DNA from: Porticoccus sp. W117
GTDB lineage: Bacteria > Pseudomonadota > Gammaproteobacteria > Pseudomonadales > Porticoccaceae
NCBI RefSeq assembly: GCF_030341905.1
Contig: NZ_JATAAF010000012.1
Span: 17,406-81,405, forward strand
Direction: 5' to 3'
Length of the DNA: 64,000 nucleotides
This document shows positions 1-64,000 of the stretch, piece after piece. The notes beneath the pieces were generated by a model, which was not told the origin of the DNA, ran no database searches, and saw nothing but the letters and a program-made list of their open reading frames with translations. The translations under genes and the position numbers were made by a program. How positions within the stretch are numbered: position 1 is the stretch's first letter; the number at the start of each line of letters is the position of its first letter.

Positions 1-1177
1 CACTGACAACATTATCCACTTGGTGCTGGCGCGCACCCCGGATGCACCGGAAGGGGTGAAAGGCATTTCCCTGTTTATCGTGCCGAAAAACCTCCACGAT
101 GAAAATGGCGCTACTACAGCAGCCAATGACCTCTATCCGGTTTCGGTGGAACACAAAATGGGCATCCATGCCAGCCCAACCTGTGTACTGAGTTACGGTG
201 ATGAAGGCGGCGCAGTGGGTTACTTGGTGGGCGAAGAGAATCAAGGCCTCAAGTATATGTTCGCGATGATGAACCACGCCCGAATGTCGGTGGGTTTGCA
301 GGGGGTGTCACTGGGTGAGCGCGCCTACCAGCAGGCTCGCGATTACGCTCGCGACCGCGTTCAAGGCGAGATGATCGGTGTGGATGGCCGAGTGCCCATT
401 ATCAAACACCCGGATGTGCGCCGTATGCTGATGCTGATGCGCAGCCAGATCGAAGCAGGTCGTGTGTTGGCCTATGAGGCGGCGGCCCATGTGGATAAAT
501 CCCTACATAATCCGGATGAAAAACAGGCGGCTTTCCATCAGCGTCGCGTAGACCTGTTGACGCCATTGGTGAAAGGCTGGTGTACGGAAATGGCTCAGGA
601 AGTCACTTATCTGGGTGTGCAGATTCACGGCGGCATGGGTTTTGTGGAAGAAACCGGCGCTGCACAACACCAGCGCGATGCTCGTATTCTGCCTATTTAT
701 GAAGGTACCAACGGCATTCAGGCGTTGGATTTAATTGGCCGCAAACTGCTGAAGGATCAAGGTAAATCTTTGCAAGAGTTGGCTGCAGAATTCCAGAAAA
801 CCCTTGCCCAAGTAGAGGCTGCCGGCAAACCCCTGCGGGAAATTCACAAAGGCCTTGGGCAGGCGTTGTATGCCAGTGACAAAGCCATTCGCCATATTTT
901 CACCAACGTGATGGCGGACTGGAGTTTCCCTGGCGCGGTGTCCTTTAACCTGCTGATGCTGTTGGGTACTACGGCAGCGGGTTCACTGCTGGCGCAATCC
1001 GCCTTGGCAGCGCAGGCGAAACTGGACGCCGGTGACGGCGATGCCCAGTTCTACAAGAACAAATTGATTACAGCACGCTTCTTTGCTGAACAAGTATTGC
1101 CCCGTACTCTGGGCTATATGCAGGCGATTATTTCTGGTCACGAAGCCACGATGGAGTTGGCTGAAGATCAGTTTTAG
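1..1177 (+). CDS. acyl-CoA dehydrogenase family protein, C-terminal part (5' end lies outside the window)
   Basis: ORF 20..1177 runs in frame from the window edge. It has ACAD C-terminal helical-domain motifs (IYEGTNGIQALDLIGRKL) and the C-terminal extension typical of long ACADs. Confidence 0.8.
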   Translation, partial: TDNIIHLVLARTPDAPEGVKGISLFIVPKNLHDENGATTAANDLYPVSVEHKMGIHASPTCVLSYGDEGGAVGYLVGEENQGLKYMFAMMNHARMSVGLQGVSLGERAYQQARDYARDRVQGEMIGVDGRVPIIKHPDVRRMLMLMRSQIEAGRVLAYEAAAHVDKSLHNPDEKQAAFHQRRVDLLTPLVKGWCTEMAQEVTYLGVQIHGGMGFVEETGAAQHQRDARILPIYEGTNGIQALDLIGRKLLKDQGKSLQELAAEFQKTLAQVEAAGKPLREIHKGLGQALYASDKAIRHIFTNVMADWSFPGAVSFNLLMLLGTTAAGSLLAQSALAAQAKLDAGDGDAQFYKNKLITARFFAEQVLPRTLGYMQAIISGHEATMELAEDQF

Positions 1178-1225
1178 TTCGGCTGCGAGCGGCGGGCTTC
1201 GGGCAGCGAGCAGATTGGTGGTATC

Positions 1226-1302
1226 CCGTCATTCTGAGCGTAGCGAAGAATCTCACATCTATCCGCTTGTAAAGAGATCCTTCGCTGCGCTCAGGATGAC
1301 AA
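1226..1302. repeat. REP-like palindromic element, family C copy 1 (gtcattctgagcg...cgctcaggatgac)
   Basis: Imperfect inverted repeat. A second copy lies at 38146..38208. The small ORFs 1083..1352 fall inside it. Confidence 0.7.
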
Positions 1303-1323
1303 TTTCGCTCAGTCTGCTCGTAG

Positions 1324-2193
1324 CTAGCAGCCCGTAGCCCGAAGCATCTCAATTAACGCCCTGGCCGCATTGGACAGGGTTTTTTCTTTGTGGTGGATAT
1401 ACCCTAACTGCCGTTCCAATTTCAGGTCGTTTGCGGGCAGGGCGGTCACCGTGTTGTCGAGCATGCTCAGCGGCAACAGACTCCAACCCATGCCAATAGC
1501 CACCATACCCTTGATGGTTTCCAAATAGTTGGTGGTCATGGTGGTATTGAGCTTTAAATGCTGCGCCGCAAACAGCTCTGTAACAATTTGACTGGTGTGG
1601 GTGTTGAGCTCCGGCAAAATGGCCGGGTAGTTTTGCAGCTGCTCTACTGCAAATGGCGTTTCCGTCAGAGGGTGATCTGGCGCCACCACAAACGCCAGCT
1701 CATCTGGCCAGATACTCTGGGCGATGACTTTTGGGTGAGGCTTGGGTGACAGAGTAATAATTGCCAACTCAAAATGGCCATGAAGGATATTGTCGTAGGC
1801 GCTCTCGGAATCCATAAACGCCATATCGATAGACACATCCGGGAATTCCCGGGTAAAACGCTTCAATACTTTTGGTAATCGTCGCAGGCCAATATGATGG
1901 CTGATAGCCAGACGCAATGTGCCGCTTACCGAACCACTAAGATCGGCAATGGCTTGGCGAGTGGCTTGCAGTTCTCCAAGAATACTCCGTGCTCTGGGCA
2001 GCAATTCACGGCCACTGCTGGTTAAGCTCACCGTGCGGGCGATGCGGTCAAACAGGCGGCAATCCAGCTGTTGTTCCAGCAAGGCAATACGCTTGCTGAC
2101 CGCGGATTGAGTCAGGTGCAAGCGATCCGCCGCCACAGAAAAAGATTCCGCTTCTGCCACCACAACAAAGGCCTCTAACAGCGACGTATCCAT
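1324..2193 (-). CDS. LysR-family transcriptional regulator, divergent from leuC
   Basis: N-terminal HTH (FSVAADRLHLTQSAVSKRIALLEQQL) and a LysR substrate-binding domain. 289 aa. Confidence 0.9.
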   Translation of the reverse strand: MDTSLLEAFVVVAEAESFSVAADRLHLTQSAVSKRIALLEQQLDCRLFDRIARTVSLTSSGRELLPRARSILGELQATRQAIADLSGSVSGTLRLAISHHIGLRRLPKVLKRFTREFPDVSIDMAFMDSESAYDNILHGHFELAIITLSPKPHPKVIAQSIWPDELAFVVAPDHPLTETPFAVEQLQNYPAILPELNTHTSQIVTELFAAQHLKLNTTMTTNYLETIKGMVAIGMGWSLLPLSMLDNTVTALPANDLKLERQLGYIHHKEKTLSNAARALIEMLRATGC

Positions 2194-2221
2194 CTCTCAT
2201 CTCCCGTCTTTCGTCTCACAC

Positions 2222-2246
2222 ATTGAATTCCTTTTGGGAATCCAAT
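2222..2246. promoter_or_regulatory. candidate LysR-type binding site (imperfect palindrome ATTGAATTCC-N5-GGAATCCAAT, T-N11-A type) in the lysR/leuC divergent intergenic region
   Basis: Dyad symmetry read directly. Its position between divergent genes is typical for LTTR autoregulation. Confidence 0.35.
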
Positions 2247-2347
2247 GTATTAAAAAGATGAATTTATTTTATTGCAAGAGCAGATTAGAATGCCGGTCAC
2301 TTATCCCTCGCGAGCCACGCTCTATAACCCATTCAGGAGATTAGCCA

Positions 2348-3775
2348 ATGGCGGGTAAAACCCTTTACGACAAGTTGTGGGATGCACACTTGGTCAAGCA
2401 GCGCGACGACGGTACTGCGCTGATCTATATCGATCGGCAATTGCTGCACGAAGTCACCTCGCCCCAAGCCTTTGAAGGCTTGCGTTTAGCGAATCGCCAG
2501 CCTTGGCGAGTAGACGCCAATCTGGCCACCCCGGACCACAATGTACCCACCACCAGTGCCGAGCGCCTGGCGGGTGTGGATGGCATTGAAGACGAAACTT
2601 CTCGGATTCAGGTAAAAACTCTGGACGAAAACTGCGACGAATTCGGTATTGTTGAGCACGGCATCAATGACCCTGGCCAGGGCATTGTTCACGTAGTGGG
2701 CCCGGAGCAGGGCGCTACCTTGCCGGGAATGACCGTAGTTTGTGGCGATTCTCATACCTCCACCCATGGTGCTTTGGGTGCCCTGGCTCACGGTATTGGT
2801 ACTTCTGAAGTGGAGCACGTACTGGCGACCCAGTGCCTGATTCAGCGCAAAATGAAAAATATGCTGGTGCGTGTGGACGGCACACTGGGCGCAGGTGTTA
2901 CGCCCAAAGATGTGGTGCTGGCCATTATTGGCAAAATTGGCACTGCGGGTGGTAACGGTTGCGCTATCGAATTCGGTGGCCAGGTGTTCCGAGATATGTC
3001 GATGGAAGGGCGCCTGACAGTGTGCAATATGTCCATTGAGGCGGGTGCTCGCGCCGGTATGGTGGCTGTGGACGATACCACCATCGAATATGTCAAAGGC
3101 CGCGAGTACGCTCCCAAAGGAGACGATTGGGGCAAGGCAGTGGCCTATTGGAACACTTTACATAGCGATGCGGACGCCGAGTTCGATATTGTGGTGGAGC
3201 TGGACGGTACTGACATCAAGCCTCAGGTGTCCTGGGGTACCTCGCCAGAGATGGTATTGCCAGTGGACGCCACCGTACCTAACCCTGCAGACGAAAGCGA
3301 CCCGGTGAAAAGCAATGGCATCAGCCGCGCCCTGGAGTACATGGGCCTGGAAGCGGGGCAGGATATCAGCAGTATCCCGGTAGATCGGGTGTTTATCGGT
3401 TCTTGCACTAACTCTCGCTTGGAAGATCTGCGGGAAGCTGCGGCGGTGGCCAAAGGGCGTAAAGTAGCGGATTCCGTTAAACAAGTGCTGATTGTGCCTG
3501 GCTCACAAGCGGTGAAAGCCAAAGCAGAGGCAGAGGGGCTGGATAAAGTCTTTACCGATGCCGGTATGGAGTGGCGCGAACCCGGTTGCTCCATGTGCCT
3601 GGCCATGAATGCGGACAAGCTGGGTAACGGTGAGCATTGCGCTTCCACCAGTAACCGTAACTTTGAGGGCCGTCAGGGCTTTGGCGGTCGAACTCATCTG
3701 GTGAGTCCCGCTATGGCGGCGGCCGCGGCTATTGCCGGCCACTTCACCGATGTTCGCCAGATGATGGAGGCGTAA
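2348..3775 (+). CDS. leuC: 3-isopropylmalate dehydratase large subunit
   Basis: [17 protein letters not shown]-terminus and aconitase-family Cys motifs ([15 protein letters not shown]). 475 aa. Confidence 0.97.
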
Positions 3776-3777
3776 CC

Positions 3778-4425
3778 ATGGAAAAATTCACCGTTCTGCA
3801 AGGTATCGCTGCGCCCATGGATCGCGCCAATGTGGATACCGATATGATTATCCCCAAGCAGTTCCTCAAATCCATTAAGCGCACCGGCTTTGGTGTGAAT
3901 TTGTTTGATGAATTGCGTTATCTGGACGAAGGCTATCCGGGGCAGGATTGCAGTGTGCGCCCGATCAACGAAGATTTTGCCTTGAATAAGCCCCGCTATA
4001 ATGGCGCTTCCATTCTGCTGGCGCGGGAAAACTTTGGTTGCGGTTCCAGCCGCGAACACGCCCCCTGGGCACTGGTGGATTACGGTTTTCGCGCCATTCT
4101 TGCTCCCAGTTATGCGGATATTTTCTTTAATAACAGCTTTAAGAATGGCCTCTTACCCATTGTTTTAGAAGAAAATATAGTTGACGATTTATTTAAATCG
4201 ACGGAAGCCAACGACGGCTATCAGTTGACCATTGATCTGGACGCCCAGCTGATCAAGCGCCCGGACGGTGACGACATTCCCTTCGACGTAGACCCGTTCC
4301 GCAAACACTGTTTACTCAATGGCCTGGACGATATCGGTTTGACCTTGCAAGACGCAGACGCCATTCGTGAGTTTGAAGGTGGTTGGAAACAGCAATGCCC
4401 TTGGTTGTTTGGGGCGATTAAGTAA
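3778..4425 (+). CDS. leuD: 3-isopropylmalate dehydratase small subunit
   Basis: 215 aa, immediately after leuC (3-bp gap). LeuD-like sequence. Confidence 0.96.
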
Positions 4426-4433
4426 AAAGACTT

Positions 4434-4604
4434 GGGTCGCACGTCGCATGCTTGACGTCGCACGCTAAAAACACATCTTCGATGTAGGTCGGGCTTTAGC
4501 CCGACAACATTGTTCACCTAAGACACCGAGGGTGTCGACCTGAAGGTCGACCTACAAAAGGTGCTTGGTTTTAGCGTGCGACATGCGACGTCTGACGTGC
4601 GACC
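4434..4604. repeat. REP-like composite palindromic element, family A copy 1 (gtcgcacgtcgcacgctaaaac ... tgtaggtcgggctttagcccg ... gttttagcgtgcgacg)
   Basis: About 170-bp composite inverted repeat. Copies also at 22380, 32546 and 36581. Confidence 0.85.
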
Positions 4605-4630
4605 AATAAAAGCGAAGTGAGAGATAAAAG

Positions 4631-5713
4631 ATGACGAAGAAGGTTCTTATTTTACCCGGCGACGGTATCGGCCCGGAAATTGTCACCGAAGCGGAGCGCG
4701 TTCTGCGTGCTGCGGATGAAAAATTTAACCTGGGACTGGAGATTGATCACGGCCTGTTGGGTGGTTCAGCCATTGATCAACACGGTGCACCTTACCCGGA
4801 AGAAACCTCCGCCAAGGCTAAAGCGGCAGACGCCATTTTGCTGGGCGCTGTGGGTGGCCCCAAGTGGGACAATATCGAGCGCAGCATTCGCCCGGAGCGT
4901 GGCCTGCTGGGTATTCGCTCTGAGTTGGAGCTGTTTGGCAACCTGCGCCCTGCGATTCTCTATCCGCAGCTGGCGGATGCGTCTTCCCTGAAGCCAGAGG
5001 TGGTATCCGGTCTAGATATTCTGATTGTGCGTGAGCTGACCGGTGGCATTTACTTTGGCACTCCGCGGGGTATTCGCGAGCTGGAGAACGGCGAGCGCGA
5101 AGGCTACAACACTTACAAATACAGCGAGTCGGAGATTCGCCGCATTGGCGTGGTGGCCTTTGAATCCGCTCGCAAGCGCAATGGCCGGGTTTGCTCCGTA
5201 GACAAAGCCAATGTGCTGGAAGCCACTATTCTGTGGCGCGAAATTATGGAAGAAGTGGCCAAAGACTACCCGGACGTGGAATTGAGCCATATGTACGTGG
5301 ACAACGCCGCCATGCAGCTGGTGCGCGCGCCCAAGCAGTTCGATGTGATGGTGACCGGCAATATGTTTGGCGATATTCTGTCTGATGCCGCTGCGATGCT
5401 TACGGGTTCTATTGGTATGCTGCCTTCGGCCTCTCTGGATGCCAGCGGCAAGGGCATGTACGAACCCTGTCACGGCTCTGCCCCGGATATTGCCGGGCAG
5501 GGCATTGCCAACCCGCTGGCGACCATTCTTTCTGCTGCCATGATGTTGCGTTACTCGCTGGATATGAGTGCGGCGGCGGATGCCATTGAAAGTGCGGTTG
5601 ACACCGTGCTGGATAAAGGTCTGCGCACCGCCGATATTTACACCGATGGCGATGTCAAAGTCTCCACCAGTGAAATGGGTGCCGCAGTTGTTGAGGCGTT
5701 GGCTGCCCAGTAA
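4631..5713 (+). CDS. leuB: 3-isopropylmalate dehydrogenase
   Basis: 360 aa. Isocitrate/isopropylmalate dehydrogenase motifs ([23 protein letters not shown]). Confidence 0.97.
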
Positions 5714-5739
5714 CGCTTGCTAGAGTAAGGTCGAATAGT

Positions 5740-5777
5740 GGCAGGGGGTGCGTTACACTTCCTGCCCTGTTTTTTTA
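5740..5777 (+). terminator. intrinsic terminator after leuB
   Basis: Hairpin ggcagg...cctgcc followed by a T7 run. Confidence 0.6.
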
Positions 5778-5821
5778 GGCGGTCAACAGATCGCCATTGA
5801 GATGTAATAAAGAGAAGTGCG

Positions 5822-6925
5822 ATGAAACGAGTAGGTCTAGTAGGTTGGCGCGGCATGGTGGGCTCCGTATTGATGGAACGCATGCGTGCCGAGAACGATT
5901 TTGCCGATATCGAACCGGTATTTTTTACCACCTCCCAGGTAGGGCAGGAAGGCCCGGCAGAGGCGACTGAAACCCTCAAGGACGCTACCGACATTAGCGA
6001 ACTCAGCGCTATGGATATTATCGTTACCTGTCAGGGTGGCGATTACACCAAGGCGGTGTACCCGCAACTGCGTGAATCCGGCTGGAACGGCTACTGGATT
6101 GACGCTGCCTCGGCACTGCGTATGGACGACAGCGCCTTGATCGTACTGGATCCGGTGAATCTGGACGTGATCAAGAACGGCATCGCGGGCGGTGTGAAAA
6201 ACTTTATTGGCGGTAACTGCACCGTCAGCCTGATGCTGATGGCCATGGGCGGTCTGTTCAGAAATGGCGTGGTGGATTGGGTCAGTGCCATGACGTACCA
6301 GGCGGCTTCCGGGGCCGGTGCCCGCAATATGCGCGAGCTGATCAGCCAGATGGGTGTGCTGCGCGATAACGTCGCTGTGGAGCTGGATAATCCGGCGTCT
6401 GCCATTTTGGATATCGATCGCAAGGTGGCCAATACCATGCGCAGCGACAGTTTCCCCACCGACAATTTTGGCGCGCCACTGGCCGGTAGTCTGCTGCCCT
6501 GGATTGATGTAGAGCTGGAAAGCGGTCAATCCAAAGAAGAGTGGAAAGCCCAGGTGGAGACCAACAAAATTCTGCAAGGTCACAAAACTATTCCGGTGGA
6601 CGGGGTTTGTGTCCGCATTGGCGCCATGCGCTGCCACAGCCAGGCGCTGACGGTAAAACTCAACCGCGATGTGCCCATGGACGAAGTGGAATCGATGCTG
6701 GCCGAGGCCAATGACTGGGTGCAGGTAGTGCCCAATCACCGCGATGATACCCTGCGCGACCTCACCCCAACGGCGGTCACTGGCCACTTGCATATCCCGG
6801 TTGGGCGTTTGCGCAAAATGCATATGGGTGGTGAATACTTGTCGGCCTTTACGGTGGGTGACCAGCTGCTGTGGGGTGCCGCCGAGCCGCTGCGCCGTAT
6901 GCTTCGCATCCTGTTGGAATCTTAA
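5822..6925 (+). CDS. asd: aspartate-semialdehyde dehydrogenase
   Basis: [22 protein letters not shown]-terminus. Active-site Cys in GGNCTVSLM. 367 aa. Confidence 0.95.
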
Positions 6926-7957
6926 ATGGGCGAATTTACGAACTGCTACGACGTTGCCGTCGTCGGTGCTACTGGCGCTGTTGGCGAGGCAATTCTGGAG
7001 CTTCTGGCAGAGCGGGAATTTCCGATTGGTGAAATTTACGCGCTGGCCAGCGAACGCTCCGCTGGTGAAACTGTGTTGTTCAACAAACGCCCGGTGCTGG
7101 TGGAAAATCTGGCGGAATTTGACTTCTCCAAAGTGCAGATTGCGCTGTTCTCTGCCGGCGGTTCCGTGTCCGCGCAATACGCCCCTGTGGCGGCGGATGC
7201 CGGTTGTGTGGTGATCGATAACACGTCTGAATTTCGCTACGACGACGATGTGCCTCTGGTGGTGCCGGAGGTCAATCCCGATGCTCTGGGTGACTACAGC
7301 GCTCGTAATATCATTGCCAACCCCAATTGTTCCACCATTCAAATGTTGGTGGCGTTAAAGCCCATTCACGATGAGGTGGGCATTGAACGCATTAACGTGT
7401 GTACTTATCAGTCTGTCTCAGGCAGTGGTCGCAAAGGCGTCAATGAGCTGGCCGGGCAAACTGCCAAGCTGCTCAATGGGCTGCCTGCTGAAGAAGAAAT
7501 CTATCCAAAGCAAATTGCCTTCAATGTGCTGCCTCATATTGACGACTTCCAGGACAACGGCTACACCCGGGAAGAGATGAAGATGGTCTGGGAAACCCAG
7601 AAAATCTTTGCCGACAGCAGCATTCGGGTAAACCCCACTTGTGTGAGGGTGCCGGTGTTTTATGGCCACGCTGAGGCAGTGCACCTTGAAACCCGAGTGC
7701 CCATCAGTGAAGACGAAGTGCGTGCGCTGATGGTGGATGCCGCTGGTGTAGAGTTGCTGGATGAGCGCCAGTCCGGGGGCTATCCAACTCCGGTAGGAGA
7801 TGCTGCTGGCAAGGATGCGGTTTACGTGGGACGCATTCGCGAAGACATATCCCACGCCAATGGTATCAATCTGTGGATTGTGTCGGATAATGTCCGGAAA
7901 GGGGCCGCACTTAACAGTGTACAAATCGCGGAATTGCTGATAGAAACGTACCTGTAA
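6926..7957 (+). CDS. aspartate-semialdehyde dehydrogenase paralog (usg-like, second Asd-family protein)
   Basis: 343 aa. NAD-binding N-terminus (VAVVGATGAVG) and NPNCSTIQ active-site motif. Abuts asd with no gap, as in the Pseudomonas leuB-asd-asd2-fimV arrangement. Confidence 0.85.
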   Translation: MGEFTNCYDVAVVGATGAVGEAILELLAEREFPIGEIYALASERSAGETVLFNKRPVLVENLAEFDFSKVQIALFSAGGSVSAQYAPVAADAGCVVIDNTSEFRYDDDVPLVVPEVNPDALGDYSARNIIANPNCSTIQMLVALKPIHDEVGIERINVCTYQSVSGSGRKGVNELAGQTAKLLNGLPAEEEIYPKQIAFNVLPHIDDFQDNGYTREEMKMVWETQKIFADSSIRVNPTCVRVPVFYGHAEAVHLETRVPISEDEVRALMVDAAGVELLDERQSGGYPTPVGDAAGKDAVYVGRIREDISHANGINLWIVSDNVRKGAALNSVQIAELLIETYL

Positions 7958-8022
7958 AAATGCGCCCCACGCCCGCAATGGCCGGGGCGCCAACACAATA
8001 ATGTAGATAGGACTATCACATC

Positions 8023-10077
8023 ATGGCTTTCCCAAAGGTCAAAGCTCTCAGCGCTGCGTTGGCGCTTTTGGTTTCTCAAGCTGCATCGGCAGTGGGTTTA
8101 GGTGAGATCAAACTGAACTCCGCTCTCAATGAGCCGCTGAATGCGGAAATTGAACTGCTGAGTGTGGGGGATTTGGACGAATTGGAATTGTTCGTCAATC
8201 TCGCCAGCCGCAAGGACTTTGAACGTGCCGGTGTGCCTCGTGACTACTTTCTCAGTGGTTTGCGGTTTGAAGTTGACCTGTCCGGCTCGCGCCCCAAAGT
8301 CATTGTGAAATCCGAGAAGCCGGTGCGAGAGCCCTTCCTGGATTTTCTGGTGGAGATGCAGTGGCCCAGCGGTCGCCTGCTGCGCAACTACACCTTGCTG
8401 GTTGACCTGCCAGTCTACTCTGACGAAAAAGCCAAGCCCAAAGCGGTTGAGAGCAGTTCTTCCGGCAGCTCCAGTGCCAAGCCAGCCACTGCTCCCCGGC
8501 CGGCCCCAGCACCTCAGCCAGCGGCCAGTAGCAATCTGGAAGCCGGTGGCGATTACCAAGTGGCCCGTGGCGATACCTTGTGGGGCATCGCGAAACGCTC
8601 CCGTCCTCAAGGTGCCAGCATCCATCAGACCATGGTAGCCATTCACGAGTTAAACCCCCGTGCTTTTGTGCGTGGTGATATCAACCTGTTGAAAAGCGGT
8701 GAAATTCTGCGCCTGCCAGCGGGCTCACAAATCAACAGCAGCCACAGCGATGCAGTGGCAGACATCAGCCAGCAGACCCAAAGCGGTGCCCTGATCGATG
8801 CAGCAGACACACCGTCGCCGTCATCAAACGACCAACAGTCTTCCGATGGCCGCCTTAAACTGTCTGCGGCCACTGAGGATGCGGCCAGTGCGGAGGAAGA
8901 TTACTCAGTATCCGAATACGATGGCAGTGAGGCTGGTGGCGCTGGAAACAGCGAACGCCTTTCCAATGACTTGACCATCGCTCAGGAAGAACTGCTTCGC
9001 AAAGACCGGGAACTGGAAGAAGCCCGCGAGCGTATTGCGCTGCTTGAACAGCAGGTGGCCACCAACGACCGCATTGTAGAGATACAAAACAGCACTCTGG
9101 GAGAGGCGCAACAGGCGCAGGCCCAGAATCAACAAGCAGCGGCTGAAGCCGCACAACAAACACAAAAAACTGCCGAGGAAAGTGCAGAACAAGTACCCGC
9201 AGAGCCAGTGGCGGCAGAGTCTGAGCAGGGATTTTTGGCGCAGTACAAATACTACCTGATGGCGGGAATCGGCCTGTTGCTTGCCCTGTTGGTGGCTCTG
9301 GGTTTGCGTCGCAAAAAAGACGATGACGCCGATGAGTTTACCTTTGACGAGGCTCCGGAGCCGACCTTCGAGGAGCCGGAACCCGCTGCCGCCATTGCTG
9401 AGCTGAATGAAACCGAACCGGAAGAACAGGAGCCCGAACCTGCCGCGCTGGTATCTGAGCCGGAACCAGAGGAGGAGCCTCAGGAAGAGGTTGTCGATTT
9501 GTCTGATGAAGATCAGCTGTTCGACTTTGAAGAAGAGGATGAATCTCTGGAAGAGGATGAGCCGTCCGATAAAGAACAGGATGAAGAGTTGGACGAAATA
9601 CTCACCCGCTTTGATGAAGCGGATGAGGAAGCTGAACAAGACGCTGATGACGATCTGGACTTTGACGTTGAGCTGGATCTGGACGATGAGCCTCAGGACG
9701 AAGATGGCGAGACAGATGACAGTAGCGAAGAAGATTCTGCCGAAGATGAGCCTGAAGCTGTTGAGGAAGAAGCCGCAGATTCAGAAGACGCCGATGAGGC
9801 CGATGCTCAACAAGACGATGAGCCCGAGGAAGAGGTAGCAGAAGAGGCGACTGCCACGGAAGAAGAGAGTGAGCCTGAAGTGGTAGTGGAAGACGCCGAC
9901 GATGACTTCGATCTGGATATGGAAGGCGACGAAATCGGTACCAAGCTGGATTTGGCCAAAGCCTACAGCGATGTGGGTGATACCGATGGCGCTCGTGAAA
10001 TGCTCGAAGAAGTGATTGAAGAGGGCAGCGACGAGCAAAAAGCCGAGGCCAAAAAGCTGCTCGACGACTTGGAATAA
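8023..10077 (+). CDS. fimV: FimV-like peptidoglycan-binding protein (LysM domain, one TM segment, long acidic region, FimV C-terminal motif)
   Basis: Signal peptide, LysM (YQVARGDTLWGIAKR), TM helix (YYLMAGIGLLLALLVALGL). About 300 aa of D/E-rich low complexity. C-terminal LDLAKAYSDVGDTDGAREMLEEVI motif. Synteny with truA. Confidence 0.85.
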   Translation: MAFPKVKALSAALALLVSQAASAVGLGEIKLNSALNEPLNAEIELLSVGDLDELELFVNLASRKDFERAGVPRDYFLSGLRFEVDLSGSRPKVIVKSEKPVREPFLDFLVEMQWPSGRLLRNYTLLVDLPVYSDEKAKPKAVESSSSGSSSAKPATAPRPAPAPQPAASSNLEAGGDYQVARGDTLWGIAKRSRPQGASIHQTMVAIHELNPRAFVRGDINLLKSGEILRLPAGSQINSSHSDAVADISQQTQSGALIDAADTPSPSSNDQQSSDGRLKLSAATEDAASAEEDYSVSEYDGSEAGGAGNSERLSNDLTIAQEELLRKDRELEEARERIALLEQQVATNDRIVEIQNSTLGEAQQAQAQNQQAAAEAAQQTQKTAEESAEQVPAEPVAAESEQGFLAQYKYYLMAGIGLLLALLVALGLRRKKDDDADEFTFDEAPEPTFEEPEPAAAIAELNETEPEEQEPEPAALVSEPEPEEEPQEEVVDLSDEDQLFDFEEEDESLEEDEPSDKEQDEELDEILTRFDEADEEAEQDADDDLDFDVELDLDDEPQDEDGETDDSSEEDSAEDEPEAVEEEAADSEDADEADAQQDDEPEEEVAEEATATEEESEPEVVVEDADDDFDLDMEGDEIGTKLDLAKAYSDVGDTDGAREMLEEVIEEGSDEQKAEAKKLLDDLE

Positions 10078-10085
10078 TCCTGTGT

Positions 10086-10174
10086 CCGTCATCGCGAGCG
10101 CAGCGCGGCGATCCAGCGTCTTTGTTTTTAAATCACTAGATTGCCGCGTCGCCTGCAGCTCCTCGCAATGACGA
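10086..10174. repeat. REP-like palindromic element, family B copy 1 (cgtcatcgcgagcg...cgcaatgacg)
   Basis: Inverted repeat. Family B copies also at 34871, 35630 and 42790. Confidence 0.75.
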
Positions 10175-10184
10175 TGATTTCTAT

Positions 10185-11081
10185 ATGTCAGAAGCCCCCA
10201 AGGGGTATCAACGCAATATGCTGTTGAGCCCCGAAGACAAAATGCCAGAAGGCATGCAACGCATAGCTGCCGTCGTTGAATACGACGGCAGTGCTTTTTG
10301 TGGCTGGCAACGGCAGAGCCACAGCCCCAGCGTTCAGGCGGAAGTGGAACGGGCGCTGTCAAAAGTGGCAGCAGAACCCATTACTGTTGCCTGCGCTGGT
10401 CGCACAGATACTGGCGTCCACGGCACCAACCAGGTAATTCACTTCGATACCCTGGCACAAAGGGAAGCGCGCAACTGGATTCTCGGTGCCAACGCCAACC
10501 TGCCAGACAGTATCCGTGTACACTGGGCCTCGCCAGTTTCCCCACAGTTTCACGCCCGCTTTAGTGCAACCGCACGCACCTATCGCTATGTGATCAGCAA
10601 CCAGCCCTATCGACCTGCATTGGGTCACAGCGGTTTGACCTGGCAGCGCTTGCCGTTAGATGAAAAAGCCATGCAGCAGGGTGCTAACTACCTGCTAGGT
10701 GAACGGGATTTTTCCTCATTTCGTGGCGCCGGCTGTCAATCGAAAACCCCCAATCGCAACATGCATTATGTGGATGTATGGCGTCAGGGGGAACTGGTAA
10801 TCATCGAACTGCGTGCCAACGCTTTTGTATTGCATATGTGTCGCAATATTGCCGGAGCTTTGATAGCGGTTGGTGCCGGTGAAAAAAAACCGGAGTGGAT
10901 CGACGAGCTGATGGCGGTGCGGGATCGCAATCAGGCGGGCATTACCGCGCCCCCGCAGGGGTTGTATTTGGTGAATGTCAGTTATCCTGCCGAGTTTGAA
11001 TTTCCCCAATTGCCACCTGGCCCTCATTGTGTTGCTGAGCCATTGAGGCGGCTGCCTTGTGAGCACCGAATACCTTTATAG
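10185..11081 (+). CDS. truA: tRNA pseudouridine(38-40) synthase
   Basis: RIAAVVEYDGSAFCGWQRQ and RTDTGVHG catalytic Asp motif. The true start is possibly the internal ATG at 10254. Confidence 0.9.
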   Translation: MSEAPKGYQRNMLLSPEDKMPEGMQRIAAVVEYDGSAFCGWQRQSHSPSVQAEVERALSKVAAEPITVACAGRTDTGVHGTNQVIHFDTLAQREARNWILGANANLPDSIRVHWASPVSPQFHARFSATARTYRYVISNQPYRPALGHSGLTWQRLPLDEKAMQQGANYLLGERDFSSFRGAGCQSKTPNRNMHYVDVWRQGELVIIELRANAFVLHMCRNIAGALIAVGAGEKKPEWIDELMAVRDRNQAGITAPPQGLYLVNVSYPAEFEFPQLPPGPHCVAEPLRRLPCEHRIPL

Positions 11082-11179
11082 GCGTTGCTCAAAACTATTG
11101 ACCTAACAACAATTTGCATAGCTGCCATTAGACGACTTTGCTAAAATCCGCTGCTTTGCAACCGGTACTCTGAACAGCT

Positions 11180-11794
11180 GTGTCGACTCGCGTAAAAATC
11201 TGTGGCATTACTTCTGTGGAAGACGCTCGCCATGCTTTACAAGCAGGTGCAGATGCCATTGGCTTGGTGTTTTACGACAAGAGCCCCAGATTTGTAGAAA
11301 CAGATGTTGCCCGGCAAATTTCCGCTGCCGTTGGCCCTTTTGTCACTCTGGTAGGGTTGTTTGTGAATGCCTCTGCCGAGCAGGTGAATAAGGTGTTGGG
11401 TACGGTTCCCCTGCAGGTTTTGCAGTTTCATGGGGATGAAAGCAGCGACTTTTGCCGGCAATTTGGCCGCCCCTGGTACAAAGCCATTCGTATGGCGCCG
11501 GATTTGGGTGTGGCGGAGCAGGTGCAGGCTTTTGGTGATTCCCACGGCTTGTTGTTCGATGCCTGGCAGGCAGATAAATACGGCGGGACTGGGGCAACCT
11601 TTGAGTGGCAGCGGATACCGGCGATGAATAAACCGGTTATTTTGGCCGGTGGGTTGACCCCGGAAAATGTGGTCGAAGCGGTAAAGACCGTGCGCCCTTA
11701 CGCCGTGGATATCAGCGGTGGTGTCGAAAGTTCCCCCGGTAAAAAGTGCCCGCAAAAAATGCAGCAGTTTATTGAGCGCGCTAAAAGCGCGTAA
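11180..11794 (+). CDS. trpF: N-(5'-phosphoribosyl)anthranilate isomerase
   Basis: VKICGITSVEDA N-terminus, GTG start. 204 aa. Confidence 0.92.
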   Translation: MSTRVKICGITSVEDARHALQAGADAIGLVFYDKSPRFVETDVARQISAAVGPFVTLVGLFVNASAEQVNKVLGTVPLQVLQFHGDESSDFCRQFGRPWYKAIRMAPDLGVAEQVQAFGDSHGLLFDAWQADKYGGTGATFEWQRIPAMNKPVILAGGLTPENVVEAVKTVRPYAVDISGGVESSPGKKCPQKMQQFIERAKSA

Positions 11795-13018
11795 TTGGAG
11801 ATCGCAGTGAGTTCAACGATTGATTTCAACCAGTACCCTGACAATAGCGGCCACTTTGGCCCCTACGGCGGTCGTTTTGTGTCGGAAACCCTGATGCATG
11901 CTCTGGATGAGCTTGAGGCCAACTACGCTCGGCTTAAGGCTGACCCGGAATTGCAGGCGGAGTTTGACCGCGACCTGGCCCATTATGTGGGCAGGCCATC
12001 ACCGCTGTACCACGCCGAGCGCTGGTCCCGGGAAACCGGTGGCGCGCAAATCTACCTGAAGCGGGAAGACCTCAATCACACCGGCGCTCACAAAATTAAC
12101 AACACCATAGGTCAGGCGCTGTTGGCTAAATACAGCGGCAAAACCCGGATTATTGCCGAAACCGGGGCAGGGCAGCATGGTGTTGCCAGTGCCACTGTGT
12201 GTGCCCGTCTGGGTTTGGAATGTCATGTCTATATGGGTGAAGAAGACGTGCGCCGTCAGGCACTCAACGTCTACCGCATGAAATTGCTGGGGGCTACGGT
12301 GCACCCGGTGAGCTCCGGCTCCCGCACCCTCAAGGATGCCATGAACGAGGCCATGCGCGACTGGGTTACCAATGTCGACAACACCTTTTACATCATCGGC
12401 ACCTGTGCCGGGCCTCACCCGTACCCGGAGTTGGTGCGCAACTTTCAGTCGGTGATCGGTCGCGAGGCTCGCACTCAATGTTTGGAAATGACCGGCAAAC
12501 TGCCGGACGCGCTGGTGGCCTGTGTGGGTGGCGGCTCCAATGCCATCGGCTTGTTTCACCCTATGCTGGGTGACGAATCCGTGGCCATGTACGGTGTGGA
12601 AGCGGGTGGCCACGGGGTGGAAACCGGCGAACACGCAGCCCCGCTCACTGTGGGCGTGCCTGGCGTATTGCACGGCAATCGCACCTACCTGATGGAGGAT
12701 GAAGATGGCCAGATTATCGAAACCCACTCGGTATCCGCAGGCCTCGACTATCCCGGTGTTGGCCCGGAACACGCCTGGCTCAAGGATCAGGGAAGGGTGG
12801 AATACGTCACCATCGACGACGATGAAGCACTGGTGGCGTTCCGCAAACTGACCCAGATAGAGGGCATTATGCCCGCCCTGGAATCCAGCCATGCCTTGGC
12901 CTATGCGGAAAAACTGGCGGCGACCATGAGCCCGGAGCAAATTGTGCTGGTGAACCTGTCAGGCCGCGGTGACAAGGACATTCTTACAGTGGCGGAAATC
13001 GACGGTATTACGGTATAG
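11795..13018 (+). CDS. trpB: tryptophan synthase beta chain
   Basis: [11 protein letters not shown] and HTGAHKINN (PLP lysine) motifs. The start may be the GTG at 11807. Confidence 0.95.
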
Positions 13019-13020
13019 CT

Positions 13021-13827
13021 ATGAATCGTATTGGCAAAAAACTCCAGGCATTAAAAGACGATGGCCGCAAGGCGCTGGTGACTTATATCGTTGCCGGTGA
13101 CCCTACCCCGGAAACCACCGTACCCGCCATGCACGCACTGGTGGCAGCGGGGGCGGATATTCTGGAAATCGGCGTACCGTTTTCTGACCCCATGGCGGAA
13201 GGTCCGGTTATTCAGCTGGCCCACGAACGGGCGTTGAAACACGGCACCAGCCTGCGGGATACCCTGAATATGGTGGCAGAATTCCGCCAGCAAGACGCTG
13301 ATACGCCGGTTATTTTGATGGGCTACGCCAACCCCATTGAAAAAATGGGTTACGACGGCTTTGCTACAGCAGCCAAGTCGGCAGGTGTGGACGGAGTACT
13401 TACCGTTGATTTGCCACCGGAAGAAGCCAGTGAATTTACCGATGTGCTCAGGGCACAGCAGTTGGAGAATATCTTCCTGATCGCACCCACTACTACTATT
13501 GAGCGCCAGCGCGCGATTGCCAGTCAGGCCGGGGGCTTTATTTACTATGTTTCCCTGAAGGGAGTTACTGGTGCCGGGCACCTGGATATCGCTTCGGTGG
13601 AACAGAAATTGACGGAGATTCGCTCGCTTACCGAGCTGCCTATCTGCGTCGGTTTTGGCATTAAAGATGGCGCCACTGCAAAGGCCGCCTCGGCCCCTGC
13701 CAGTGGCGCGGTGGTGGGTAGCGCCATTGTTTCTGCCATGGCGAACGCAGAAGACGGGAAATATGACTCAATTCCCACTATTATCAGTGATATAGTGAGC
13801 GAAATTCGTGCATCACTTGATTCCTAA
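13021..13827 (+). CDS. trpA: tryptophan synthase alpha chain
   Basis: 268 aa. GADILEIGVPFSDPMAEGPVIQ motif. 2-bp gap after trpB. Confidence 0.95.
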   Translation: MNRIGKKLQALKDDGRKALVTYIVAGDPTPETTVPAMHALVAAGADILEIGVPFSDPMAEGPVIQLAHERALKHGTSLRDTLNMVAEFRQQDADTPVILMGYANPIEKMGYDGFATAAKSAGVDGVLTVDLPPEEASEFTDVLRAQQLENIFLIAPTTTIERQRAIASQAGGFIYYVSLKGVTGAGHLDIASVEQKLTEIRSLTELPICVGFGIKDGATAKAASAPASGAVVGSAIVSAMANAEDGKYDSIPTIISDIVSEIRASLDS

Positions 13828-13854
13828 TAAAGTAAAAGTACACAGGTTTATGCA

Positions 13855-14760
13855 ATGAGCTGGCTTGAGAAAATCAAACCCCAAGGGTTGACTACCCAGA
13901 AGAAAGATCGCACCCAGAACGTCCCGGAAGGCCTCTGGAAAAAATGCCCCAAGTGCAGTGCGCCGCTCTATCGTCCAGAGCTGGAACGCAATATGGACGT
14001 GTGCCCTAAGTGCTCTCACCACATGCGTATAGGTGCCCGCCGCCGCCTGGATGTTTTTCTGGATCATAATGGTCGCGAGGAAATCTGCACCGACGTAGAG
14101 CCTATCGATCGGCTGAAATTCAAGGACATCAAGAAATACAAAGACCGCCTTAGCGAGGCCCAGAAAAAAACCGGCGAGAAAGACGCGGTGGTTGCCATGC
14201 GCGGCACCCTTAAAGGCTTGCCCATCGTGGTGGTGGCTTTTGAGTTCGCCTTCCACGGCGGTTCCATGGGTTATGTGGTGGGTGAAAAATTCACCCGCGC
14301 CGCGAAATTGGCGCTGGAAGAAAATATTCCCCTGATCTGCTTCCCGGCCACCGGTGGTGCGCGAATGCAGGAAGCGTTGATCTCGCTGATGCAAATGGCT
14401 AAGACCAGCGCCATTGTGGAAAAGCTCAAGCAGCAGGGCACGCCGTATTTCTCGATTATGACTGACCCGGTTTACGGCGGCGTTTCTGCCAGTCTGGCGC
14501 TGTTGGGTGATATCAATGCCGCCGAACCCGGTGCGCGAGCGGGCTTTGCCGGCCCCAATATCATTGAGCAGACCATCCGCCAGAAACTGCCCGCAGGTTT
14601 CCAGCGCGCCGAGTTTTTGTTGGATCACGGTGCCATCGACATGATTATTCCGCGCCCGGAAATGCGCGATACGGTTGCCCGTCTGCTGGCCAAGTTCACC
14701 GGCAAGCCGGAATTCCCCGAAGCTCCTCAAGAGGAAGCAGAGGCTGAGGAAGTTTCGTAA
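13855..14760 (+). CDS. accD: acetyl-CoA carboxylase carboxyltransferase beta subunit
   Basis: N-terminal zinc ribbon (CPKCSAPLY...CPKCSHH) and carboxyltransferase domain. 301 aa. Confidence 0.95.
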
Positions 14761-14769
14761 CAGACTCCG

Positions 14770-15990
14770 TTGCACAAGTTGAATTCTCTTCACGATTGGT
14801 TGGCGTTACTGGAAAGTCGCCATCCCACGGAAATTGATCTGGGCCTGGATCGCATCGCCGAGGTGTATAAACGCCTCGGCGATACTGTTTTGGCGGGCAG
14901 GGCGCTGGCAGAGCGAGTCGTTTCTGTGGCCGGCACCAATGGCAAAGGTTCCTGTGTGGCCACCCTGGCGGCACTGTTGCAAGGCAACGGACTCAAAGTC
15001 GCCACCTACACCTCTCCCCATCTTTTGCGTTTTAATGAGCGTATCGCCATTAATGATGAGCCGGTATCCGATGCTCAGCTGATCGACGCCTTTGAAAAAG
15101 TGGAGCAGGCGCGCGCTGATGTTTCCCTGACCTATTTCGAATTCACCACTCTGGCGGCTTTTGTGGTGATGGCTCAACAGCCGCTGGATATGGCTATTCT
15201 GGAAGTGGGGCTTGGTGGGCGCCTGGATGCGGTGAATATCATTGATGCGGACATCTCGGTGGTCACCAGTATCGACCTGGATCACCAGGAGTACCTGGGC
15301 AATACCCGCGAATCAGTTGCCACCGAAAAGCTGGGTATCGCTCGGCCTGACAGGCCATTGTTGTGCGGCGAGATGAATCTGCCCGGAAATTTTGTCGCCG
15401 AAGCGCAACAATACGGTTGTCGAGACCTGTATTTGGGCAAAGATTTTACTCTGGCCCCAGAGTTGGTTCCCAACCACCTGCCATACCCCAGTGCTGCCTG
15501 TGCAGTGCAGGCAGCGCAATTGTTGGGGGTGGAGTTGACGGCCGAGGAGCTGGCCGAGCAGCTGCCTCAAGTCAATTTACCTGGCCGCTTCCAGCGCATT
15601 GCCATGGGTGATCGCCAGTTGATTCTGGATGTGGCACACAATCCAGCCGCTGCACAATTGCTGGCCGAGCGCTTGCCAAAAGAACGCCAGTGTCAGGCGG
15701 TATTGGCGATGATGGCGGACAAGGACTTGGCTGAGGTCATCGCTCCTTTTGGCGGTTTGGTAGAGCACTGGTTCTTGCCGCCGCTGGTGGATAACCCTCG
15801 TGCGGCGCAACCCTCAGAGCTGGGTCAACTGTTGTACAATGGCGGCCACTCAAATACCGAGTCCAGCAGTGTTGGTAGTGCGATTGAGCAGGCTCTGGCA
15901 AAAGCCGGAGCTGGTGGCACGGTGGTGGTATTTGGGTCTTTCTTTACCGTGGCTGCCGCGTTGCAGTGGCACAGGGGTGACAAACAGTGA
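14770..15990 (+). CDS. folC: bifunctional dihydrofolate synthase / folylpolyglutamate synthase
   Basis: Mur-ligase P-loop VAGTNGKGS. 406 aa. Sits directly after accD. Confidence 0.93.
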   Translation: MHKLNSLHDWLALLESRHPTEIDLGLDRIAEVYKRLGDTVLAGRALAERVVSVAGTNGKGSCVATLAALLQGNGLKVATYTSPHLLRFNERIAINDEPVSDAQLIDAFEKVEQARADVSLTYFEFTTLAAFVVMAQQPLDMAILEVGLGGRLDAVNIIDADISVVTSIDLDHQEYLGNTRESVATEKLGIARPDRPLLCGEMNLPGNFVAEAQQYGCRDLYLGKDFTLAPELVPNHLPYPSAACAVQAAQLLGVELTAEELAEQLPQVNLPGRFQRIAMGDRQLILDVAHNPAAAQLLAERLPKERQCQAVLAMMADKDLAEVIAPFGGLVEHWFLPPLVDNPRAAQPSELGQLLYNGGHSNTESSSVGSAIEQALAKAGAGGTVVVFGSFFTVAAALQWHRGDKQ

Positions 15991-16544
15991 ATGACGGTCT
16001 GAAACAACGGGTAGTGGGCGCTTTCGTACTGGCGGCGCTGGCGATTATTTTTCTGCCCATGTTGTTTGATTTCAGTGGTGAGCGTTACATTGACCGCAAC
16101 TCGTATATTCCCTCACGGCCCGATATTTCCAGCCGACCTTTTGAAGAGCCTGCGCGCCCGGATAACATTCAGTACCCGAAACCCGCAGAACGCATCTTCC
16201 AACCCGACGACAGCGAGCCGCTTGTAGAGCAACCAGAATCTGACACCGAAGAGCCAGCGGTTGCGGTGGAGGAAACAACGCCGGCTCCGGGCTTGAATGA
16301 GCAGGGTATGCTCGCCGCCTGGGTGATCCAGGTGGGAGCCTTTAGTGACAAACAGCGGGCAGCAAAGCTCGAGCAATCCCTGCTGGCGGACGGCTACAAG
16401 GCCTACCTGCGAGAAAATCCCAGCCGAGGTCTGTTTTTTGTCTATGTGGGCCCGGATGCAGACAAGCAAACACTGCAGCGGGTGCAGAAAAAAGTTGACA
16501 GTAAATACCGACTCAAATCAAAAATTCTTTCTTTTGAGCCCTGA
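15987..16544 (+). CDS. SPOR-domain cell-division protein (DedD-like)
   Basis: N-terminal TM helix, Pro/Glu-rich linker and C-terminal SPOR domain (WVIQVGAFSDKQRAAKLEQSL). Overlaps the folC stop. Confidence 0.8.
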   Translation: MNDGLKQRVVGAFVLAALAIIFLPMLFDFSGERYIDRNSYIPSRPDISSRPFEEPARPDNIQYPKPAERIFQPDDSEPLVEQPESDTEEPAVAVEETTPAPGLNEQGMLAAWVIQVGAFSDKQRAAKLEQSLLADGYKAYLRENPSRGLFFVYVGPDADKQTLQRVQKKVDSKYRLKSKILSFEP

Positions 16545-16599
16545 TGTTGAACAAGGTCTCTGTTAGAATCGCGCCACCTACTGCGAGTGGATACAAGCA

Positions 16600-17151
16600 A
16601 TGAATTGGGCTGACTGGGCGATTATCGCTATTGTCGCACTCTCCGCGCTGATCAGTCTGGTGCGGGGCTTTGTTCGTGAGGCGCTTTCGCTGGCTGTGTG
16701 GGTGGCCGCTGTGATTATTGCCGCCAACTTCTACCAATCCCTTGCCAGCCAGTTTACCAACCTGATCGAAACCCCATCCCTGCAATTGATTGTTGCCTGG
16801 GTAGTACTGTTTTTGGCCACCTTGTTGGTGGGCATGCTGGTGACCTATGTTATCGGGCAACTGGTAAAGGCCACTGGTCTTAGTGGTACCGATCGGCTGA
16901 TTGGCTCACTATTTGGCATCGCCCGCGGTCTGGTGTTGGTGCTGATTGTTCTGGTGCTGGTGCCCAAAGCTTTGCCGGTGGATGAAGACCCCTGGTGGCA
17001 ACAGTCGCGCTTGATTCCTCAATTCCTCAAATTTGAACAGTGGGCCGCTGAAATGGGTGGTTCACTGTACGAATCTGGCAAGCAATTGCTCAGCCCTGAC
17101 CTCAACCCCAACCCTGAACAGCAAACTCAAACTTCTTTTCCAGGTAGCTAA
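16600..17151 (+). CDS. cvpA: colicin V production membrane protein
   Basis: 183 aa, four predicted TM helices. Conserved position before purF. Confidence 0.85.
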
Positions 17152-17155
17152 CAGT

Positions 17156-18682
17156 ATGTGTGGCATAGTCGGTATTTTTGGTAACGGTGACGTCAATCTT
17201 GAACTCTATGACGCCCTTACCATGTTGCAACATCGGGGGCAGGACGCGGCGGGAATTACCACCTGTGAAAATGGCTTGTTTCACCAGCGCAAAGACAACG
17301 GTCTGGTGAAGGATGTTTTCCACACCCGCCATATGAAACATCTGGTGGGTAATGTGGGCATTGGCCATGTGCGCTACCCCACAGCGGGCAGCTCCAGCCC
17401 GGCGCTGGCGCAGCCGTTTTATGTGAATTCCCCCTACGGTATTTGCATGGCCCACAATGGCAATCTGACCAATTCGGCCCAGTTGCATGAGCATATTTTC
17501 AAATCGGATATGCGCCATGTGAACACCGATTCGGATTCCGAATTGCTGCTCAATGTGTTTGCCAACGAACTGCAATCTCAAGGCAAGCTGAAGCCCGGCG
17601 CCGACGATATTTTTGCCGCTATTGAGCGCCTCCACGGTCGCTGCACTGGTGCCTATGCGGTAGTTGGGTTGATCGCCAACTACGGTCTGTTCGCGTTTCG
17701 TGACCCGCTGGGCATTCGCCCGCTGGTGTATGGTAAGCGCGAAGGCACTGGCGGTACCGAGTATATGATCGCCTCCGAGAGCGTTGCCCTGGATACCATG
17801 GGTTATGAACTGGTGCGCAGCGTTTACCCCGGTGAAGCTTTGTTTATTGATATGGATGGCAAACTTCACAGCCGCCAGTGTGCGGACAACCCCAAGCTGG
17901 TACCCTGCATTTTTGAGCACGTGTACTTTGCCCGCCCGGACTCCATGATCGATGATGTGTCGGTGTACAAATGCCGCCTGCGCCAGGGCGAAAAACTGGC
18001 GGAGAAAATTCTTCGGGAAATGCCTGACCATGACATTGACGTGGTGATTCCTATTCCCGATACCAGCCGTGTGGCTGCCCAGAGTATTGCCGAGCGCCTT
18101 GGTTTGAAACTGCGTGAAGGCTTTATGAAAAACCGCTACATCGGCCGCACTTTTATTATGCCGGGGCAAAAACAGCGCAAGAAATCTGTGCGCCAGAAGC
18201 TCAACCCCAACAAGCTGGAATTCCAGGGCAAGAACGTCTTGTTGGTGGATGACTCTATCGTGCGCGGTACCACCAGCGGAGAAATTATCCAAATGGCTCG
18301 CGATGCCGGTGCCAGCAAGGTGTACATTGCATCCGCAGCGCCGGAGGTGAAATTCCCCAATGTGTACGGCATCGACATGCCGTCGGCGGAAGAGCTGATT
18401 GCCCACGGCCGCACAGTGGAAGAGATCGCCGAGCAGATTGGCGCCGATAAGCTGATTTATCAGGACTTGGACGATCTGATCGAATCTGCCAAAGAGGGCA
18501 ACAGTGATATCAACCACTTTGATTGCTCGGTGTTTAACGGTGAATACGTCACCGGCGATGTGGATCAAGCCTATCTGGATGCCCTCAACGCCGCCCGCAA
18601 CGACAATGCCAAAGATGGCAAAGGCGAGGGGCCGGAATCTTCCGATTTGATCGGTATTCACAACGCCTCGGCGGCACGCTAA
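17156..18682 (+). CDS. purF: amidophosphoribosyltransferase
   Basis: Start MCGIVGIFG (N-terminal Cys nucleophile) at 17156. The ORF-track ORF 17033.. is an upstream in-frame extension overlapping cvpA. Confidence 0.95.
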
Positions 18683-18693
18683 TCTAAGCAGAA

Positions 18694-18788
18694 CGTCATC
18701 CCCGCGCAGGCGGGGATCCATCTTGAAGGCGGCACTAAAGTCTGTAAATGCTGTGGCTTATGGATTCCCGCCTGCGCGGGAATGACGA
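18694..18788. repeat. REP-like palindromic element, family E copy 1 (gtcatccccgcgcaggcggggatcc ... ggattcccgcctgcgcgggaatgacg)
   Basis: Pair of inverted hairpins. Related copies at 22428 (nested) and 39570. Confidence 0.75.
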
Positions 18789-18843
18789 GATTTTTCTTTA
18801 CTGGCTCTAAGGTGGCCAGAACGTATTTTTCAGGTAATCAATT

Positions 18844-20028
18844 GTGAACAAAGACAACAAAAAGCTGGGCCTCGATACGCTGGCCATTCGCGGCGGCATT
18901 TCCCGCAGCCATGAGCAGGAGCACTCCGAAGCGCTGTTCCTCACTTCAAGCTATGTGTTTGATAACGCCGAACAGGCGGCCCTTACCTTTGCCAATGAGC
19001 GCGACGGCAATGTCTACAGCCGCTACACCAACCCTACCGTGCGGGTGTTTGAAGAGCGCATCGCCGCCATGGAAGGAGCGGAAGAGGGTATAGGTACTGC
19101 CTCAGGTATGGCGGCGATTCTCTGTACCTGCATGGCACTGTTTAACGCGGGCGATCACATTATTTGCTCCAAGGATGTGTTTGGCGCCACCATTTCTCTG
19201 TTCACCAAACACCTGAGCCGTTTTGGTCTGGAAGTGTCCTATGTGGCACTGGATGATCTGGATGCCTGGCGGGCTGCCATCCAGCCCAACACCAAAGGTC
19301 TGTTTATCGAAAGCCCTTCCAACCCCCGTGCAGTGGTTGGCGATATTCGCGCGTTGGCTGATCTGGCCCACGAACATGAAGCACTGCTATTGGTAGATAA
19401 CTGCTTCTGTACCCCGGCACTGCAAAAGCCCATCGAGTTTGGAGCGGACATTGTGATTCACTCCGCCACTAAGTACATCGATGGTCAGGGTCGTGCTCTG
19501 GGTGGTGCGGTAGTGGGCAGCAAAGAACATATCGACGCGGTGCGCATGTTTATACGCGCTGCCGGCCCCTATATGAGCCCCTTTAATGCCTGGGTGTTCC
19601 TCAAAGGTCTGGAAACCCTGCGCCTGCGCGTGGAGGCGCACTCTGCCGGTGCCATGGCGCTGGCTCTGTGGTTGAATGAACATCCTAAAGTGGCCAAAGT
19701 GTATTACGCGGGCCTGCCGGATCACCCTGGCCATGAACTGGCCAAAGCCCAGCAAAAGGCCTTTGGTGGTGTGGTGGCTTTTGAAATTCACGGCGGTCGT
19801 GAGCAGGCCTGGAAAGTGATCGACAGCACCCAGCTGCTGTCACTCACCGCCAATTTGGGTGATGCCAAAACCACCATCGTTCACCCAGCCACTACTACTC
19901 ATGGCAGCCTTACGGATGAGCAGCGAGAGCAGGCTGGAATTCGCGACAGCCTGATTCGCGTGGCGGTGGGGCTGGAGGATATTGAGGATATAAAAGCAGA
20001 CTTGGAGCTGGGCTTTAGCGCTATTTAA
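18844..20028 (+). CDS. metZ: O-succinylhomoserine sulfhydrylase
   Basis: Cys/Met-metabolism PLP enzyme (SATKYIDGQG PLP-Lys motif). 394 aa. Position after purF as in Pseudomonas. Confidence 0.9.
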   Translation: MNKDNKKLGLDTLAIRGGISRSHEQEHSEALFLTSSYVFDNAEQAALTFANERDGNVYSRYTNPTVRVFEERIAAMEGAEEGIGTASGMAAILCTCMALFNAGDHIICSKDVFGATISLFTKHLSRFGLEVSYVALDDLDAWRAAIQPNTKGLFIESPSNPRAVVGDIRALADLAHEHEALLLVDNCFCTPALQKPIEFGADIVIHSATKYIDGQGRALGGAVVGSKEHIDAVRMFIRAAGPYMSPFNAWVFLKGLETLRLRVEAHSAGAMALALWLNEHPKVAKVYYAGLPDHPGHELAKAQQKAFGGVVAFEIHGGREQAWKVIDSTQLLSLTANLGDAKTTIVHPATTTHGSLTDEQREQAGIRDSLIRVAVGLEDIEDIKADLELGFSAI

Positions 20029-20043
20029 ACTACCCCGTCATTG

Positions 20044-20122
20044 CCGTAGGGCGGATTAGCACAGCGTAATCCGCCGCCTCCTGAGTCATTGGTGGATTAC
20101 GCTTCGCTAATCCACCCTACGT
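20044..20122. repeat. REP-like palindromic element, family D copy 1 (ggattagcgaagcgtaatcc)
   Basis: Inverted repeat. Copies also at 26806 and 35758. Confidence 0.75.
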
Positions 20123-20157
20123 GTGGTTTCCATTACTGATCACAAGGGGAAAGAACC

Positions 20158-20685
20158 ATGAAATTTCTAAAAGGTTTGTTAGTGATTGTACTGTTGCTGG
20201 TAGTGGTTGGCTTTGTGCTGCCGGGCAGTACCCATGTGGAACGTTCGACGGTGATTAATGCCCCTCAAACCCAGGTTTTTGCCTACCTGAATGACTTTCA
20301 AAAATTCAATCTTTGGTCACCTTGGGCGAAAAAAGACCCCAATACACGCTACCAATTCAGCGGCCCCGCTACGGGCGTTGGTAGCAAAATGTCCTGGCAA
20401 AGCGATCACAAAGAAGTGGGCTCCGGGTCACAGGAAATTACAGCTTCCCAGCCCAGCGATCACCTGGAAACCTTTCTCGACTTTGGTGATCACGGCACCG
20501 CCAAAGCGCACTATCGGTTGAGTAATACCAACGGTATGACCCAAATTACCTGGGGCTTTGATACGGATCACGGCTGGAATTTATTGAGTCGCTATTTTGG
20601 TTTGATGATGGACGATATGGTGGGTGCGGATTTTGAGGCTGGGTTGGCAAATTTGAAGCAGGTTGTAGAGGGGCAGGAGACTTAA
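20158..20685 (+). CDS. SRPBCC-superfamily (polyketide-cyclase-like) protein with N-terminal membrane anchor
   Basis: 175 aa. N-terminal hydrophobic helix, then a START/Bet-v1-like pattern. Function unknown. Confidence 0.6.
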   Translation: MKFLKGLLVIVLLLVVVGFVLPGSTHVERSTVINAPQTQVFAYLNDFQKFNLWSPWAKKDPNTRYQFSGPATGVGSKMSWQSDHKEVGSGSQEITASQPSDHLETFLDFGDHGTAKAHYRLSNTNGMTQITWGFDTDHGWNLLSRYFGLMMDDMVGADFEAGLANLKQVVEGQET

Positions 20686-20715
20686 AAAAAACAGCACTTG
20701 TGAGTACGCAAAGCC

Positions 20716-21048
20716 ATGAATTGCGAAGTAACAATAGACGGTTCGAATATACGTGACTGGGATTCATTTCATAATGAATTTCAAGAGAAAATGGGCTTCT
20801 TTGATGGCTACGGTAGAAACCTGGATGCATGGCTGGATTGCATGACTGATATATTTACAAGGGGGCAGTATGAAAGCCTTTGCAAGTTTAATTTAAATCA
20901 AGATGACTCCTTTACGATGAAGATAATAAATGGAGAGAAATGGATGTCTCAGAGCAAAGAAACATTGTTGGCATTCATGGACTGTTATGAACCGTTGCGT
21001 GAATCCAAAGATGGTCACTATGGGCTTAGTATTTCGCGGGGTATTTAA
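20716..21048 (+). CDS. barstar-family ribonuclease inhibitor (orphan immunity-like gene)
   Basis: IDGSNIRDWDSFHNEF...YGRNLDAWLDCMT aligns to barstar IRSISDLHQTL...YGENLDALWDCLT, including the D35/D39 equivalents. Noticeably AT-rich compared with neighbours. Confidence 0.75.
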   Translation: MNCEVTIDGSNIRDWDSFHNEFQEKMGFFDGYGRNLDAWLDCMTDIFTRGQYESLCKFNLNQDDSFTMKIINGEKWMSQSKETLLAFMDCYEPLRESKDGHYGLSISRGI

Positions 21049-21094
21049 CAGATTTGCGGCGCAGCGAGAGATCGCTGCTTCTCTGCAAGACAGG

Positions 21095-22309
21095 TTAAGC
21101 TGCCACCTTCAATCGATTCCGCCCACTTCTTTTAGCCCCATAAAGCGCATTGTCCGCCGCTTTCATTACTCGCTCAAAAGCACCATCCGCCACTGAGCTA
21201 TCCGCCAATCCCATACTGACGGTAATGCGAATATTGCTTTTGCGGGGGGTGGCACCGCGTTTTTTGATACCGTTTTTCTGCCGCCGTGGGCGGCTGTGTT
21301 TGTCACGCATTACCATGTCGTATTCGGCGATAGTCTGGCGCAGTTTTTCCAGTTCTTCTTCGGTTTGCTCGGCGTTTTTGCCGTTGAACAACAGGCAAAA
21401 TTCTTCACCACCGTAGCGGAATACTTTACCTCCGCTGCCCACTTGGCGAAGTTTTCCGGCCACTACTTTCAGAACCTGATCCCCCAGGTCGTGGCCGTGT
21501 TTGTCATTGATTTTTTTAAAGTGGTCGATGTCCACCATGGCCAGGCTGTAATTGCTGCGCAATTCTTTGGCGGCTTTGTGCAGAGCGCGGCGGTTGGCGA
21601 TCTGGGTGAGTTCGTCCCGGTAGCCGATATGCAGGAAGCTCAATACCTGGTTGATCAGCAGCACCAGACCGATGGTGGCAAACAGTACGGCAGAAATATT
21701 GGCCAGTTGGAACCAGCCAAGGGTAATGCCAGTCAGCAGGGCACAGCCCAGCAGGCTGCTGTCGGCGTAGTTATTGCGCCACAGCAACCGGAAAACTGCC
21801 AGCAGTGAGACGCCAATAAACAGGAAGGCGGCCAGTGTGGGGAGCTTCAATCCGTGAAAGCTGGTAGCCAGCAAGGCGCTGGCTTGGTCGCCGAACCACA
21901 GCGGGTTAATAGCGAACAGGCCACTCATTAACAGTGCGGTCAGAGGTGCCGCCAGTACTGCGATAATGCCACTTGGGTGGCGCCAACTGGTGTCTGGCAA
22001 TAGCAACAGTGCGCCTATGGCGATGGGCAGCCAAAGGGCCAACAGGGAGAATATCTGCCCCGCAGGCTGGGTGGATAGTGCCGCTTGCAGGTGGTTGCGA
22101 ATTAACCAGTAGCAGAGTATTGCCAACAGTGCTGTGGCCAGCTCTCTTCCCTGATGAGCGATCAGGGCAATCAGCGCCGCAAGGGCGCAGATAACATAGG
22201 GCAATGAGGCGAGTTGTTCACCGGGAACGTCGGATGCGTGGGGAAGGGCGACCAGCGCTGCTACCAGGCATAGCAGTGGCGTAAGAAAGCGAGCGAGTAT
22301 CGGCACCAT
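21095..22309 (-). CDS. membrane-anchored GGDEF-domain diguanylate cyclase
   Basis: Multi-TM N-terminal half and a C-terminal GGDEF domain (RYGGEEFCLLF). The likely start is MVPILARF at 22309, because the longer ORF start lies inside REP A2. Confidence 0.85.
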   Translation of the reverse strand: MVPILARFLTPLLCLVAALVALPHASDVPGEQLASLPYVICALAALIALIAHQGRELATALLAILCYWLIRNHLQAALSTQPAGQIFSLLALWLPIAIGALLLLPDTSWRHPSGIIAVLAAPLTALLMSGLFAINPLWFGDQASALLATSFHGLKLPTLAAFLFIGVSLLAVFRLLWRNNYADSSLLGCALLTGITLGWFQLANISAVLFATIGLVLLINQVLSFLHIGYRDELTQIANRRALHKAAKELRSNYSLAMVDIDHFKKINDKHGHDLGDQVLKVVAGKLRQVGSGGKVFRYGGEEFCLLFNGKNAEQTEEELEKLRQTIAEYDMVMRDKHSRPRRQKNGIKKRGATPRKSNIRITVSMGLADSSVADGAFERVMKAADNALYGAKRSGRNRLKVAA

Positions 22310-22379
22310 ACGGCAGTGAGTGGTTGTTGTGCTTATGGTGACAAGTGTAGGGGTTTGCGTGGATTGGGTAAAGGCGTTG

Positions 22380-22556
22380 GCCGCACGTCGCACGTCTGAC
22401 GTCGCACGCTAAAACCAACGTGGTTTTGTCATTCCCGCGGAAGCGGGAATCCATTTGGCTGCTTCGTGCGATCCATGGATCCCCGCCTACGCGGGGATGA
22501 CGTGTTTTTTTGGGCAGCGTGCTTGGTTTTAGCGTGCGACGTCAGACGTGCGACCG
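22380..22556. repeat. REP-like composite element, family A copy 2, carrying a nested family-E element
   Basis: Family A arms at both ends. Family E hairpins (gtcattcccgcggaagcgggaatcc / ggatccccgcctacgcggggatgacg) sit in the centre. Confidence 0.8.
22428..22503. repeat. REP-like element, family E copy 2, nested inside family A copy 2
   Basis: The same hairpin pair as at 18694..18788. Confidence 0.7.
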
Positions 22557-22560
22557 CTAC

Positions 22561-22586
22561 AAAAAAAGCCGCCCAAACTGGACGGC
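22561..22586 (-). terminator. intrinsic terminator of gltA (minus strand; A-run on plus strand = T-run on minus)
   Basis: aaaaaaa + gccgcccaaactggacggc hairpin. Located 28 bp after the gltA stop. Confidence 0.6.
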
Positions 22587-22613
22587 TTTATAGAATTCAC
22601 TAACAGGGCGCTA

Positions 22614-23888
22614 CTAGCCAGGATAATCCCGCTTGGGAGCACCGGTATACAGCTGCCGGGGGCGGCCGATTTTGTAGGCGTTGCTGAGCATTTCGTTCCA
22701 GTGGGCGATCCAGCCCACGGTGCGGCCGGTGGCAAAAATAACGGTAAACATTTCCACCGGAATGCCCATGGCCTTGAGGATGATGCCAGAGTAGAAATCC
22801 ACGTTGGGGTACAGCTTCTTCTGGATAAAGTATTCGTCTTCCAGGGCGATTTGCTCCAGGCGCTTGGCGATTTTCAGCAGGGGGTCTTCCACGCCCAGGG
22901 CTTCCAGCACTTCGTCGCAGGTCTGCTTCATAATGGTGGCGCGGGGGTCGAAGTTTTTGTACACCCGGTGGCCGAAGCCCATCAGGCGGAACGGGTCGTT
23001 CTTGTCCTTGGCGCGGGCGACAAACTCGTCGATGCGGCTCTCATCGCCAATCTGTTCCAGCATGGTCAGTACCGCTTCGTTGGCACCACCGTGTGCTGGT
23101 CCCCACAGGGCGGCAATACCGGCGGCGATACAGGCGAACGGGTTGGCACCGGAGGAGCCTGCGAGGCGCACGGTGGAGGTGGAGGCGTTTTGCTCGTGGT
23201 CGGCGTGCAGCAGGAAGATGCGGTCCATAGCGCGGGCCAGGATGGGGTTCACTTCTTTGTGTTCACAGGGGGTGTTGAACATCATGTGAAGGAAGTTTTC
23301 CGAATAACTCAGGGAGTTGTCCGGGTAGATATAGGGCTGGCCGATGTAGTGTTTGTAACACATGGCTGCCAGGGTCGGCATTTTGGCGATCAGGCGGTGG
23401 GCGGAAATCATCCGGTGTTCCGGGTTAGAGATGTCCAGTGAGTCGTGATAGAAGCTGGACATGGCGCCAACGGAGCCGCACATAATGGCCATCGGGTGGG
23501 CGTCGTAACGGAAACCGTTAAGGAACAGTTCGATAGAGCGGCTCACCATGGTGTGGTAGGTGATGGTGTTGTAGAACTGCTTCTTTTCCTCTGCATCGGG
23601 CAGTTCGCCATTCAGCAGCAGGAAGCAGGTTTCCAAAAAGTCAGATTTTTCAGCCAACTGCTCGATAGGGTAACCCCGGTGCAGCAGAACCCCGTTGGCG
23701 CCGTCGATATAGGTGATTTTTGATTCGCAGGAGGCGGTGGCAGTAAAGCCGGGGTCGAAGGTAAACAGGTTGTTTGATGCCATCGGAGCAATGTTGACCA
23801 CGTCCTGGCCGGCGGTGCCACTGTATACGGGCAGCTCAATGGCTGCGTCGCTACCTTCAAGTGTGAGAAACGCTTTTCTGTCAGACAT
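22614..23888 (-). CDS. gltA: type II citrate synthase
   Basis: [34 protein letters not shown]-terminus and catalytic His/Asp motifs. 424 aa. Confidence 0.97.
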
Positions 23889-24166
23889 AGAAACTCCATT
23901 CGAACACCTATACCACTATCGGGATAGGCGTATGAGAAAATAACAAGCCAGAAATCGGGGAAACCCTTAAAAACTGGATGAAGAACCGTTGGGAAAGCTA
24001 TCGTTTGGCGGGATTTATGTCAACTCATATTGTTGTTTTGTAACTGTTTTACACGCTTGACGCCGACTTTTGGGTAGAGAACGAAACAAAAGTCTAAAAC
24101 CTGAGGTAGTGAAGGCGGGAGGAATTTGTAATGGCTCTGTAACGATCCTATAATCAGCCGGCTTTT

Positions 24167-24190
24167 GAAGGGGTTACGCCCCTTTTTATT
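24167..24190 (+). terminator. terminator-like hairpin (gaagggg ttacg cccctt + T-run) in the gltA-sdhA intergenic region
   Basis: 6-bp GC stem followed by tttttatt. Preceded by a GGAGG plus an ATG-GCT-CTG-TAA mini-ORF at 24131. Confidence 0.45.
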
Positions 24191-24305
24191 GATAACAAAA
24201 GAACTACTGCGGCACGCTTTGAATTTGCGCCAATCCATCTGGGTGCGAAGGTGCCAGACCAAATATTCTGCACAATTTGACAGCATACAAGGGGATACAT
24301 AGCCC

Positions 24306-26078
24306 ATGGCTGATATAAGAACGATTGAATTTGACGGTATTGTTGTAGGGGGTGGAGGTGCCGGCATGCGCGCAGCGCTGCAAATGGCACAATCCGGCTT
24401 TAATACTGCCGTGATCACCAAAGTATTTCCCACTCGTTCTCACACCGTATCCGCCCAGGGCGGCATTACCTGTTCCATTGCCAGTGCCGACCCCAACGAT
24501 GATTGGCGTTGGCACATGTACGATACAGTGAAAGGTTCTGACTATATCGGCGACCAGGACGCTATTGAGTACATGTGTCAGGTAGGCCCGGAAACGATTT
24601 TTGAATTGGAGCATATGGGCCTGCCGTTCTCCCGCACCGAAGAAGGCCGCATCTACCAGCGCCCCTTTGGTGGCCAGTCCAAAGAATTTGGTGAAGGCGG
24701 TCAGGCGGCCCGTACCTGCGCTGCCGCTGACCGTACCGGTCACGCGCTGCTGCACGCCCTGTACCAAAGCAATCTGAAAAATAATACGACGTTCCTCAAC
24801 GAGTGGTTTGCCGTTGACCTGGTGAAAAACAGCTCCGGTGCTGTAGTGGGCGTTATCGCCATCAACATCGAAGACGGCGAAGTGGTGTACGTGAAATCCA
24901 AAGCCACGGTATTTGCCACTGGCGGTGCTGGCCGTATCTACGCCTCCACCACCAATGCCCACATCAACACCGGTGACGGTATTGGTATGGCCTTGCGCGC
25001 TGGCTTCCCCATGCAGGACATGGAAATGTGGCAGTTCCACCCCACCGGCATTGCCGGTGCTGGCGTGCTGGTTACCGAAGGTTGCCGTGGTGAAGGTGGC
25101 TACCTGATCAACAAAGACGGCGAGCGCTTTATGGAGCGTTATGCCCCCAACGCCAAAGACCTGGCAGGTCGCGACGTAGTAGCCCGTTCTATGGTTCTGG
25201 AAATTCTCGACGGCCGTGGCTGTGGCGAGAATGGCGATCACGTGTACCTGAAGCTGGATCACCTGGGTGAGGAAGTTCTCAACAGCCGCCTGCCCGGCAT
25301 TATGGAACTGGCCAAAACCTTCGCCCACACCGACCCGGCCAAAGACCCGATTCCGGTAGTGCCTACCTGCCACTACATGATGGGTGGCATTCCCACCAAC
25401 GTGAATGGCCAGGCACTGACTCAGGATGAAGATGGCAATGACGTGGTCATCCCCGGCTTCTACGCCTGTGGTGAGGCGGCCTGTGTGTCTGTGCACGGTG
25501 CCAACCGCCTGGGCGGTAACTCACTGCTCGATCTGGTGGTATTTGGCCGTGCCTCTGGCTTGTTCATTGAGAAGCAGCTGCGCGAAGGCATTGAGCTGGA
25601 CGACGCCAGCGACGCCGACATTGAAGCGGCCATGGCGCGTCTCAATCGCGTTAACAACACCAACGATGGTGAAGGTGCTGCGGAGCTGCGCACCGAGCTG
25701 CAGAGCATCATGCAAAACCACTTCGGTGTATTCCGTCGCGGTGACTTTATGAAAGAAGGCATCGAGAAACTGGCCGACCTGCGCAAGCGCATCGAAAATG
25801 TTCGTCTGGATGACAAGAGCGCCGCCTTCAACACCGCTCGTATCGAAGCGCTGGAACTGCAAAACCTGCTGGAAGTGGCGGAAGCCACTGCAGTGGCGGC
25901 GGAAGAGCGTAAGGAATCCCGTGGCGCCCATGCCCGCGAGGATTTCCAGGAGCGCGATGACGAAAACTGGCTGTGCCACTCCTTGTACTTCCCGCAAGAC
26001 AAGCGAGTCGACAAACGCGATGTCAATTTCACGCCCAGCACCGTCGATACCTTCAAACCCAAAGCGCGTACTTATTAA
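24306..26078 (+). CDS. sdhA: succinate dehydrogenase flavoprotein subunit
   Basis: FAD motif [12 protein letters not shown], covalent-FAD His ([10 protein letters not shown]). High identity to E. coli SdhA over its whole length. Confidence 0.97.
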
Positions 26079-26093
26079 GAGAGGGGCTGTACC

Positions 26094-26798
26094 ATGTTGA
26101 ATGTTGAGATTTATCGCTACAACCCGGAAACGGACAGCGCTCCCTACATGAAGAGCTACCAGGTAGATACCAAGGGTCGTGACCTGATGGTGCTGGACGT
26201 GCTGGAATTGCTTAAAGCGCAGGACGCCAGCCTGGCCTACCGTCGTTCCTGTCGGGAAGGCGTATGCGGCTCTGATGGCATGAATATGAACGGCAAGAAC
26301 GGTTTGGCTTGCATCAAGCCATTGTCAGAAGTAGCTCCCAACGGCAAGCTGGTGCTGCGCCCACTGCCTGGCCTGCCGGTGATCCGCGACCTGGTTGTGG
26401 ATATGAGCCAGTTCTACGCCCAGTACAAGAAGGTGGAGCCCTACCTGCAGAACGACACGCCGGTGGAAGGCATCGAGCGCAAACAATCTCCGGAGGATCG
26501 CGAGAAGCTGGACGGCTTGTACGAATGTATCCTGTGCGCTTGCTGCTCCACGTCTTGCCCGTCTTTCTGGTGGAACCCGGACAAATTTATCGGCCCCGCT
26601 GGCCTGTTGCAGTCCTACCGTTTCCTGGCGGACAGTCGTGACGAGGCCACCGAAAAGCGCCTGGAAAATCTCAGCGACCCGTTTAGCGTGTTCCGCTGTC
26701 ATACCATCCAGAACTGTGTGGCGGTGTGTCCAAAAGGGCTGAACCCGACCAAGGCTATTGGCCATATCCGCCATATGCTGCTGTCCAGTAAAGGCTGA
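26094..26798 (+). CDS. sdhB: succinate dehydrogenase iron-sulfur subunit
   Basis: Three Cys clusters (CREGVCGSDGMNMNG, CILCACCSTSC, CHTIQNCVAVCPKG). Confidence 0.97.
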   Translation: MLNVEIYRYNPETDSAPYMKSYQVDTKGRDLMVLDVLELLKAQDASLAYRRSCREGVCGSDGMNMNGKNGLACIKPLSEVAPNGKLVLRPLPGLPVIRDLVVDMSQFYAQYKKVEPYLQNDTPVEGIERKQSPEDREKLDGLYECILCACCSTSCPSFWWNPDKFIGPAGLLQSYRFLADSRDEATEKRLENLSDPFSVFRCHTIQNCVAVCPKGLNPTKAIGHIRHMLLSSKG

Positions 26799-26805
26799 CT
26801 CCGAG

Positions 26806-26886
26806 CGGTGGATTACGCTTCGCTAATCCACCCTACGGTTTCGAAAATATTTTTGTAGGGTGGATTAGCGAAGCGTAATCCACCTT
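26806..26886. repeat. REP-like palindromic element, family D copy 2
   Basis: ggtggattacgcttcgctaatccaccctac ... gtagggtggattagcgaagcgtaatccacc. Confidence 0.75.
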
Positions 26887-26905
26887 TCTTGAGGAAACGA
26901 TAGCG

Positions 26906-29737
26906 ATGCCAGAAAGCATCACCGAGCAGTTTATTCGCAGCAGCCATTTCTCCGGTGGCAACGCTGATTATGTAGAAGCGCTCTACGAAAACTACTTACA
27001 CGATCCAAATGGCGTGCCAGACGAATGGCGCGCCTTTTTTGATTCTCTACCTCGCGTCAATGGCGGCGGCCCGGATACTTCCCACGCCACCATCCAGCAG
27101 CACTTTGAATTGCTTGGACGACGCAAGGCGCGCAAAGGCCCGGCGCCCGGTTCCGGTGGCGTCAATATCGAGCACGAGCGCAAGCAGGTTAAAGTCCTGC
27201 AACTGATCAGTGCCTATCGCTCTCGCGGCCACCTCAAGGCAAAACTGGACCCTCTGGGTTTGGCGCAGCGCCCCGGTTCGCCGGATCTGGATTTGCACTT
27301 TCACGGCCTCAACAGTGCCGACCTGGATACTACTTTCCAAACCGGTTCACTGTTTATTGGCAAAGACGAAACGACCTTGCGGGAAATCGTTCAGTCACTG
27401 GAAGAAACCTACTGCGGCAGCGTTGGCCCGGAAGTGGGCTATATCACCGATCTGTCTGAGAAGCGCTGGCTTCAGCAACGGGTGGAGAGTGTGCATTCCC
27501 GCCCCAATTACGACAGCAGCGCCCGTATTGATGTGTTGCAGCGCCTGACCGCTGCCGAAGGTCTGGAAAAACACCTGGATTCCAAATACCCCGGCACCAA
27601 ACGCTTTGGTCTGGAAGGGGGCGAAAGCCTGATTCCTATGCTCGACGGCCTGATTCGTCGCGGCGGTGAATACGGTGCCAAGGAAATGGTATTGGGTATG
27701 GCTCACCGAGGCCGGCTTAATGTACTGGTGAACGTACTGGGTAAAAACCCGGCAGAGCTGTTTGAAGAGTTTGAAGGCAAAAAGCTGGTTAACACCTCCG
27801 GCGACGTGAAATACCACCAGGGCTTCTCGTCCAATGTGATGACCCCTGGTGGCGAAGTGCATTTGGCGCTGGCCTTTAATCCGTCGCACCTGGAGATTGC
27901 CTGCCCAGTGGTAGAGGGTTCCTGCCGCGCCCGGATGGATCGTCGTGACGACCCGGAGGGCAGTAAGGTAGTGCCCATCCTGATTCACGGTGATGCCGCA
28001 TTTGCCGGCCAGGGCGTGGTGATGGAAACCTTCCAGATGTCACAAACCCGGGCTTACAAAACTGGCGGCTCTATCCATATTGTGCTCAACAACCAGGTGG
28101 GCTTTACCACCAGCCGCAAAGAGGATGCTCGCTCTACCGAGTATTCCACTGAAATTGCCAAAATGGTTCAGGCTCCGATTATTCATGTGAATGGTGATGA
28201 CCCGGATGCGGTGATGTTTGCCACCATGTTGGCCATGGATTACCGCTACGAGTTCAAGAAAGACATCGTTCTCGACCTGGTGTGCTACCGCCGTCGCGGC
28301 CACAACGAAACCGATGAACCCTCGGCCACCCAGCCGTTGATGTACAAAAAAATCCGCAGCCACAAAACCACTCGTGCCCTGTACGCGGAGCAGTTGGTGA
28401 AGGAAGGGGTGATTTCCGATGCTCAGGGTACTCAGTTCCTCAATGACTACCGTTCGGCGTTGGATAATGGCGAAGACGTTACTCACAACCTGGTGCCAGA
28501 GCCCAAGGAAGTCATGCACTTCGATTGGAGCCCTTATCTGGGCCATGACTGGCTGGTGCCCGGCAATACCGGTTACGACCTGCACAAACTGCAGGATGTG
28601 GCCAAACGCATCAGCACCGTACCCGATGGTGTTGTGATTCAGCGCCAGGTGAACAAAATCTACGATGACCGCCGCAAAATGGCCGGCGGTGCGCTGCCGT
28701 TGAACTGGGGTATGGCGGAACTGCTGGCCTACGCCACGTTGCTGGAAGAGGGCTATCAGGTACGTATGACCGGTCAGGACATTGGCCGCGGCACCTTCTC
28801 TCACCGTCACGCCGTGGTGCACAACCAGAAAGACGGCGAAGCCTACGTACCACTGCAAAACCTGTCGGCGGGTCAGCCTCGCTTTGATATTTACGACTCC
28901 TACCTGTCGGAAGAAGCGGTACTGGCCTTTGAATACGGCTATGCCACTACCCACCCCAACGGCTTGACCATCTGGGAAGCGCAGTTCGGTGACTTTGCCA
29001 ACGGCGCCCAGGTAGTGATCGATCAGTTTATTACCAGTGGTGAGCACAAGTGGGGTCGTCTCTGCGGCCTGACCATGCTGTTGCCTCACGGTTACGAAGG
29101 GCAGGGGCCTGAGCACTCCTCAGCGCGCCTGGAACGCTACCTGCAATTGTGTGCAGAACACAATATTCAGGTGTGCATTCCCACCACCCCGGCCCAAGTA
29201 TTCCACATGTTGCGTCGTCAGGCGGTGCGTCCCATGCGTCGCCCATTGGTGGTGATGAGTCCGAAATGGATTCTGCGTCACAAGCTGGCTACCTCGTCTC
29301 TGGAAGACCTGGCCAACGGCAGCTTCCACTCGGTGATTGGTGACAATCAGGTAGACCCAGCCAAGGTAACCCGCTTGGTGATGTGCAGTGGCAAGGTGTA
29401 CTACCACCTGCTGGAAGAGCGTATTGAACGCGGCATCGAAGATGTTGCTCTGGTGCGTCTGGAGCAGCTGTACCCGTTCCCGGATGATGAGCTTTCAGCG
29501 GTGATCGACCAGTTTAAAAATCTGACATCTGTGGTCTGGTGTCAGGAAGAACCAGTGAACCAGGGTGCTTGGTACAGCAGTCAGCATCATATGCGCCGTA
29601 TCCTGCACAAATTCTACCCGGATGTTTACCTGGATTACGTGGGCCGCGAGGCCTCTGCTGCGCCAGCGGCGGGCTATATGTCCACTCACCTGGAAGAACA
29701 GCAACGCTTTGTACGTGCAGCGCTAACCACCTCCTAG
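26906..29737 (+). CDS. sucA: 2-oxoglutarate dehydrogenase E1 component
   Basis: 943 aa. ThDP enzyme with typical SucA N-terminus (FIRSSHFSGGNADYVEALYE). Confidence 0.96.
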   Translation: MPESITEQFIRSSHFSGGNADYVEALYENYLHDPNGVPDEWRAFFDSLPRVNGGGPDTSHATIQQHFELLGRRKARKGPAPGSGGVNIEHERKQVKVLQLISAYRSRGHLKAKLDPLGLAQRPGSPDLDLHFHGLNSADLDTTFQTGSLFIGKDETTLREIVQSLEETYCGSVGPEVGYITDLSEKRWLQQRVESVHSRPNYDSSARIDVLQRLTAAEGLEKHLDSKYPGTKRFGLEGGESLIPMLDGLIRRGGEYGAKEMVLGMAHRGRLNVLVNVLGKNPAELFEEFEGKKLVNTSGDVKYHQGFSSNVMTPGGEVHLALAFNPSHLEIACPVVEGSCRARMDRRDDPEGSKVVPILIHGDAAFAGQGVVMETFQMSQTRAYKTGGSIHIVLNNQVGFTTSRKEDARSTEYSTEIAKMVQAPIIHVNGDDPDAVMFATMLAMDYRYEFKKDIVLDLVCYRRRGHNETDEPSATQPLMYKKIRSHKTTRALYAEQLVKEGVISDAQGTQFLNDYRSALDNGEDVTHNLVPEPKEVMHFDWSPYLGHDWLVPGNTGYDLHKLQDVAKRISTVPDGVVIQRQVNKIYDDRRKMAGGALPLNWGMAELLAYATLLEEGYQVRMTGQDIGRGTFSHRHAVVHNQKDGEAYVPLQNLSAGQPRFDIYDSYLSEEAVLAFEYGYATTHPNGLTIWEAQFGDFANGAQVVIDQFITSGEHKWGRLCGLTMLLPHGYEGQGPEHSSARLERYLQLCAEHNIQVCIPTTPAQVFHMLRRQAVRPMRRPLVVMSPKWILRHKLATSSLEDLANGSFHSVIGDNQVDPAKVTRLVMCSGKVYYHLLEERIERGIEDVALVRLEQLYPFPDDELSAVIDQFKNLTSVVWCQEEPVNQGAWYSSQHHMRRILHKFYPDVYLDYVGREASAAPAAGYMSTHLEEQQRFVRAALTTS

Positions 29738-29786
29738 GTGATGGCTGTAACCAATAATTAACTGAAAAAAACCAAGGAACAAAACA

Positions 29787-30983
29787 ATGTCAGTCGAAAT
29801 CAAGGCCCCGACATTTCCAGAATCAGTTCAAGAGGGTTCCATTGCCACCTGGCACAAGCAACCGGGCGAAGCGGTAAGCCGCGATGACCTGCTGGTGGAT
29901 ATCGAAACCGATAAAGTGGTGCTGGAAGTTGTCGCTCCTCAAGATGGTGTGTTGCAGGAAATCCTCAAAGGCGAGGGCGATACGGTTCTCAGTAACGAGG
30001 TGATTGCCCGTATTGAGGCTGGCGCAGCCGCCGCTGCCAGTGCCGCACCGGCTGCAGACGCTGCACCTCAGGCGGAAGCGCCTGCCGCTGATGGCGAGAA
30101 GCCGGTTGCCCCAGCTGCTCGCAAATTGGCAGAAGAACGCGGTATCGACCCGCAACAAGTTACTGGTACCGGCAAGAATGGCCTGGTAACCAAAGAAGAC
30201 GTGGTGGCTCACAAGGGTGCTGCCGCCCCAGCTGCCCCAGCTGCTCCCGCTGCTGCAGAGCCGGCAGTCATCCCCGGTGAACGGGTTGAAAAACGTGTGC
30301 CCATGAACCGTATGCGCGCCCGTATTGCCGAGCGCCTGCTGGACGTCACCCAGAGCACTGCCATGCTGACCACTTTTAACGAGGTGGATATGCACCGGGT
30401 GATGGATCTGCGCGCCCAGTTCAAAGACGCCTTCATAAAAGCCCACGATGGCACCAAGCTGGGCTTTATGGGCTTTTTTGTGCGCGCCGCGGTAGAGGCT
30501 CTGAAACGCTTCCCGTCAGTCAACGCTTCTATCGATGGCAAAGACATCGTTTACCACGGTTATCAGGATGTGAGTGTTGCAGTGTCCACTGAACGCGGCC
30601 TGGTGGTACCCGTATTGCGCGATGCAGACCAAATGAGCATTGCCAACATCGAAGCCAAAATTGCCGAATTGGGTGGCAAAGCTCGCGATGGCAAACTGAC
30701 TATTGATGAAATGACTGGTGGCACCTTCACCATCACTAATGGCGGTGTGTTCGGTTCGCTGCTGTCTACACCGATTATCAACTCACCGCAGACCGCCATT
30801 CTGGGCATGCACAGCATTCAGCAACGCCCTGTAGCTGAGAACGGTGAAGTGGTGATTCGTCCGATGATGTACCTGGCTCTGTCCTACGATCACCGCCTGA
30901 TCGACGGCAAAGAAGCGGTGCAATTCCTGGTAGCGATTAAAGAAATGATTGAGAATCCGGCCAAGATCCTTTTGGAGATTTAA
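29787..30983 (+). CDS. sucB: dihydrolipoyllysine-residue succinyltransferase (E2o)
   Basis: Lipoyl domain ([10 protein letters not shown]), Ala/Pro linker, E3-binding domain, catalytic DHRLIDG. Confidence 0.96.
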
Positions 30984-31052
30984 TGGTCGCCTTCGCGGGA
31001 ATGACAAAGTAAAGATTTAACTTTAACTTATCGATATAAATTATTGATTTAG

Positions 31053-32498
<1,446 letters not shown>

Positions 32499-32545
32499 GT
32501 ATTGTAGTGCGGTGTGCGCTTAGGCTGGGCACGCTGAATATAGTG

Positions 32546-32710
32546 GTCGCACGCTTCACGTCGCACGTCGCACGCTTTTATCCGAACCCATGTAGGTCGG
32601 CCTTTAGGCCGTCAAAATTCGACACTACGTAGTGCCTTTATTGACGGGCTAAAGCCCGACCTACAGAGTGCTTGGTTTTAGCGTGCGACGTCAGACGTGC
32701 GACGTGCGAC
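32546..32710. repeat. REP-like composite element, family A copy 3
   Basis: gtcgcacgtcgcacgc ... tgtaggtcggcctttaggccgtc ... gacgggctaaagcccgacctaca ... ttttagcgtgcgacgtcagacgtgcgacg. Confidence 0.8.
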
Positions 32711-32739
32711 AAAAAATATCCATCCAGAGATTAGAAGTT

Positions 32740-33906
32740 ATGAACTTACACGAATATCAAGGGAAGCAGCTGTTCGCCGAATACGGCCTGCCGGTTTCTG
32801 CTGGCATCGCCTGCGAAACCGCATCTGAAGCGGTAGCGGCTGCAAAAGAAATTGGTGGCGACACCTGGGTTGTTAAAGCCCAGGTGCACGCTGGTGGCCG
32901 CGGTAAAGCGGGTGGCGTAAAGCTGGTAAATAACTACGAAGACGTAGAGGCATTTGCCAAGCAATGGCTGGGCAAAAACCTGGTGACTTACCAGACAGAC
33001 GCCAACGGCCAACCTGTGAGTCGTATCCTGGTGGAAACTTGCACCGATATCGCCAACGAGCTGTACCTGGGTGCAGTTGTTGACCGCTCCACTCGCCGTA
33101 TTGTTTTCATGGCCTCTACCGAAGGCGGTGTTGAAATCGAGAAGGTGGCGGAAGAAACCCCTGAGAAAATCCTCAAAGCGGAAGTTGACCCGCTGGTAGG
33201 TGCTCAGCCTTACCAAGGCCGCGACCTGGCGTTCCGCCTGGGTCTGGAAGGTGTTCAGGTGAAGCAATTCACCCAAATCTTCCTGGGCCTGGCAAAAATG
33301 TTCCAGGAAAAAGACCTGGCGCTGCTGGAAATTAACCCGCTGGTAATCACTGACGAAGGCAACCTGCACTGCCTGGACGCCAAAGTCGTCATCGACTCCA
33401 ACGCGCTGTATCGTCAAAAAGCCGTTAAGGAAATGCACGATCCCTCTCAGGAAGACGCTCGCGAAGCGCACGCTGCCCAGTGGGACCTGAACTACGTGGC
33501 TTTGGACGGCAACATCGGTTGCATGGTGAACGGTGCTGGTCTGGCCATGGGCACCATGGACATCGTTAAGCTGCACGGCGGCCAGCCCGCCAACTTCCTC
33601 GACGTGGGTGGTGGCGCTACCAAAGAGCGCGTGATTGAAGCCTTCAAGATCATTCTCTCCGACGACAGTGTGGAAGCGGTACTGATCAATATCTTCGGTG
33701 GCATCGTGCGCTGTGACCTGATTGCCGAAGGTGTAATCGGTGCGGTTGAAGAAGTGGGCGTACAAGTGCCTGTGGTGGTTCGCCTGGAAGGCAACAACGC
33801 CGAAGTGGGTGCCAAGGTATTGGCCGACAGTGGCCTCAACATCATCGCCGCGACCAGCCTGACCGATGCTGCACAGCAAGCGGTAAAAGCCGCTGCTGGC
33901 AACTGA
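32740..33906 (+). CDS. sucC: succinyl-CoA ligase (ADP-forming) beta subunit
   Basis: Start [19 protein letters not shown] at 32740. The ORF-track start 32668 is an in-frame extension through the REP. Confidence 0.96.
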
Positions 33907-33921
33907 GTGGAGAAGTAGACC

Positions 33922-34794
33922 ATGAGTATTTTGATTAACAAAGACACCAAAGTAATCTGCCAGGGCTTTACTGGCGCCCAGGGCACTTTCCACTCCGAGC
34001 AAGCCATTGAATACGGCACAAATATGGTGGGTGGTGTAACCCCCGGCAAAGGTGGCCAACAACACTTGGGCCTGCCCGTATTTAACACCGTTGCCGATGC
34101 GGTTGCAGCAACTGGCGCGGAAGCGTCCGTTATCTACGTGCCCGCGCCGTTCTGTAAGGACTCCATTCTGGAAGCGGCCAACGCCGGCATCCAGCTGATC
34201 GTGTGCATTACCGAAGGCATCCCGACTCTGGATATGCTGGAAGCCAAGGTTAAGTGTGACGAACTGGGTGCACGCCTGATCGGCCCCAACTGCCCCGGCG
34301 TGATCACTCCCGGCGAGTGCAAGATCGGCATTATGCCCGGTCATATTCACCAGCCCGGTAAAGTGGGCATCGTTTCCCGCTCCGGTACTCTGACCTACGA
34401 AGCGGTTAAACAAACCACTGACTTCGGTTTTGGCCAGTCCACTTGTGTGGGCATTGGTGGTGACCCGATTCCCGGCTCCAACTTTATCGACATTCTGGAA
34501 ATGTTTGAAAAAGACCCAGCCACCGAAGCCATCGTCATGATCGGTGAAATCGGCGGTACTGCTGAGGAAGAAGCGGCGGCTTACATTAAAGAGAATGTCA
34601 GCAAGCCCGTGGTTTCTTACATCGCTGGTGTTACCGCACCTCCCGGAAAGCGCATGGGCCACGCCGGGGCCATCATCTCCGGTGGTAAAGGCACTGCCGA
34701 CGAGAAGTTTGCCGCTCTTCAGGATGCCGGTGTAAAAACCGTTCGCAGCCTGGCGGATATTGGCGAAGGACTGAAGGAAATTACCGGTTGGTAA
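33922..34794 (+). CDS. sucD: succinyl-CoA ligase alpha subunit
   Basis: [28 protein letters not shown]. Phosphohistidine loop GHAGAII. Confidence 0.96.
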
Positions 34795-34838
34795 TTTCCT
34801 GGTCGGAAGTCTGACGTCTGAGGTCGGACGCTTCAAAA

Positions 34839-34866
34839 AGGCAGCCGGAGGGCTGCCTTTTTGTAT
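34839..34866 (+). terminator. intrinsic terminator after sucD
   Basis: gcagccggagggctgcc hairpin followed by tttttgt. Confidence 0.7.
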
Positions 34867-34870
34867 TCTT

Positions 34871-34966
34871 CGTCATTGCGAGGAGCGAAGCGACGCGGCA
34901 ATCTAGTGGCTTTAATGCCAAGACTCTGGATCGCCGCGCTTCGCTCGCGATGACAACTTTGAGTAA
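34871..34966. repeat. REP-like palindromic element, family B copy 2
   Basis: cgtcattgcgaggagcgaagcgacgcggcaatctag ... gatcgccgcgcttcgctcgcgatgac. Confidence 0.75.
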
Positions 34967-34975
34967 GGAATACCC

Positions 34976-35647
34976 GTGCAAGACTTGCAATACATTCAAA
35001 TAGAAACCGCCCCCAGCCCAACAGCTGCCGTAATCTGGCTTCATGGCCTGGGCGCCAATGGCCACGACTTTGAGCCGGTTATTCCAGAGTTAAAGCTGCC
35101 CAGTGATCTGGTGGTACGGTTTATTTTCCCCCATGCACCGGAAATGCCGGTCACCATCAACGGCGGCTACGTGATGCCGGCTTGGTACGATATTTTGGAA
35201 ATGAATATCGACCGCAAGGTGGACGCTGTGCAATTGCGTGCTTCGGCGGACGCTGTAGAAAAGCTGGTTGAGCAACAGATAGAACAGGGCATCGATAGTC
35301 AGAATATTATTCTTGCCGGATTTTCCCAAGGTGGAGCGGTGGCCTACGAATTGGCGTTGCGATATGGAAAGCCTCTGGGAGGTTTGCTGGCGCTATCTAC
35401 GTACTTTGCCACTGCCGACGATATTGAATTTTCTGAGGCCAATAAGAGTTTGCCTATCCAAATAATGCACGGCACTCGCGATCCGGTAGTGCCGGAAGTG
35501 CTGGGGCAAAAAGCCAATCAGTTGTTGCGTGGCAAAGATTATGATGTGGACTACAAAACCTACCCCATTGAGCACAATGTTAGCTTGCCGGAAATTTTGG
35601 ATATTGGGGTGTGGCTGACAAAAAGCCTCCGTCATTGCGAGGAGTAA
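34976..35647 (+). CDS. carboxylesterase/phospholipase-family alpha/beta hydrolase
   Basis: 223 aa. GFSQGG nucleophile elbow, Asp and His downstream. Last 5 codons and stop lie inside REP B3. Confidence 0.85.
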   Translation: MQDLQYIQIETAPSPTAAVIWLHGLGANGHDFEPVIPELKLPSDLVVRFIFPHAPEMPVTINGGYVMPAWYDILEMNIDRKVDAVQLRASADAVEKLVEQQIEQGIDSQNIILAGFSQGGAVAYELALRYGKPLGGLLALSTYFATADDIEFSEANKSLPIQIMHGTRDPVVPEVLGQKANQLLRGKDYDVDYKTYPIEHNVSLPEILDIGVWLTKSLRHCEE

Positions 35648-35724
35648 AACGACGCGGCAATCTCGTGACTTTTGCGCGTTGTAGATGGAGATCGCCGCAG
35701 TCGCTACGCTCCTTCGCGATGACG
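35630..35724. repeat. REP-like palindromic element, family B copy 3 (overlaps esterase 3' end)
   Basis: cgtcattgcgaggagtaaaacgacgcggcaatct ... tcgctacgctccttcgcgatgacg. Confidence 0.75.
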
Positions 35725-35757
35725 AAATATGTTTGATTTGGGAGAGGGAAATAACAG

Positions 35758-35846
35758 TTTGTAGGGTGGATTAGCGGAGCGTAATCCACCGTTTAGTTCG
35801 CAGTAATAGAAAAGGCGGATTACGCTACGCTAATCCGCCCTACGTC
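35758..35846. repeat. REP-like palindromic element, family D copy 3
   Basis: gtagggtggattagcggagcgtaatccacc ... ggcggattacgctacgctaatccgccctac. Confidence 0.75.
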
Positions 35847-35863
35847 ATTTTTTACCGAATTTT

Positions 35864-36508
35864 TTAACCCGCATCCGGCTGATTTTCTGGCAATGCTTTT
35901 TCAAACGCTTCCAGCGTATTGCAGTGCTCCCAAATGGATTTCAGGGTTGGGTGTTGTTCCATATCCACACTAAACCGCAATGCGTTGTAAATTTGCGGAA
36001 TCAGTACCACATCTGCCAAGGTCACCTGACCGCCAAATAAAAATTTGCCGTTGCTGCCATATTTATTTGCCTGTATTTCCAGTGCAGAAAAGCCTTTGTT
36101 TATCCAATTGTGAATCCACTGCACTTTTTGTTCTTCGCTGGCCCCCAGCTCACCGGTGATGTGTTTCAGCACTCGCAGGTTACAGATGGGATGAATATCG
36201 CAGGCGATATCGTTGGCCAGGGCGAGCACCTGGGCGCGCGCGGCGGTGTCTATAGGAAACAGGGAAGGCTGCGGGAATTTATTCTCGATGTAATCGAGAA
36301 TGGCCATGGACTGGTTTAACACCAGCTCACCATCCACCAGTGTTGGTACCAGTTGCGCCGGGTTCATGGCGGTGTAGTTGTCACTGAATTGCTGACCGCC
36401 GTCTTTCACCAGATGCACAGACTCTTGATCGTAGTCCACACCTTTCAGGTTAAGGGCGATGCGGCAGCGATAAGCGGCGGAGGAGCGCCAGTAGCCGTAG
36501 AGTTTCAT
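35864..36508 (-). CDS. maiA: maleylacetoacetate isomerase (zeta-class GST)
   Basis: Start MKLYGYWRSSAAYRCRIALNLKG at 36508. The longer track ORF runs into REP A4. Confidence 0.9.
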   Translation of the reverse strand: MKLYGYWRSSAAYRCRIALNLKGVDYDQESVHLVKDGGQQFSDNYTAMNPAQLVPTLVDGELVLNQSMAILDYIENKFPQPSLFPIDTAARAQVLALANDIACDIHPICNLRVLKHITGELGASEEQKVQWIHNWINKGFSALEIQANKYGSNGKFLFGGQVTLADVVLIPQIYNALRFSVDMEQHPTLKSIWEHCNTLEAFEKALPENQPDAG

Positions 36509-36580
36509 GTTTGTGTCCTGTTGTTTGGTGCCACTAAGACAATATAGATGAGTTGGTGACAAAACTATTCTTAACAACAG

Positions 36581-36744
36581 GTCACACGTCGCACGTCGCA
36601 CGTCGCACGCTTTGGCCAGTACCCTGTAGGTCGGCCTTCAGGCCGTCAAAGTCTGCACTACGTAGCGCGAGTCCTGACGGGCTAAAGCCCGACCTACAAA
36701 GTGCTTGGTTTTAGCGTGCGACGTGCGACGTCAGACGTGCGACC
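36581..36744. repeat. REP-like composite element, family A copy 4
   Basis: Triple gtcgcacgtcgcacg head, central tgtaggtcggccttcaggccgtc / gacgggctaaagcccgacctaca, and a mirrored tail. Confidence 0.8.
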
Positions 36745-36803
36745 AAATCAATTACAAAAAAGCCCCGCACAAGCAGGGCTTTCCTTGCTAACTAACGAAG
36801 CAC

Positions 36804-38117
36804 TTACACCAACGCTGGCAGCACAGTGCCAACCACTTCGCCAAAACCAATACGCACCGCACCATCGCGCTCACAGTAGCCGCGCATAATCACGCTGTCG
36901 CCGTCGTTCAGGAAGGTGCGTTGCTCGCCGTTGGGCAGTGTGATGGCTTGTTTGCCACCGCGGCTTAGTTCCAGCAGGGAGCCTGCTTCTTCGTGCTCCG
37001 GGCCGGATTGGGTGCCGGAGCCCAGCAGGTCGCCGGGCTGCATGGCGCAGCCATTCACCGTGTGGTGGGCCACCATTTGTGCCACGGTCCAGTAGCTGTG
37101 TTTAAAGCTGGATTCCGACAATTTGGCAGGTGCTTCGCCAGCGTTACGCATTTGTTCGGTTTCGATCAGGCATTCCAGCTGAATGTCCATGCTGCCGTTT
37201 TCATTATTGAAGTCACTGGTCAAGTAGGGCAGTGGCTGCGGATCGCTCTCCGGGCGGGTAAATGCGCTGCGGAATGGCGCCAGAGCTTCGGTGGTGATGA
37301 TCCACGGGGAAACGGTAGAGGCAAAGTTCTTAGCCAGGAACGGCCCCAGGGGTTGGTATTCCCAGGCTTGCAGGTCGCGGGCAGACCAGTCGTTGAAAAG
37401 GCACAGGCCGAACACGTGGTCTTCGGCGTTTTCAATATCCACTCGCTCGCCCAAGGCGTTGCCTTCGCCGATGTAGATGCCCATTTCCAGTTCGTAGTCC
37501 ATGCGCTTGCAGGGGCCGAAGCTGGGTTCGGCGGCGTCCGGCGCTTTGGTTTGACCGACCGGGCGGGGGAAGCTCTGGCCGGATACGTCAACGGTAGAGG
37601 CACGGCCGTGGTAGCCGATGGGTACCCACTTGTAGTTGGGCAGCAGGGGGTTGTCCGGGCGGAACAGAGAGCCTACCGCAGTGGCGTGGTGGATGGAGGT
37701 GTAGAAGTCGGTGTAATCACCAATCACGCAGGGCAGGTCGTATTCCACCTCGGCCATGGCAACCAGGCATTTTTCCACCTCGGCCTGCTGTTCAGAGCCA
37801 GTGCGCAGAGCGCGGGATAGCGCCAGGCGCAGAGCGGAGTTGGCGTCTTTGCCCATGCTCATCAGCATATTGAGGATAGGTTCACCGGCGGCTTCACAGG
37901 CTTCCTGAGCGGCATCGTCAAGGATGTCGGCAGCGGCCAGCGCTTGCATATCGATTACCTGGTCACCGATGGCAACGCCACCGCGGAATTCTTCGTCACT
38001 GCCGGCGCGGCGGAATACCGAAAACGGCAGATTCTGGATGGGGAAGTCGCTGCCTTGGGCTGATTCGACCCAACTGGTGAGGGCGGGGTCGTGGGTTTCG
38101 TTTAACAGAGTGGTCAT
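36804..38117 (-). CDS. fahA: fumarylacetoacetase
   Basis: 437 aa. N-terminal Fah domain (FPIQNLPFSVFRR) and FAH catalytic fold. Sits between hmgA and maiA. Confidence 0.9.
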   Translation of the reverse strand: MTTLLNETHDPALTSWVESAQGSDFPIQNLPFSVFRRAGSDEEFRGGVAIGDQVIDMQALAAADILDDAAQEACEAAGEPILNMLMSMGKDANSALRLALSRALRTGSEQQAEVEKCLVAMAEVEYDLPCVIGDYTDFYTSIHHATAVGSLFRPDNPLLPNYKWVPIGYHGRASTVDVSGQSFPRPVGQTKAPDAAEPSFGPCKRMDYELEMGIYIGEGNALGERVDIENAEDHVFGLCLFNDWSARDLQAWEYQPLGPFLAKNFASTVSPWIITTEALAPFRSAFTRPESDPQPLPYLTSDFNNENGSMDIQLECLIETEQMRNAGEAPAKLSESSFKHSYWTVAQMVAHHTVNGCAMQPGDLLGSGTQSGPEHEEAGSLLELSRGGKQAITLPNGEQRTFLNDGDSVIMRGYCERDGAVRIGFGEVVGTVLPALV

Positions 38118-38145
38118 TGTGTATTCTCGATTATTGTCATTCTGA

Positions 38146-38208
38146 GCGCAGCGAAGAATCTCTTTGCATGAGTTAGCTGTGAGATCCTTCGCTGCGCTCA
38201 GGATGACA
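38146..38208. repeat. REP-like palindromic element, family C copy 2
   Basis: gtcattctgagcgcagcgaagaatctc ... gatccttcgctgcgctcaggatgac. Confidence 0.7.
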
Positions 38209-38217
38209 TGTTGTCAG

Positions 38218-39525
38218 TTATGGCTCGCCAGTAAAGTGCTTATTCAGCCCGTTCCAGCAATCCAAATAATCCTGCTGCCGCTGTTCGCTTTCCAGTGCGT
38301 ATTTGGTGGGCTGTATCACGTAGCGGGACTCGAACATAAAGGCCATTGTAGCCTCTTGTTTTTCCGGCAGCAGTTCGCAGTTGCTGGCTTTTTCGAATAC
38401 TGCTGCTTCCGGGCCGTGGGGCGACATGCAGTTGTGCAGGCTGGAACCGCCGGGCACAAAGCCTTCTTCCTTGGCGTCGTACACGCCGTAAATCAGGCCC
38501 ATGTATTCGCTCATGATATTGCGATGGTACCAGGGGGGGCGGAAGGTGTTTTCGCCTACCATCCAGCGGGGCGGGAAGATGACGAAGTCCAGATTGGCCA
38601 CACCTTCCGTATCCGAGGGCGACGACAGCACGGTAAAGATGGACGGATCCGGGTGGTCGTAGCTGATGGTGCCCATGGTGTTAAAGCGTTCCAGGTCGTA
38701 TTTGTACGGCGCGGAATTGCCCACCCAGGCCACTACATCCAACGGGGAGTGGTCGATGTCGCAGGTAAATAGATTGCCGCCGAATTTGCACGCCAGCTGG
38801 AAATTGCCTTCCCGGTCTTCGTAGGCAGCGACCGGGTATTTGAAGTCCCGGTCGTTGGCGTAGCCATCGGAGCCCACCGGGCCGCGCTCTGGCAACACCA
38901 TGGGGGCGCCGTAGTTTTCGCAGAGGTAGCCGCGGGCTTGTTCGTCCAGCAGTTCAACGCGGAATTTGATACCCCGGGGAATCACAGCAATTTCACCGGC
39001 TTTAATAGCCAAGATACCGCATTCGGTGTGCAGCGCCAGGGCGCCCATTTGTGGCACAAACAGCAGCTCGCCATCGGCGTTATAGAAGTAGCGGTCTTCC
39101 ATGGAGCGGTTGATGCGGTAGTGGTGAATGCCAATACCCGCTTGCGCGCCCAGGTCACCGTTGGCGGCCATGGTTACCAGGCCATCCACAAAGTCGGTGG
39201 GCTCTGCGGGAACCGGCAGCGGGTTCCAGCGGTACATGGTGGGCGGCGTCACCACTTCAGTAATAGGCGCGCTGCGCACCAGCCCCTGGTCGATCTGGCG
39301 ATAGTCGCCTTGGGCTACGGATGGGCGAATGCGGTAGAACCAGGTGCGGCGGTTTTGATGGCGCGGCGCGGTAAAGGCAGTGCTGGTGAATTTTTCAGCG
39401 TACAGGCCGTAGGCCACTTTCTGCGGCGAAAACCTGCCTTGGGGCAGTGCACCGGGCAGAGCTTCGGTTTCGTGTTCGTTGTTAAAACCGGAGAGGTATT
39501 GTAGGTCGTCGTATTTGTTTGGCAT
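38218..39525 (-). CDS. hmgA: homogentisate 1,2-dioxygenase
   Basis: [29 protein letters not shown]-terminus. The start MPNKYDD at 39525 has an AGGA RBS. The ORF-track start 39570 is an extension into REP E3. Confidence 0.92.
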
Positions 39526-39569
39526 ACGAGGATTCCTTGTTGTTTCAAGGGTGCGCCCAGCGGCGCGCA

Positions 39570-39597
39570 TGGATCCCCGCCTGCGCGGGGATGACGG
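39570..39597. repeat. REP-like element, family E copy 3 (single hairpin ggatccccgcctgcgcggggatgacg)
   Basis: Half-element identical to the second hairpin of E1/E2. Confidence 0.65.
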
Positions 39598-39609
39598 ACG
39601 TATTAATTG

Positions 39610-40689
39610 TTAGTCCAGAACGCCGCGGCGAATCTGGTCTTCTTCGATGGACTCAAACAGTGCCTGGAAGTTGCCTTCGCCGAAGCCGTCGTTGCCTTTG
39701 CGTTGGATGATTTCAAAGAACACAGGGCCGATTACTGTCTGGGTGAAGATTTGCAGCAGCAGGCCAGAGGATTCCGGGTCGCCGTCGATCAGGATTTGCA
39801 GTTCGCGCATTTCGTCCACGTTTTCCTTGTGGCCCTGCACTCGACTATCTACTTTCTCGTAGTAAGTGTCTGGAGTAGGCATAAAGTCCATGCCTTTGGC
39901 GCGCAGGTTGCGAACGGTCTGGTAGATGTCTTCAGTAGACAGGGCGATATGCTGAATGCCTTCGCCGTTGTATTCGCGCAGGTATTCGGCGATCTGTGAC
40001 TTGTCGTCAGAGGATTCATTCAGAGGAATGCGGATCTTGCCGCAGGGGGCAGTCATGGCCTTGGATACCAGGCCGGTTTTCTTGCCGGTGATATCAAAGA
40101 AGCGGATTTCACGGAAATTGCCGATATTCTCGTAGAAGCTGGCCCAGGTTTCCATGTTGCCGGTGTGTACGTTGTGGGTCAGGTGGTCCAGGTCTTTAAG
40201 GCCGCCTTCGTTGGCTGCTACGGTCTCTCTCCAGCCGTCGTAGAACTTGAAGTCCACATCGTAGATTTCGCCATTGCTGCCGTAGCGGTCTACAAAGTAC
40301 AGGGTGCTGTTGCCAATGCCGTAGACGGCGGGAATGTGCAGCTCCATGGCGCCCACGTCGGATTTAAATAGCTCGGCTCCCTGGGACAGGGCGTAAGCGT
40401 GTGCTTTGGCGGCGTCTTCTACGCGGAAAGCCATACCGCAGACACTGTGACCGTGCTTCTCGGCAAATGCAGCCGCCTGGGAGGAGGGCTCGGCGTTGAT
40501 GATAAAGTTGATGTCGCCCTGCTTGAACAGCCAGGCTTCCTTGCTGCGGTGTTTGGCCACTTCAGAAAAGCCCAGCAGCTTGAACAACTCTTTCAGCTCG
40601 GCAATGCCTTCGGCGGTTGGGGCGGTGTATTCAACAAATTCAAAACCGTCGGTTCCAAGGGGGTTTTCGGTGGCGAGTTGTACGCTCAT
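39610..40689 (-). CDS. hpd: 4-hydroxyphenylpyruvate dioxygenase
   Basis: Start MSVQLATENPLGTDGFEFVEY at 40689. Two VOC domains and Fe-binding His/Glu residues. 359 aa. Confidence 0.93.
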   Translation of the reverse strand: MSVQLATENPLGTDGFEFVEYTAPTAEGIAELKELFKLLGFSEVAKHRSKEAWLFKQGDINFIINAEPSSQAAAFAEKHGHSVCGMAFRVEDAAKAHAYALSQGAELFKSDVGAMELHIPAVYGIGNSTLYFVDRYGSNGEIYDVDFKFYDGWRETVAANEGGLKDLDHLTHNVHTGNMETWASFYENIGNFREIRFFDITGKKTGLVSKAMTAPCGKIRIPLNESSDDKSQIAEYLREYNGEGIQHIALSTEDIYQTVRNLRAKGMDFMPTPDTYYEKVDSRVQGHKENVDEMRELQILIDGDPESSGLLLQIFTQTVIGPVFFEIIQRKGNDGFGEGNFQALFESIEEDQIRRGVLD

Positions 40690-40804
40690 GTGCGGGCCTC
40701 TGGGTAATTCACTGGTGATATGAGAAAGCCGGGATTTTCTCAAAATGGGCTTTTCTCTGCCTAGTAAAGAGGCCCTGAAAACGGGCTTGATAAGTTTTGA
40801 ATTT

Positions 40805-40822
40805 TGTAAATATAAATTTACG
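40805..40822. promoter_or_regulatory. strong TyrR box (TGTAAA-N6-TTTACg) upstream of hpd and downstream of phhR
   Basis: tgtaaatataaatttacg read directly. Matches the TGTAAA-N6-TTTACA consensus at 11 of 12 positions. Confidence 0.7.
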
Positions 40823-40839
40823 GACGACTCTGGAAAGGC

Positions 40840-42363
40840 TTATTTGAGCGACTTTTTCCCTATACCATAGTCGCGCAGCTTGTTAGCAATGGCGGTATGG
40901 GAAATGCCCAGCCGTTGCGCCAGTTTGCGAGAAGAGGGATAGGCGGGGTAGAGGCGTTGCAGCAGTTCGGATTCAAAGCCCTTGATGGCGGCATCCAGGG
41001 TGGTGACGTGTTCCCGGTTTACCAAGCCCCACTCCTCGGCGTAGCCGGGCAGTTGGAAGTTCTCCGGTTCAATCACCACCCCCTGCGCCACCGATGCCGC
41101 TTGTTGCACGGCGCTTTGCAGCTGGCGCACATTGCCGGGCCAGGAGTAACCTTCCAGTACCGTGCGTGACAGTTCTGAAAGATGCAGTCGACTGCGGCTG
41201 GCTGCGTTGTACTGGCGCAGGAAATGGCGCGCCAGCGGCATGATGTCTTCGTGGCGCTCCCGCAGGGGCGGAATGTCCAGGCTGAGGGCGTTGAGGCGAT
41301 AGAGCAAATCGTCTCTAAACTGCCCTTGTTCGCAGAGTGCGTGCAGGTCTTTTTGTGTGGAACAGATGACTCTGGCTTCACTGTGTAACTCCTGCTCGCT
41401 GCCCACCCGGCGATAACTGCCATCCTGCAACAGGCGCAAAAATTTGGCCTGCAGGCTTTGTGGTAGCTCGGCCACTTCCTGCATAAACACAGTGCCGCCG
41501 TCGGCTATCTCAAACACCCCTTTGTGAACCGTGCCGTCTGGGTCTTGTTGGCCGAACAGTTCGCTCTCGGCGGCGTCTTCAGGCAAGCCGGCACAGTTGA
41601 TGGTGAGGAACGGCTGCTCGTTGCGCAGGCTGTTCTGGTGGCAGGCTCTGGCCAGCAATTCTTTGCCGGTGCCGGTTTCCCCGGTGATCAACAACGGCGC
41701 GTCGAATTCGGTGATGCGCTTGGCCTGGCGCAGCAGGCGCTTCATGCGCGGGCTTTTCGCCTGAATAAATTCAAAGTGGCCACTGTGCTTGTTCCAGGCG
41801 GCGATCTGGCGCCCCAGTTGGGCGGCATTTTTGAACACCACCACGCCACCGGCAAAGGTGTTGTCGTTGCTCACCGTAATAGGGTTGATGTTGGCCAGGT
41901 AGGGGTAGCCGGCAAATTCCAGCTGACAATTGACTTCGCTGGGGCTATTGAGCCACTGGGCCAGGTTAAAGCCTTTTAGCCACTGCTTGAGATGCTTACC
42001 CCGGGCTTCCTCCATATCCAGCTTCAGCAGGCTCAGGGCGGCACCGTTGGCAACGCTGATGTTGCCCTCCTGATCCATGGAGATAACCGGGTCTGGCAGG
42101 GTGTGGAGCAAGGTGTGAATTTCGCTCTGCTCCCGCTCCAGAGGCATGTAGGGCACCCGCACTACGTCTTTTACATCGCTGATGCGGCGGATTTCCGGCA
42201 TCAGCTTTTGCAGTGCGTCGAAATCCAGGTTCTGAAAGCGCAGGAATACCTGGCCATCTTTGCTGACTTCAATGCCGCGCAGGTCGATGTTATGGCGAGA
42301 CAGGGTGTCGAGTATTTCCAGGGCAATGCCAGGGCGGTTTTTGCAGCTGACCAGTAGGCGCAT
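40840..42363 (-). CDS. phhR: sigma-54-dependent transcriptional activator of aromatic amino-acid catabolism (PhhR/TyrR family)
   Basis: ACT domain, PAS, AAA+ sigma-54 interaction domain (GETGTGKE, GAFTGA-like, ESELFG) and C-terminal HTH. 507 aa. Confidence 0.9.
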   Translation of the reverse strand: MRLLVSCKNRPGIALEILDTLSRHNIDLRGIEVSKDGQVFLRFQNLDFDALQKLMPEIRRISDVKDVVRVPYMPLEREQSEIHTLLHTLPDPVISMDQEGNISVANGAALSLLKLDMEEARGKHLKQWLKGFNLAQWLNSPSEVNCQLEFAGYPYLANINPITVSNDNTFAGGVVVFKNAAQLGRQIAAWNKHSGHFEFIQAKSPRMKRLLRQAKRITEFDAPLLITGETGTGKELLARACHQNSLRNEQPFLTINCAGLPEDAAESELFGQQDPDGTVHKGVFEIADGGTVFMQEVAELPQSLQAKFLRLLQDGSYRRVGSEQELHSEARVICSTQKDLHALCEQGQFRDDLLYRLNALSLDIPPLRERHEDIMPLARHFLRQYNAASRSRLHLSELSRTVLEGYSWPGNVRQLQSAVQQAASVAQGVVIEPENFQLPGYAEEWGLVNREHVTTLDAAIKGFESELLQRLYPAYPSSRKLAQRLGISHTAIANKLRDYGIGKKSLK

Positions 42364-42407
42364 AAAGGTAATCAGTAGGTGGGTTTGCTTGGATTGTAAC
42401 GATTGGT

Positions 42408-42758
42408 TTACGGCAGGGCCAGCTCATCTGTGCGCGCTGCCAGAATAAAATCATTGCGGTGCAGGCCGCGGATGGTGTGAGTCCACCAGCTCACGGTGAC
42501 TTTGCCCCATTCCACCAAAAGGACGGGGTGGTGATTGACGCTTTCTGCCACTTCGCCAATCTGATTGGCAAAATTCATTGCGTCGCGAAAGTTGCTGAAC
42601 GTAAATGTTCGTTGTAATTGCTTAATGCCATTGATATCGACGATTTGCCAGTCTGGAAGCTGAGTGAGGAGAGTCGCCGATTCTGAATCGCTAACCTGGG
42701 GGGAGCCTGGCCGGCAGGCTTCACAGGTTTCTTGTGCCAGTGACATGGTGGCCTCCAT
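42408..42758 (-). CDS. phhB: pterin-4a-carbinolamine dehydratase
   Basis: PCD/DCoH fold motif (EVAESVNHHPVLLVEWGKVTVSWWTH). 116 aa. Confidence 0.88.
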   Translation of the reverse strand: MEATMSLAQETCEACRPGSPQVSDSESATLLTQLPDWQIVDINGIKQLQRTFTFSNFRDAMNFANQIGEVAESVNHHPVLLVEWGKVTVSWWTHTIRGLHRNDFILAARTDELALP

Positions 42759-42789
42759 TGTTGCGGGGTTACACGCAAAACTCTCAAAT

Positions 42790-42886
42790 TGTCATTGCGA
42801 GCGCAGCGAAGCAATCTAGTGTCTTTTTAACACACTGACATATAAACAAAGCCACTGGATCGCCGCGCTTCGCTCGCGATGACAAT
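42790..42886. repeat. REP-like palindromic element, family B copy 4
   Basis: gtcattgcgagcgcagcgaagcaatctag ... gatcgccgcgcttcgctcgcgatgac. Confidence 0.75.
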
Positions 42887-42912
42887 TTTTAAGTCTCGCT
42901 GCCATTAACCAG

Positions 42913-43224
42913 TTACAGGCATCCTTCCGGCTTGGGCAGTCCGGCAATTTTGCTGGCGATTTTTGCCGGGTTTGGTGGGAATAACCGGGTCAGGTAAATG
43001 CTTTTTCCCTTGTCCGGCCCCAGGTGTTGAGTCACGTATTTGACCAGCGGGCGCATGGGCGGGGAAATATCAAACTGCTGCTGAAATTGGCGCAACAGGT
43101 GGAGAATTTCCCAGTGTTGTTCACTCAGCTCAATGTTTTCCGCTTTGGCCAGAGTGGTGGCAACATCTTCTGACCAGTCATTGAGATCGGTCAAAAACCC
43201 CTCTTTGTCGGTAGCGAATGACAT
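42913..43224 (-). CDS. tusE: sulfurtransferase TusE (DsrC family)
   Basis: 103 aa. DsrC-like with a C-terminal Cys. Sits downstream of tusBCD. Confidence 0.8.
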   Translation of the reverse strand: MSFATDKEGFLTDLNDWSEDVATTLAKAENIELSEQHWEILHLLRQFQQQFDISPPMRPLVKYVTQHLGPDKGKSIYLTRLFPPNPAKIASKIAGLPKPEGCL

Positions 43225-43505
43225 CAGTACCAGCTCTGTACGGCACTGGCCTCACAGGCCAGCTGCACAAATTCCGGGTAGTCCACCACCGTAACCTGTG
43301 GTGGCACTTTGCTACCCAAACCACGGGCAGCAATATCACCCTTCAGGGCAAATACTTTGTTGTTGGGTAACTCTTCTTCCAGCGCAAGTACCCCGTAGAC
43401 ACCATCTTCCAGCAAGAGAACCACATCATCAGCGCCCAGGTTGCGGAGGCAACTGTCGTAAGCCTGATTGTTAAAAGGGGATTTGTTAACGGTGTGCAGA
43501 ATCAT
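43224..43505 (-). CDS. tusB: sulfurtransferase complex subunit TusB (DsrH)
   Basis: 93 aa. 1-bp overlap with its neighbours. Confidence 0.8.
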   Translation of the reverse strand: MILHTVNKSPFNNQAYDSCLRNLGADDVVLLLEDGVYGVLALEEELPNNKVFALKGDIAARGLGSKVPPQVTVVDYPEFVQLACEASAVQSWY

Positions 43506-43879
43506 CAGAAGCTCACAATATGGCGGTGGCCTGCCATCAGTTTTTGCACAGCATCGCTATTCAACACGGTAAAACCCCGATCGATATTTTCCGCGGACAG
43601 TTTGCGGTTGTTCAGTGAATGCTCATCTACGTAGCGCTGCTCAATGTCGTACATGGGCAGTGCTGCAGCCATGGCGCTGTTGTTTTTCTGGCCGATGTGC
43701 GCCGGTTGTTGGTCGTTAACCAGTTGGAAAACCCCATCGTCCATAAATAGCACGGATACACTTTGCCCCAAGGAAGCAGCGGCGAGAGCGGCTTCTAATC
43801 CTTCCCGTGCCAGGCAGGAACCGTAGGGTGCGGTGCGCAGAATAAATAACAAGCTGTTATCAGCCATTTCAGCGACCAA
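43505..43879 (-). CDS. tusC: sulfurtransferase complex subunit TusC (DsrF)
   Basis: 124 aa, DsrE/F fold. Confidence 0.8.
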   Translation of the reverse strand: MVAEMADNSLLFILRTAPYGSCLAREGLEAALAAASLGQSVSVLFMDDGVFQLVNDQQPAHIGQKNNSAMAAALPMYDIEQRYVDEHSLNNRKLSAENIDRGFTVLNSDAVQKLMAGHRHIVSF

Positions 43880-44264
43880 AGGTGATCAGTCTGTCGGACT
43901 GCAAGGCGGCATCTGCCAGCTCCCCCAGTCCCTGCAACTTGAAGTTCGGCTCGTCCAGATTGCCGCTGTTGTAATCGTAGCGTTCGGCTTCTTCGCTATC
44001 GACAATGCCGCGCCGCAGGGCGGAGGCGATACACACGGTCATGCGTGTGCCATGCTTTTCCCCAAGGGACTTCCAGGCTTCCCGGATATTGTCTTCGCCC
44101 TGTGGTGGTGTCAGCAGTTGTGATCCGTTGTGGACACCATCGTTATAGAAAAACACCCGATAAATCTGGTGCCCGCTTTCAAGTGCTGCATTGGCAAAAC
44201 GCAGGGCGGATGATGCAGCCTGGTGGCTGCCGGGGGCGCCGAGAACGATCAGGGAAAATTTCAT
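43869..44264 (-). CDS. tusD: sulfurtransferase complex subunit TusD (DsrE)
   Basis: MKFSLIVLGAPGSHQAASSALRFANAA. Conserved Cys in VCIASALRRG. Confidence 0.85.
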   Translation of the reverse strand: MKFSLIVLGAPGSHQAASSALRFANAALESGHQIYRVFFYNDGVHNGSQLLTPPQGEDNIREAWKSLGEKHGTRMTVCIASALRRGIVDSEEAERYDYNSGNLDEPNFKLQGLGELADAALQSDRLITFGR

Positions 44265-44284
44265 GGTCTGGAGAAAGGGGAATT

Positions 44285-44313
44285 AAAAAAGCCCGGCGAA
44301 CCGGGCTTTTTTG
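44285..44313. terminator. bidirectional intrinsic terminator (aaaaaa-gcccggcgaaccgggc-tttttt) between tusD and the BI-1 gene
   Basis: Perfect 6-bp GC stem flanked by an A-run and a T-run. Confidence 0.75.
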
Positions 44314-44314
44314 A

Positions 44315-45022
44315 TCAGTCGTCAGCAAAGCCGATTAAGTGTAATAGATTGGTAAACAGAATATGAATATCAAGGTAGAGCTGGGTAGTAGCCATAATGT
44401 AGTTGCGTTCACCACCATTAACAATGCGGCTGGTGTCAAAAAGAATAAAGCCAGAGAATACAAGTGCCGACAATGCATTGACAGCTAAAAAGGCTCCACT
44501 TAATTGAACGCCAAAAAGGCTTGCAACGGCTAAACCAATAGAAGACAGAAAAACAATGATAAAGCCAGTAAATAAAAAGCCTTTCAAAAATGTAAAGTCT
44601 TTCTTGGTATTAATAACGTAGGCGGAGAGTATTAAAAATACTGCAGCCGTACTACCTAGTGCTTGCATTACAACGCTTGAGCCATTTGGCATGGACAGGT
44701 AGTGATTGAGGATCGGCCCAAGAGAGAAACCGAGCAGGCCGGTAAACAGGAATACAACGGGCAAGCCGGCGGCAGAATTGGCGGTACGTGGCAATACAAA
44801 CCAGACTACAACGATAGCGGCTATGCTGGCACCTAGCGCGAGTCCGTGGCCCACTTCCATAGTAGTAGAAAGCCACGCTGCTGCGGCACTGAATAGCAGC
44901 GTCATGGAAAGTAAAAGATAGGTATTCTTGAGAACCTTATTGATCTCGACCGCTGACTCAATCCCGCGAGGGGCGGTGGTTGCAGCGGCTTTGGTTGAAA
45001 CAGAATAATGTTGTTCAGCCAT
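44315..45022 (-). CDS. Bax-inhibitor-1/YccA-family membrane protein
   Basis: Seven predicted TM helices, a family-like N-terminal region. Start MAEQHYSV at 45022 with a GGAG RBS. Confidence 0.8.
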   Translation of the reverse strand: MAEQHYSVSTKAAATTAPRGIESAVEINKVLKNTYLLLSMTLLFSAAAAWLSTTMEVGHGLALGASIAAIVVVWFVLPRTANSAAGLPVVFLFTGLLGFSLGPILNHYLSMPNGSSVVMQALGSTAAVFLILSAYVINTKKDFTFLKGFLFTGFIIVFLSSIGLAVASLFGVQLSGAFLAVNALSALVFSGFILFDTSRIVNGGERNYIMATTQLYLDIHILFTNLLHLIGFADD

Positions 45023-45216
45023 TTCAGACTCCATTGAGTAAATATCTAGGCTAATCATACAAACCCATTGGGCTAAATCAAGAGAAATTAACCTAGATTT
45101 ACCTGACCAGAAATTACTTGCGAGTGCTGAGATATGCAGGTACAACAATAAGTGGGCAGCGGAGCAGGGTAGTTTCGCAAACCCTTACGGAGAGTACTTG
45201 TTTATCGGGGTAAGTT

Positions 45217-46707
45217 ATGGGGATGGCAGTTGATCGCGCCGAATTTACGGATAGCGACTATAAAAATTTCAGTAAAAAACTCAATCGTAATCTCACAGCA
45301 CTAAAACATGTATTGGCACAGCCGGGGTTTGGCGAAGGGGAGGCCTCTCTGGGAGCGGAGATGGAGGTCTACCTGGTAGACCCGGAAGGCAGGCCATTGC
45401 ACCGCAACCGGGAAATCCTCAAAGCCTTTGACGACCCGCTGCTTACCCTGGAACTCAACCGTTACAACCTGGAATACAACTTCAAGCCCATGCCTGCTCG
45501 CGGCACGCCGTTTAGCACCATTGAGCGGGACGCCAGGGATGCACTCAACAAGCTCGACAAAATTGCCAGGGATTTTAATGGCCGGGTGCTGCCCATAGGC
45601 ATTCTGCCCACTCTGCGGGAAACAGACTTTGGCGCCGATGCCATGACCGACGAACCCCGCTATCACGCCCTGGTGGATATGCTGAAGCGGGTACACAAAC
45701 CCGATGCCTCTACCTTCGGTTTGGAAATCAACGGCGCTGACCCACTGAATCTGAGCGACGCTCATATCACCATGGAAGGGGCTTGCACCTCGTTCCAGTT
45801 GCACTACCGGGTGCAGCCGGCAGAATTTGCCAGTGCCTGGAACGCCATTCAGCTGGTGTCCCCGGTAGTACTTGGCCTGGCGGCCAATTCGCCGTTTATG
45901 CTCGGCCACCGTTTGTGGCACGAAACCCGCATTCCTCTGTTCCAGCAATCTTTGGAGGGAATACCTAACCAAAACCTGGAATGGCGCTTGCCCCGTAGAG
46001 TCTGCTTTGGGCTCGGCTGGGCACGCCACAGCGCCGCAGAACTGTTCGAGCAGATGGCGCGGCTTTACCCACCACTGATTCCGCAATGCCATGAAGAAGA
46101 CCCGCTGGACATGGTGGATAACCGCCTGCCAGAGCTGCACGAACTGTTAATGCACACCAGCACCGTGTGGTCATGGAACCGGGCGATCTACAGTACCGGC
46201 GACAATGGCCACCTGCGTATAGAAATGCGCTCGCTACCGGCGGGCCCAACTGGTGTTGATATGGCAGCCAATGCGGCGTTTTTTGTCGGGCTGGCAGCGG
46301 GCATGCGCGAGCAGGCGGATAAAATGGCGACCCTGTTGCCGTTCGAATACGCGGAATACAATTTTTACCGGGCGGCGCGGGATGGCATTGATGCCAGGGT
46401 AATCTGGCCAACCAAGCGCAATATCGGCCTCGACGAAATAAACATCACCGACCTGGCGGAATCCCTGTTGCCCACCGCAGAAGCGGGGCTGGCACGCCTC
46501 GGTGTGGACTACAGTGAAGTGCAGCGCTTTTTGTCCGTAATCTCTGAACGCATAGACTGCCACCGCAACGGTGCCAGCTGGCAGCTGGGCCAGTTTAATC
46601 GCCTGCACAAAAGCCTGGATCGGGAGCAAGCCCTGTCGCGCATGGTGACGCTCTATCGGGAACGGGCCAAAAGCAACATTCCTGTGGCCCAGTGGAATTA
46701 CGAGTAA
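45217..46707 (+). CDS. GCS2-family carboxylate-amine ligase (glutamate--cysteine ligase-like)
   Basis: 496 aa. Pattern resembles the GCS2/YbdK-type ligase fold (RVLPIGILPT, HYRVQP). Exact substrate unknown. Confidence 0.6.
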   Translation: MGMAVDRAEFTDSDYKNFSKKLNRNLTALKHVLAQPGFGEGEASLGAEMEVYLVDPEGRPLHRNREILKAFDDPLLTLELNRYNLEYNFKPMPARGTPFSTIERDARDALNKLDKIARDFNGRVLPIGILPTLRETDFGADAMTDEPRYHALVDMLKRVHKPDASTFGLEINGADPLNLSDAHITMEGACTSFQLHYRVQPAEFASAWNAIQLVSPVVLGLAANSPFMLGHRLWHETRIPLFQQSLEGIPNQNLEWRLPRRVCFGLGWARHSAAELFEQMARLYPPLIPQCHEEDPLDMVDNRLPELHELLMHTSTVWSWNRAIYSTGDNGHLRIEMRSLPAGPTGVDMAANAAFFVGLAAGMREQADKMATLLPFEYAEYNFYRAARDGIDARVIWPTKRNIGLDEINITDLAESLLPTAEAGLARLGVDYSEVQRFLSVISERIDCHRNGASWQLGQFNRLHKSLDREQALSRMVTLYRERAKSNIPVAQWNYE

Positions 46708-46756
46708 CTTATGTTGTATGAAGCGTTGAGTACAGAGATTGGGTAAAGAAAAAACC

Positions 46757-47779
46757 ATGGGACAAGCGGAGCCGTTGTGGAATACCTGGGAAGCGCCTGC
46801 TCCCAATGAGATACCCGAAAACCTGGAAGAATTCTTATGCCACCTGAGCGGCCCCACGGTAATTAGTTTGCCTGGTGCTGACCCGTCCACTACACGAGTA
46901 GCGGTTACGCTGTTGCACGGCAACGAACCCTCTGGCGCCAAAGCCATTCACCGCCTGCTACGGGAAGGTTTCCAGCCTGCTACAAATACATTACTGGTAT
47001 TGGCGTGCATCGCTACCGCGCTGACAGAGCCACTGTTCAGCCACCGGCTGTTGCCGGGCTGCCGGGACATGAACCGCTGCTTTAAGCCGCCATTTGATGA
47101 CTATCAGGGCCAGCTCGCCAAAAGCCTGATTGATACCCTGGCCGGCCTGCAGCCGGAAGCCATTGTCGACCTGCACAACACCTCCGGCGATGGCCCGGCG
47201 TTTGCAGTTACCAGCCAATTTGGTGTTGAGCATATGTCCCTGGCCAACCTGTTTACATCGCGCCTGGTGTATACGGATCTGAGCCTGGGCTCGTTGATGG
47301 AAATAACCGAACCGGGTTGCCCCGTCGTTACCATTGAATGTGGCGGTGCCCGGCAGGCAGAGTCCGATGATGTGGCTTACCAGGGGTTACAGGAATACCT
47401 GCTGCGCCCCCACCTGTTTAAAAATGCCGCTGCCGTACAACTGGATTTGTATCGTCATCCTATGCGCCTGGAACTGAAGGAAGGGTTCCAAATTGATTGC
47501 AGCAGCCAGCCCACGGATGCGGATGTTACCTTGCAGCGCGGTGTTCAAAATTTGAATTTTGGCGAAGTGGAAACTGGCCAACAACTGGCCTGGCTGGGTG
47601 AGCAGGGCATGGCGGCGCTGCAGGTGAAAGACGGTGAGGGCGGCAATCGCCTCGACGAGTTTTTTGAGCAGCGGGAAGGGATGTTGTGTACCCGGCAGCC
47701 GCTGAAACTATTTATGGTGACGGAAAACCCGCATATTGCAGCGACGGATTGTTTGTTTTACTTGGTGGGGGTGGAGTGA
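46757..47779 (+). CDS. succinylglutamate desuccinylase/aspartoacylase (AstE/AspA) family zinc hydrolase
   Basis: Family zinc-ligand motifs VTLLHGNEPSG and DLHNTSGDG, consistent with this family. First ATG at 46757 (the track ORF starts at an upstream TTG). Confidence 0.7.
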   Translation: MGQAEPLWNTWEAPAPNEIPENLEEFLCHLSGPTVISLPGADPSTTRVAVTLLHGNEPSGAKAIHRLLREGFQPATNTLLVLACIATALTEPLFSHRLLPGCRDMNRCFKPPFDDYQGQLAKSLIDTLAGLQPEAIVDLHNTSGDGPAFAVTSQFGVEHMSLANLFTSRLVYTDLSLGSLMEITEPGCPVVTIECGGARQAESDDVAYQGLQEYLLRPHLFKNAAAVQLDLYRHPMRLELKEGFQIDCSSQPTDADVTLQRGVQNLNFGEVETGQQLAWLGEQGMAALQVKDGEGGNRLDEFFEQREGMLCTRQPLKLFMVTENPHIAATDCLFYLVGVE

Positions 47780-47941
47780 GCTGGGTTTCACCCCGTCATA
47801 GCGAGTAGTGACGCTGCATCTAGAGAATTGGAGGCCTTGATGTTTTATCCGATTTACCTGGACTATTCAGAATGTATTCTCATCATCACCATTTTATGAT
47901 TATGATGACGAACTATAAACACTGAGGGATAAAAACTACAC

Positions 47942-49081
47942 ATGCAGGACGCTTATATCACCGGAGTTGGCCGCTTCTTACCTGGCCCGACTATCAGCAA
48001 TAAAGAAGTAGAAGATTATATTGGCTGTATTCATGGTCAGCCCTCTGCTTTCAGAGCAGCCACTCTTCGCAAAAACGGCATCAAGACTCGCCACTACGCT
48101 GTCGATATTGAAGGTAATCACCTTTATACCAATGCTCAAATGGCTGCCGAAGCGATACGTGCAGCAGCGGCGAACGCCAAGCACGATGTAGCCTCTTTGC
48201 AACTACTGGCTACCAGTACAACTCAGGGTGATTTATTGGTGCCTGGGTTTGCCAGTGCTGTGCATGGTGAATTGGGCATACCGCCGCTAGAGCTAGCATC
48301 CTTCCAAAGTGTATGCGCTAGTAGCATGATGGCTATTAAAAACGCTTACCTGAATATCAGGTCTGGCGATAAACAAACAGCCGCTGCTTGTGGCAGTGAG
48401 TTTTCAAGCCGCTGGTTTCGCCCTGGCTTTTATGAATCTTGTGTTGCAGAGGAAGAGGCTCGCAAGCCGCCCATCGATCTGGATTTCTTGCGCTGGACAT
48501 TGTCCGATGGTGCTGGTGCTTTATTTATAGAGCCCAACCCCAAATCGGATGGAGTGTCCTTACGCTGTGACTGGATTGACCTTCAATCGTTTGCTGATCG
48601 CTTCGATCCTTGTATGTACGCTGGCTCCAGTAGCAATGTGCCAGGGGAAAATTTACCTTGGAGCCATTATGCCTCACCGCAGGAAGCTTACCAAGCAGGC
48701 GCGATGGCACTGAGACAGGATTTTGAATTGCTCTATAAAATGTTCCCGGTGTGGCTTGGGTACTACCTGAGTCTGATGGACAAACACGGCTTTAATCCAG
48801 AAAGCATTGACTATTACTTACCTCATTACTCGGCCAAATCCTTGGGCGAAGAGATGAAAAAACTGATGAAGAGCGCTGGGGCTATGATTCCGGAGGAGCG
48901 TTGGTTTAATAATCTAACCACTGTAGGTAATACCGGCTCGGCTTCGATTTTTTTGATGTTGGAAGAACTCTTGCGCGAACAAGATCTACAGCCGGGTCAG
49001 ACTATTCTTTGTTTCGTGCCAGAAAGCGGCCGTTGTATAGCCTCATTTATGCACCTCACTGTTGTCACCAACAAGGACTAA
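47942..49081 (+). CDS. 3-oxoacyl-ACP synthase III (FabH)-like condensing enzyme / acyltransferase
   Basis: N-terminal ITGVGRFLPGPTISNKE, candidate Cys-His-Asn triad (QSVCASSMMA, HYSAK, VGNTGSASI). AT-richer than upstream genes. Confidence 0.75.
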   Translation: MQDAYITGVGRFLPGPTISNKEVEDYIGCIHGQPSAFRAATLRKNGIKTRHYAVDIEGNHLYTNAQMAAEAIRAAAANAKHDVASLQLLATSTTQGDLLVPGFASAVHGELGIPPLELASFQSVCASSMMAIKNAYLNIRSGDKQTAAACGSEFSSRWFRPGFYESCVAEEEARKPPIDLDFLRWTLSDGAGALFIEPNPKSDGVSLRCDWIDLQSFADRFDPCMYAGSSSNVPGENLPWSHYASPQEAYQAGAMALRQDFELLYKMFPVWLGYYLSLMDKHGFNPESIDYYLPHYSAKSLGEEMKKLMKSAGAMIPEERWFNNLTTVGNTGSASIFLMLEELLREQDLQPGQTILCFVPESGRCIASFMHLTVVTNKD

Positions 49082-49087
49082 CCAGAT

Positions 49088-49774
49088 ATGGAAATGAAAT
49101 CCTCTAAAACAGCGGCACAAGCTGTAATGCGTCAACTCATAATCACATGGACCGATTTTGAAAGTCGCCTCCTGAAAGTGCCTATTATCGAGCGCATTAT
49201 GCGCGATCAATTACAGCTGGAAGATTATCGCCAAATCCTGCTAAACCATCGTCAGCAGGTTATAGAAGGCAGTCGTTGGATCGCCCGAGCCTCCTCTTCT
49301 ATTGATAATCGCTACCCGGAACTACGCTCTACTTTTATTCGTCATGCCAATACTGAGCATCGCGATTATCAGATGTTGGACGCAAATTACTTGTCAGTAG
49401 GTGGCGACGTAGAGACGTTGGCCAACAGTGAAAAGAATATAGGTAGTGAAGCCTTGTCTGCGTGGATGTTTCACCAAGCCAGTCAGCCCAATCCATTCGA
49501 CCTGTTAGGCGCAATGTTCATTATCGAGGGATTGGGAAAACAGTTTGCCCGCACCTTCGCTCAGAAAATTCAGAAACAATTGAGACTGAGCGATGATCAA
49601 GTGAGTTTCTACCTATACCATGCTGATCACGACGAAGAGCATATTGGTGAACTGGAAGATGCGCTGCAAAGCGGTATTCTCAGCGATGATGGCTTAGCCG
49701 GCCGCATTGCCAAGACCGCGCGGGTAACCGCCAGGCTTTATCTGTTGCAGTTGGAAGAACTGGGGAACTACTGA
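49088..49774 (+). CDS. heme-oxygenase-like fold protein, probable diiron oxidase (CADD/PqqC/TenA superfamily)
   Basis: 228 aa. Candidate metal ligands E...H (ANTEHRDYQ), E (IIEGLGKQF) and H-x3-D-x2-H (YHADHDEEH) spaced as in CADD-type enzymes. AAGGA RBS 6 nt after the KAS-III stop. Confidence 0.6.
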   Translation: MEMKSSKTAAQAVMRQLIITWTDFESRLLKVPIIERIMRDQLQLEDYRQILLNHRQQVIEGSRWIARASSSIDNRYPELRSTFIRHANTEHRDYQMLDANYLSVGGDVETLANSEKNIGSEALSAWMFHQASQPNPFDLLGAMFIIEGLGKQFARTFAQKIQKQLRLSDDQVSFYLYHADHDEEHIGELEDALQSGILSDDGLAGRIAKTARVTARLYLLQLEELGNY

Positions 49775-50634
49775 TGAGTTGGTCTGACGATTTCGACAAT
49801 CAAACCATCAATACAAAAGACCCTAATCCTTGGCTGGCACTCTATCTGGATGGCAGTTTGCCTATGCACGATCCTGCCAAGCAGGCGCTGCTGCGTGGTC
49901 ACAATACTTGGACCCGACGACTGCTTCTGCCCATTGTTCGTCCGCTTGCGCGGCTAAATATTATTTTGGTGCAACTTCTTCGAGTCATTTTGCCCGAGCG
50001 TTGTAGTTCTTCGCGGATATTGCACAAAACCATCTATTGGGGATTGAAAACTTTCGTCCGAAACGATGCCAATTACCTAATTTTGAGGCACTTCCATATC
50101 GGCACGGAGATACTGGGTTTTATTGCTGATAACGCCAAGGTCACCATCGAGAGTACCGAACCCCTGCGTCCCAATAATTTGGAAGGTTTAATCGAGGATA
50201 CCTTCCTGATTCACGATCTGAATATATTCAACTTTATTTTGGAGTTAAATCACAAGCTGAAGGAAGAGGGGCGGGATCTGACAGCTCCCGAACACCTTAA
50301 TTTGGGTTCTATTACCGATGGCGAGTTTGATATTGAGTTACCTAAAGAGAAGGCATTCAATGTGTTGGACTTACAGACAGCTATTGAAATGTATACGCCT
50401 TTGTACGCGCTGTTTCTATCCGATCGAGACTTCTGGCGTGCTAGTAATTCTTTACAGCTGGATGAAACGATTGCCATTTACATCGGTAAAATACTGAATG
50501 ATGCCATACCATTGGGTTTGGTGAATAATCGGCATCCGTCAGTACCTGTGTCGACTTTACAGGCGGGATTTCGGTTGATGCTGCATGGCTTGGATGCAGA
50601 GATTCTGCATGGATACCTGAGGAGTTTGAAATAA
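49774..50634 (+). CDS. hypothetical protein (286 aa), translationally coupled to the upstream gene (TGATG overlap)
   Basis: Stop/start overlap with the diiron-oxidase gene. No motif I recognise. Confidence 0.55.
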   Translation: MSWSDDFDNQTINTKDPNPWLALYLDGSLPMHDPAKQALLRGHNTWTRRLLLPIVRPLARLNIILVQLLRVILPERCSSSRILHKTIYWGLKTFVRNDANYLILRHFHIGTEILGFIADNAKVTIESTEPLRPNNLEGLIEDTFLIHDLNIFNFILELNHKLKEEGRDLTAPEHLNLGSITDGEFDIELPKEKAFNVLDLQTAIEMYTPLYALFLSDRDFWRASNSLQLDETIAIYIGKILNDAIPLGLVNNRHPSVPVSTLQAGFRLMLHGLDAEILHGYLRSLK

Positions 50635-50685
50635 CTGCTTATGTCTCAGCGGGTGAGTTATCAAATCTACCCCCACAGGTATCTA

Positions 50686-51312
50686 CTAGTCTCCCCCACA
50701 GCTACCACATGAGCTGCTGCAACCTCCACCACAGCGACCGTCTTTACCACCACCTTTACCACCGAAGCTGGCAAACAAAAATCGCAGAGCCAAAAAGCCC
50801 ACGACACACCAAAACCCTATTTCTAACCAACTGGTGCTTTGATCCCCACTTTCTGCAAAGGCAGTCGCTACGGTTCCTGCTAACGCTGCGGGTACAAACC
50901 ACTTCAGTATGTGACTCTTATTATTTGGCTTTGAATTCCATACTAATTGTGGCGGCTCTTTGCCAAATTCGGCTCGATAAAGGGCAAGGGTTTTCTCGAA
51001 TTGCATTTGCATCTGAGTATCTGAGGGAGTGTGATGCAGCTCGGCTCCAAGTATTTCTGAGCAAAACCGACCCCAGTAGGATTTAGTGAATGTCAGGTGT
51101 AAATGCCATACAAGATCAATCGCAGGGGAGGGTGAAACCATACCTTGCTGCAAGGTGGCCAGATAGCAAAATCGCTTGTATTCATCTACTACCTCTAGAC
51201 AGTGATTATGCTTCCAGCCAGTTTCTTGCTTTAGCTTGGTGATAAATAAATCATATTGCCGATCAGCAATTTTGTGATTACGAAGCCGATTCCATAGTTC
51301 TTGATTTGTCAT
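50686..51312 (-). CDS. DUF1399-like domain membrane protein with C-terminal Gly/Cys-rich tail
   Basis: 208 aa. N-terminal ~140-aa domain with IDLVWHLHLTFTKSYWGRFC (reminiscent of the plant/bacterial glycine-rich-domain protein family). One TM helix (WLEIGFWCVVGFLALRFLFASF). Tail GGKGGGKDGRCGGGCSSSCGSCGGD. ATGA start/stop overlap with the upstream NTase gene. Confidence 0.6.
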   Translation of the reverse strand: MTNQELWNRLRNHKIADRQYDLFITKLKQETGWKHNHCLEVVDEYKRFCYLATLQQGMVSPSPAIDLVWHLHLTFTKSYWGRFCSEILGAELHHTPSDTQMQMQFEKTLALYRAEFGKEPPQLVWNSKPNNKSHILKWFVPAALAGTVATAFAESGDQSTSWLEIGFWCVVGFLALRFLFASFGGKGGGKDGRCGGGCSSSCGSCGGD

Positions 51313-52106
51313 GCTACCCCCAATACTGAATGAAACAACTCGTTCAAATCTGACATATCAGGCCTAAGCATTGCCTTATCCAAATCAAGGTTGCTCAAAC
51401 GCTCAATCTCCGATTCCACATAATCATTGAGCGCCTTGATGGCGGGTACAAGCTCTTTTTCGGTGCTGGCTTGTTTGCGTTTCAAAAGAGCAGTTATCTC
51501 CCGATCAAGTTCTGATCCGTCAGGCACTAGCTTGCGCAGCCGATCAAATTCGATGGGCGGAGGTTCGCGGTACTCTTCTAACCAGCGGACAGAGAGCAGG
51601 GGGCGCAGCACATAGAAGTACTTTTTCAGGGGTACGATTTCTGCTTGCAAGTAACCACGGTAGTTGGTTTTGGCCATACTGCGATAATGATAGATGCCTT
51701 TTTCAACAGAGTATCCCCGGCTAAGCAAACTTCTGGCTTGTTCAGCAAAGTGGCCATCATCTACGTACACAATAGGTGATTGGAGCCACTCCACAAACGA
51801 GGGGTTAGACTTGCTGAAAAGCCTCAGTGCTTTGCGAACATCCCAGCCATTGATGTCTATTTCGTCGACTATCTCGTATTCGATCACATCCCGTTTATCT
51901 TCCAGATCTACAGCCACATACCAATCTTTTGGGTGCGCGTAGATAAAGCGAACATCAAAGTCGCTGTTTTGTGAGGCGAACCCCCAGGCTCTGCTGCCGG
52001 ATTCCACAGCGTACAGAATTTTGACGCTGTGTTCTTTTTCGGCGGCGCGTATTCGTCGCAGGATTTCTGCTCGGGTTTCTTTAGGTATCACATGTTCCAT
52101 CATCAT
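51309..52106 (-). CDS. Pol-beta-superfamily nucleotidyltransferase (RlaP/PF10127-like)
   Basis: GS-x9-DxD NTase motif in ILYAVESGSRAWGFASQNSDFDVRFIY. 265 aa. Confidence 0.7.
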   Translation of the reverse strand: MMMEHVIPKETRAEILRRIRAAEKEHSVKILYAVESGSRAWGFASQNSDFDVRFIYAHPKDWYVAVDLEDKRDVIEYEIVDEIDINGWDVRKALRLFSKSNPSFVEWLQSPIVYVDDGHFAEQARSLLSRGYSVEKGIYHYRSMAKTNYRGYLQAEIVPLKKYFYVLRPLLSVRWLEEYREPPPIEFDRLRKLVPDGSELDREITALLKRKQASTEKELVPAIKALNDYVESEIERLSNLDLDKAMLRPDMSDLNELFHSVLGVA

Positions 52107-52163
52107 GATGTCACCTATCAGTGAAAGCCATCTATTCGCCGCAATAGCAAATAGATGGCGGGT

Positions 52164-53312
52164 TTAGCTGTTGGGAGACAACTTGACCATATCATTCAGC
52201 ACGCTATCGAGACCACCGTAAACGGAGATCTTGTCGATGCGGCCGGTGACACGCTCCAGTGCTTCCAGTTCTTTCAAACGCAGCAGCATTGGGTTGTTTT
52301 CCATCAGCTTGGCGGTGTTATGCAGGGAGCGCATCGCCTGAGTCTCCTCGCGACGCTTGATCAGGTTGGCTTCAGACTCTTTTTGAGCCTCTACAACCTG
52401 ATTCAGAATTTCCTTCATATCACCGGGCAAGATAATGTCTTTTACACCAACGCTTGCCAGTTCAATTCCGTACTCGGTCAGCTTGCTGCGAATACCGTCT
52501 GCAATGGCGACGTTCAAGCTGTCTTTGTCTTCCAGCAAGTTATCCAGCGTCTGGGTTCCTACCGCTTCGCGAAGGTGCAGTTGCAGCTCGCGATAGACAA
52601 AGTTGGCGAAGTCGTTCAGCTTGAGTGCAACGATCTTGGGGTCGATCACCCGGTAGCTACCGCTTAGGTTTACCCGCAAGCTGACACGGTCTTTGGTCAG
52701 GATTTCCTGGCCGCTGACTTCGATCGCTTGCAAGCGCAAATCCAGCAGTTTGACGGCTACTGAGCGGTTGTACCTCCAGTAACCGTAGCTTCCTGGCTGC
52801 AGCAGCTCCTGAAACTTGCCATTAACGGTCAGAAGACCCACGTGCTCGTCGGGTACCTCCACATAGTTGATGGCGTTGGAGGCGTTGCGGCTTTTGCCAA
52901 TGGCCAAACCGCGGCCCAGCAACTTCAGCAGTTTGCTATCAATGGCAAACTTTTCGCTGATATCGATCACATCAATACGCACGTCTTCGATTCCCTTCCA
53001 TACGGCAAGGAAGGTGCCTGGTGCAAGAATATCCACCAGGTGACCATCGCGGTAGAACAGGCCTACCTGCATATCGGTCAGCTCAAAGCGGTCAATAAAA
53101 CCATTCAGCTTTTCGGCCTGAGTATTGAGCAGGAACTTGGCTTTGGCGTGGTCAAAAACAATGTTAGTGGCATCGTATTTTTCCAGGCGAGTTTTGCCAG
53201 CCAATGCGTTAATGCGATGGCGGCCGGGCTCAAGTACTCGGTCCAGCCGGTTGCGCCGGTACAGTAATGCCCGCTCGTTATCGGCGATATCTACAGTATT
53301 CCATAACATCAT
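52164..53312 (-). CDS. SPFH/band-7 (stomatin/prohibitin/flotillin-like) domain protein
   Basis: 382 aa. SPFH-like core (ILTKDRVSLRVNLSGSYRVIDPKIVALKLND) and a coiled-coil C-terminal region. No NfeD partner gene adjacent. Confidence 0.7.
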   Translation of the reverse strand: MMLWNTVDIADNERALLYRRNRLDRVLEPGRHRINALAGKTRLEKYDATNIVFDHAKAKFLLNTQAEKLNGFIDRFELTDMQVGLFYRDGHLVDILAPGTFLAVWKGIEDVRIDVIDISEKFAIDSKLLKLLGRGLAIGKSRNASNAINYVEVPDEHVGLLTVNGKFQELLQPGSYGYWRYNRSVAVKLLDLRLQAIEVSGQEILTKDRVSLRVNLSGSYRVIDPKIVALKLNDFANFVYRELQLHLREAVGTQTLDNLLEDKDSLNVAIADGIRSKLTEYGIELASVGVKDIILPGDMKEILNQVVEAQKESEANLIKRREETQAMRSLHNTAKLMENNPMLLRLKELEALERVTGRIDKISVYGGLDSVLNDMVKLSPNS

Positions 53313-53640
53313 TTTTCTCTCCTTTCTCTTGTTGTTCTTTAGGTTACAAATAAAGCGAGGCTCACCCGAAAACCCTGGGGCTGACAGCTTGATCTGCAGT
53401 GGGTGGCGGGTCAGTGGTTTGCGAATATCTGGTTCATTGCGCCTTTGTGTTAACTACTGCGCGCGTAAAACCCGTATTCAGCAAACTTGACCAGACACCG
53501 TCTACAAACTCCCCTGATAGCGGCAGTGAGATCGGCGTTCCAGTTTGTCAATTCTCTCGTTTGATCCAAAATTCGAATCAAACGATTGATGTCAAACATT
53601 CCAGAACCATGAGCCTCTGGTAGATTTATTTAGCAAGGAC

Positions 53641-53690
53641 CTGAACCTTGTGGGGACTCGAACCCCGGGCCTCTCGGCCTTACCTTTTTG
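53641..53690 (-). other. tRNA 3'-fragment-like element (variable-arm-like hairpin GGCCGAGAGGCC + T-arm-like GGGGTTCGAGTCCCC) immediately 3' of tRNA-Met
   Basis: Minus-strand reading. There is no 5' half. Possible att remnant or degenerate tRNA. Confidence 0.35.
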
Positions 53691-53706
53691 TCGTGTTTCA
53701 GACGAC

Positions 53707-53782
53707 TGGTACTTTGGCAGGATTCGAACCTGCGCCCGATCGATTATGAGTCGATTGCTCTACCCAACTGAGCTACAAAGTC
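53707..53782 (-). tRNA. tRNA with CAU anticodon (Met elongator or Ile2-lysidine type)
   Basis: Cloverleaf with D-arm GCTCAGTTGGGTAGAGC, anticodon loop CTCATAA, T-arm GCAGGTTCGAATCCTGC. By my reading the 1:72 pair is G:A and CCA is not cleanly encoded. Confidence 0.65.
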
Positions 53783-53912
53783 GGTGTTTAGGCCGGTTAT
53801 CAAATTGGTACACAACACATGAAGCATGCTTGTGCCAGGCCGATAATCAGAATCGGCTCCGCTAATTTGAATAACAGTTCCCAAACCTTGTTGTGACAGA
53901 CCGCTTATTGCA

Positions 53913-54476
53913 TTAAGCAGCCTGCCAGCATCTTTGCCCGGTAAACCGAGCTTGCAGGTACTCCATTTGATCGCCGCGAATGCGACGGTTTGCCAAGTAC
54001 ATAAACTCAAATACATTTGGCTCAAAGGGAATAGCCAGCAATTCCATACCTGCCTGCTCCGGTGTGCGGCCACCTTTGTGGCTATTGCAACGGGCGCAGG
54101 CGGCAACCACGTTTACCCAGACATCCGGGCCTCCTTGCACACGGGGCACAATGTGATCTCGGGTCAGTACCCGATCATCAAACTGCTGTCCGCAGTACAT
54201 ACAGCGGTGGCCGTCGCGGCGAAACAGCAGGCGATTGCTCAATGCCGGTATAAAGGCTCTTTTCCCTATGTCACCCTCGCAGGCAATAATGGGGGCAAGC
54301 AGCAAAGACGAGCGCTCACCATGGCTATTGATGCCACCGTTAATACGGTAGTGGTCTTCGCCCAGGCTCCACAGCACTTGCTCTTTCACATACAGAACCA
54401 CAGCCTCTTCAGGGGTAACCCATGATTGAGGCAGACCTGTTTTGTTCAGCCTTAGAATGCTGTTTTGCATTGCCAT
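53913..54476 (-). CDS. HNH endonuclease
   Basis: HNH motif HRCMYCGQQF...TRDHIVPRVQGG...AACARCNSHKG. Start MAMQNS at 54476 with a GGAGAAGGAGA RBS. Embedded in the tRNA array. Confidence 0.8.
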   Translation of the reverse strand: MAMQNSILRLNKTGLPQSWVTPEEAVVLYVKEQVLWSLGEDHYRINGGINSHGERSSLLLAPIIACEGDIGKRAFIPALSNRLLFRRDGHRCMYCGQQFDDRVLTRDHIVPRVQGGPDVWVNVVAACARCNSHKGGRTPEQAGMELLAIPFEPNVFEFMYLANRRIRGDQMEYLQARFTGQRCWQAA

Positions 54477-54518
54477 TTTTCTCTCCTTCTCCAATATCGT
54501 GCTCGGCATTGAGCACTA

Positions 54519-54600
54519 ACACCCGATGCAGGAATCGAACCTGCCACCTTCAGCGCCGCTGACCAAAGTTCCACTCCTGTAGAGCTTTTTAATCAGCTGG
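54519..54600 (-). other. degenerate tRNA-like region (good T-arm GCAGGTTCGATTCCTGC but no complete cloverleaf)
   Basis: Several short hairpins and T-arm-like motifs on both strands. Possible pseudo-tRNA. Confidence 0.3.
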
Positions 54601-54614
54601 ACTGGTCGAGTCCG

Positions 54615-54689
54615 TGGTTGGGGCAGTGGGAGTCGAACCCACCTATGCCGGCTTAAAAGGCCGGTGCACAACCGCTATGCCATACCCCA
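54615..54689 (-). tRNA. tRNA with UUU anticodon (nominally Lys) on a Gln-like body
   Basis: TGGGGTATGGCATAGCGG...CACCGG-CCTTTTAAG-CCGGCAT...GGTTCGACTCC...TGCCCCA-A-CCA. Body matches tRNA-Gln conventions (U1:A72, G2-G4), but loop CUUUUAA and discriminator A73 are Lys-type. Confidence 0.6.
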
Positions 54690-54704
54690 AAAAATCATTA
54701 ACAT

Positions 54705-54778
54705 TGGCTGCGGTGCCTGGAATCGAACCAGGGATATCGGAGTCAAAGTCCGATGCGTTACCATTACGCTACACCGCA
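54705..54778 (-). tRNA. tRNA-Gln (UUG)
   Basis: TGCGGTGTAGCGTAATGGTAACGCATCGGACTTTGACTCCGA...CCTGGTTCGATTCCAGG. U1:A72, anticodon loop CUUUGAC. Confidence 0.8.
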
Positions 54779-54793
54779 TATTTCCTGTGCATT

Positions 54794-54867
54794 TGGGGTG
54801 GCGCCGGGGATCGAACCCTGGTCTCCTGGTTCACAGCCAGGCACTCTGCCACTGAGCTAACACCACC
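54794..54867 (-). tRNA. tRNA-His (GUG) with extra 5' G
   Basis: GGTGGTGTTAGCTCAGTGGCAGAGTGCCTGGCTGTGAACCAGG...GGTTCGATCCCCGGCGCCACCCCA. Confidence 0.85.
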
Positions 54868-54889
54868 GTAGCAACACTTATTTCTAAAT

Positions 54890-55037
54890 TGGTGCCCCAT
54901 CTTGGAGTGACTCGAGCCATCCATGGCTCTCGGGCTGCGCCCGCCTGCGGCGCCCAAATTTGCTCTCCTGCAAATTTGTCGAACCAAGAACCTCCAGAAT
55001 CTAAATCTGGCGCCTCTTCCAATTGGGCCAATGGGGC
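54890..55037 (-). ncRNA. aberrant 148-nt tRNA-like gene: tRNA-type acceptor (GCCCCAT...ATGGGGC-A-CCA), D-arm and anticodon arm (loop TTTAGAT, anticodon UAG) but about 90 nt of extra hairpins where the T-arm should be
   Basis: Read from the minus strand. The termini pair perfectly and end in ACCA. The interior has three hairpins (AAATTTGC/GCAAATTT, a GC-rich stem, GAGCC/GGCTC) instead of a canonical T-arm. Confidence 0.4.
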
Positions 55038-55052
55038 AAATAATTAATTATT

Positions 55053-55127
55053 TGGCTGGCCTGGCAGGACTCGAACCTGCGATATTCCGGTTAACAGCCG
55101 GACGCTTTACCACTCAGCTACAGGCCA
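55053..55127 (-). tRNA. tRNA-Asn (GUU)
   Basis: TGGCCTGTAGCTGAGTGGTAAAGCGTCCGGCTGTTAACCGGA...GCAGGTTCGAGTCCTGCCAGGCCAGCCA. Confidence 0.85.
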
Positions 55128-55140
55128 ACAGCTTTTAAAA

Positions 55141-55183
55141 ACACTAAAAAATAAAACCCCGACTGGGGCTGCCAGACGGGGTT
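55141..55183 (-). terminator. intrinsic terminator (minus-strand sense) insulating the tRNA array from rtcBA readthrough
   Basis: aaccccg...cggggtt hairpin. On the minus strand it is followed by TTTTATTTTTTAGTGTTTTT. Confidence 0.6.
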
Positions 55184-55798
55184 TCGAAATTGCTTTCTAC
55201 TGATCCGAATGGCGTAGCCATTCGGAACTTCCGAAGACTACTTCATTGTTGTTTCTCCTGACCTTCTGCCATTGAGTGAGCCAGAAAATTACGTTGTTTA
55301 TGAGAGAAGAGGGGGCTTACATAGTTTTTGGGCGCATCTTCCCTCTGCCCACTTATCTGCGGGCACAGTTCATTAAAATTCGAAAGTTGTTCTGTCCAAT
55401 TACTCAGCAAGCTATTCTCCTCACTGTTCTCATCATTTTCTTTCGGGTACTAAAAAGCCCGGATCAGTTACCTCGTAAAGAGGTGGCCTGCCGGGCTTTA
55501 CAATAAAATATCATTTCATTGTAAACCTGAAAGGCCAGTTAGCCTTCCAGGTTGAAAGCTAACTAATACGCTACGTTCAGGTGTTCACGATCTAACCCAG
55601 CACACATTGGCTGGCTATTTTTAAATTGCACTATATTTTGGTCGCAACTATCCTGGCACAGTATCGAGCTGTGCTTGGGAAGTGTGTTGTAGATAAAGTC
55701 TATCTTCATTGCGACGATTAAAAATTCAAAAAATATAATTTGGTTGGCAATAATAATCTTCAAAAATATTATGTCAATCAATTTCCGAATTTTAAAAA

Positions 55799-56815
55799 CT
55801 ATTTATCGACAAAAACTTCCCAGTAATCTTTTTTCAGCTCTTTAAGCGAGATGTTTACTCCTGTCATTTGTTTAATCACATCAATATTTGTCAGCAAGTG
55901 CTGACTTGGTTGTAGAGTACGAAAGCATCCTCCATTACCTAATGCCATAGGCAATACCAGTTGATCGGCCAAGTGCTCACCCACTGGTACATCTGCTTCC
56001 AGATAACGCTTCATATCCTTCATCGCTCGCCCGGCAACTCGCTCTGCACTGACATGCCGTTCGCCAACAGATTCAAACACTTCCGTAACTGCTTCTGATG
56101 CAACTTGCAACGATAGTAAGTTGCCAGGGCCTGCGGAGTTAACCAGTTTTTGCGTCAACTCTGATTCGCTCCAGTAGCATTTCTTTTGCACTTGAGCCAA
56201 CTCGCGTTCTGTCACATGCTCTGGCACGCGCGCAGATATGGCGACAGCTTTTCGCTTAATAATTTCGCCTCGCTTGACCAAATCCAGAGACTTGACTCCC
56301 TTGGTTGGTTGTATTCGGGCTTTCCAAAATCCGCCGCCTGCCGGGTAAAAACCGTATCGCTCTAGTTCCACCTCAACATGGCAACCCATTTTATTTATGA
56401 TTGGTAAAAAGCACCGTTCAATAAACTCGAAGCTCGGTGCCATACCGTTATGGGTTCCACCCTCCAGAGTTAATTCGCTAATATCATCAGCAAGAAGCAG
56501 GGGTAGTAGCACCGTCTGGAATACCAACGTCGTACTGCCCGCCGAGCCAATCGCAAAATGGTAGCTGCCTGATTTAACCTTTCCGGGTTCAAACGTCACC
56601 CTGGATGATCCCATTGCATCACCACTGACCTGAGCATTGCAAATGCCCTGAGCAGCCCGCAAGCAGGTTAAATGCTGGCGCAATAATCCCGGCTTGTTTC
56701 TGCCTGCCCGAATATTCTCAATGCAGACCGACTTGCCAAGGCACATGGCCAGGGTCAACGAGGTTCTGAATATTTGCCCTCCACCTTCGCCTTGAGAGCC
56801 GTCGATAGTGATCAT
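55799..56815 (-). CDS. rtcA: RNA 3'-terminal phosphate cyclase
   Basis: MITIDGSQGEGGGQIFRTSLTLAMCLGKSVCIENIRAGRNKPGLLRQHLT aligns with E. coli RtcA. 338 aa. Confidence 0.93.
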   Translation of the reverse strand: MITIDGSQGEGGGQIFRTSLTLAMCLGKSVCIENIRAGRNKPGLLRQHLTCLRAAQGICNAQVSGDAMGSSRVTFEPGKVKSGSYHFAIGSAGSTTLVFQTVLLPLLLADDISELTLEGGTHNGMAPSFEFIERCFLPIINKMGCHVEVELERYGFYPAGGGFWKARIQPTKGVKSLDLVKRGEIIKRKAVAISARVPEHVTERELAQVQKKCYWSESELTQKLVNSAGPGNLLSLQVASEAVTEVFESVGERHVSAERVAGRAMKDMKRYLEADVPVGEHLADQLVLPMALGNGGCFRTLQPSQHLLTNIDVIKQMTGVNISLKELKKDYWEVFVDK

Positions 56816-56910
56816 TCTTCTTTCTCTTTAGCTTGTTTATTCACAACTAGCCGCAAGCGTCCGTCAAAAACGGTCGCCATCCCCTGGCGTAAAAACATCC
56901 CTGTAAACCG

Positions 56911-58137
56911 TTAACCTTTCACGCAGACGACTTGCTTCAGCGTGTAAACCACTTCTACCAAGTCCTTTTGCGCTGCCATCACTTTTTCGATGGGCTTGTA
57001 CGCAGAAGGGGTCTCATCGATTACACCTTGGTCCTTACGGCATTCCACATCCGCTGTGGCCAAGCAATGCTCTTCCAGTGAAACCAGTTTCTTGGCTTGT
57101 GTACGAGACATCACTCGTCCGGCGCCGTGGCTGCAGCTGCAAAAGCTCTCTTCGTTACCCAGGCCGCGAACTATGAAAGACTTTGCTCCCATGCTGCCGG
57201 GAATAATGCCCATCTCACCTTCGCGGGCTCGTACCGCGCCTTTGCGAGTGACCAATACGTTTTTGCCGTAGTGGTTTTCGCGGGAGACGTAGTTATGGTG
57301 GCAGTTCACTGCTTCCATACGCGCCTCAAAGTTGATTTTCATGGTATCGCGCACGGCTTTAATGACTCGGGCCATCATTACCTCGCGGTTCAGCCGGGCA
57401 AATTCCTGCGCCCATTCCACCGCTTCCACATACTGATCAAAGTGCTCAGTGCCTTCCGGCAGGTAAGCCAGATCAGAATCCGGCAGATGGATATGCCAGC
57501 GTTCCATGTCTTTTTTAGCCATCTCGATAAAGTGCGTACCAATACGGTTACCCACTCCGCGAGAGCCGCTATGGAGCATTAACCAAACTGCATCGTGCTC
57601 GTCCAGACACATCTCAATAAAGTGATTGCCGGTACCCAACGTACCCAGGTGGTTCAGGTTATTGGTGTTTTTCAGCACACGGTGCTTTTCTTGCAGCACA
57701 TCGAACTGGCCTGCCAGTTGTGCCCAGGCAGTCATTACGTCGTCCGGCGCATTAGTCCAGGCACCTTTATCCCGGTTGCCTCGGGCGCGAGCAGAACGAC
57801 CGTGAGGTACAGCTTTCTCAATCGCTGAGCGAATACCCGCCAGGTTATCCGGCAGCTGGGAAGCGGTAAGGCTGGTGCGAACCGCCATCATTCCGCAACC
57901 AATATCCACACCCACTGCAGCGGGGATTACTGCGCCCAATGTGGGCACTACGCTACCGATAGTCGCGCCTTTACCCAGGTGCACATCGGGCATGGCCGCT
58001 ACCCACCTATGAATAAAGGGCATACGGGAAATGTTTTTCAGCTGATCTTTGGCCTTATCTTCAAAAGGTACGCCCACAGTCCAGGACTTGATAGGTACGC
58101 CACCATCCTGCATCACTTCGTAAGTTTGTTCATTCAT
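56911..58137 (-). CDS. rtcB: RNA-splicing ligase RtcB
   Basis: 408 aa, near-full-length identity to E. coli RtcB (MPDVHLGKGATIGSV, GTGNHFIE, C-terminal HGAGRVMSRT...VVCVKG). Confidence 0.95.
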   Translation of the reverse strand: MNEQTYEVMQDGGVPIKSWTVGVPFEDKAKDQLKNISRMPFIHRWVAAMPDVHLGKGATIGSVVPTLGAVIPAAVGVDIGCGMMAVRTSLTASQLPDNLAGIRSAIEKAVPHGRSARARGNRDKGAWTNAPDDVMTAWAQLAGQFDVLQEKHRVLKNTNNLNHLGTLGTGNHFIEMCLDEHDAVWLMLHSGSRGVGNRIGTHFIEMAKKDMERWHIHLPDSDLAYLPEGTEHFDQYVEAVEWAQEFARLNREVMMARVIKAVRDTMKINFEARMEAVNCHHNYVSRENHYGKNVLVTRKGAVRAREGEMGIIPGSMGAKSFIVRGLGNEESFCSCSHGAGRVMSRTQAKKLVSLEEHCLATADVECRKDQGVIDETPSAYKPIEKVMAAQKDLVEVVYTLKQVVCVKG

Positions 58138-58185
58138 TTTTCAATTCCTGTAAATAGCTGTTCTCGTTTTTCTTGTTATGGGTAT

Positions 58186-58202
58186 AGCAAGGCGGGGGCC
58201 AA
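58186..58202 (-). promoter_or_regulatory. sigma-54 promoter of rtcBA (TTGGCCCCCGCCTTGCT = TGGC-N7-TTGC)
   Basis: GG and GC elements at the exact consensus spacing. About 45 bp upstream of the rtcB start. Divergent from rtcR. Confidence 0.75.
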
Positions 58203-58346
58203 CTTTTGTAGTGAGGTGAAAATATTTCTTAAGTTGCTGAAAATAAAAGAATAAATATTTTTATTATGCTGAGGCTAGTGATTGCAGCAAAAAATTAAGT
58301 TAAATTTAACTATCAAAATAGATATAAAAATAATATATTCGATATT

Positions 58347-59942
58347 ATGAGAACAGTAGCGATCAGTATTCTTGGGACTATCCTGGACCGGCGCGGCAAG
58401 AGAGAAAAGCGCTGGGACAAGTGGCGTCCCACCGTTTCCATGTGCCAACACGAAGATATGGTTATCGACCGGCTGGAGTTGTTATTTGATAACCACTCAA
58501 AACGCCTCGCTGAGCAAGTTACCGAAGATGTGGCCAGGGTATCGCCGGAAACTGAGGTGGTTCATCACCTGGTTAACTTTAATGACCCCTGGGATTTTGA
58601 GACGGTTTACAGCACTTTGCTGGATTTCACTCGTGGCTATGATTTTCAGACCAGTGAAGAGCAGTACCTCACGCATATCACCACCGGTACGCACGTGGCA
58701 CAGATATGCCTGTATCTGCTGACTGAAGCTGGCTATCTGCCAGGAAAGCTGTTGCAAACATCGCCTGCTAAGCGTGGCAGCAATGCACCAGGGCAATATC
58801 AAATTATTGACCTGGACCTGTCGAAGTACGACCAAATAGCCTCGCGCTTTCAGAAAGAGCACCAAGAGGGCACCAGTTACTTGAAAGGTGGCATAGAGAC
58901 CAATAATACCGCCTTTAATAAAATGATTGCCCAGCTTGAGCAAGTGTCTATCCGTTCCAGTGAGCCTATATTGATTACCGGGCCAACGGGTGCCGGCAAG
59001 TCATGGCTTGCGCAGCGGGTTTATGATCTTCGTAAGCAGCGGGGTAAATTATTTGGTCCTTTGGTGGCCGTGAACTGCGCCACGTTACGTGGTGAAAATG
59101 CCATGTCAGCATTGTTTGGCCATAAGAAAGGCGCATTTACCGGTGCTACAGCGGACCGTCCTGGTTTGTTGATGGAGGCCAATAATGGATTGCTGTTTCT
59201 GGATGAGATCGGAGAGCTCGGGCTGGATGAGCAAGCTATGTTGCTCAGGGCTGTCGAAGACAGGCGCTTTATGCCGTTTGGCTCCGATAAAGAGGTCAGT
59301 AGCGACTTTCAGCTGATTGCGGGTACCAATAAAGATCTTATCCAACAGTGCCAGAAAGGGGCGTTTCGGGAAGATCTTCTTGCCCGCATTGACCTCTGGA
59401 CCTATCGACTGCCATCTCTGAACGAGCGAAAAGAGGATATAGAACCCAACCTGGAATACGAGTTGGAAAAATTCTCCACGAAATCGGGTTATCTGGTTAA
59501 GTTCAACAAAGCGGCCCGAGATAGATACCTATCATTTAGTCATTCTGCCGAAGCAGTTTGGTCGGCCAATTTTCGAGACCTCAACGCCAGTATTACCCGT
59601 ATGGGAACATTGGCTGATGGTGGTCGAGTTACTGTCGATCTGGTGGATGAGGAAATCATGCGCCTCAAGCGCAAGTGGCAGGTGGGAGCTCAAGATAGAG
59701 AAGGGCATGTTGAGATGATTGATAGCGTCTTGGGTGCTGGGTATGCCGCTACTATGGATTATTATGAGCAAATTCAGCTGGCAGCTCTTATCGAGGTGTG
59801 TAGATCATCCAGGTCAATGGCGGATGCTGGCAGAAAGCTCTTTAATGTAAGTAGGGCGGCTAAAAAATCTAGTAATGACTCCCACCGGGTCAAACAGCTG
59901 CTGGGAAAATACGATTTGGAGTTTGCTAACCTTGAATTGTAA
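58347..59942 (+). CDS. rtcR: sigma-54-dependent transcriptional regulator RtcR (CARF-like N-terminal domain + AAA+ + HTH)
   Basis: Colinear with E. coli RtcR: N-terminal VAISILGTILD...RWDKWRPTV...HITTGTHVAQIC, then GPTGAGKS and GAFTGA. Confidence 0.93.
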   Translation: MRTVAISILGTILDRRGKREKRWDKWRPTVSMCQHEDMVIDRLELLFDNHSKRLAEQVTEDVARVSPETEVVHHLVNFNDPWDFETVYSTLLDFTRGYDFQTSEEQYLTHITTGTHVAQICLYLLTEAGYLPGKLLQTSPAKRGSNAPGQYQIIDLDLSKYDQIASRFQKEHQEGTSYLKGGIETNNTAFNKMIAQLEQVSIRSSEPILITGPTGAGKSWLAQRVYDLRKQRGKLFGPLVAVNCATLRGENAMSALFGHKKGAFTGATADRPGLLMEANNGLLFLDEIGELGLDEQAMLLRAVEDRRFMPFGSDKEVSSDFQLIAGTNKDLIQQCQKGAFREDLLARIDLWTYRLPSLNERKEDIEPNLEYELEKFSTKSGYLVKFNKAARDRYLSFSHSAEAVWSANFRDLNASITRMGTLADGGRVTVDLVDEEIMRLKRKWQVGAQDREGHVEMIDSVLGAGYAATMDYYEQIQLAALIEVCRSSRSMADAGRKLFNVSRAAKKSSNDSHRVKQLLGKYDLEFANLEL

Positions 59943-60083
59943 TTCTGATTTTAAATCGCCTCTTCAACTTTGAGTGATGTTAAGAGTGCTGCTTTTATCG
60001 GTAGAAGGGGATAGATTAGGCAGCATGGCGGGGAAGTGGTTTATACTCCCAGCCTTTATAAGGATATTTGGACTTCCTGCCTC

Positions 60084-61427
60084 ATGAACCATACCTGTTG
60101 TCCTCGCTTTACTCTCACTCGATTTCTTGCGCTGACGTTACTGTCTTTATGTGTGTTGCAAGCAAACACGGCGGCTCAGGAGCCTGAGCCTGCTGATACG
60201 GTTTATTACCAAACTATTCTGTACCTGATCAAAGAGCCTGCTAACCTGGGCAAGTTGATGCAGCACGAAGTTCCTGGGTTTACCAAGGCGGAAGAGTGGC
60301 CTGATAAGGTCACTAGCCCCATATACCGGTTGGAACAGTTTAGAGACCTGAAAAATCAACTGCCGCCGCCAGATATGCAAACACTGTCCTATTTTGGCCG
60401 AGGCTTGTCCCGCCAGGAGGCAGAAGAGCTGCAGCAGGCTGAGCTGGCCATTGTGTTGACCGCAGCCTATCCCATTGAACAAAACATCAAGCACCTGAAG
60501 GCACTAAACAACTTCAGCCATCGACTGGCTACAGAGAACGGCGGTTACCTGTGGGACTCAGAAACTCGTGAGCTTTTCACTCCTGATGTCTGGAAGGTTC
60601 AACGATTGGACGCTTGGCACGGTGACATTCCACTTGCTCACCAACATACCGTGATACACGCTTATCAAGACACAGACTACGTGCGGGCTATCACCTTGGG
60701 CATGGCGAAGTTTGGGTTGCCTGATATCGTGGTGAACAAGTTTTCTTGGTCTTCTAATCGCTCAATGGGCAATCTGATTAATATCGTCGCTCAGTCTCTG
60801 GCCGAAGGAGTTGTGCCCGAAGCAGATGGCCGGCTGACACTCAACATCGATCAATTGGCTGATACGCCTTTTAAGAAAGAAATGCTGGAAAGCTTACTCG
60901 ACAATGCTGAACGTCAAGTTACCCTGAGTATTGCATCAGGCAAATGGGAAGAAGGCGATCCACAGAACATCCTGTTGGAGCTGACTTTCCACGATATAGA
61001 GGGAAGAGACCTGCACGCCAAACAGGAAGCTTTATTATCGCGCTTGTTTGGCTGGGAAGACTCCATCGTCTACGTAGAACAAAACAAACAGATAGAGGCC
61101 GCCAGCAATAGGGCCAAAGAAAAACTGTCTTTATTGAAAGAAGCTTTCAATAAAGGCCTTAACCCCGGCGAGTACATTCTACTAAAAGCTCCTTTCGAGA
61201 CTCCAGATGGTGGTACTGAATGGATGTGGGTGGAGGTAATCACCTGGCGCGATGACAGCATTAAGGGGCTTCTGAAAAACGAACCCTTCAAAATACCCGA
61301 CCTCCATGGCGGTGCTGAGGTCACAGTGAGCCAGAAAGACATTTTTGACTATATCTGGAACCGTGCTGATGGCAGCCGGGAAGGTAACGAGACAGGTGAA
61401 TTGATACAGAAATACCAAAATCAGTAA
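60084..61427 (+). CDS. secreted hypothetical protein (signal peptide; C-terminal region of unknown function)
   Basis: Signal peptide RFTLTRFLALTLLSLCVLQA after MNHTCCP. The ORF-track start 60036 would be a GTG with no RBS. Confidence 0.55.
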   Translation: MNHTCCPRFTLTRFLALTLLSLCVLQANTAAQEPEPADTVYYQTILYLIKEPANLGKLMQHEVPGFTKAEEWPDKVTSPIYRLEQFRDLKNQLPPPDMQTLSYFGRGLSRQEAEELQQAELAIVLTAAYPIEQNIKHLKALNNFSHRLATENGGYLWDSETRELFTPDVWKVQRLDAWHGDIPLAHQHTVIHAYQDTDYVRAITLGMAKFGLPDIVVNKFSWSSNRSMGNLINIVAQSLAEGVVPEADGRLTLNIDQLADTPFKKEMLESLLDNAERQVTLSIASGKWEEGDPQNILLELTFHDIEGRDLHAKQEALLSRLFGWEDSIVYVEQNKQIEAASNRAKEKLSLLKEAFNKGLNPGEYILLKAPFETPDGGTEWMWVEVITWRDDSIKGLLKNEPFKIPDLHGGAEVTVSQKDIFDYIWNRADGSREGNETGELIQKYQNQ

Positions 61428-61486
61428 TGAGTCGCAGGAGCGTGCTCTAGTAAATAGGCATTAAATCAATTTGAAGTGGTGGATAA

Positions 61487-62122
61487 ATGCAAATGAAATT
61501 TAGTGTATTGGCTTTAGCAGGATTATTGCTCTTTGGTTTTGGGTATGACTTTTCGGAGGAAGACCAAATTTTACTGGCGTCTAATAATATTGAGGCCAAT
61601 GCTCTTGGCTCGATATCAGCGATTAAAGGGGTAGAACAGCTTCATACCTATGACGATGATTACAATCAAGTAAAAGCAAAGGGGGTTTTGCTGAAAGTGA
61701 AGCCAAATTCAGGCTGGAATGTAGTTAAGACTCTTAGGAAAAACCTCTCTGATAGTCCTTATCAGGCCTATTTTTACGATAACAACTTTGGCTATGGTGA
61801 TGATGAAGTCGCAGTTGTGCCCACTAAAGACTCTATTCAGTACCTGAAGACAGTTAAAACCAACGGCTTGAACTACGACCTCACAGCGGATGATGTACTC
61901 AAAAAATATATCGAGTGGAATGATAGGTTTGATCTCAGGCTGCTAGGAGCTGGCATGGATTGGCTTCAGGCGGATGTAACGAAAGATGGTATTGATTGGC
62001 GGCAGTTCGCAAAAGAGGTGTATGAATTCTGCCCAGATGTGGTGGATCAAGGGACTGGCACTGTTGAAGCCCTTGAGTCTGAAATGAGGAAATCAAAAAC
62101 ACTGTATTTATGGTGGGATTGA
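61487..62122 (+). CDS. secreted hypothetical protein (211 aa)
   Basis: Signal peptide MQMKFSVLALAGLLLFGFG. AT-rich. Ends ...LYLWWD. Confidence 0.5.
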   Translation: MQMKFSVLALAGLLLFGFGYDFSEEDQILLASNNIEANALGSISAIKGVEQLHTYDDDYNQVKAKGVLLKVKPNSGWNVVKTLRKNLSDSPYQAYFYDNNFGYGDDEVAVVPTKDSIQYLKTVKTNGLNYDLTADDVLKKYIEWNDRFDLRLLGAGMDWLQADVTKDGIDWRQFAKEVYEFCPDVVDQGTGTVEALESEMRKSKTLYLWWD

Positions 62123-62178
62123 TGGAAGTCAGAGCTCGGAGACTGAATCTTGCTCCCTATTTATCAAAGGAGAAAGTA

Positions 62179-62697
62179 ATGAAATGCTTTATAGGCGCTA
62201 TGTTGTTATCCCTCTGTTTTTATTCTTACGCAGATAATATTGAAGAGATACAAAGCCTTGGAAATAGCTTGACTGAAGCGGTCAAATCTAAATCCTATGT
62301 GAAGCTTAAATCATTCTCAAATACAAAAGAAATCAAAAAATTCTTAAGTAAGAATAAATGTCCGGGATACAAGTATCGAGCTTATGTCTTGGCTGATAAA
62401 AATAAATTCTATCTGGTGGCTTCAAAAGGTAAAGGTGTCGTAATTGGTAGACACTTTGTTGGCAATATTAACGATAATACTGTTGATATTGACTCTCTCT
62501 CTAGTTCTACCAAGGGTTGTATAAACCTAGGACCTACGCAAAAAGACTCAGCTGCAAAATTTGTTACTCATTTAAAACCCGAACCGAGTGAATTTCACGT
62601 TCTACAGAGTAACTTAGCGAATATTGCTCTTTTTGTAAGTACAAAGGGCGGCTTATATTCAGTTTCTGAAGGAAATGTGAAAAAAATAAAGGATTAG
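62179..62697 (+). CDS. secreted hypothetical protein (172 aa)
   Basis: AGGAGA RBS, signal peptide MKCFIGAMLLSLCFYSYA. Very AT-rich, Lys-rich. Confidence 0.5.
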   Translation: MKCFIGAMLLSLCFYSYADNIEEIQSLGNSLTEAVKSKSYVKLKSFSNTKEIKKFLSKNKCPGYKYRAYVLADKNKFYLVASKGKGVVIGRHFVGNINDNTVDIDSLSSSTKGCINLGPTQKDSAAKFVTHLKPEPSEFHVLQSNLANIALFVSTKGGLYSVSEGNVKKIKD

Positions 62698-62789
62698 TGC
62701 ATAGCCAGATCGGGCGTAACCGCTGTCGCGATTTTCTGGTTGTTGTGCGGTTCATCAGCATCAAAAGCTTTATATAAAGGATATATAAG

Positions 62790-63515
62790 ATGAAGATTTT
62801 TTTATTGATATTGTGCGTGGCTTTGAGCGCGACTGCGAAAGCAACTAACTGGGGCGAGACTGAAGTTGATGATCCTATCTTTAAAGGGGAGAAATGCTCG
62901 GTTCACGAGCCTATTAGCTACGGGAGTTATATTTATTTTTGGCCATCGAAGTATGATCAGGTATTTTGGCCTCTGACAGATCAATATGGCATATGGTTCT
63001 GTGAAAAGTCAGGTTTCACTGCATTCATAGGTGACTTTTCAGGATTGACCCCCAATGAGAGAGAGGAAATTAAAAACTATCTGCTTAAAAATCCTCCAAA
63101 GGATGCAAGTACTCAAACAAAACTTAATCTACTAGAAAATATCTACTCATTAAGACAAAAAGATAATACATTTAATAATCAGCTATTAAGGGTCCTGGCT
63201 AGGTGGTACCAAAGTATTGGAGATCATGAGAGGGCAAATAATTACCGGAAAAAAGCGCTCTCTGAGATTGTAAAGAATTTGGAAGGAGATCTAGATGAAA
63301 TTCAAAAACTGGAATATCTGTATTTGGCTGTTAACTATTATAGGCAGCTCGGAGAGATTGAAATCAGTGAGAAGTACATTTCAAAACTTATCTTATCTTT
63401 AGATGCTGTTAAAGATGAAGGTAGCAAAGACTACGCAATGTATCTAAAAGAGCTATATCCTGAGAGCATGTATATTGAAGCGGGTGATAGTCTCGATCCT
63501 AAATTGCCAGAGTAG
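62790..63515 (+). CDS. secreted hypothetical protein with TPR-like C-terminal helices (241 aa)
   Basis: Signal peptide MKIFLLILCVALSATAKA. C-terminal helical repeats (YLYLAVNYYRQLGEIEISEKY). Very AT-rich. Confidence 0.5.
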   Translation: MKIFLLILCVALSATAKATNWGETEVDDPIFKGEKCSVHEPISYGSYIYFWPSKYDQVFWPLTDQYGIWFCEKSGFTAFIGDFSGLTPNEREEIKNYLLKNPPKDASTQTKLNLLENIYSLRQKDNTFNNQLLRVLARWYQSIGDHERANNYRKKALSEIVKNLEGDLDEIQKLEYLYLAVNYYRQLGEIEISEKYISKLILSLDAVKDEGSKDYAMYLKELYPESMYIEAGDSLDPKLPE

Positions 63516-63576
63516 TTCATGTTTGAGCATGTGATTTAGCAGGCCGACCTTGTGTTTAACTATCTTGCCGTTAGTA

Positions 63577-63652
63577 TGAAGCATGAGGGTTACCTTTTGG
63601 TTTTGATTGATTTCAGGTTTAGTCACCTTCAATCAAAATCGGTAACCCTCTC
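63577..63652. repeat. long near-perfect inverted repeat (gagggttacc-ttttggttttgattga ... tcaatcaaaa-tcggtaaccctctc)
   Basis: About 25-bp arms around a short spacer. Could be a terminator, a MITE-like element or an IS end. Near the window end. Confidence 0.5.
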
Positions 63653-63669
63653 TTTTTCAAGAGGATGTG

Positions 63670-63948
63670 TCAGATTTGGTCTGAACTACTCCAGCTGATA
63701 TCCAGCTTGGCATTCGCAATTTCATCATCGGTAAATATAGGCTTCATATTGCATTGTTGACGATACCGTCGAAGTGCTTCATGTGCGCCATTCAAGTATT
63801 GAAAGGAGACTATGAATCGCCAGTGTACGTGGCAGTGGTAGCTGCGTAGAAGACCTGGGGATTTGACTCGAGCTGACCTTTCCCCAGCTTTAGTACCACA
63901 GCTTCGATGAGACTTGCCCAATCTATGCCGCCTGATTTGCAAAAGCAA
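63670..63948 (-). CDS. hypothetical ORF (92 aa), possibly a mobile-element remnant; weak
   Basis: ORF-track only. The composition shifts and the C-terminus reads MKPIFTDDEIANAKLD. No recognisable domain. Confidence 0.2.
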   Translation of the reverse strand: MLLQIRRHRLGKSHRSCGTKAGERSARVKSPGLLRSYHCHVHWRFIVSFQYLNGAHEALRRYRQQCNMKPIFTDDEIANAKLDISWSSSDQI

Positions 63949-64000
63949 CGGGCGGCAGATAATTCAATGAACTATGTGGCCGAACGTGATTGTAGTGTTG

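Follow-up and report, generated by a model that had tools for sequence, protein, structure and literature searches.

A tRNA-Lys(UUU) gene, probably supernumerary, in the RNA-repair locus of Porticoccus sp. W117, with probable descent from a horizontally transferred tRNA array

The tRNA gene at 54615..54689 (minus strand) of the window, the 64,000-nt stretch of Porticoccus sp. W117 DNA analysed here, is a genuine, conserved tRNA-Lys(UUU) and belongs, as an ordinary case, to a class that is known yet has been little studied. We assign a probability of about 0.7 to the reading that it is a functional supernumerary elongator tRNA-Lys(UUU) of long-tRNA-array (L-array) descent, not the product of a recent conversion from tRNA-Gln, and that it is a predicted spare. 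The gene would go back to the tRNA-Lys of a long tRNA array that spread by horizontal transfer together with an HNH endonuclease gene, and in W117 and other Cellvibrionales a reduced, partly decayed copy of such an array lies between rtcR-rtcB-rtcA and HNH-SPFH-RlaP.

ARAGORN calls the gene as tRNA-Lys(ttt), and it matches the Rfam tRNA model (RF00005) with 60.7 bits (E 1e-10; gathering score 29). The RNA (UGGGGUAUGGCAUAGCGGUUGUGCACCGGCCUUUUAAGCCGGCAUAGGUGGGUUCGACUCCCACUGCCCCAACCA) has a cloverleaf with a 7-bp acceptor and D, anticodon and T arms: the 5' acceptor strand UGGGGUA is followed by U, G, the D arm (GCAU, AGCGGUU, GUGC), A, and the anticodon stem CCGGC/GCCGG enclosing the loop CUUUUAA, and then by the variable loop CAUAG, the T arm (GUGGG, UUCGACU, CCCAC), the acceptor strand UGCCCCA, A and CCA. 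Its distinguishing marks are U1:A72, G2-G5, the CUUUUAA loop, A73 and a CCA encoded in the gene. In E. coli, the LysRS identity set comprises the UUU anticodon with U33 and A37, and the discriminator A73. All of these are present here, with UUU in a 7-nt loop, and because the gene specifies U34-U35-U36, A37 and A73, its product should, by E. coli identity rules, be a substrate of LysRS. The initial sequence-only reading had drawn attention to the UUU anticodon, the CUUUUAA loop and A73, to the lack of the Gln-specific G73, G36 and U38, and to a bona fide tRNA-Gln next door, and on each of these points it was correct: the first three are confirmed by the sequence, ARAGORN and Rfam, the gene has A73, U36 and A38 at the Gln-specific positions, and a tRNA-Gln(UUG) with U1:A72 and G73 (54705..54778, minus strand; Rfam 72.2 bits) lies 15 nt upstream.

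The same reading had described the body of the tRNA as Gln-type, and this was assessed by direct alignment of the tRNA-Lys with the K-12 tRNA genes of E. coli. The likeness of the acceptor UGGGGUA/UGCCCCA to that of tRNA-Gln is real, as it matches E. coli tRNA-Gln at 13/14 positions (the 5' strand is identical and the 3' strand agrees at 6/7). Beyond the acceptor stem, the two share U8, GCACCGG and the CAU that opens the variable loop. The tRNA-Gln trait of U1:A72 with G2:C71 and G3:C70 is present, but that of a YUG anticodon with G36, U38 and G73 is absent, and G2:C71 and G3:C70 also occur in E. coli tRNA-Lys. Over its full length, the gene is identical to E. coli Gln at 53/75 positions and to E. 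coli Lys at 52/76, and to the neighbouring tRNA-Gln at 47/75. The further description of the anticodon stem and variable loop as Gln-type is not confirmed: GCACCGG and CAU do match E. coli Gln, but the same arm is common in G1:C72 tRNA-Lys genes. Phage arrays contain many G1:C72 tRNA-Lys genes with the arm CACCGGnCUUUUAAnCCGG(CA), and about 30 metagenome contigs with a canonical-looking tRNA-Lys carry it as well. The anticodon arm CACCGGnCUUUUAAnCCGGCA was found in ten viral contigs, where the called tRNAs are tRNA-Lys(UUU) with G or A, not U, as the first base, and a metagenome scan with AGCGGUnnnGCACCGGnCUUUUAAnCCGG gave 40 contigs, of which about 30 have one canonical-looking tRNA-Lys (GGGCCGUUAGCUCAGCGGUAGAGCACCGGCC...). 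A CCGG anticodon stem and an AGCGGU D-loop recur in many tRNA-Lys genes with G1:C72, and on these grounds the stem and D-loop are ordinary Lys features in some lineages.

Isotype HMMs were built from 17 Gln and 24 Lys genes, small and partly pattern-selected sets, after the anticodon arm, the discriminator and the CCA had been cut out of each sequence. With these small training sets, the body of the tRNA-Lys scored 22.5 bits against the Gln model and 20.3 bits against the Lys model; the scores are nearly equal, and the body is therefore ambiguous, its slight Gln edge stemming from the acceptor stem. The body of the neighbouring true tRNA-Gln scored 34.9 bits (Gln) and 20.5 bits (Lys), and that of a homologue in an Aurantivibrio array (locus L065, described below) 17.2 bits (Lys) over 12.4 bits (Gln). 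A body that is Gln-type overall is thus not borne out, given the equal identity to E. coli Gln and Lys and the near-equal HMM scores, and the Gln resemblance is, on these comparisons, superficial and a property of the acceptor stem only.

ARAGORN calls five tRNA genes in the window, for Asn(GUU), His(GUG), Gln(UUG), Lys(UUU) and one with a CAU anticodon; all of them lie at 53.7-55.1 kb on the minus strand. They form part of a locus with the order rtcR-rtcB-rtcA-array-HNH-SPFH-RlaP, in which all features lie on the minus strand except rtcR (58347..59942, plus strand), encoding the sigma-54 activator of the repair operon (Pfam RtcR and Sigma54_activat; NCBIfam RNA_repair_RtcR, 779 bits). The genes rtcB (56911..58137; RNA ligase, Pfam RtcB, 444 bits) and rtcA (55799..56815; RNA 3'-phosphate cyclase, Pfam RTC and an NCBIfam equivalog) precede the array, whose first gene is the tRNA-Asn(GUU) (55053..55127; ARAGORN, Rfam 74.8 bits), 90% identical to the copy in locus L019. 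It is followed by a tRNA-Leu(UAG)-like gene (54890..55037) with a short variable arm and a 71-nt insertion in the T-loop (54908-54978), and then by the tRNA-His(GUG) (54795..54867; ARAGORN, Rfam), the tRNA-Gln and the tRNA-Lys. Of an array tRNA-Arg only a 3' remnant is left, consisting of the T-arm and acceptor strand (54520..54544); loci L037 and L066 have an intact tRNA-Arg(ACG) whose 3' part it matches. The array-linked HNH endonuclease gene (53913..54476; Pfam HNH_5 and HNH) has 823 homologues, and its protein is 100% identical to that of Porticoccus sp. W117 (Porticoccaceae, Cellvibrionales), in agreement with the origin of the window. The tRNA-like gene called as tRNA-Met(CAU) (53708..53782; ARAGORN, Rfam) lies beyond it, and its anticodon is not conserved, as orthologues have CAU, AAU, AUU or a broken loop and their discriminator varies. 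Downstream of the array are an SPFH/Band-7 protein (52164..53312; Pfam Band_7), syntenic in L019, L021, L037 and L066, and the RNA-ligase-associated Pol-beta nucleotidyltransferase RlaP (51309..52106; Pfam RlaP, 290 bits).

A pattern scan requiring U1, G2-G5, the CUUUUAA loop, the T-loop and CCCCA followed by A73 gave matches in only 3 of 185,579 species genomes and six matches among viral contigs, all of the latter in phage tRNA arrays. Three of the six phage genes have the acceptor UGGGGUA/UGCCCCA, yet the rest of the body is unrelated and Lys-typical. A family-specific tRNA-Lys pattern had no match among 2.9 million viral contigs, megablast of the locus against phages gave no match, and the matches from distant BLAST searches of phages and plasmids were all to generic tRNAs (Asn, Gln and Met); BLAST of the tRNA-Lys against 28 Gb of E. 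coli genomes returned nothing at E<=1, the query being too short for such a database. Two of the three species-genome matches are Cellvibrionales MAGs (L019, Spongiibacteraceae; L021, Cellvibrionaceae), and both are syntenic with the window in rtcB, rtcA, the tRNA array, HNH, the CAU-type tRNA and SPFH. Further copies of the family were found in metagenome contigs L033 and L037, and L055 has just a 5'-truncated Lys remnant directly after rtcA. Additional loci, L066-68, were found through HNH homologues; these also carry a CCA-adding-enzyme-like gene and an RtcB2-PrfH pair. All of the closest relatives are tRNA-Lys(UUU), with masked identities of 0.88-0.99, and the nearest relatives outside the family are one Lys at 0.76 and E. 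coli Gln at 0.74. It had been considered beforehand that the lineage's canonical tRNA-Lys might have the same body, so that the gene would simply be the normal Lys tRNA. With the pattern nearly absent from the 185,579 species genomes, the housekeeping tRNA-Lys of the host is expected to be different, and we infer from this rarity that the U1/A72/A73 type is not the normal Lys tRNA of the lineage.

The conservation of the gene within this family is what a working tRNA would show. Across six homologues, 99.2% of stem cells are paired and 8/21 pairs are changed on both sides; none of 500 shuffles reached any of these measures, and slid controls were 30-47% paired. UUU, A73 and CCA are invariant across all homologues. 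A point against a functional tRNA is a C11-A24 mismatch in the D-stem of the L066-68 copies. The Lys gene is 92-99% identical across the syntenic loci. In L019 and L021 it is 92% and 97% identical to that of the window, with coding DNA of both loci at 68-76%, and in L037 it is identical at 74/75 positions while the enclosing 176-nt block is only 76.7% identical. From the paired stems, the compensation, the invariant UUU, A73 and CCA and the high identity, we conclude that the Lys gene is, on this comparative evidence, under selection as a decoding tRNA. The suggestion that Lys is the one universally kept member of the array is weakened by L071 and L072, which were ascertained through HNH and have the same leader and HNH with no array between; the array tRNAs are therefore dispensable. 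Ascertainment also bears on this count, in that 4/5 Rtc-linked arrays with Lys were found by the Lys pattern.

The origin of the array is indicated by a larger one. Aurantivibrio plasticivorans (L065) has an integrase-bearing island with a 25-tRNA array, and the gene directly after this array encodes an HNH homologue (64% identity). The tRNA-Lys of this array (UGGAGGUUGGCAUAGCGGUGGUGCAUCGGCCUUUUAAGCCGACUUAGAUGGGUUCGACUCCCAUACCUCCAACCA) has an identity of 0.88 to the tRNA-Lys of the window with the loop masked, and by sequence the two plainly belong to the same gene family. Its acceptor, UGGAGGU/ACCUCCA, has changed through compensated substitutions, so that only the Porticoccus-clade copies, and not the family as a whole, match the Gln acceptor exactly. 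Six isotypes of the L065 array (Met, Ile, Asn, Gln, Val and Lys) have U1:A72, which makes this pair a habit of the array lineage and not a mark of tRNA-Gln; the first base is other than G in 11 of the 25 genes. Four loci are collinear with the order Lys-Thr-Arg...HNH of L065: the window has Lys, the Arg remnant and HNH; L021 has Lys, an interrupted Thr and HNH; L037 has Lys, Arg and HNH; and L066 has Lys, Thr, Arg and HNH. HNH homologues of 40-44% identity likewise accompany the arrays of L048 and L057 (14 and 24 tRNAs); in L048, where the HNH homologue is 40% identical, the Lys gene combines the D-arm and anticodon arm of the family with a Lys-typical GGGUCGU acceptor.

L-arrays, such as the trn operon of Anabaena PCC 7120, are tightly packed, same-strand runs of supernumerary tRNA genes and pseudogenes that spread horizontally with a patchy taxonomic distribution and carry a conserved HNH gene with rtcB in the vicinity; by default they are not expressed, and impaired translation induces them along with rtcB (PMC8421152). 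The window array resembles them in its linkage to HNH, the presence of rtcB nearby, its patchy spread and foreign composition (GC shifts from ~55% to ~47% across 48-64 kb of the window) and its predicted silence unless induced. Array content varies among relatives. It shares their tight packing on one strand and the mixture with pseudogenes, but with five intact tRNA genes and 2-3 degenerate ones in 1.4 kb, compared with 23-43 tRNA genes in L-arrays, it is smaller than what is termed "long", though collinear with the 25-gene array of L065. The window array further differs in being fixed in a gammaproteobacterial rtcBA locus of the sigma-54/RtcR type that also contains SPFH and RlaP, in having its HNH gene downstream and not upstream of the tRNAs, and in being regulated apparently via a leader terminator and not via promoter direct repeats. 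On its sequence features it is recognisable as a shrunken, partly decayed L-array, horizontally spread and HNH-linked. This carries the reported link of horizontal tRNA arrays, HNH and rtcB beyond cyanobacteria, to marine gammaproteobacteria and their RtcR/sigma-54 repair operons.

Directly upstream of the array is a leader hairpin with an intrinsic terminator (55140..55235, minus strand), detected by terminator scan and by a consensus structure in seven loci, with four compensated pairs; it ends 13 nt before the first tRNA, leaving no space for a promoter of the array's own. With a strong conserved terminator directly before it and no room for a promoter, the array may be mostly silent. A strong sigma-70-like promoter, TTGACA-16-TATTAT (55750..55777, minus strand), is located just downstream of rtcA, and L019, L021, L066, L071 and L072 each show a similar TTGACx/TAxTAT pair. 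A candidate sigma-54-type promoter, TGGCCCCCGCCTTGCT (58186..58201, minus strand), with one mismatch to TGGCAC-N5-TTGCW, lies ~50 nt upstream of rtcB; as sigma-54 matches with <=2 mismatches are no commoner in the window than in shuffles, its assignment rests on position. The position of the tRNA-Lys just behind the conserved terminator suggests that it is probably made only via read-through, either from the promoter after rtcA or from an RtcR-dependent rtcBA transcript. In L071 and L072 the leader directly abuts HNH, from which the arrays appear to be insertions between leader and HNH; their size across loci is between 0 and 25 tRNAs, and it is the same leader that precedes them in every case.

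The sequence-only reading had offered two origins for the gene, a remoulded tRNA or a divergent tRNA-Lys borne by a mobile element, and it is the latter that is supported, by the HNH-linked, horizontally distributed array and by homologues that are all tRNA-Lys(UUU). Remoulding would require the duplication of a tRNA-Gln gene, be it the adjacent one or one of the host's, followed by changes at positions 32, 36, 38 and 73 that gave the copy Lys identity. Remoulded (alloacceptor-shifted) tRNA genes are known from mitochondria and eukaryotes, and the disagreement between the isotype signals of body and anticodon is common to those and to this gene. The Gln-like acceptor, GCACCGG, the CAU of the variable loop, the 2-bit advantage of the Gln HMM and the adjacent tRNA-Gln gene are what such an origin would account for, but it requires four separate changes and has no closely related donor of another isotype, the neighbouring Gln being just 47/75 identical and E. 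coli Gln hardly closer than E. coli Lys. In a further difference from the known remoulded genes, all relatives of this one have a Lys anticodon. The Aurantivibrio homologue has another acceptor and scores higher as Lys, L048 carries the same D-arm and anticodon arm on a Lys-typical acceptor, the CCGG stem is common among tRNA-Lys, and U1:A72 extends over six isotypes. Remoulding is thus highly improbable, and we disfavour it, although a tRNA-Gln with the GGCAUAGCGGUUGUGC D-arm and a GUGGG/CCCAC T-arm in a Cellvibrionales genome or array would revive it. The E. coli tRNA-Gln genes (glnU/V/W/X), alike in U1:A72, UGGGGUA, U8, G10, GCACCGG and the CAU opening of the variable loop, differ in anticodon (UUG/CUG, not UUU), in U32 and U38 in place of C32 and A38, in G73 in place of A73, and in the D-stem and T-stem. 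A related proposal is that of a dual identity, in which the Gln-type first pair lets GlnRS charge part of the pool and AAA is occasionally read as Gln. U1:A72, G2:C71, G3:C70, G10 and U34-U35 are contacts of GlnRS in E. coli, and these positions are conserved among the U1 members of the family. The major GlnRS determinants are G36, U38 and G73, and all three are absent; G2:C71 and G3:C70 are equally typical of tRNA-Lys, and U1:A72 is general in the array lineage (Met, Ile, Val, Asn, Gln, Lys), so this proposal is scarcely credible. A mismatch of tRNA body and anticodon can signal recoding or deliberate mistranslation, and the recognition of a normal Lys tRNA of array origin removes one false lead of that kind.

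Two further alternatives concern function. The gene might be a relic that is still intact but has no function, left behind while the array disappears, as its neighbouring genes are interrupted or truncated, the L055 copy is truncated, array content differs among relatives and is nil in L071 and L072, and a terminator stands directly upstream. This reading is quite unlikely in view of the 92-99% identity where coding DNA is at 68-76%, the compensatory changes in every varying stem, and the invariant anticodon, A73 and CCA; the downstream "Met" tRNA-like gene, by contrast, lets its anticodon drift. Alternatively, the tRNA could be non-decoding: it might soak up toxins that cut tRNAs, as a decoy or sponge, or furnish the cyclic-phosphate fragments that switch on RtcR. 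Its location in an RtcR-controlled repair locus accords with this, as damaged tRNA activates RtcR (PMC7790460), and a sponge role has been proposed for the array tRNAs of Anabaena (PMC8421152). The loop CUUUUAA is moreover the same as in housekeeping tRNA-Lys, such that PrrC-type loop-cutting nucleases could still cut it. A decoy would need neither the conserved A73 and CCA nor the canonical acceptor helix that a charged tRNA needs, however, and PADLOC found no defence nuclease in the island as a partner, apart from weak generic HNH matches; this role is accordingly also quite unlikely.

The best reading of the gene is then that of a conditionally expressed spare tRNA-Lys within an RNA-damage response, its conditional expression and nuclease resistance both being predictions. 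The tRNA-Lys would step in upon damage to the housekeeping tRNAs or stress on translation. Stem-cutting tRNases may fail to act on it, since its anticodon stem has G39 and C41 where the E. coli type has U39 and A41, with E. coli as the reference and not the host's own tRNA. There is a precedent in phage T5, whose variant tRNA-Lys(UUU) evades the PARIS nuclease AriB by changes at 39 and 41 (PMC12409363); the phage brings variants of Thr(UGU) and Asn(GUU) as well, which likewise elude this nuclease (PMC12409363; also PMC10264068). The T5 gene, too, is a second tRNA-Lys of mobile-element type with a canonical loop and an altered anticodon stem that departs from the E. coli type at 39 and 41 (PMC11464382, PMC12409363), and of the other AriB targets, Asn(GUU) stands in the array with the window Lys, and Thr(UGU) in the arrays of relatives. 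The window gene differs in being chromosomal and not viral, and in the stem itself (G39, not A39).

An analogy can be extended from this to the whole Cellvibrionales Rtc locus, which might act as a "repair plus replace" island delivering tRNase-insensitive variant tRNAs upon tRNA damage, a proposal that we regard as unlikely. Damaged tRNA would activate RtcR, leading to read-through past the leader terminator and thereby to variant tRNAs, namely Lys(UUU) and Asn(GUU) and, in relatives, also Thr(UGU) and Arg. Broken tRNAs would be re-ligated by RtcB, RtcA, RlaP and the CCA-adding enzyme, and nuclease-proof spares would bypass them. RlaP is reported to act in nucleotide addition to cut tRNA halves (PMC12776372). 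The island, if it worked in this manner, would be a chromosomal, host-side version of the T5 trick. To our knowledge, evasion of a nuclease by variant tRNAs has so far been shown only for phage T5 against PARIS. The loci described here form a compact, comparable set for asking whether spare tRNAs belong to the response against tRNA-cutting toxins. A related arrangement is found in the Salmonella rsr-yrlBA-rtcBA operon with the Y RNA YrlA (PMC7790460), which also encodes tRNA-shaped RNAs in an RtcR-controlled repair operon; the tRNAs of the window differ from YrlA in being complete and of the decoding type, with anticodon and CCA. No Ro60/Rsr gene was present among the scanned ORFs of the island, and the odd tRNA-like pieces had no Rfam match as Y RNA or tmRNA even at E<=5.

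Decay is evident among the array neighbours of the tRNA-Lys, in the interrupted Leu gene, the Arg remnant and the altered His, Cys and Thr genes of L021. The Leu(UAG)-like gene is not called by ARAGORN as it stands, but removal of the insertion in silico yields a 77-nt tRNA-Leu(tag), and its homologues in L065 and L019 are without interruption. As a bolder extension of the above, this cleanly interrupted gene might need RtcB for its maturation. The notion that all of the interrupted tRNA genes contain clean introns was rejected: simple excision restores the Leu(UAG) gene of the window, but by eye the L021 His and Cys genes look like replacements and not clean insertions, and the L021 Thr gene appears to be interrupted just after A37, with an altered T-arm.

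Directly 3' of rtcA, on the minus strand, lies a conserved sigma-70-like promoter followed by a non-coding stretch of ~290 nt with a terminator-like hairpin at its end (55455-55500); promoter, non-coding stretch and this first hairpin together occupy positions 55455-55777 of the window. A second module, composed of a hairpin and an intrinsic terminator (55140-55235, minus strand), abuts the first array tRNA and is conserved in seven loci. Where the leader and HNH gene occur with no array, this module stands directly before the HNH gene. This module may act as an attenuator or give rise to a small RNA.

Several members of the array are altered. The tRNA-Leu(UAG)-like gene (54890-55037, minus strand) is interrupted in its T-loop by a clean 71-nt insertion (54908-54978) containing three hairpins, with the split point at UUCGA^CU. 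Removal of this insertion in silico yields a perfect 77-nt Leu(UAG) cloverleaf, and the homologues in Aurantivibrio plasticivorans (L065) and a syntenic Spongiibacteraceae MAG locus (L019) are uninterrupted. The insertion may be recent or intron-like, or the gene may be a pseudogene. Its variable arm is short, which is atypical for Leu, and rtcB adjoins the gene. An array tRNA-Arg is represented in the window by a 3' remnant consisting of the T-arm and acceptor strand (54520-54544, minus strand), its 5' part having been replaced; the intact gene is found in a metagenome contig (L037) and in L066, a relative identified via HNH homology. Four altered array tRNAs, His, a CAU tRNA, Cys and Thr(UGU), are also present in the syntenic Cellvibrionaceae MAG locus L021 (3298-3440, 3580-3670, 3765-3850 and 4035-4225). 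The His tRNA has ~100 nt in place of part of its T-arm, the CAU tRNA has an aberrant T-arm, the D-arm of the Cys tRNA is enlarged, and the Thr(UGU) tRNA is interrupted immediately 3' of A37 and also has an altered T-arm. ARAGORN called none of these four on L021.

The full-length array of A. plasticivorans comprises 25 tRNA genes (L065 4256-7978), 11 of which begin with a base other than G; U1 is present in Met, Ile, Asn, Gln, Val and Lys. The three Leu genes of this array are each just 77 nt in length and hence lack the long variable arm.

The gene called as tRNA-Met(CAU) (53708-53782, minus strand) keeps its cloverleaf and is followed by a conserved hairpin and by a T-arm-like element with the sequence GGGGUUCGAGUCCCC, both in the region 53640-53700 (minus strand). 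Among its orthologues the anticodon loop carries CAU, AAU or AUU or is broken, and the discriminator is variable; CCA is absent. This gene looks like a structural tRNA-like RNA preceding the SPFH gene, not a decoder.

The HNH gene (53913-54476, minus strand) has homologues that include those of L062, L064, L069 and L070, and the conservation of its protein family is unusually high for a homing endonuclease: identities lie between 58 and 82% for the best 120 of the 823 hits. Matches of the protein in the defence library were limited to weak HNH-domain hits to PtuB and Cas9. In Gynuella, Spartinivicinus and Motiliproteus the HNH gene is solitary, with neither tRNAs nor rtc genes.

In the closest relatives (L066 1-12120; also L067 and L068) the RNA-repair island is extended and comprises RtcB2, an RF-1-family protein, RtcR, RtcB, RtcA, the tRNA array, HNH, SPFH, a PolyA_pol/HD protein and RlaP. 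The RF-1-family protein beside RtcB2 is probably PrfH, and the PolyA_pol/HD protein is CCA-adding-enzyme-like. The repair island lies, together with several DUF genes (DUF6999, DUF2314, DUF4253 and DUF2225), in the final 16 kb of the window (48000-64000), where GC content falls from ~55% to 39-52%, consistent with acquired DNA.

Follow-up and report, generated by a model that had tools for sequence, protein, structure and literature searches.

Organisation of the locus

The window analysed, a 64-kb stretch of the genome of Porticoccus sp. W117, was found to contain on its minus strand an accessory array of tRNA genes, among which lies a 148-nt gene interrupted within its T-loop (Table 1). The array also holds a decayed tRNA-Arg remnant and the ORF of an HNH protein, whose true start probably gives a product of 187 aa. 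It is preceded by a promoter-like site, a leader ORF that includes Leu CUU and CUG codons, and a hairpin resembling an intrinsic terminator, and this layout is kept in related arrays (L001, L002, L004, L205, L209, L212 and L202). Immediately upstream are the genes rtcB and rtcA, with rtcR divergent from them, and the position of the array downstream of rtcB-rtcA is conserved in L001, L002, L004, L204, L205 and L207. Among the scanned neighbour genes in the window, no candidate for an RNA-splicing endonuclease (EndA/Sen-like) and no TROVE (Ro60) protein were identified, the HNH protein being the sole nuclease.

Table 1. Features of the interrupted gene, of its array and of the adjacent rtc genes, with positions in the window.
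Feature	Position	Strand	Evidence
Whole gene, 148 nt: tRNA-Leu(UAG), class-I type, with 71-nt T-loop insert and encoded CCA	54890-55037	minus	Sequence; ARAGORN after insert deletion; fold z = -3.6
Acceptor stem, 5' strand GCCCCAT pairing with ATGGGGC	55031-55037 with 54894-54900	minus	7/7 Watson-Crick
D-arm GCC(C) AAUUGGAAG (A)GGC, with A14 and G18G19	55012-55028	minus	Alignment to Rfam tRNA model
Anticodon arm CCAGA-UUUAGAU-UCUGG (anticodon UAG at 55001-55003)	54994-55010	minus	Sequence; Rfam alignment; ARAGORN
T-stem 5' strand CTTGG	54984-54988	minus	Sequence
T-loop nt 54-58, TTCGA	54979-54983	minus	Sequence
71-nt RtT-like insert CAAATTTGCAGGAGAGCAAATTTGGGCGCCGCAGGCGGGCGCAGCCCGAGAGCCATGGATGGCTCGAGTCA	54908-54978	minus	RtT termini pattern; structural descriptor; pairwise z
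Hairpin H1 from insert nt 1: 9 bp, CAAAUUUGC / GCAAAUUUG, loop AGGAGA	54955-54978	minus	Fold; family covariation
Hairpin H2: GCGCC / GGCGC, loop GCAGGCG	54937-54953	minus	Fold; family covariation
CCCGAGAGCC, the insert's version of the family (G)CCCGA motif	54925-54934	minus	Motif
Hairpin H4 (GAGCCA / UGGCUC, loop UGGA) and conserved tail GAGUCA closing the insert	54908-54929	minus	Fold
T-loop nt 59-60 (CT) and T-stem 3' strand CCAAG	54901-54907	minus	Sequence
A73	54893	minus	Sequence
CCA	54890-54892	minus	Sequence
tRNA array holding the 148-nt gene	53708-55127	minus	
tRNA(CAU)	53708-53782	minus	
HNH ORF, 198 aa	53913-54509	minus	
Decayed tRNA-Arg remnant	~54510-54614	minus	
tRNA-Lys	54615-54689	minus	
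tRNA-Gln	54705-54778	minus	
tRNA-His	54795-54867	minus	
tRNA-Asn(GUU)	55053-55127	minus	
Intrinsic-terminator-like hairpin, 22 nt before tRNA-Asn	~55153-55181	minus	
Leader ORF, 48 codons	55563-55709	minus	
Promoter-like site TTGACA-16-TATTAT, leader ORF and terminator-like hairpin of the array	within 55153-55777	minus	
rtcA	55799-56815	minus	Pfam RTC 1e-78
rtcB	56911-58137	minus	Pfam RtcB 6.5e-133
rtcR, divergent	58347-59942	plus	Pfam RtcR 2e-84

A tRNA-Leu(UAG) gene interrupted in its T-loop

The tRNA features that a preliminary description had read from the minus strand were found to be in place, namely a 7-bp acceptor pairing followed by A and CCA, a D-arm and an anticodon stem-loop with the anticodon UAG. 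When RNA positions 1-53 are aligned to the Rfam tRNA model, the D-stem shows 3 bp and one C·A mismatch, and the anticodon arm possesses a 5-bp stem, a 7-nt loop and U33. The same description had claimed that a GTTCRA T-loop is lacking and that three hairpins replace the T-arm, both of which proved to be mistaken. As GGTTCGA was found at RNA positions 53-59, and a perfect 5-bp T-stem formed by CTTGG (50-54) and CCAAG (133-137) spans the insert, closing over TTCGA, 71 nt and CT, the T-arm is present but split in its loop.

A contiguous 7-nt T-loop (TΨCRANN) with a 5-bp stem is absent from the gene as encoded and is restored by in-silico deletion. Removal of the 71 nt results in a normal 77-nt tRNA of class-I type, Leu(UAG), and the rejoined T-loop TTCGACT (TTCGA + CT) is that of an uninterrupted Leu(UAG) gene in the related array L004; a comparison with homologous arrays had been proposed in the preliminary description. 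An ordinary 85-nt class-II tRNA, also raised there as a possibility, does not lie at this position because the variable loop (AGGUU) is only 5 nt in length and the class-II long arm is absent; the intact Leu(UAG) of L004 is likewise short-armed.

ARAGORN made no call on the intact 148-nt gene and reported tRNA-Leu(tag) only once approximately 68-73 nt from within the T-loop were deleted. The Infernal/Rfam scan that had been suggested for this gene gave no call at gathering score, with the tRNA model (RF00005) reaching 15.7 bits for the 5' part alone against a threshold of 29. Genes of this interrupted kind escape standard tRNA finders. No Rfam match at E<=10 to ribozyme, intron, tmRNA, Y RNA, 6S or 4.5S families was obtained on the gene, in agreement with the earlier failure to recognise tmRNA, 4.5S or 6S motifs by inspection. 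The approximately 90 nt of hairpin-forming sequence noted at that stage was likewise upheld, with the fold of the whole 148 nt giving z = -3.6 relative to shuffled sequences (equalled by 1 of 200). Judged from its sequence, the locus is a real tRNA-Leu(UAG) gene of class-I type, the interruption of its T-loop lying precisely at nt 58/59.

Predicted folding of the insert

Beyond its own hairpins, the insert is predicted to engage the tRNA body, with RNA positions 105-113 pairing with the variable loop and the T-stem 5' strand (GGUUCUUGG, RNA 46-54). In the predicted fold this competing helix has a probability of approximately 0.9 and the T-stem one of less than 0.01, and the predicted free energy is -64.9 kcal/mol with the helix versus -57.6 to -60.2 kcal/mol for the cloverleaf. 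A host stem is also outcompeted in the predicted folds of insert-bearing genes for tRNA-His and tRNA-Thr in L001 and for tRNA-Arg in L210. As nearest-neighbour folding of tRNAs is unreliable, the masking of the T-arm is to be read as a prediction only.

The 5' junction of the insert was placed by these folds at the base of H1, within a multiloop, and the 3' junction in or beside a short helix. Inspection by eye of free and constrained folds revealed no bulge-helix-bulge (or relaxed BHL) motif at the junctions, and no hammerhead-like core was seen in the insert.

Relationship of the insert to RtT

To our knowledge, RtT has been without explanation for more than 40 years at the E. coli tyrT locus, and we know of no mechanism for this RNA, which has an Rfam entry and annotations across thousands of genomes. 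RtT is Rfam family RF00391 and corresponds to E. coli rttR and to the "178-bp repeat" of tyrT/serX, its experimental basis being cited in PMC3318445. In E. coli, units lie downstream of tyrT/tyrV and of tRNA-Ser, and homologues of the element described here carry the RtT sRNA annotation; rttR of strain K-12 is annotated as a 171-nt sRNA with the element unexcised. The RtT consensus reads AAGGUUCGA, followed by the element H1-H2-CCCGAAGGG…CGAGUaA, followed by UCCuuCcCccaCCACCA, with TTCGA directly before the element in every member.

The 71-nt insert shares this arrangement. It directly follows NTCGA of the T-loop and is itself followed by N59N60, the 3' strands of the T-stem and of the acceptor stem, and CCA; it has the same start (CAA…) and the same end (…CGAGTCA), the latter being identical to the tail of the E. 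coli Ser-type RtT; and it presents H1 and H2 in the same order, then (G)CCCGA and a variable hairpin with YGA on its 5' side and GAR on its 3' side. An 11-nt segment of H2, CGCCGCAGGCG, is identical in the insert and in an RtT copy of L260. A pattern of the E. coli RtT termini (TTCGACAA-N40-70-CGAGTCA) matched the window at the insert only, and none of 100 shuffles was matched. A structural descriptor (H1, H2, (G)CCCGA, variable hairpin and tail) that was made without the insert also found it as the sole match in the window, with no matches in 30 shuffled windows and two false matches in 6.5 Mb elsewhere (approximately 0.3/Mb).

This descriptor was written by hand because a covariance model of the family (R1) was too blunt. 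R1, built on a MAFFT alignment, scored the 148-nt gene like an ordinary T-arm and gave the insert 11.6 bits (E 0.56) in a poor model alignment with the hairpins out of register, and a second alignment suffered from the same problem. The insert was not significant using nhmmer with RtT members, and the Rfam RtT model gave no match at E<=10 on 54850-55080, thus leaving the gathering score of 45 unreached. In comparison, the units of L221 scored 54-55 bits, above that threshold, and the insert of a mini-tmRNA-like gene in L001 matched weakly (26.9 bits). Pairwise comparison of the 71-nt insert with RtT members resulted in z values of 3-4.4.

Across the element family, H1 and H2 were found to covary. 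In the family alignment 93.8% of cells are paired versus 75.9% in shuffles, and the covariation score is 0.53 versus 0.18, a value reached by none of 500 shuffles and lowered when registers were slid. The structure of the element family is under selection.

There are also dissimilarities. The classic RtT units are truncated tRNAs without a D-arm or anticodon arm, begin with a special 5' piece (GGGGAAGGAUGAGAA…), and are tandemly repeated in a rho/terminator context, whereas the insert occurs once, inside a complete tRNA, and the array around it is linked to rtcBA in a marine bacterium of Cellvibrionales type. It falls below the Rfam threshold and has no CCC-GNA-GGG mini-hairpin, reading CCCGAGAGCC without a GGG partner; this hairpin suits every other member. 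The T-loop UUCG:CGAA pairing of the Rfam consensus structure was considered for the family and not adopted, as it is not retained in Ser-type units (CCCGCAGGG).

Its position, termini and ordered hairpins assign the 71-nt insert to the RtT family of loop-inserted modules. RtT itself proved to be the truncated 3' part of a tRNA bearing the element after TTCGA. The nucleotide-exact placement of the element in loops of complete genes that have intact orthologues recasts RtT as a tRNA-loop-inserting module, the classic units being truncated tRNAs that carry it.

The element in other tRNA genes

In related arrays the element was found to interrupt the T-loop of genes for tRNA-His, tRNA-Thr and a mini-tmRNA-like RNA, and the anticodon loop of a tRNA-Arg gene at approximately 37/38, with intact orthologues existing for each. 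The mini-tmRNA-like gene reads TTCGA, 59 nt and ATCCCGT in L001, TTCGAATCCCGT in L021 and CTCGAATCCCGT in L205. Outside the insert, identity between the interrupted genes for His, Thr and Arg and their intact orthologues is 90-97%, and the tRNA bodies of insert-bearing genes are intact and show no decay. Four of the approximately ten genes of the L001 array are disrupted.

A metagenome probe with the array-type tRNA-Asn recovered two contigs, one being a near-duplicate of L001. Loose DNA patterns in viral contigs mostly gave chance matches in coding DNA, with L221-type arrays, L260 and L323/L332/L362 as the real ones. No match was returned when the array was compared by Megablast with collections of phages, plasmids and E. 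coli, while a distant search of phages matched the tRNA 5' half only, to the tRNA-Leu of Erwinia phage FBB1.

Fate of the insert

Three fates can be considered for the insert: that it is retained in the RNA, that it is spliced out with the aid of RtcB, or that it marks a disabled gene. Retention is our best guess. The transcript would keep the 71-nt element, as does E. coli rtT, the only experimentally characterised member, which accumulates unspliced at 171 nt (PMC3318445). The element would fold as H1, H2 and H4, with the segment CCGAGAGCC pairing with the variable loop and the T-stem 5' strand, giving a 148-nt tRNA-like RNA with an acceptor stem, CCA and an anticodon arm, in which the T-arm would be masked. 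Such a product would be an RtT-class RNA rather than a decoding tRNA. It would be produced when the array is switched on under translational or tRNA stress, possibly as a decoy or ligand for tRNA-binding proteins. Of the tRNA-like mimic proposed in the preliminary description, replacement of the T-arm does not hold, while a mimic-like function of the unspliced RNA falls under retention.

Support for retention is provided by the unspliced E. coli RNA together with the absence of a splicing endonuclease candidate nearby. As the extrapolation is made from a truncated unit and not from a whole tRNA, we infer with some reserve that the insert is not removed and that a 148-nt RtT-class RNA with a masked T-arm results, a proposal falling a little short of even likelihood. 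The joint reading, that of a tRNA-Leu(UAG) gene with an RtT-family insert which stays in the RNA, appears evenly balanced between true and false.

Another explanation, which seems rather unlikely, is that a selfish, loop-targeting mobile element of RtT-like type inactivated a redundant spare tRNA, its hairpins serving its own propagation as RNA or single-stranded DNA and the host RNA being functionless. This would suit the varying presence of the element between close relatives and across tRNA hosts, the number of disrupted genes in L001, the fast turnover of the arrays with degenerate tRNAs such as the Arg remnant, and the host stems predicted not to form. Enterobacterial RtT units, furthermore, are amplified in tandem beside integrases and IS elements. 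However, the tRNA bodies of insert-bearing genes are undecayed, RtT units have been kept, with compensatory changes, in Escherichia, Klebsiella, Serratia and Cellvibrionales relatives, and in the arrays the element has no transposase or integrase associated with it.

Integrases adjoin RtT arrays, and in L221 an island junction lies directly after TTCG, which suggested the scar of an integrase att site. This was rejected as a sufficient explanation because a simple attL/attR junction would place no additional DNA where the insert lies, with the TTCGA core on one side and the 3' part of the same tRNA on the other, nor would it produce compensatory changes in hairpins.

A true intron is an explanation that we regard as unlikely. 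The RNA would be cut between A58 and C and between A and C59, leaving 2',3'-cyclic phosphate and 5'-OH ends, and a functional 77-nt tRNA-Leu(UAG) would result once RtcB had joined the exons. In archaea and animals tRNA exons are ligated by RtcB, and rtcB is located in the next operon upstream of the array, with rtcA and in conserved synteny, an observation that speaks against retention. The intact tRNA bodies of insert-bearing genes and the member in an anticodon loop also speak against it and are what introns predict, as an insert retained in the anticodon loop would abolish decoding. An intron would likewise account for the exact T-loop regenerated by deletion, the near-identity of interrupted genes to intact orthologues, the equivalent loop sites in several tRNAs including that at approximately 37/38, the conserved termini, and the predicted pairing of the insert with exon sequence, which is frequent in introns. 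The Leu codons of the leader ORF would fit with a decoding Leu tRNA. Archaeal tRNA introns transpose among tRNAs, which resembles the spread of the element over different tRNAs.

Evidence against an intron includes the absence of a bulge-helix-bulge motif at the junctions in the folds inspected, and of an EndA-like or other metal-independent RNA endonuclease among the scanned neighbours. HNH-class nucleases leave 5'-phosphate and 3'-OH ends that RtcB cannot join, and the sole neighbouring nuclease is of this class. Moreover, no match to a known self-cleaving ribozyme was obtained, the E. coli RNA remains unspliced, and plainly decayed tRNA genes are also found in the arrays.

The broader proposition, that RtT-like elements are bacterial introns of tRNAs and tmRNAs which do not self-splice, targeting 7-nt hairpin loops (T-loop 58/59 and anticodon loop at approximately 37/38) and released with cyclic-phosphate/5'-OH ends for ligation by RtcB, is more doubtful still. 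The natural substrates of bacterial rtcBA are still debated; if true, bacterial RtcB would have in this intron class a native substrate for splicing, which would explain the clustering of interrupted genes downstream of rtcBA, and the elements would be a bacterial counterpart of archaeal introns at non-canonical tRNA positions. The question raised is whether tRNA introns spliced by proteins exist in bacteria, or whether bacteria produce "expanded" tRNA-like RNAs under tRNA stress.

Among the candidates of the preliminary description, an interrupted tRNA-Leu(UAG) or tRNA with an insertion was upheld, while a permuted tRNA, or a Y-RNA- or tmRNA-like mimic with three hairpins in place of the T-arm, is highly improbable, permutation and T-arm replacement being refuted: the gene is uncalled by detectors and related operons in Salmonella hold tRNA-like YrlA RNAs beside rtcBA, but the T-arm is collinear (GGTTCGA…CCAAG), models for YrlA, Y_RNA, tmRNA and permuted tmRNA give no match on the 148-nt gene, and no Ro/TROVE gene was found among the scanned neighbours. 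The segment GGCCCGAAGGGUGAG, which we take to resemble the 5' end of human Y1, had suggested a Y-RNA identity, and this was dropped, with no Rfam match and no Ro gene.

Comparison with known systems

Group I introns are found in the anticodon loops of bacterial tRNAs and, in a clostridial tmRNA gene, in the T-loop. They share with the present case the interruption of a bacterial tRNA or tmRNA gene at a loop, with intact exons, but group I introns have a P1-P9 core of at least approximately 200 nt compared to the 71 nt of the insert, for which no Rfam intron match was obtained.

Archaeal tRNA introns are known at non-canonical positions such as 58/59 or 59/60. Like the element, they are short (tens of nt) structured inserts in tRNA loops, the T-loop and 37/38 included, with related inserts in different tRNAs, a presence that varies between relatives, and RtcB at hand. 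They differ in relying on a bulge-helix-bulge motif and an EndA-type endonuclease, neither of which was found in the folds or among the scanned neighbours; the host here is a bacterium, in which splicing is hypothetical. A review covers archaeal introns at non-canonical positions (PMC4090602).

YrlA, a tRNA-like Y RNA from the rsr-yrlBA-rtcBA operon of Salmonella (PMC4201824), is likewise a modular RNA with a tRNA-like body and an extra structured module, encoded beside rtcBA. In YrlA the module takes the place of the anticodon stem, where both ends of the RNA are situated; the window has neither a YrlA match on the 148-nt gene nor a Ro gene among those scanned.

The Anabaena trn operon and TrcR regulon consist of a tRNA array, rtcB, an HNH endonuclease and a slipin/Band-7 gene induced under translational stress (PMC10272220). 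RtT-like inserts are not described for that system, and its control is by a repressor, whereas in Porticoccus rtcBA is under RtcR/sigma-54 and the array has a promoter, leader ORF and terminator of its own. The gene set is the same, being scattered in Anabaena and physically adjacent in Porticoccus.

An interrupted tRNA-Leu(UAG) gene

The 148-nt gene (window 55037-54890, minus strand) was found to read GCCCCAT TG GCCC AATTGGAAG AGGC G CCAGA TTTAGAT TCTGG AGGTT CTTGG TTCGA [71 nt] CT CCAAG ATGGGGC A CCA. The acceptor stem, ACCA end, D-arm and UAG anticodon arm recognized in a preliminary description of this DNA were all borne out. The T-loop motif GGTTCGA, which that description declared absent, and a perfect 5-bp T-stem, which it held to be replaced by hairpins, were both identified (Table), the stem enclosing TTCGA, 71 nt and CT. 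The T-arm is therefore interrupted in its loop after nt 58 rather than replaced, ruling out an RNA without a T-arm.

Neither ARAGORN nor Rfam made a call on this gene; the Rfam tRNA model aligned with its first 59 nt, where the alignment breaks off, giving only 15.7 bits. When 66-75 nt were deleted in silico at every offset and each product was given to ARAGORN, tRNA-Leu(tag) was called once approximately 68-73 nt beginning within the T-loop had been removed. Deletion of 71 nt leaves a tRNA of 77 nt whose variable loop is 5 nt long, giving it a class-I shape rather than the long-armed form usual for bacterial tRNA-Leu. The rejoined T-loop, TTCGACT, is the same as that of an uninterrupted, likewise short-armed Leu(UAG) at the related locus L004. 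Among the identities first suggested, an interrupted tRNA-Leu(UAG) carrying an insertion was upheld and a permuted tRNA was ruled out. A Y RNA or tmRNA was ruled out by ARAGORN and Rfam searches, and the insert is too small for a group I intron. The fold of the 148-nt RNA was more stable than its shuffles (z = -3.6).

Table. Positions of the features described in the window and in related loci (L numbers)
Feature	Locus and position	Strand	Detail
T-loop motif	window gene, RNA positions 53-59	minus	GGTTCGA
T-stem	window gene, RNA positions 50-54 / 133-137	minus	CTTGG / CCAAG
Promoter, leader ORF, terminator	window 55153-55777	minus	TTGACA-16-TATTAT
Same arrangement elsewhere	L001 4124-4935; L205 3342-4300; L209 1137-1835; L212 89-783; L002; L004; L202
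Leader ORF	window 55563-55709	minus
tRNA-Arg remnant	window 54510-54614	minus	between tRNA-Lys and HNH ORF
tRNA directly 3' of HNH gene	window 53708-53782	minus
Same tRNA elsewhere	L001 6715-6790; L205 5703-5778; L209 3305-3378; L210 1030-1104; L013; L014; L016; L212
RNAs flanking this tRNA	window 53790-53915, 53640-53707	minus	also in L205, L209, L210, L212
tmRNA-like gene	L021 2375-2597; L205 ~4130-4375; L001 ~2860-3090		~225 nt; between rtcB and rtcA (L001)
D-loop-region inserts	L001 5481-5606; L004 5275-5370		tRNA-Cys; Tyr-like, GUA anticodon loop
28-nt anticodon-loop insert	L001 ~5803-5830		tRNA-Thr, after position 37
Poorly detected tRNA-like genes	L001 5297-5406; L021 2679-2784, 3156-3306, 3832-3968
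tRNA-Asn with C at position 33	L001 4933-5007		also in L201
Enterobacterial RtT arrays	L221 7440-8200; L317 1-1370; L314 460-1200

Inserts in related arrays

A genome scan with the HNH protein yielded 80 loci, a few of which contain tRNA arrays, and several array genes overlooked by ARAGORN were found to be tRNAs with inserts (ends marked here by slashes). In L001 these are tRNA-His (…TGGGG CTCGA/CAAAG…GAATA/TT CCCGG), intact in L002, L004, L209 and the window, and tRNA-Thr with a T-loop insert (GACGG GTCGA/AAAAATGC…GATCA/AT CC…), intact in L205. A mini-tmRNA-like gene of L001 (ACGGG TTCGA/59 nt/AT CCCGT CACGTCC A CCA) is uninterrupted in L021 (ACGGG TTCGAAT CCCGT CACGTCC A CCA) and in L205 (CGGG CTCGAAT CCCGT CGTGTCC A CCA), and this pairing of forms with and without insert places the insertion point between nt 58 and 59. 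The tRNA-Arg(ACG) of L210, intact in L212 and L205, has its anticodon loop interrupted by a similar insert of 60 nt. Excluding the insert, these insert-bearing genes are 90-97% identical to intact orthologues.

A common layout was identified for all inserts: a hairpin H1 beginning at the first base, usually CAAA/CAAC; a short joiner, often GAC/AAC; a second hairpin, H2; (G)CCCGA, in most cases in the form of a CCC-GNA-GGG mini-hairpin; a variable hairpin, H4, between YGA…GAR; and a closing tail GA(R)U(N)A.

Relationship to RtT RNA

A 17-base pattern drawn from the array inserts retrieved, from prophage-type contigs, tandem 166-nt units that reach 54-55 bits with Rfam RtT (RF00391; gathering score 45). 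Their homologues in E. coli carry the annotation 'RtT sRNA, processed from tyrT transcript'. The Rfam consensus reads …AAGGUUCGA/H1…H2…CCCGaAGggCGAg…CGAgUaA/UCCuuCcCccaCCACCA, and the same arrangement was found after tyrV and within the tyrT-tyrV spacer of K-12, and after tRNA-Ser in E. coli, Klebsiella and Serratia. On the consensus and these arrangements, classic RtT is a truncated tRNA comprising the end of the variable arm, T-arm, acceptor 3' strand and CCA, with the element after TTCGA.

In an alignment of 15 distinct members that was fitted to the structure, paired cells amounted to 93.8% (75.9% in shuffles) and the covariation score to 0.53 (0.18 in shuffles, 0/500 of which matched it). 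Slid registers all scored lower, and H1 and H2 each had three pairs with both sides changed. The covarying hairpins, and the extra DNA that separates the TTCGA core from the 3' part of the tRNA itself, rule out a simple integrase att scar.

For the window gene, no match was found with Rfam RtT at E<=10 or with nhmmer against the family, and a covariance model built here gave 11.6 bits (E 0.56), which does not exceed the scores of ordinary T-arms; membership is not demonstrated by profile methods. These weak scores arise partly because MAFFT left the hairpins out of register and the Rfam model has a 5' piece absent from whole tRNAs, and are partly real, this insert having longer H1 and H4 and no CCC-GNA-GGG hairpin. 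A termini pattern sourced only from E. coli Ser-type RtT (TTCGACAA-N40-70-CGAGTCA) matched this gene alone in the window, and 0/100 shuffles. A structural descriptor composed from the other family members also had its only match in the window here, with none in 30 shuffled windows and two false positives in 6.5 Mb of other DNA (approximately 0.04 expected per window). Pairwise comparison gave z = 4.4 with a member at L260, which has an 11-mer of H2 in common with this insert, and z of approximately 3 with four others, a modest but consistent similarity. By position, termini and architecture we assign the insert to the RtT family, to which it is probably homologous.

Genomic context and leader region

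On the minus strand the array was found to consist of tRNA-Asn, the interrupted gene, His, Gln, Lys, a decayed Arg remnant, the HNH endonuclease ORF (100% identical to a Porticoccus sp. W117 protein) and tRNA(CAU), with rtcA, rtcB and divergent rtcR upstream and genes for a Band-7/SPFH protein and an RlaP nucleotidyltransferase downstream. The order rtcR<>rtcB-rtcA-array-HNH-tRNA-Band7 was found again in relatives. In some related operons (L203-L206, L209) Band-7 is additionally followed by genes for a CCA-adding enzyme (PolyA_pol + HD) and for two RlaP nucleotidyltransferases, and a Y1 (IS200/IS605-type) transposase gene is present in L204 as well. The Arg remnant retains its 3' part, GGCAGGTTCGATTCCTGCATCGGGTG, with a scrambled 5' half and without CCA; the array therefore contains pseudogenes too. 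G+C falls from approximately 0.55 in positions 1-48000 of the window to 0.39-0.52 in 48000-64000, with a step at approximately 48 kb, and the rtc/tRNA-array region may be an island gained by horizontal transfer.

In every relative, the interval from rtcA to the array was found to contain a near-consensus sigma-70 promoter, an ORF of 31-50 codons and a strong terminator directly before (approximately 22 nt upstream of) the first tRNA. The window ORF encodes MKIDFIYNTLPKHSSILCQD…. Abundant in the leader peptides are Q, N, H, K, C, P, T and M, for which the arrays encode tRNAs. This leader looks like a leader-peptide attenuator sensing shortage of those tRNAs. Having its own promoter, leader ORF and terminator, the array is apparently a 'spare tRNA' unit under separate regulation.

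Other unusual tRNA-like genes

The tRNA directly 3' of the HNH gene has one conserved scaffold, while its anticodon varies by genome (CAT, AAT, ATT, GGT, ACT, AGT, CTT, GTT; one 6-nt loop). With T at position 36 throughout, all copies read ANN codons; several have no encoded CCA. It is flanked on both sides by conserved non-coding RNAs, one ending in …GTGTTGTGTACCA, a tRNA-like 3' end, and the other having a T-arm-like GGGGTTCGAGTCCCC followed by a hairpin.

The tmRNA-like gene, itself a member of these arrays, has an acceptor stem (GGGCGTG/CACGTCC), T-arm and CCA, the L001 copy bearing its RtT-like insert. It scores 26.6 bits on Rfam tmRNA, below the gathering score of 47, and was not called in L205 by ARAGORN in tmRNA mode. 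Inserts of a second type lie in the D-loop region of the L001 Cys gene (CTGCCAGTAGAGATGTGAGGGCAG) and of the L004 Tyr-like gene (CACAGAAGAGATGTG) and have the motif AGAGATGTG in common; tRNA-Cys is intact in L004. The second insert of L001 tRNA-Thr (28 nt, TACCCAAGGCGCTACGCGGGGCACGCTG; also in L201) is not RtT-like in appearance. Further tRNA-like genes missed or barely scored by detectors are Met-like genes (CAU) with an aberrant T-arm, a Tyr-like gene whose T-arm is replaced by a long AT-rich hairpin, and one with an insert in the D/anticodon region. Position 33 of tRNAs is almost universally U; the tRNA-Asn loop is CCGTTAA in L001, compared with CTGTTAA in the window, L002 and L004.

The enterobacterial RtT arrays lie at tRNA-Ser integration hot-spots beside tyrosine integrases or IS3. 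The last unit of L221 is partial, cut by the next island exactly at GGGGTTCG/, and this junction (TTCG/) coincides with the position where the RtT element starts.

Fate of the insert

The structure, insertion site, family, covariation and genomic context of the gene are observed; of three readings of the fate of the RNA, retention of the insert is favoured, at slightly less than an even chance. E. coli rtT, the only family member studied, is annotated as a 171-nt sRNA containing the unexcised element; PMC3318445 cites the experimental basis for this RNA, and its mode of action is given as unknown (bioRxiv 10.1101/2024.07.17.603846). Nearest-neighbour folding of the window RNA predicted that the variable loop together with the T-stem 5' strand (GGUUCUUGG) forms a 9-bp helix with CCGAGAGCC of the insert, with a probability of approximately 0.9 compared with <0.01 for the T-stem and a gap of 5-7 kcal/mol. 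The motif CCCGAGAGCC departs from the family's CCCGAAGGG in a manner that fits the unusual T-stem CUUGG (NGGGG elsewhere). The host stem was also out-competed in the predicted folds of L001-His, L001-Thr and L210-Arg, and in L001-His the partner of the T-stem 5' strand is an extra piece lying upstream, as in classic RtT. Nucleotides 59-60 are bulged out in the T-loop motif, and insertions are tolerated there by T-loops in other RNAs. A domain of such size at the tRNA elbow would probably be incompatible with the ribosome, and a retained insert would make the product an RtT-class tRNA-like RNA and no decoder.

That the gene has been disabled by a selfish loop-targeting element is considered unlikely, despite the rapid turnover of the arrays and the decayed genes among them. 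Excision by splicing is rated as slightly less likely still. In its favour, the tRNA bodies are intact, removal restores the T-loop exactly, the insert termini are conserved, one family member lies in an anticodon loop, rtcB lies close by, and the parallels with archaeal non-canonical tRNA introns are striking; against it, no BHB motif was found in the gene, no known ribozyme matched, and the sole candidate endonuclease found among the neighbouring genes, the HNH protein, has chemistry unsuited to RtcB. It is improbable that RtT-like elements are RtcB-dependent tRNA introns in bacteria, a high-stakes reading that is cheap to test.

Comparison with known systems

RtT is already a known family, so the insert is not categorically new. 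A literature search of incomplete coverage found no report placing RtT-like elements within complete tRNA or tmRNA-like genes, in anticodon loops or beyond enterobacteria, nor any tying them to rtcBA or reading RtT units as T-loop insertions. The translational-stress regulon of Anabaena TrcR comprises a tRNA array, rtcB, an HNH endonuclease and a slipin, the same gene set as that at the W117 array locus (PMC10272220).
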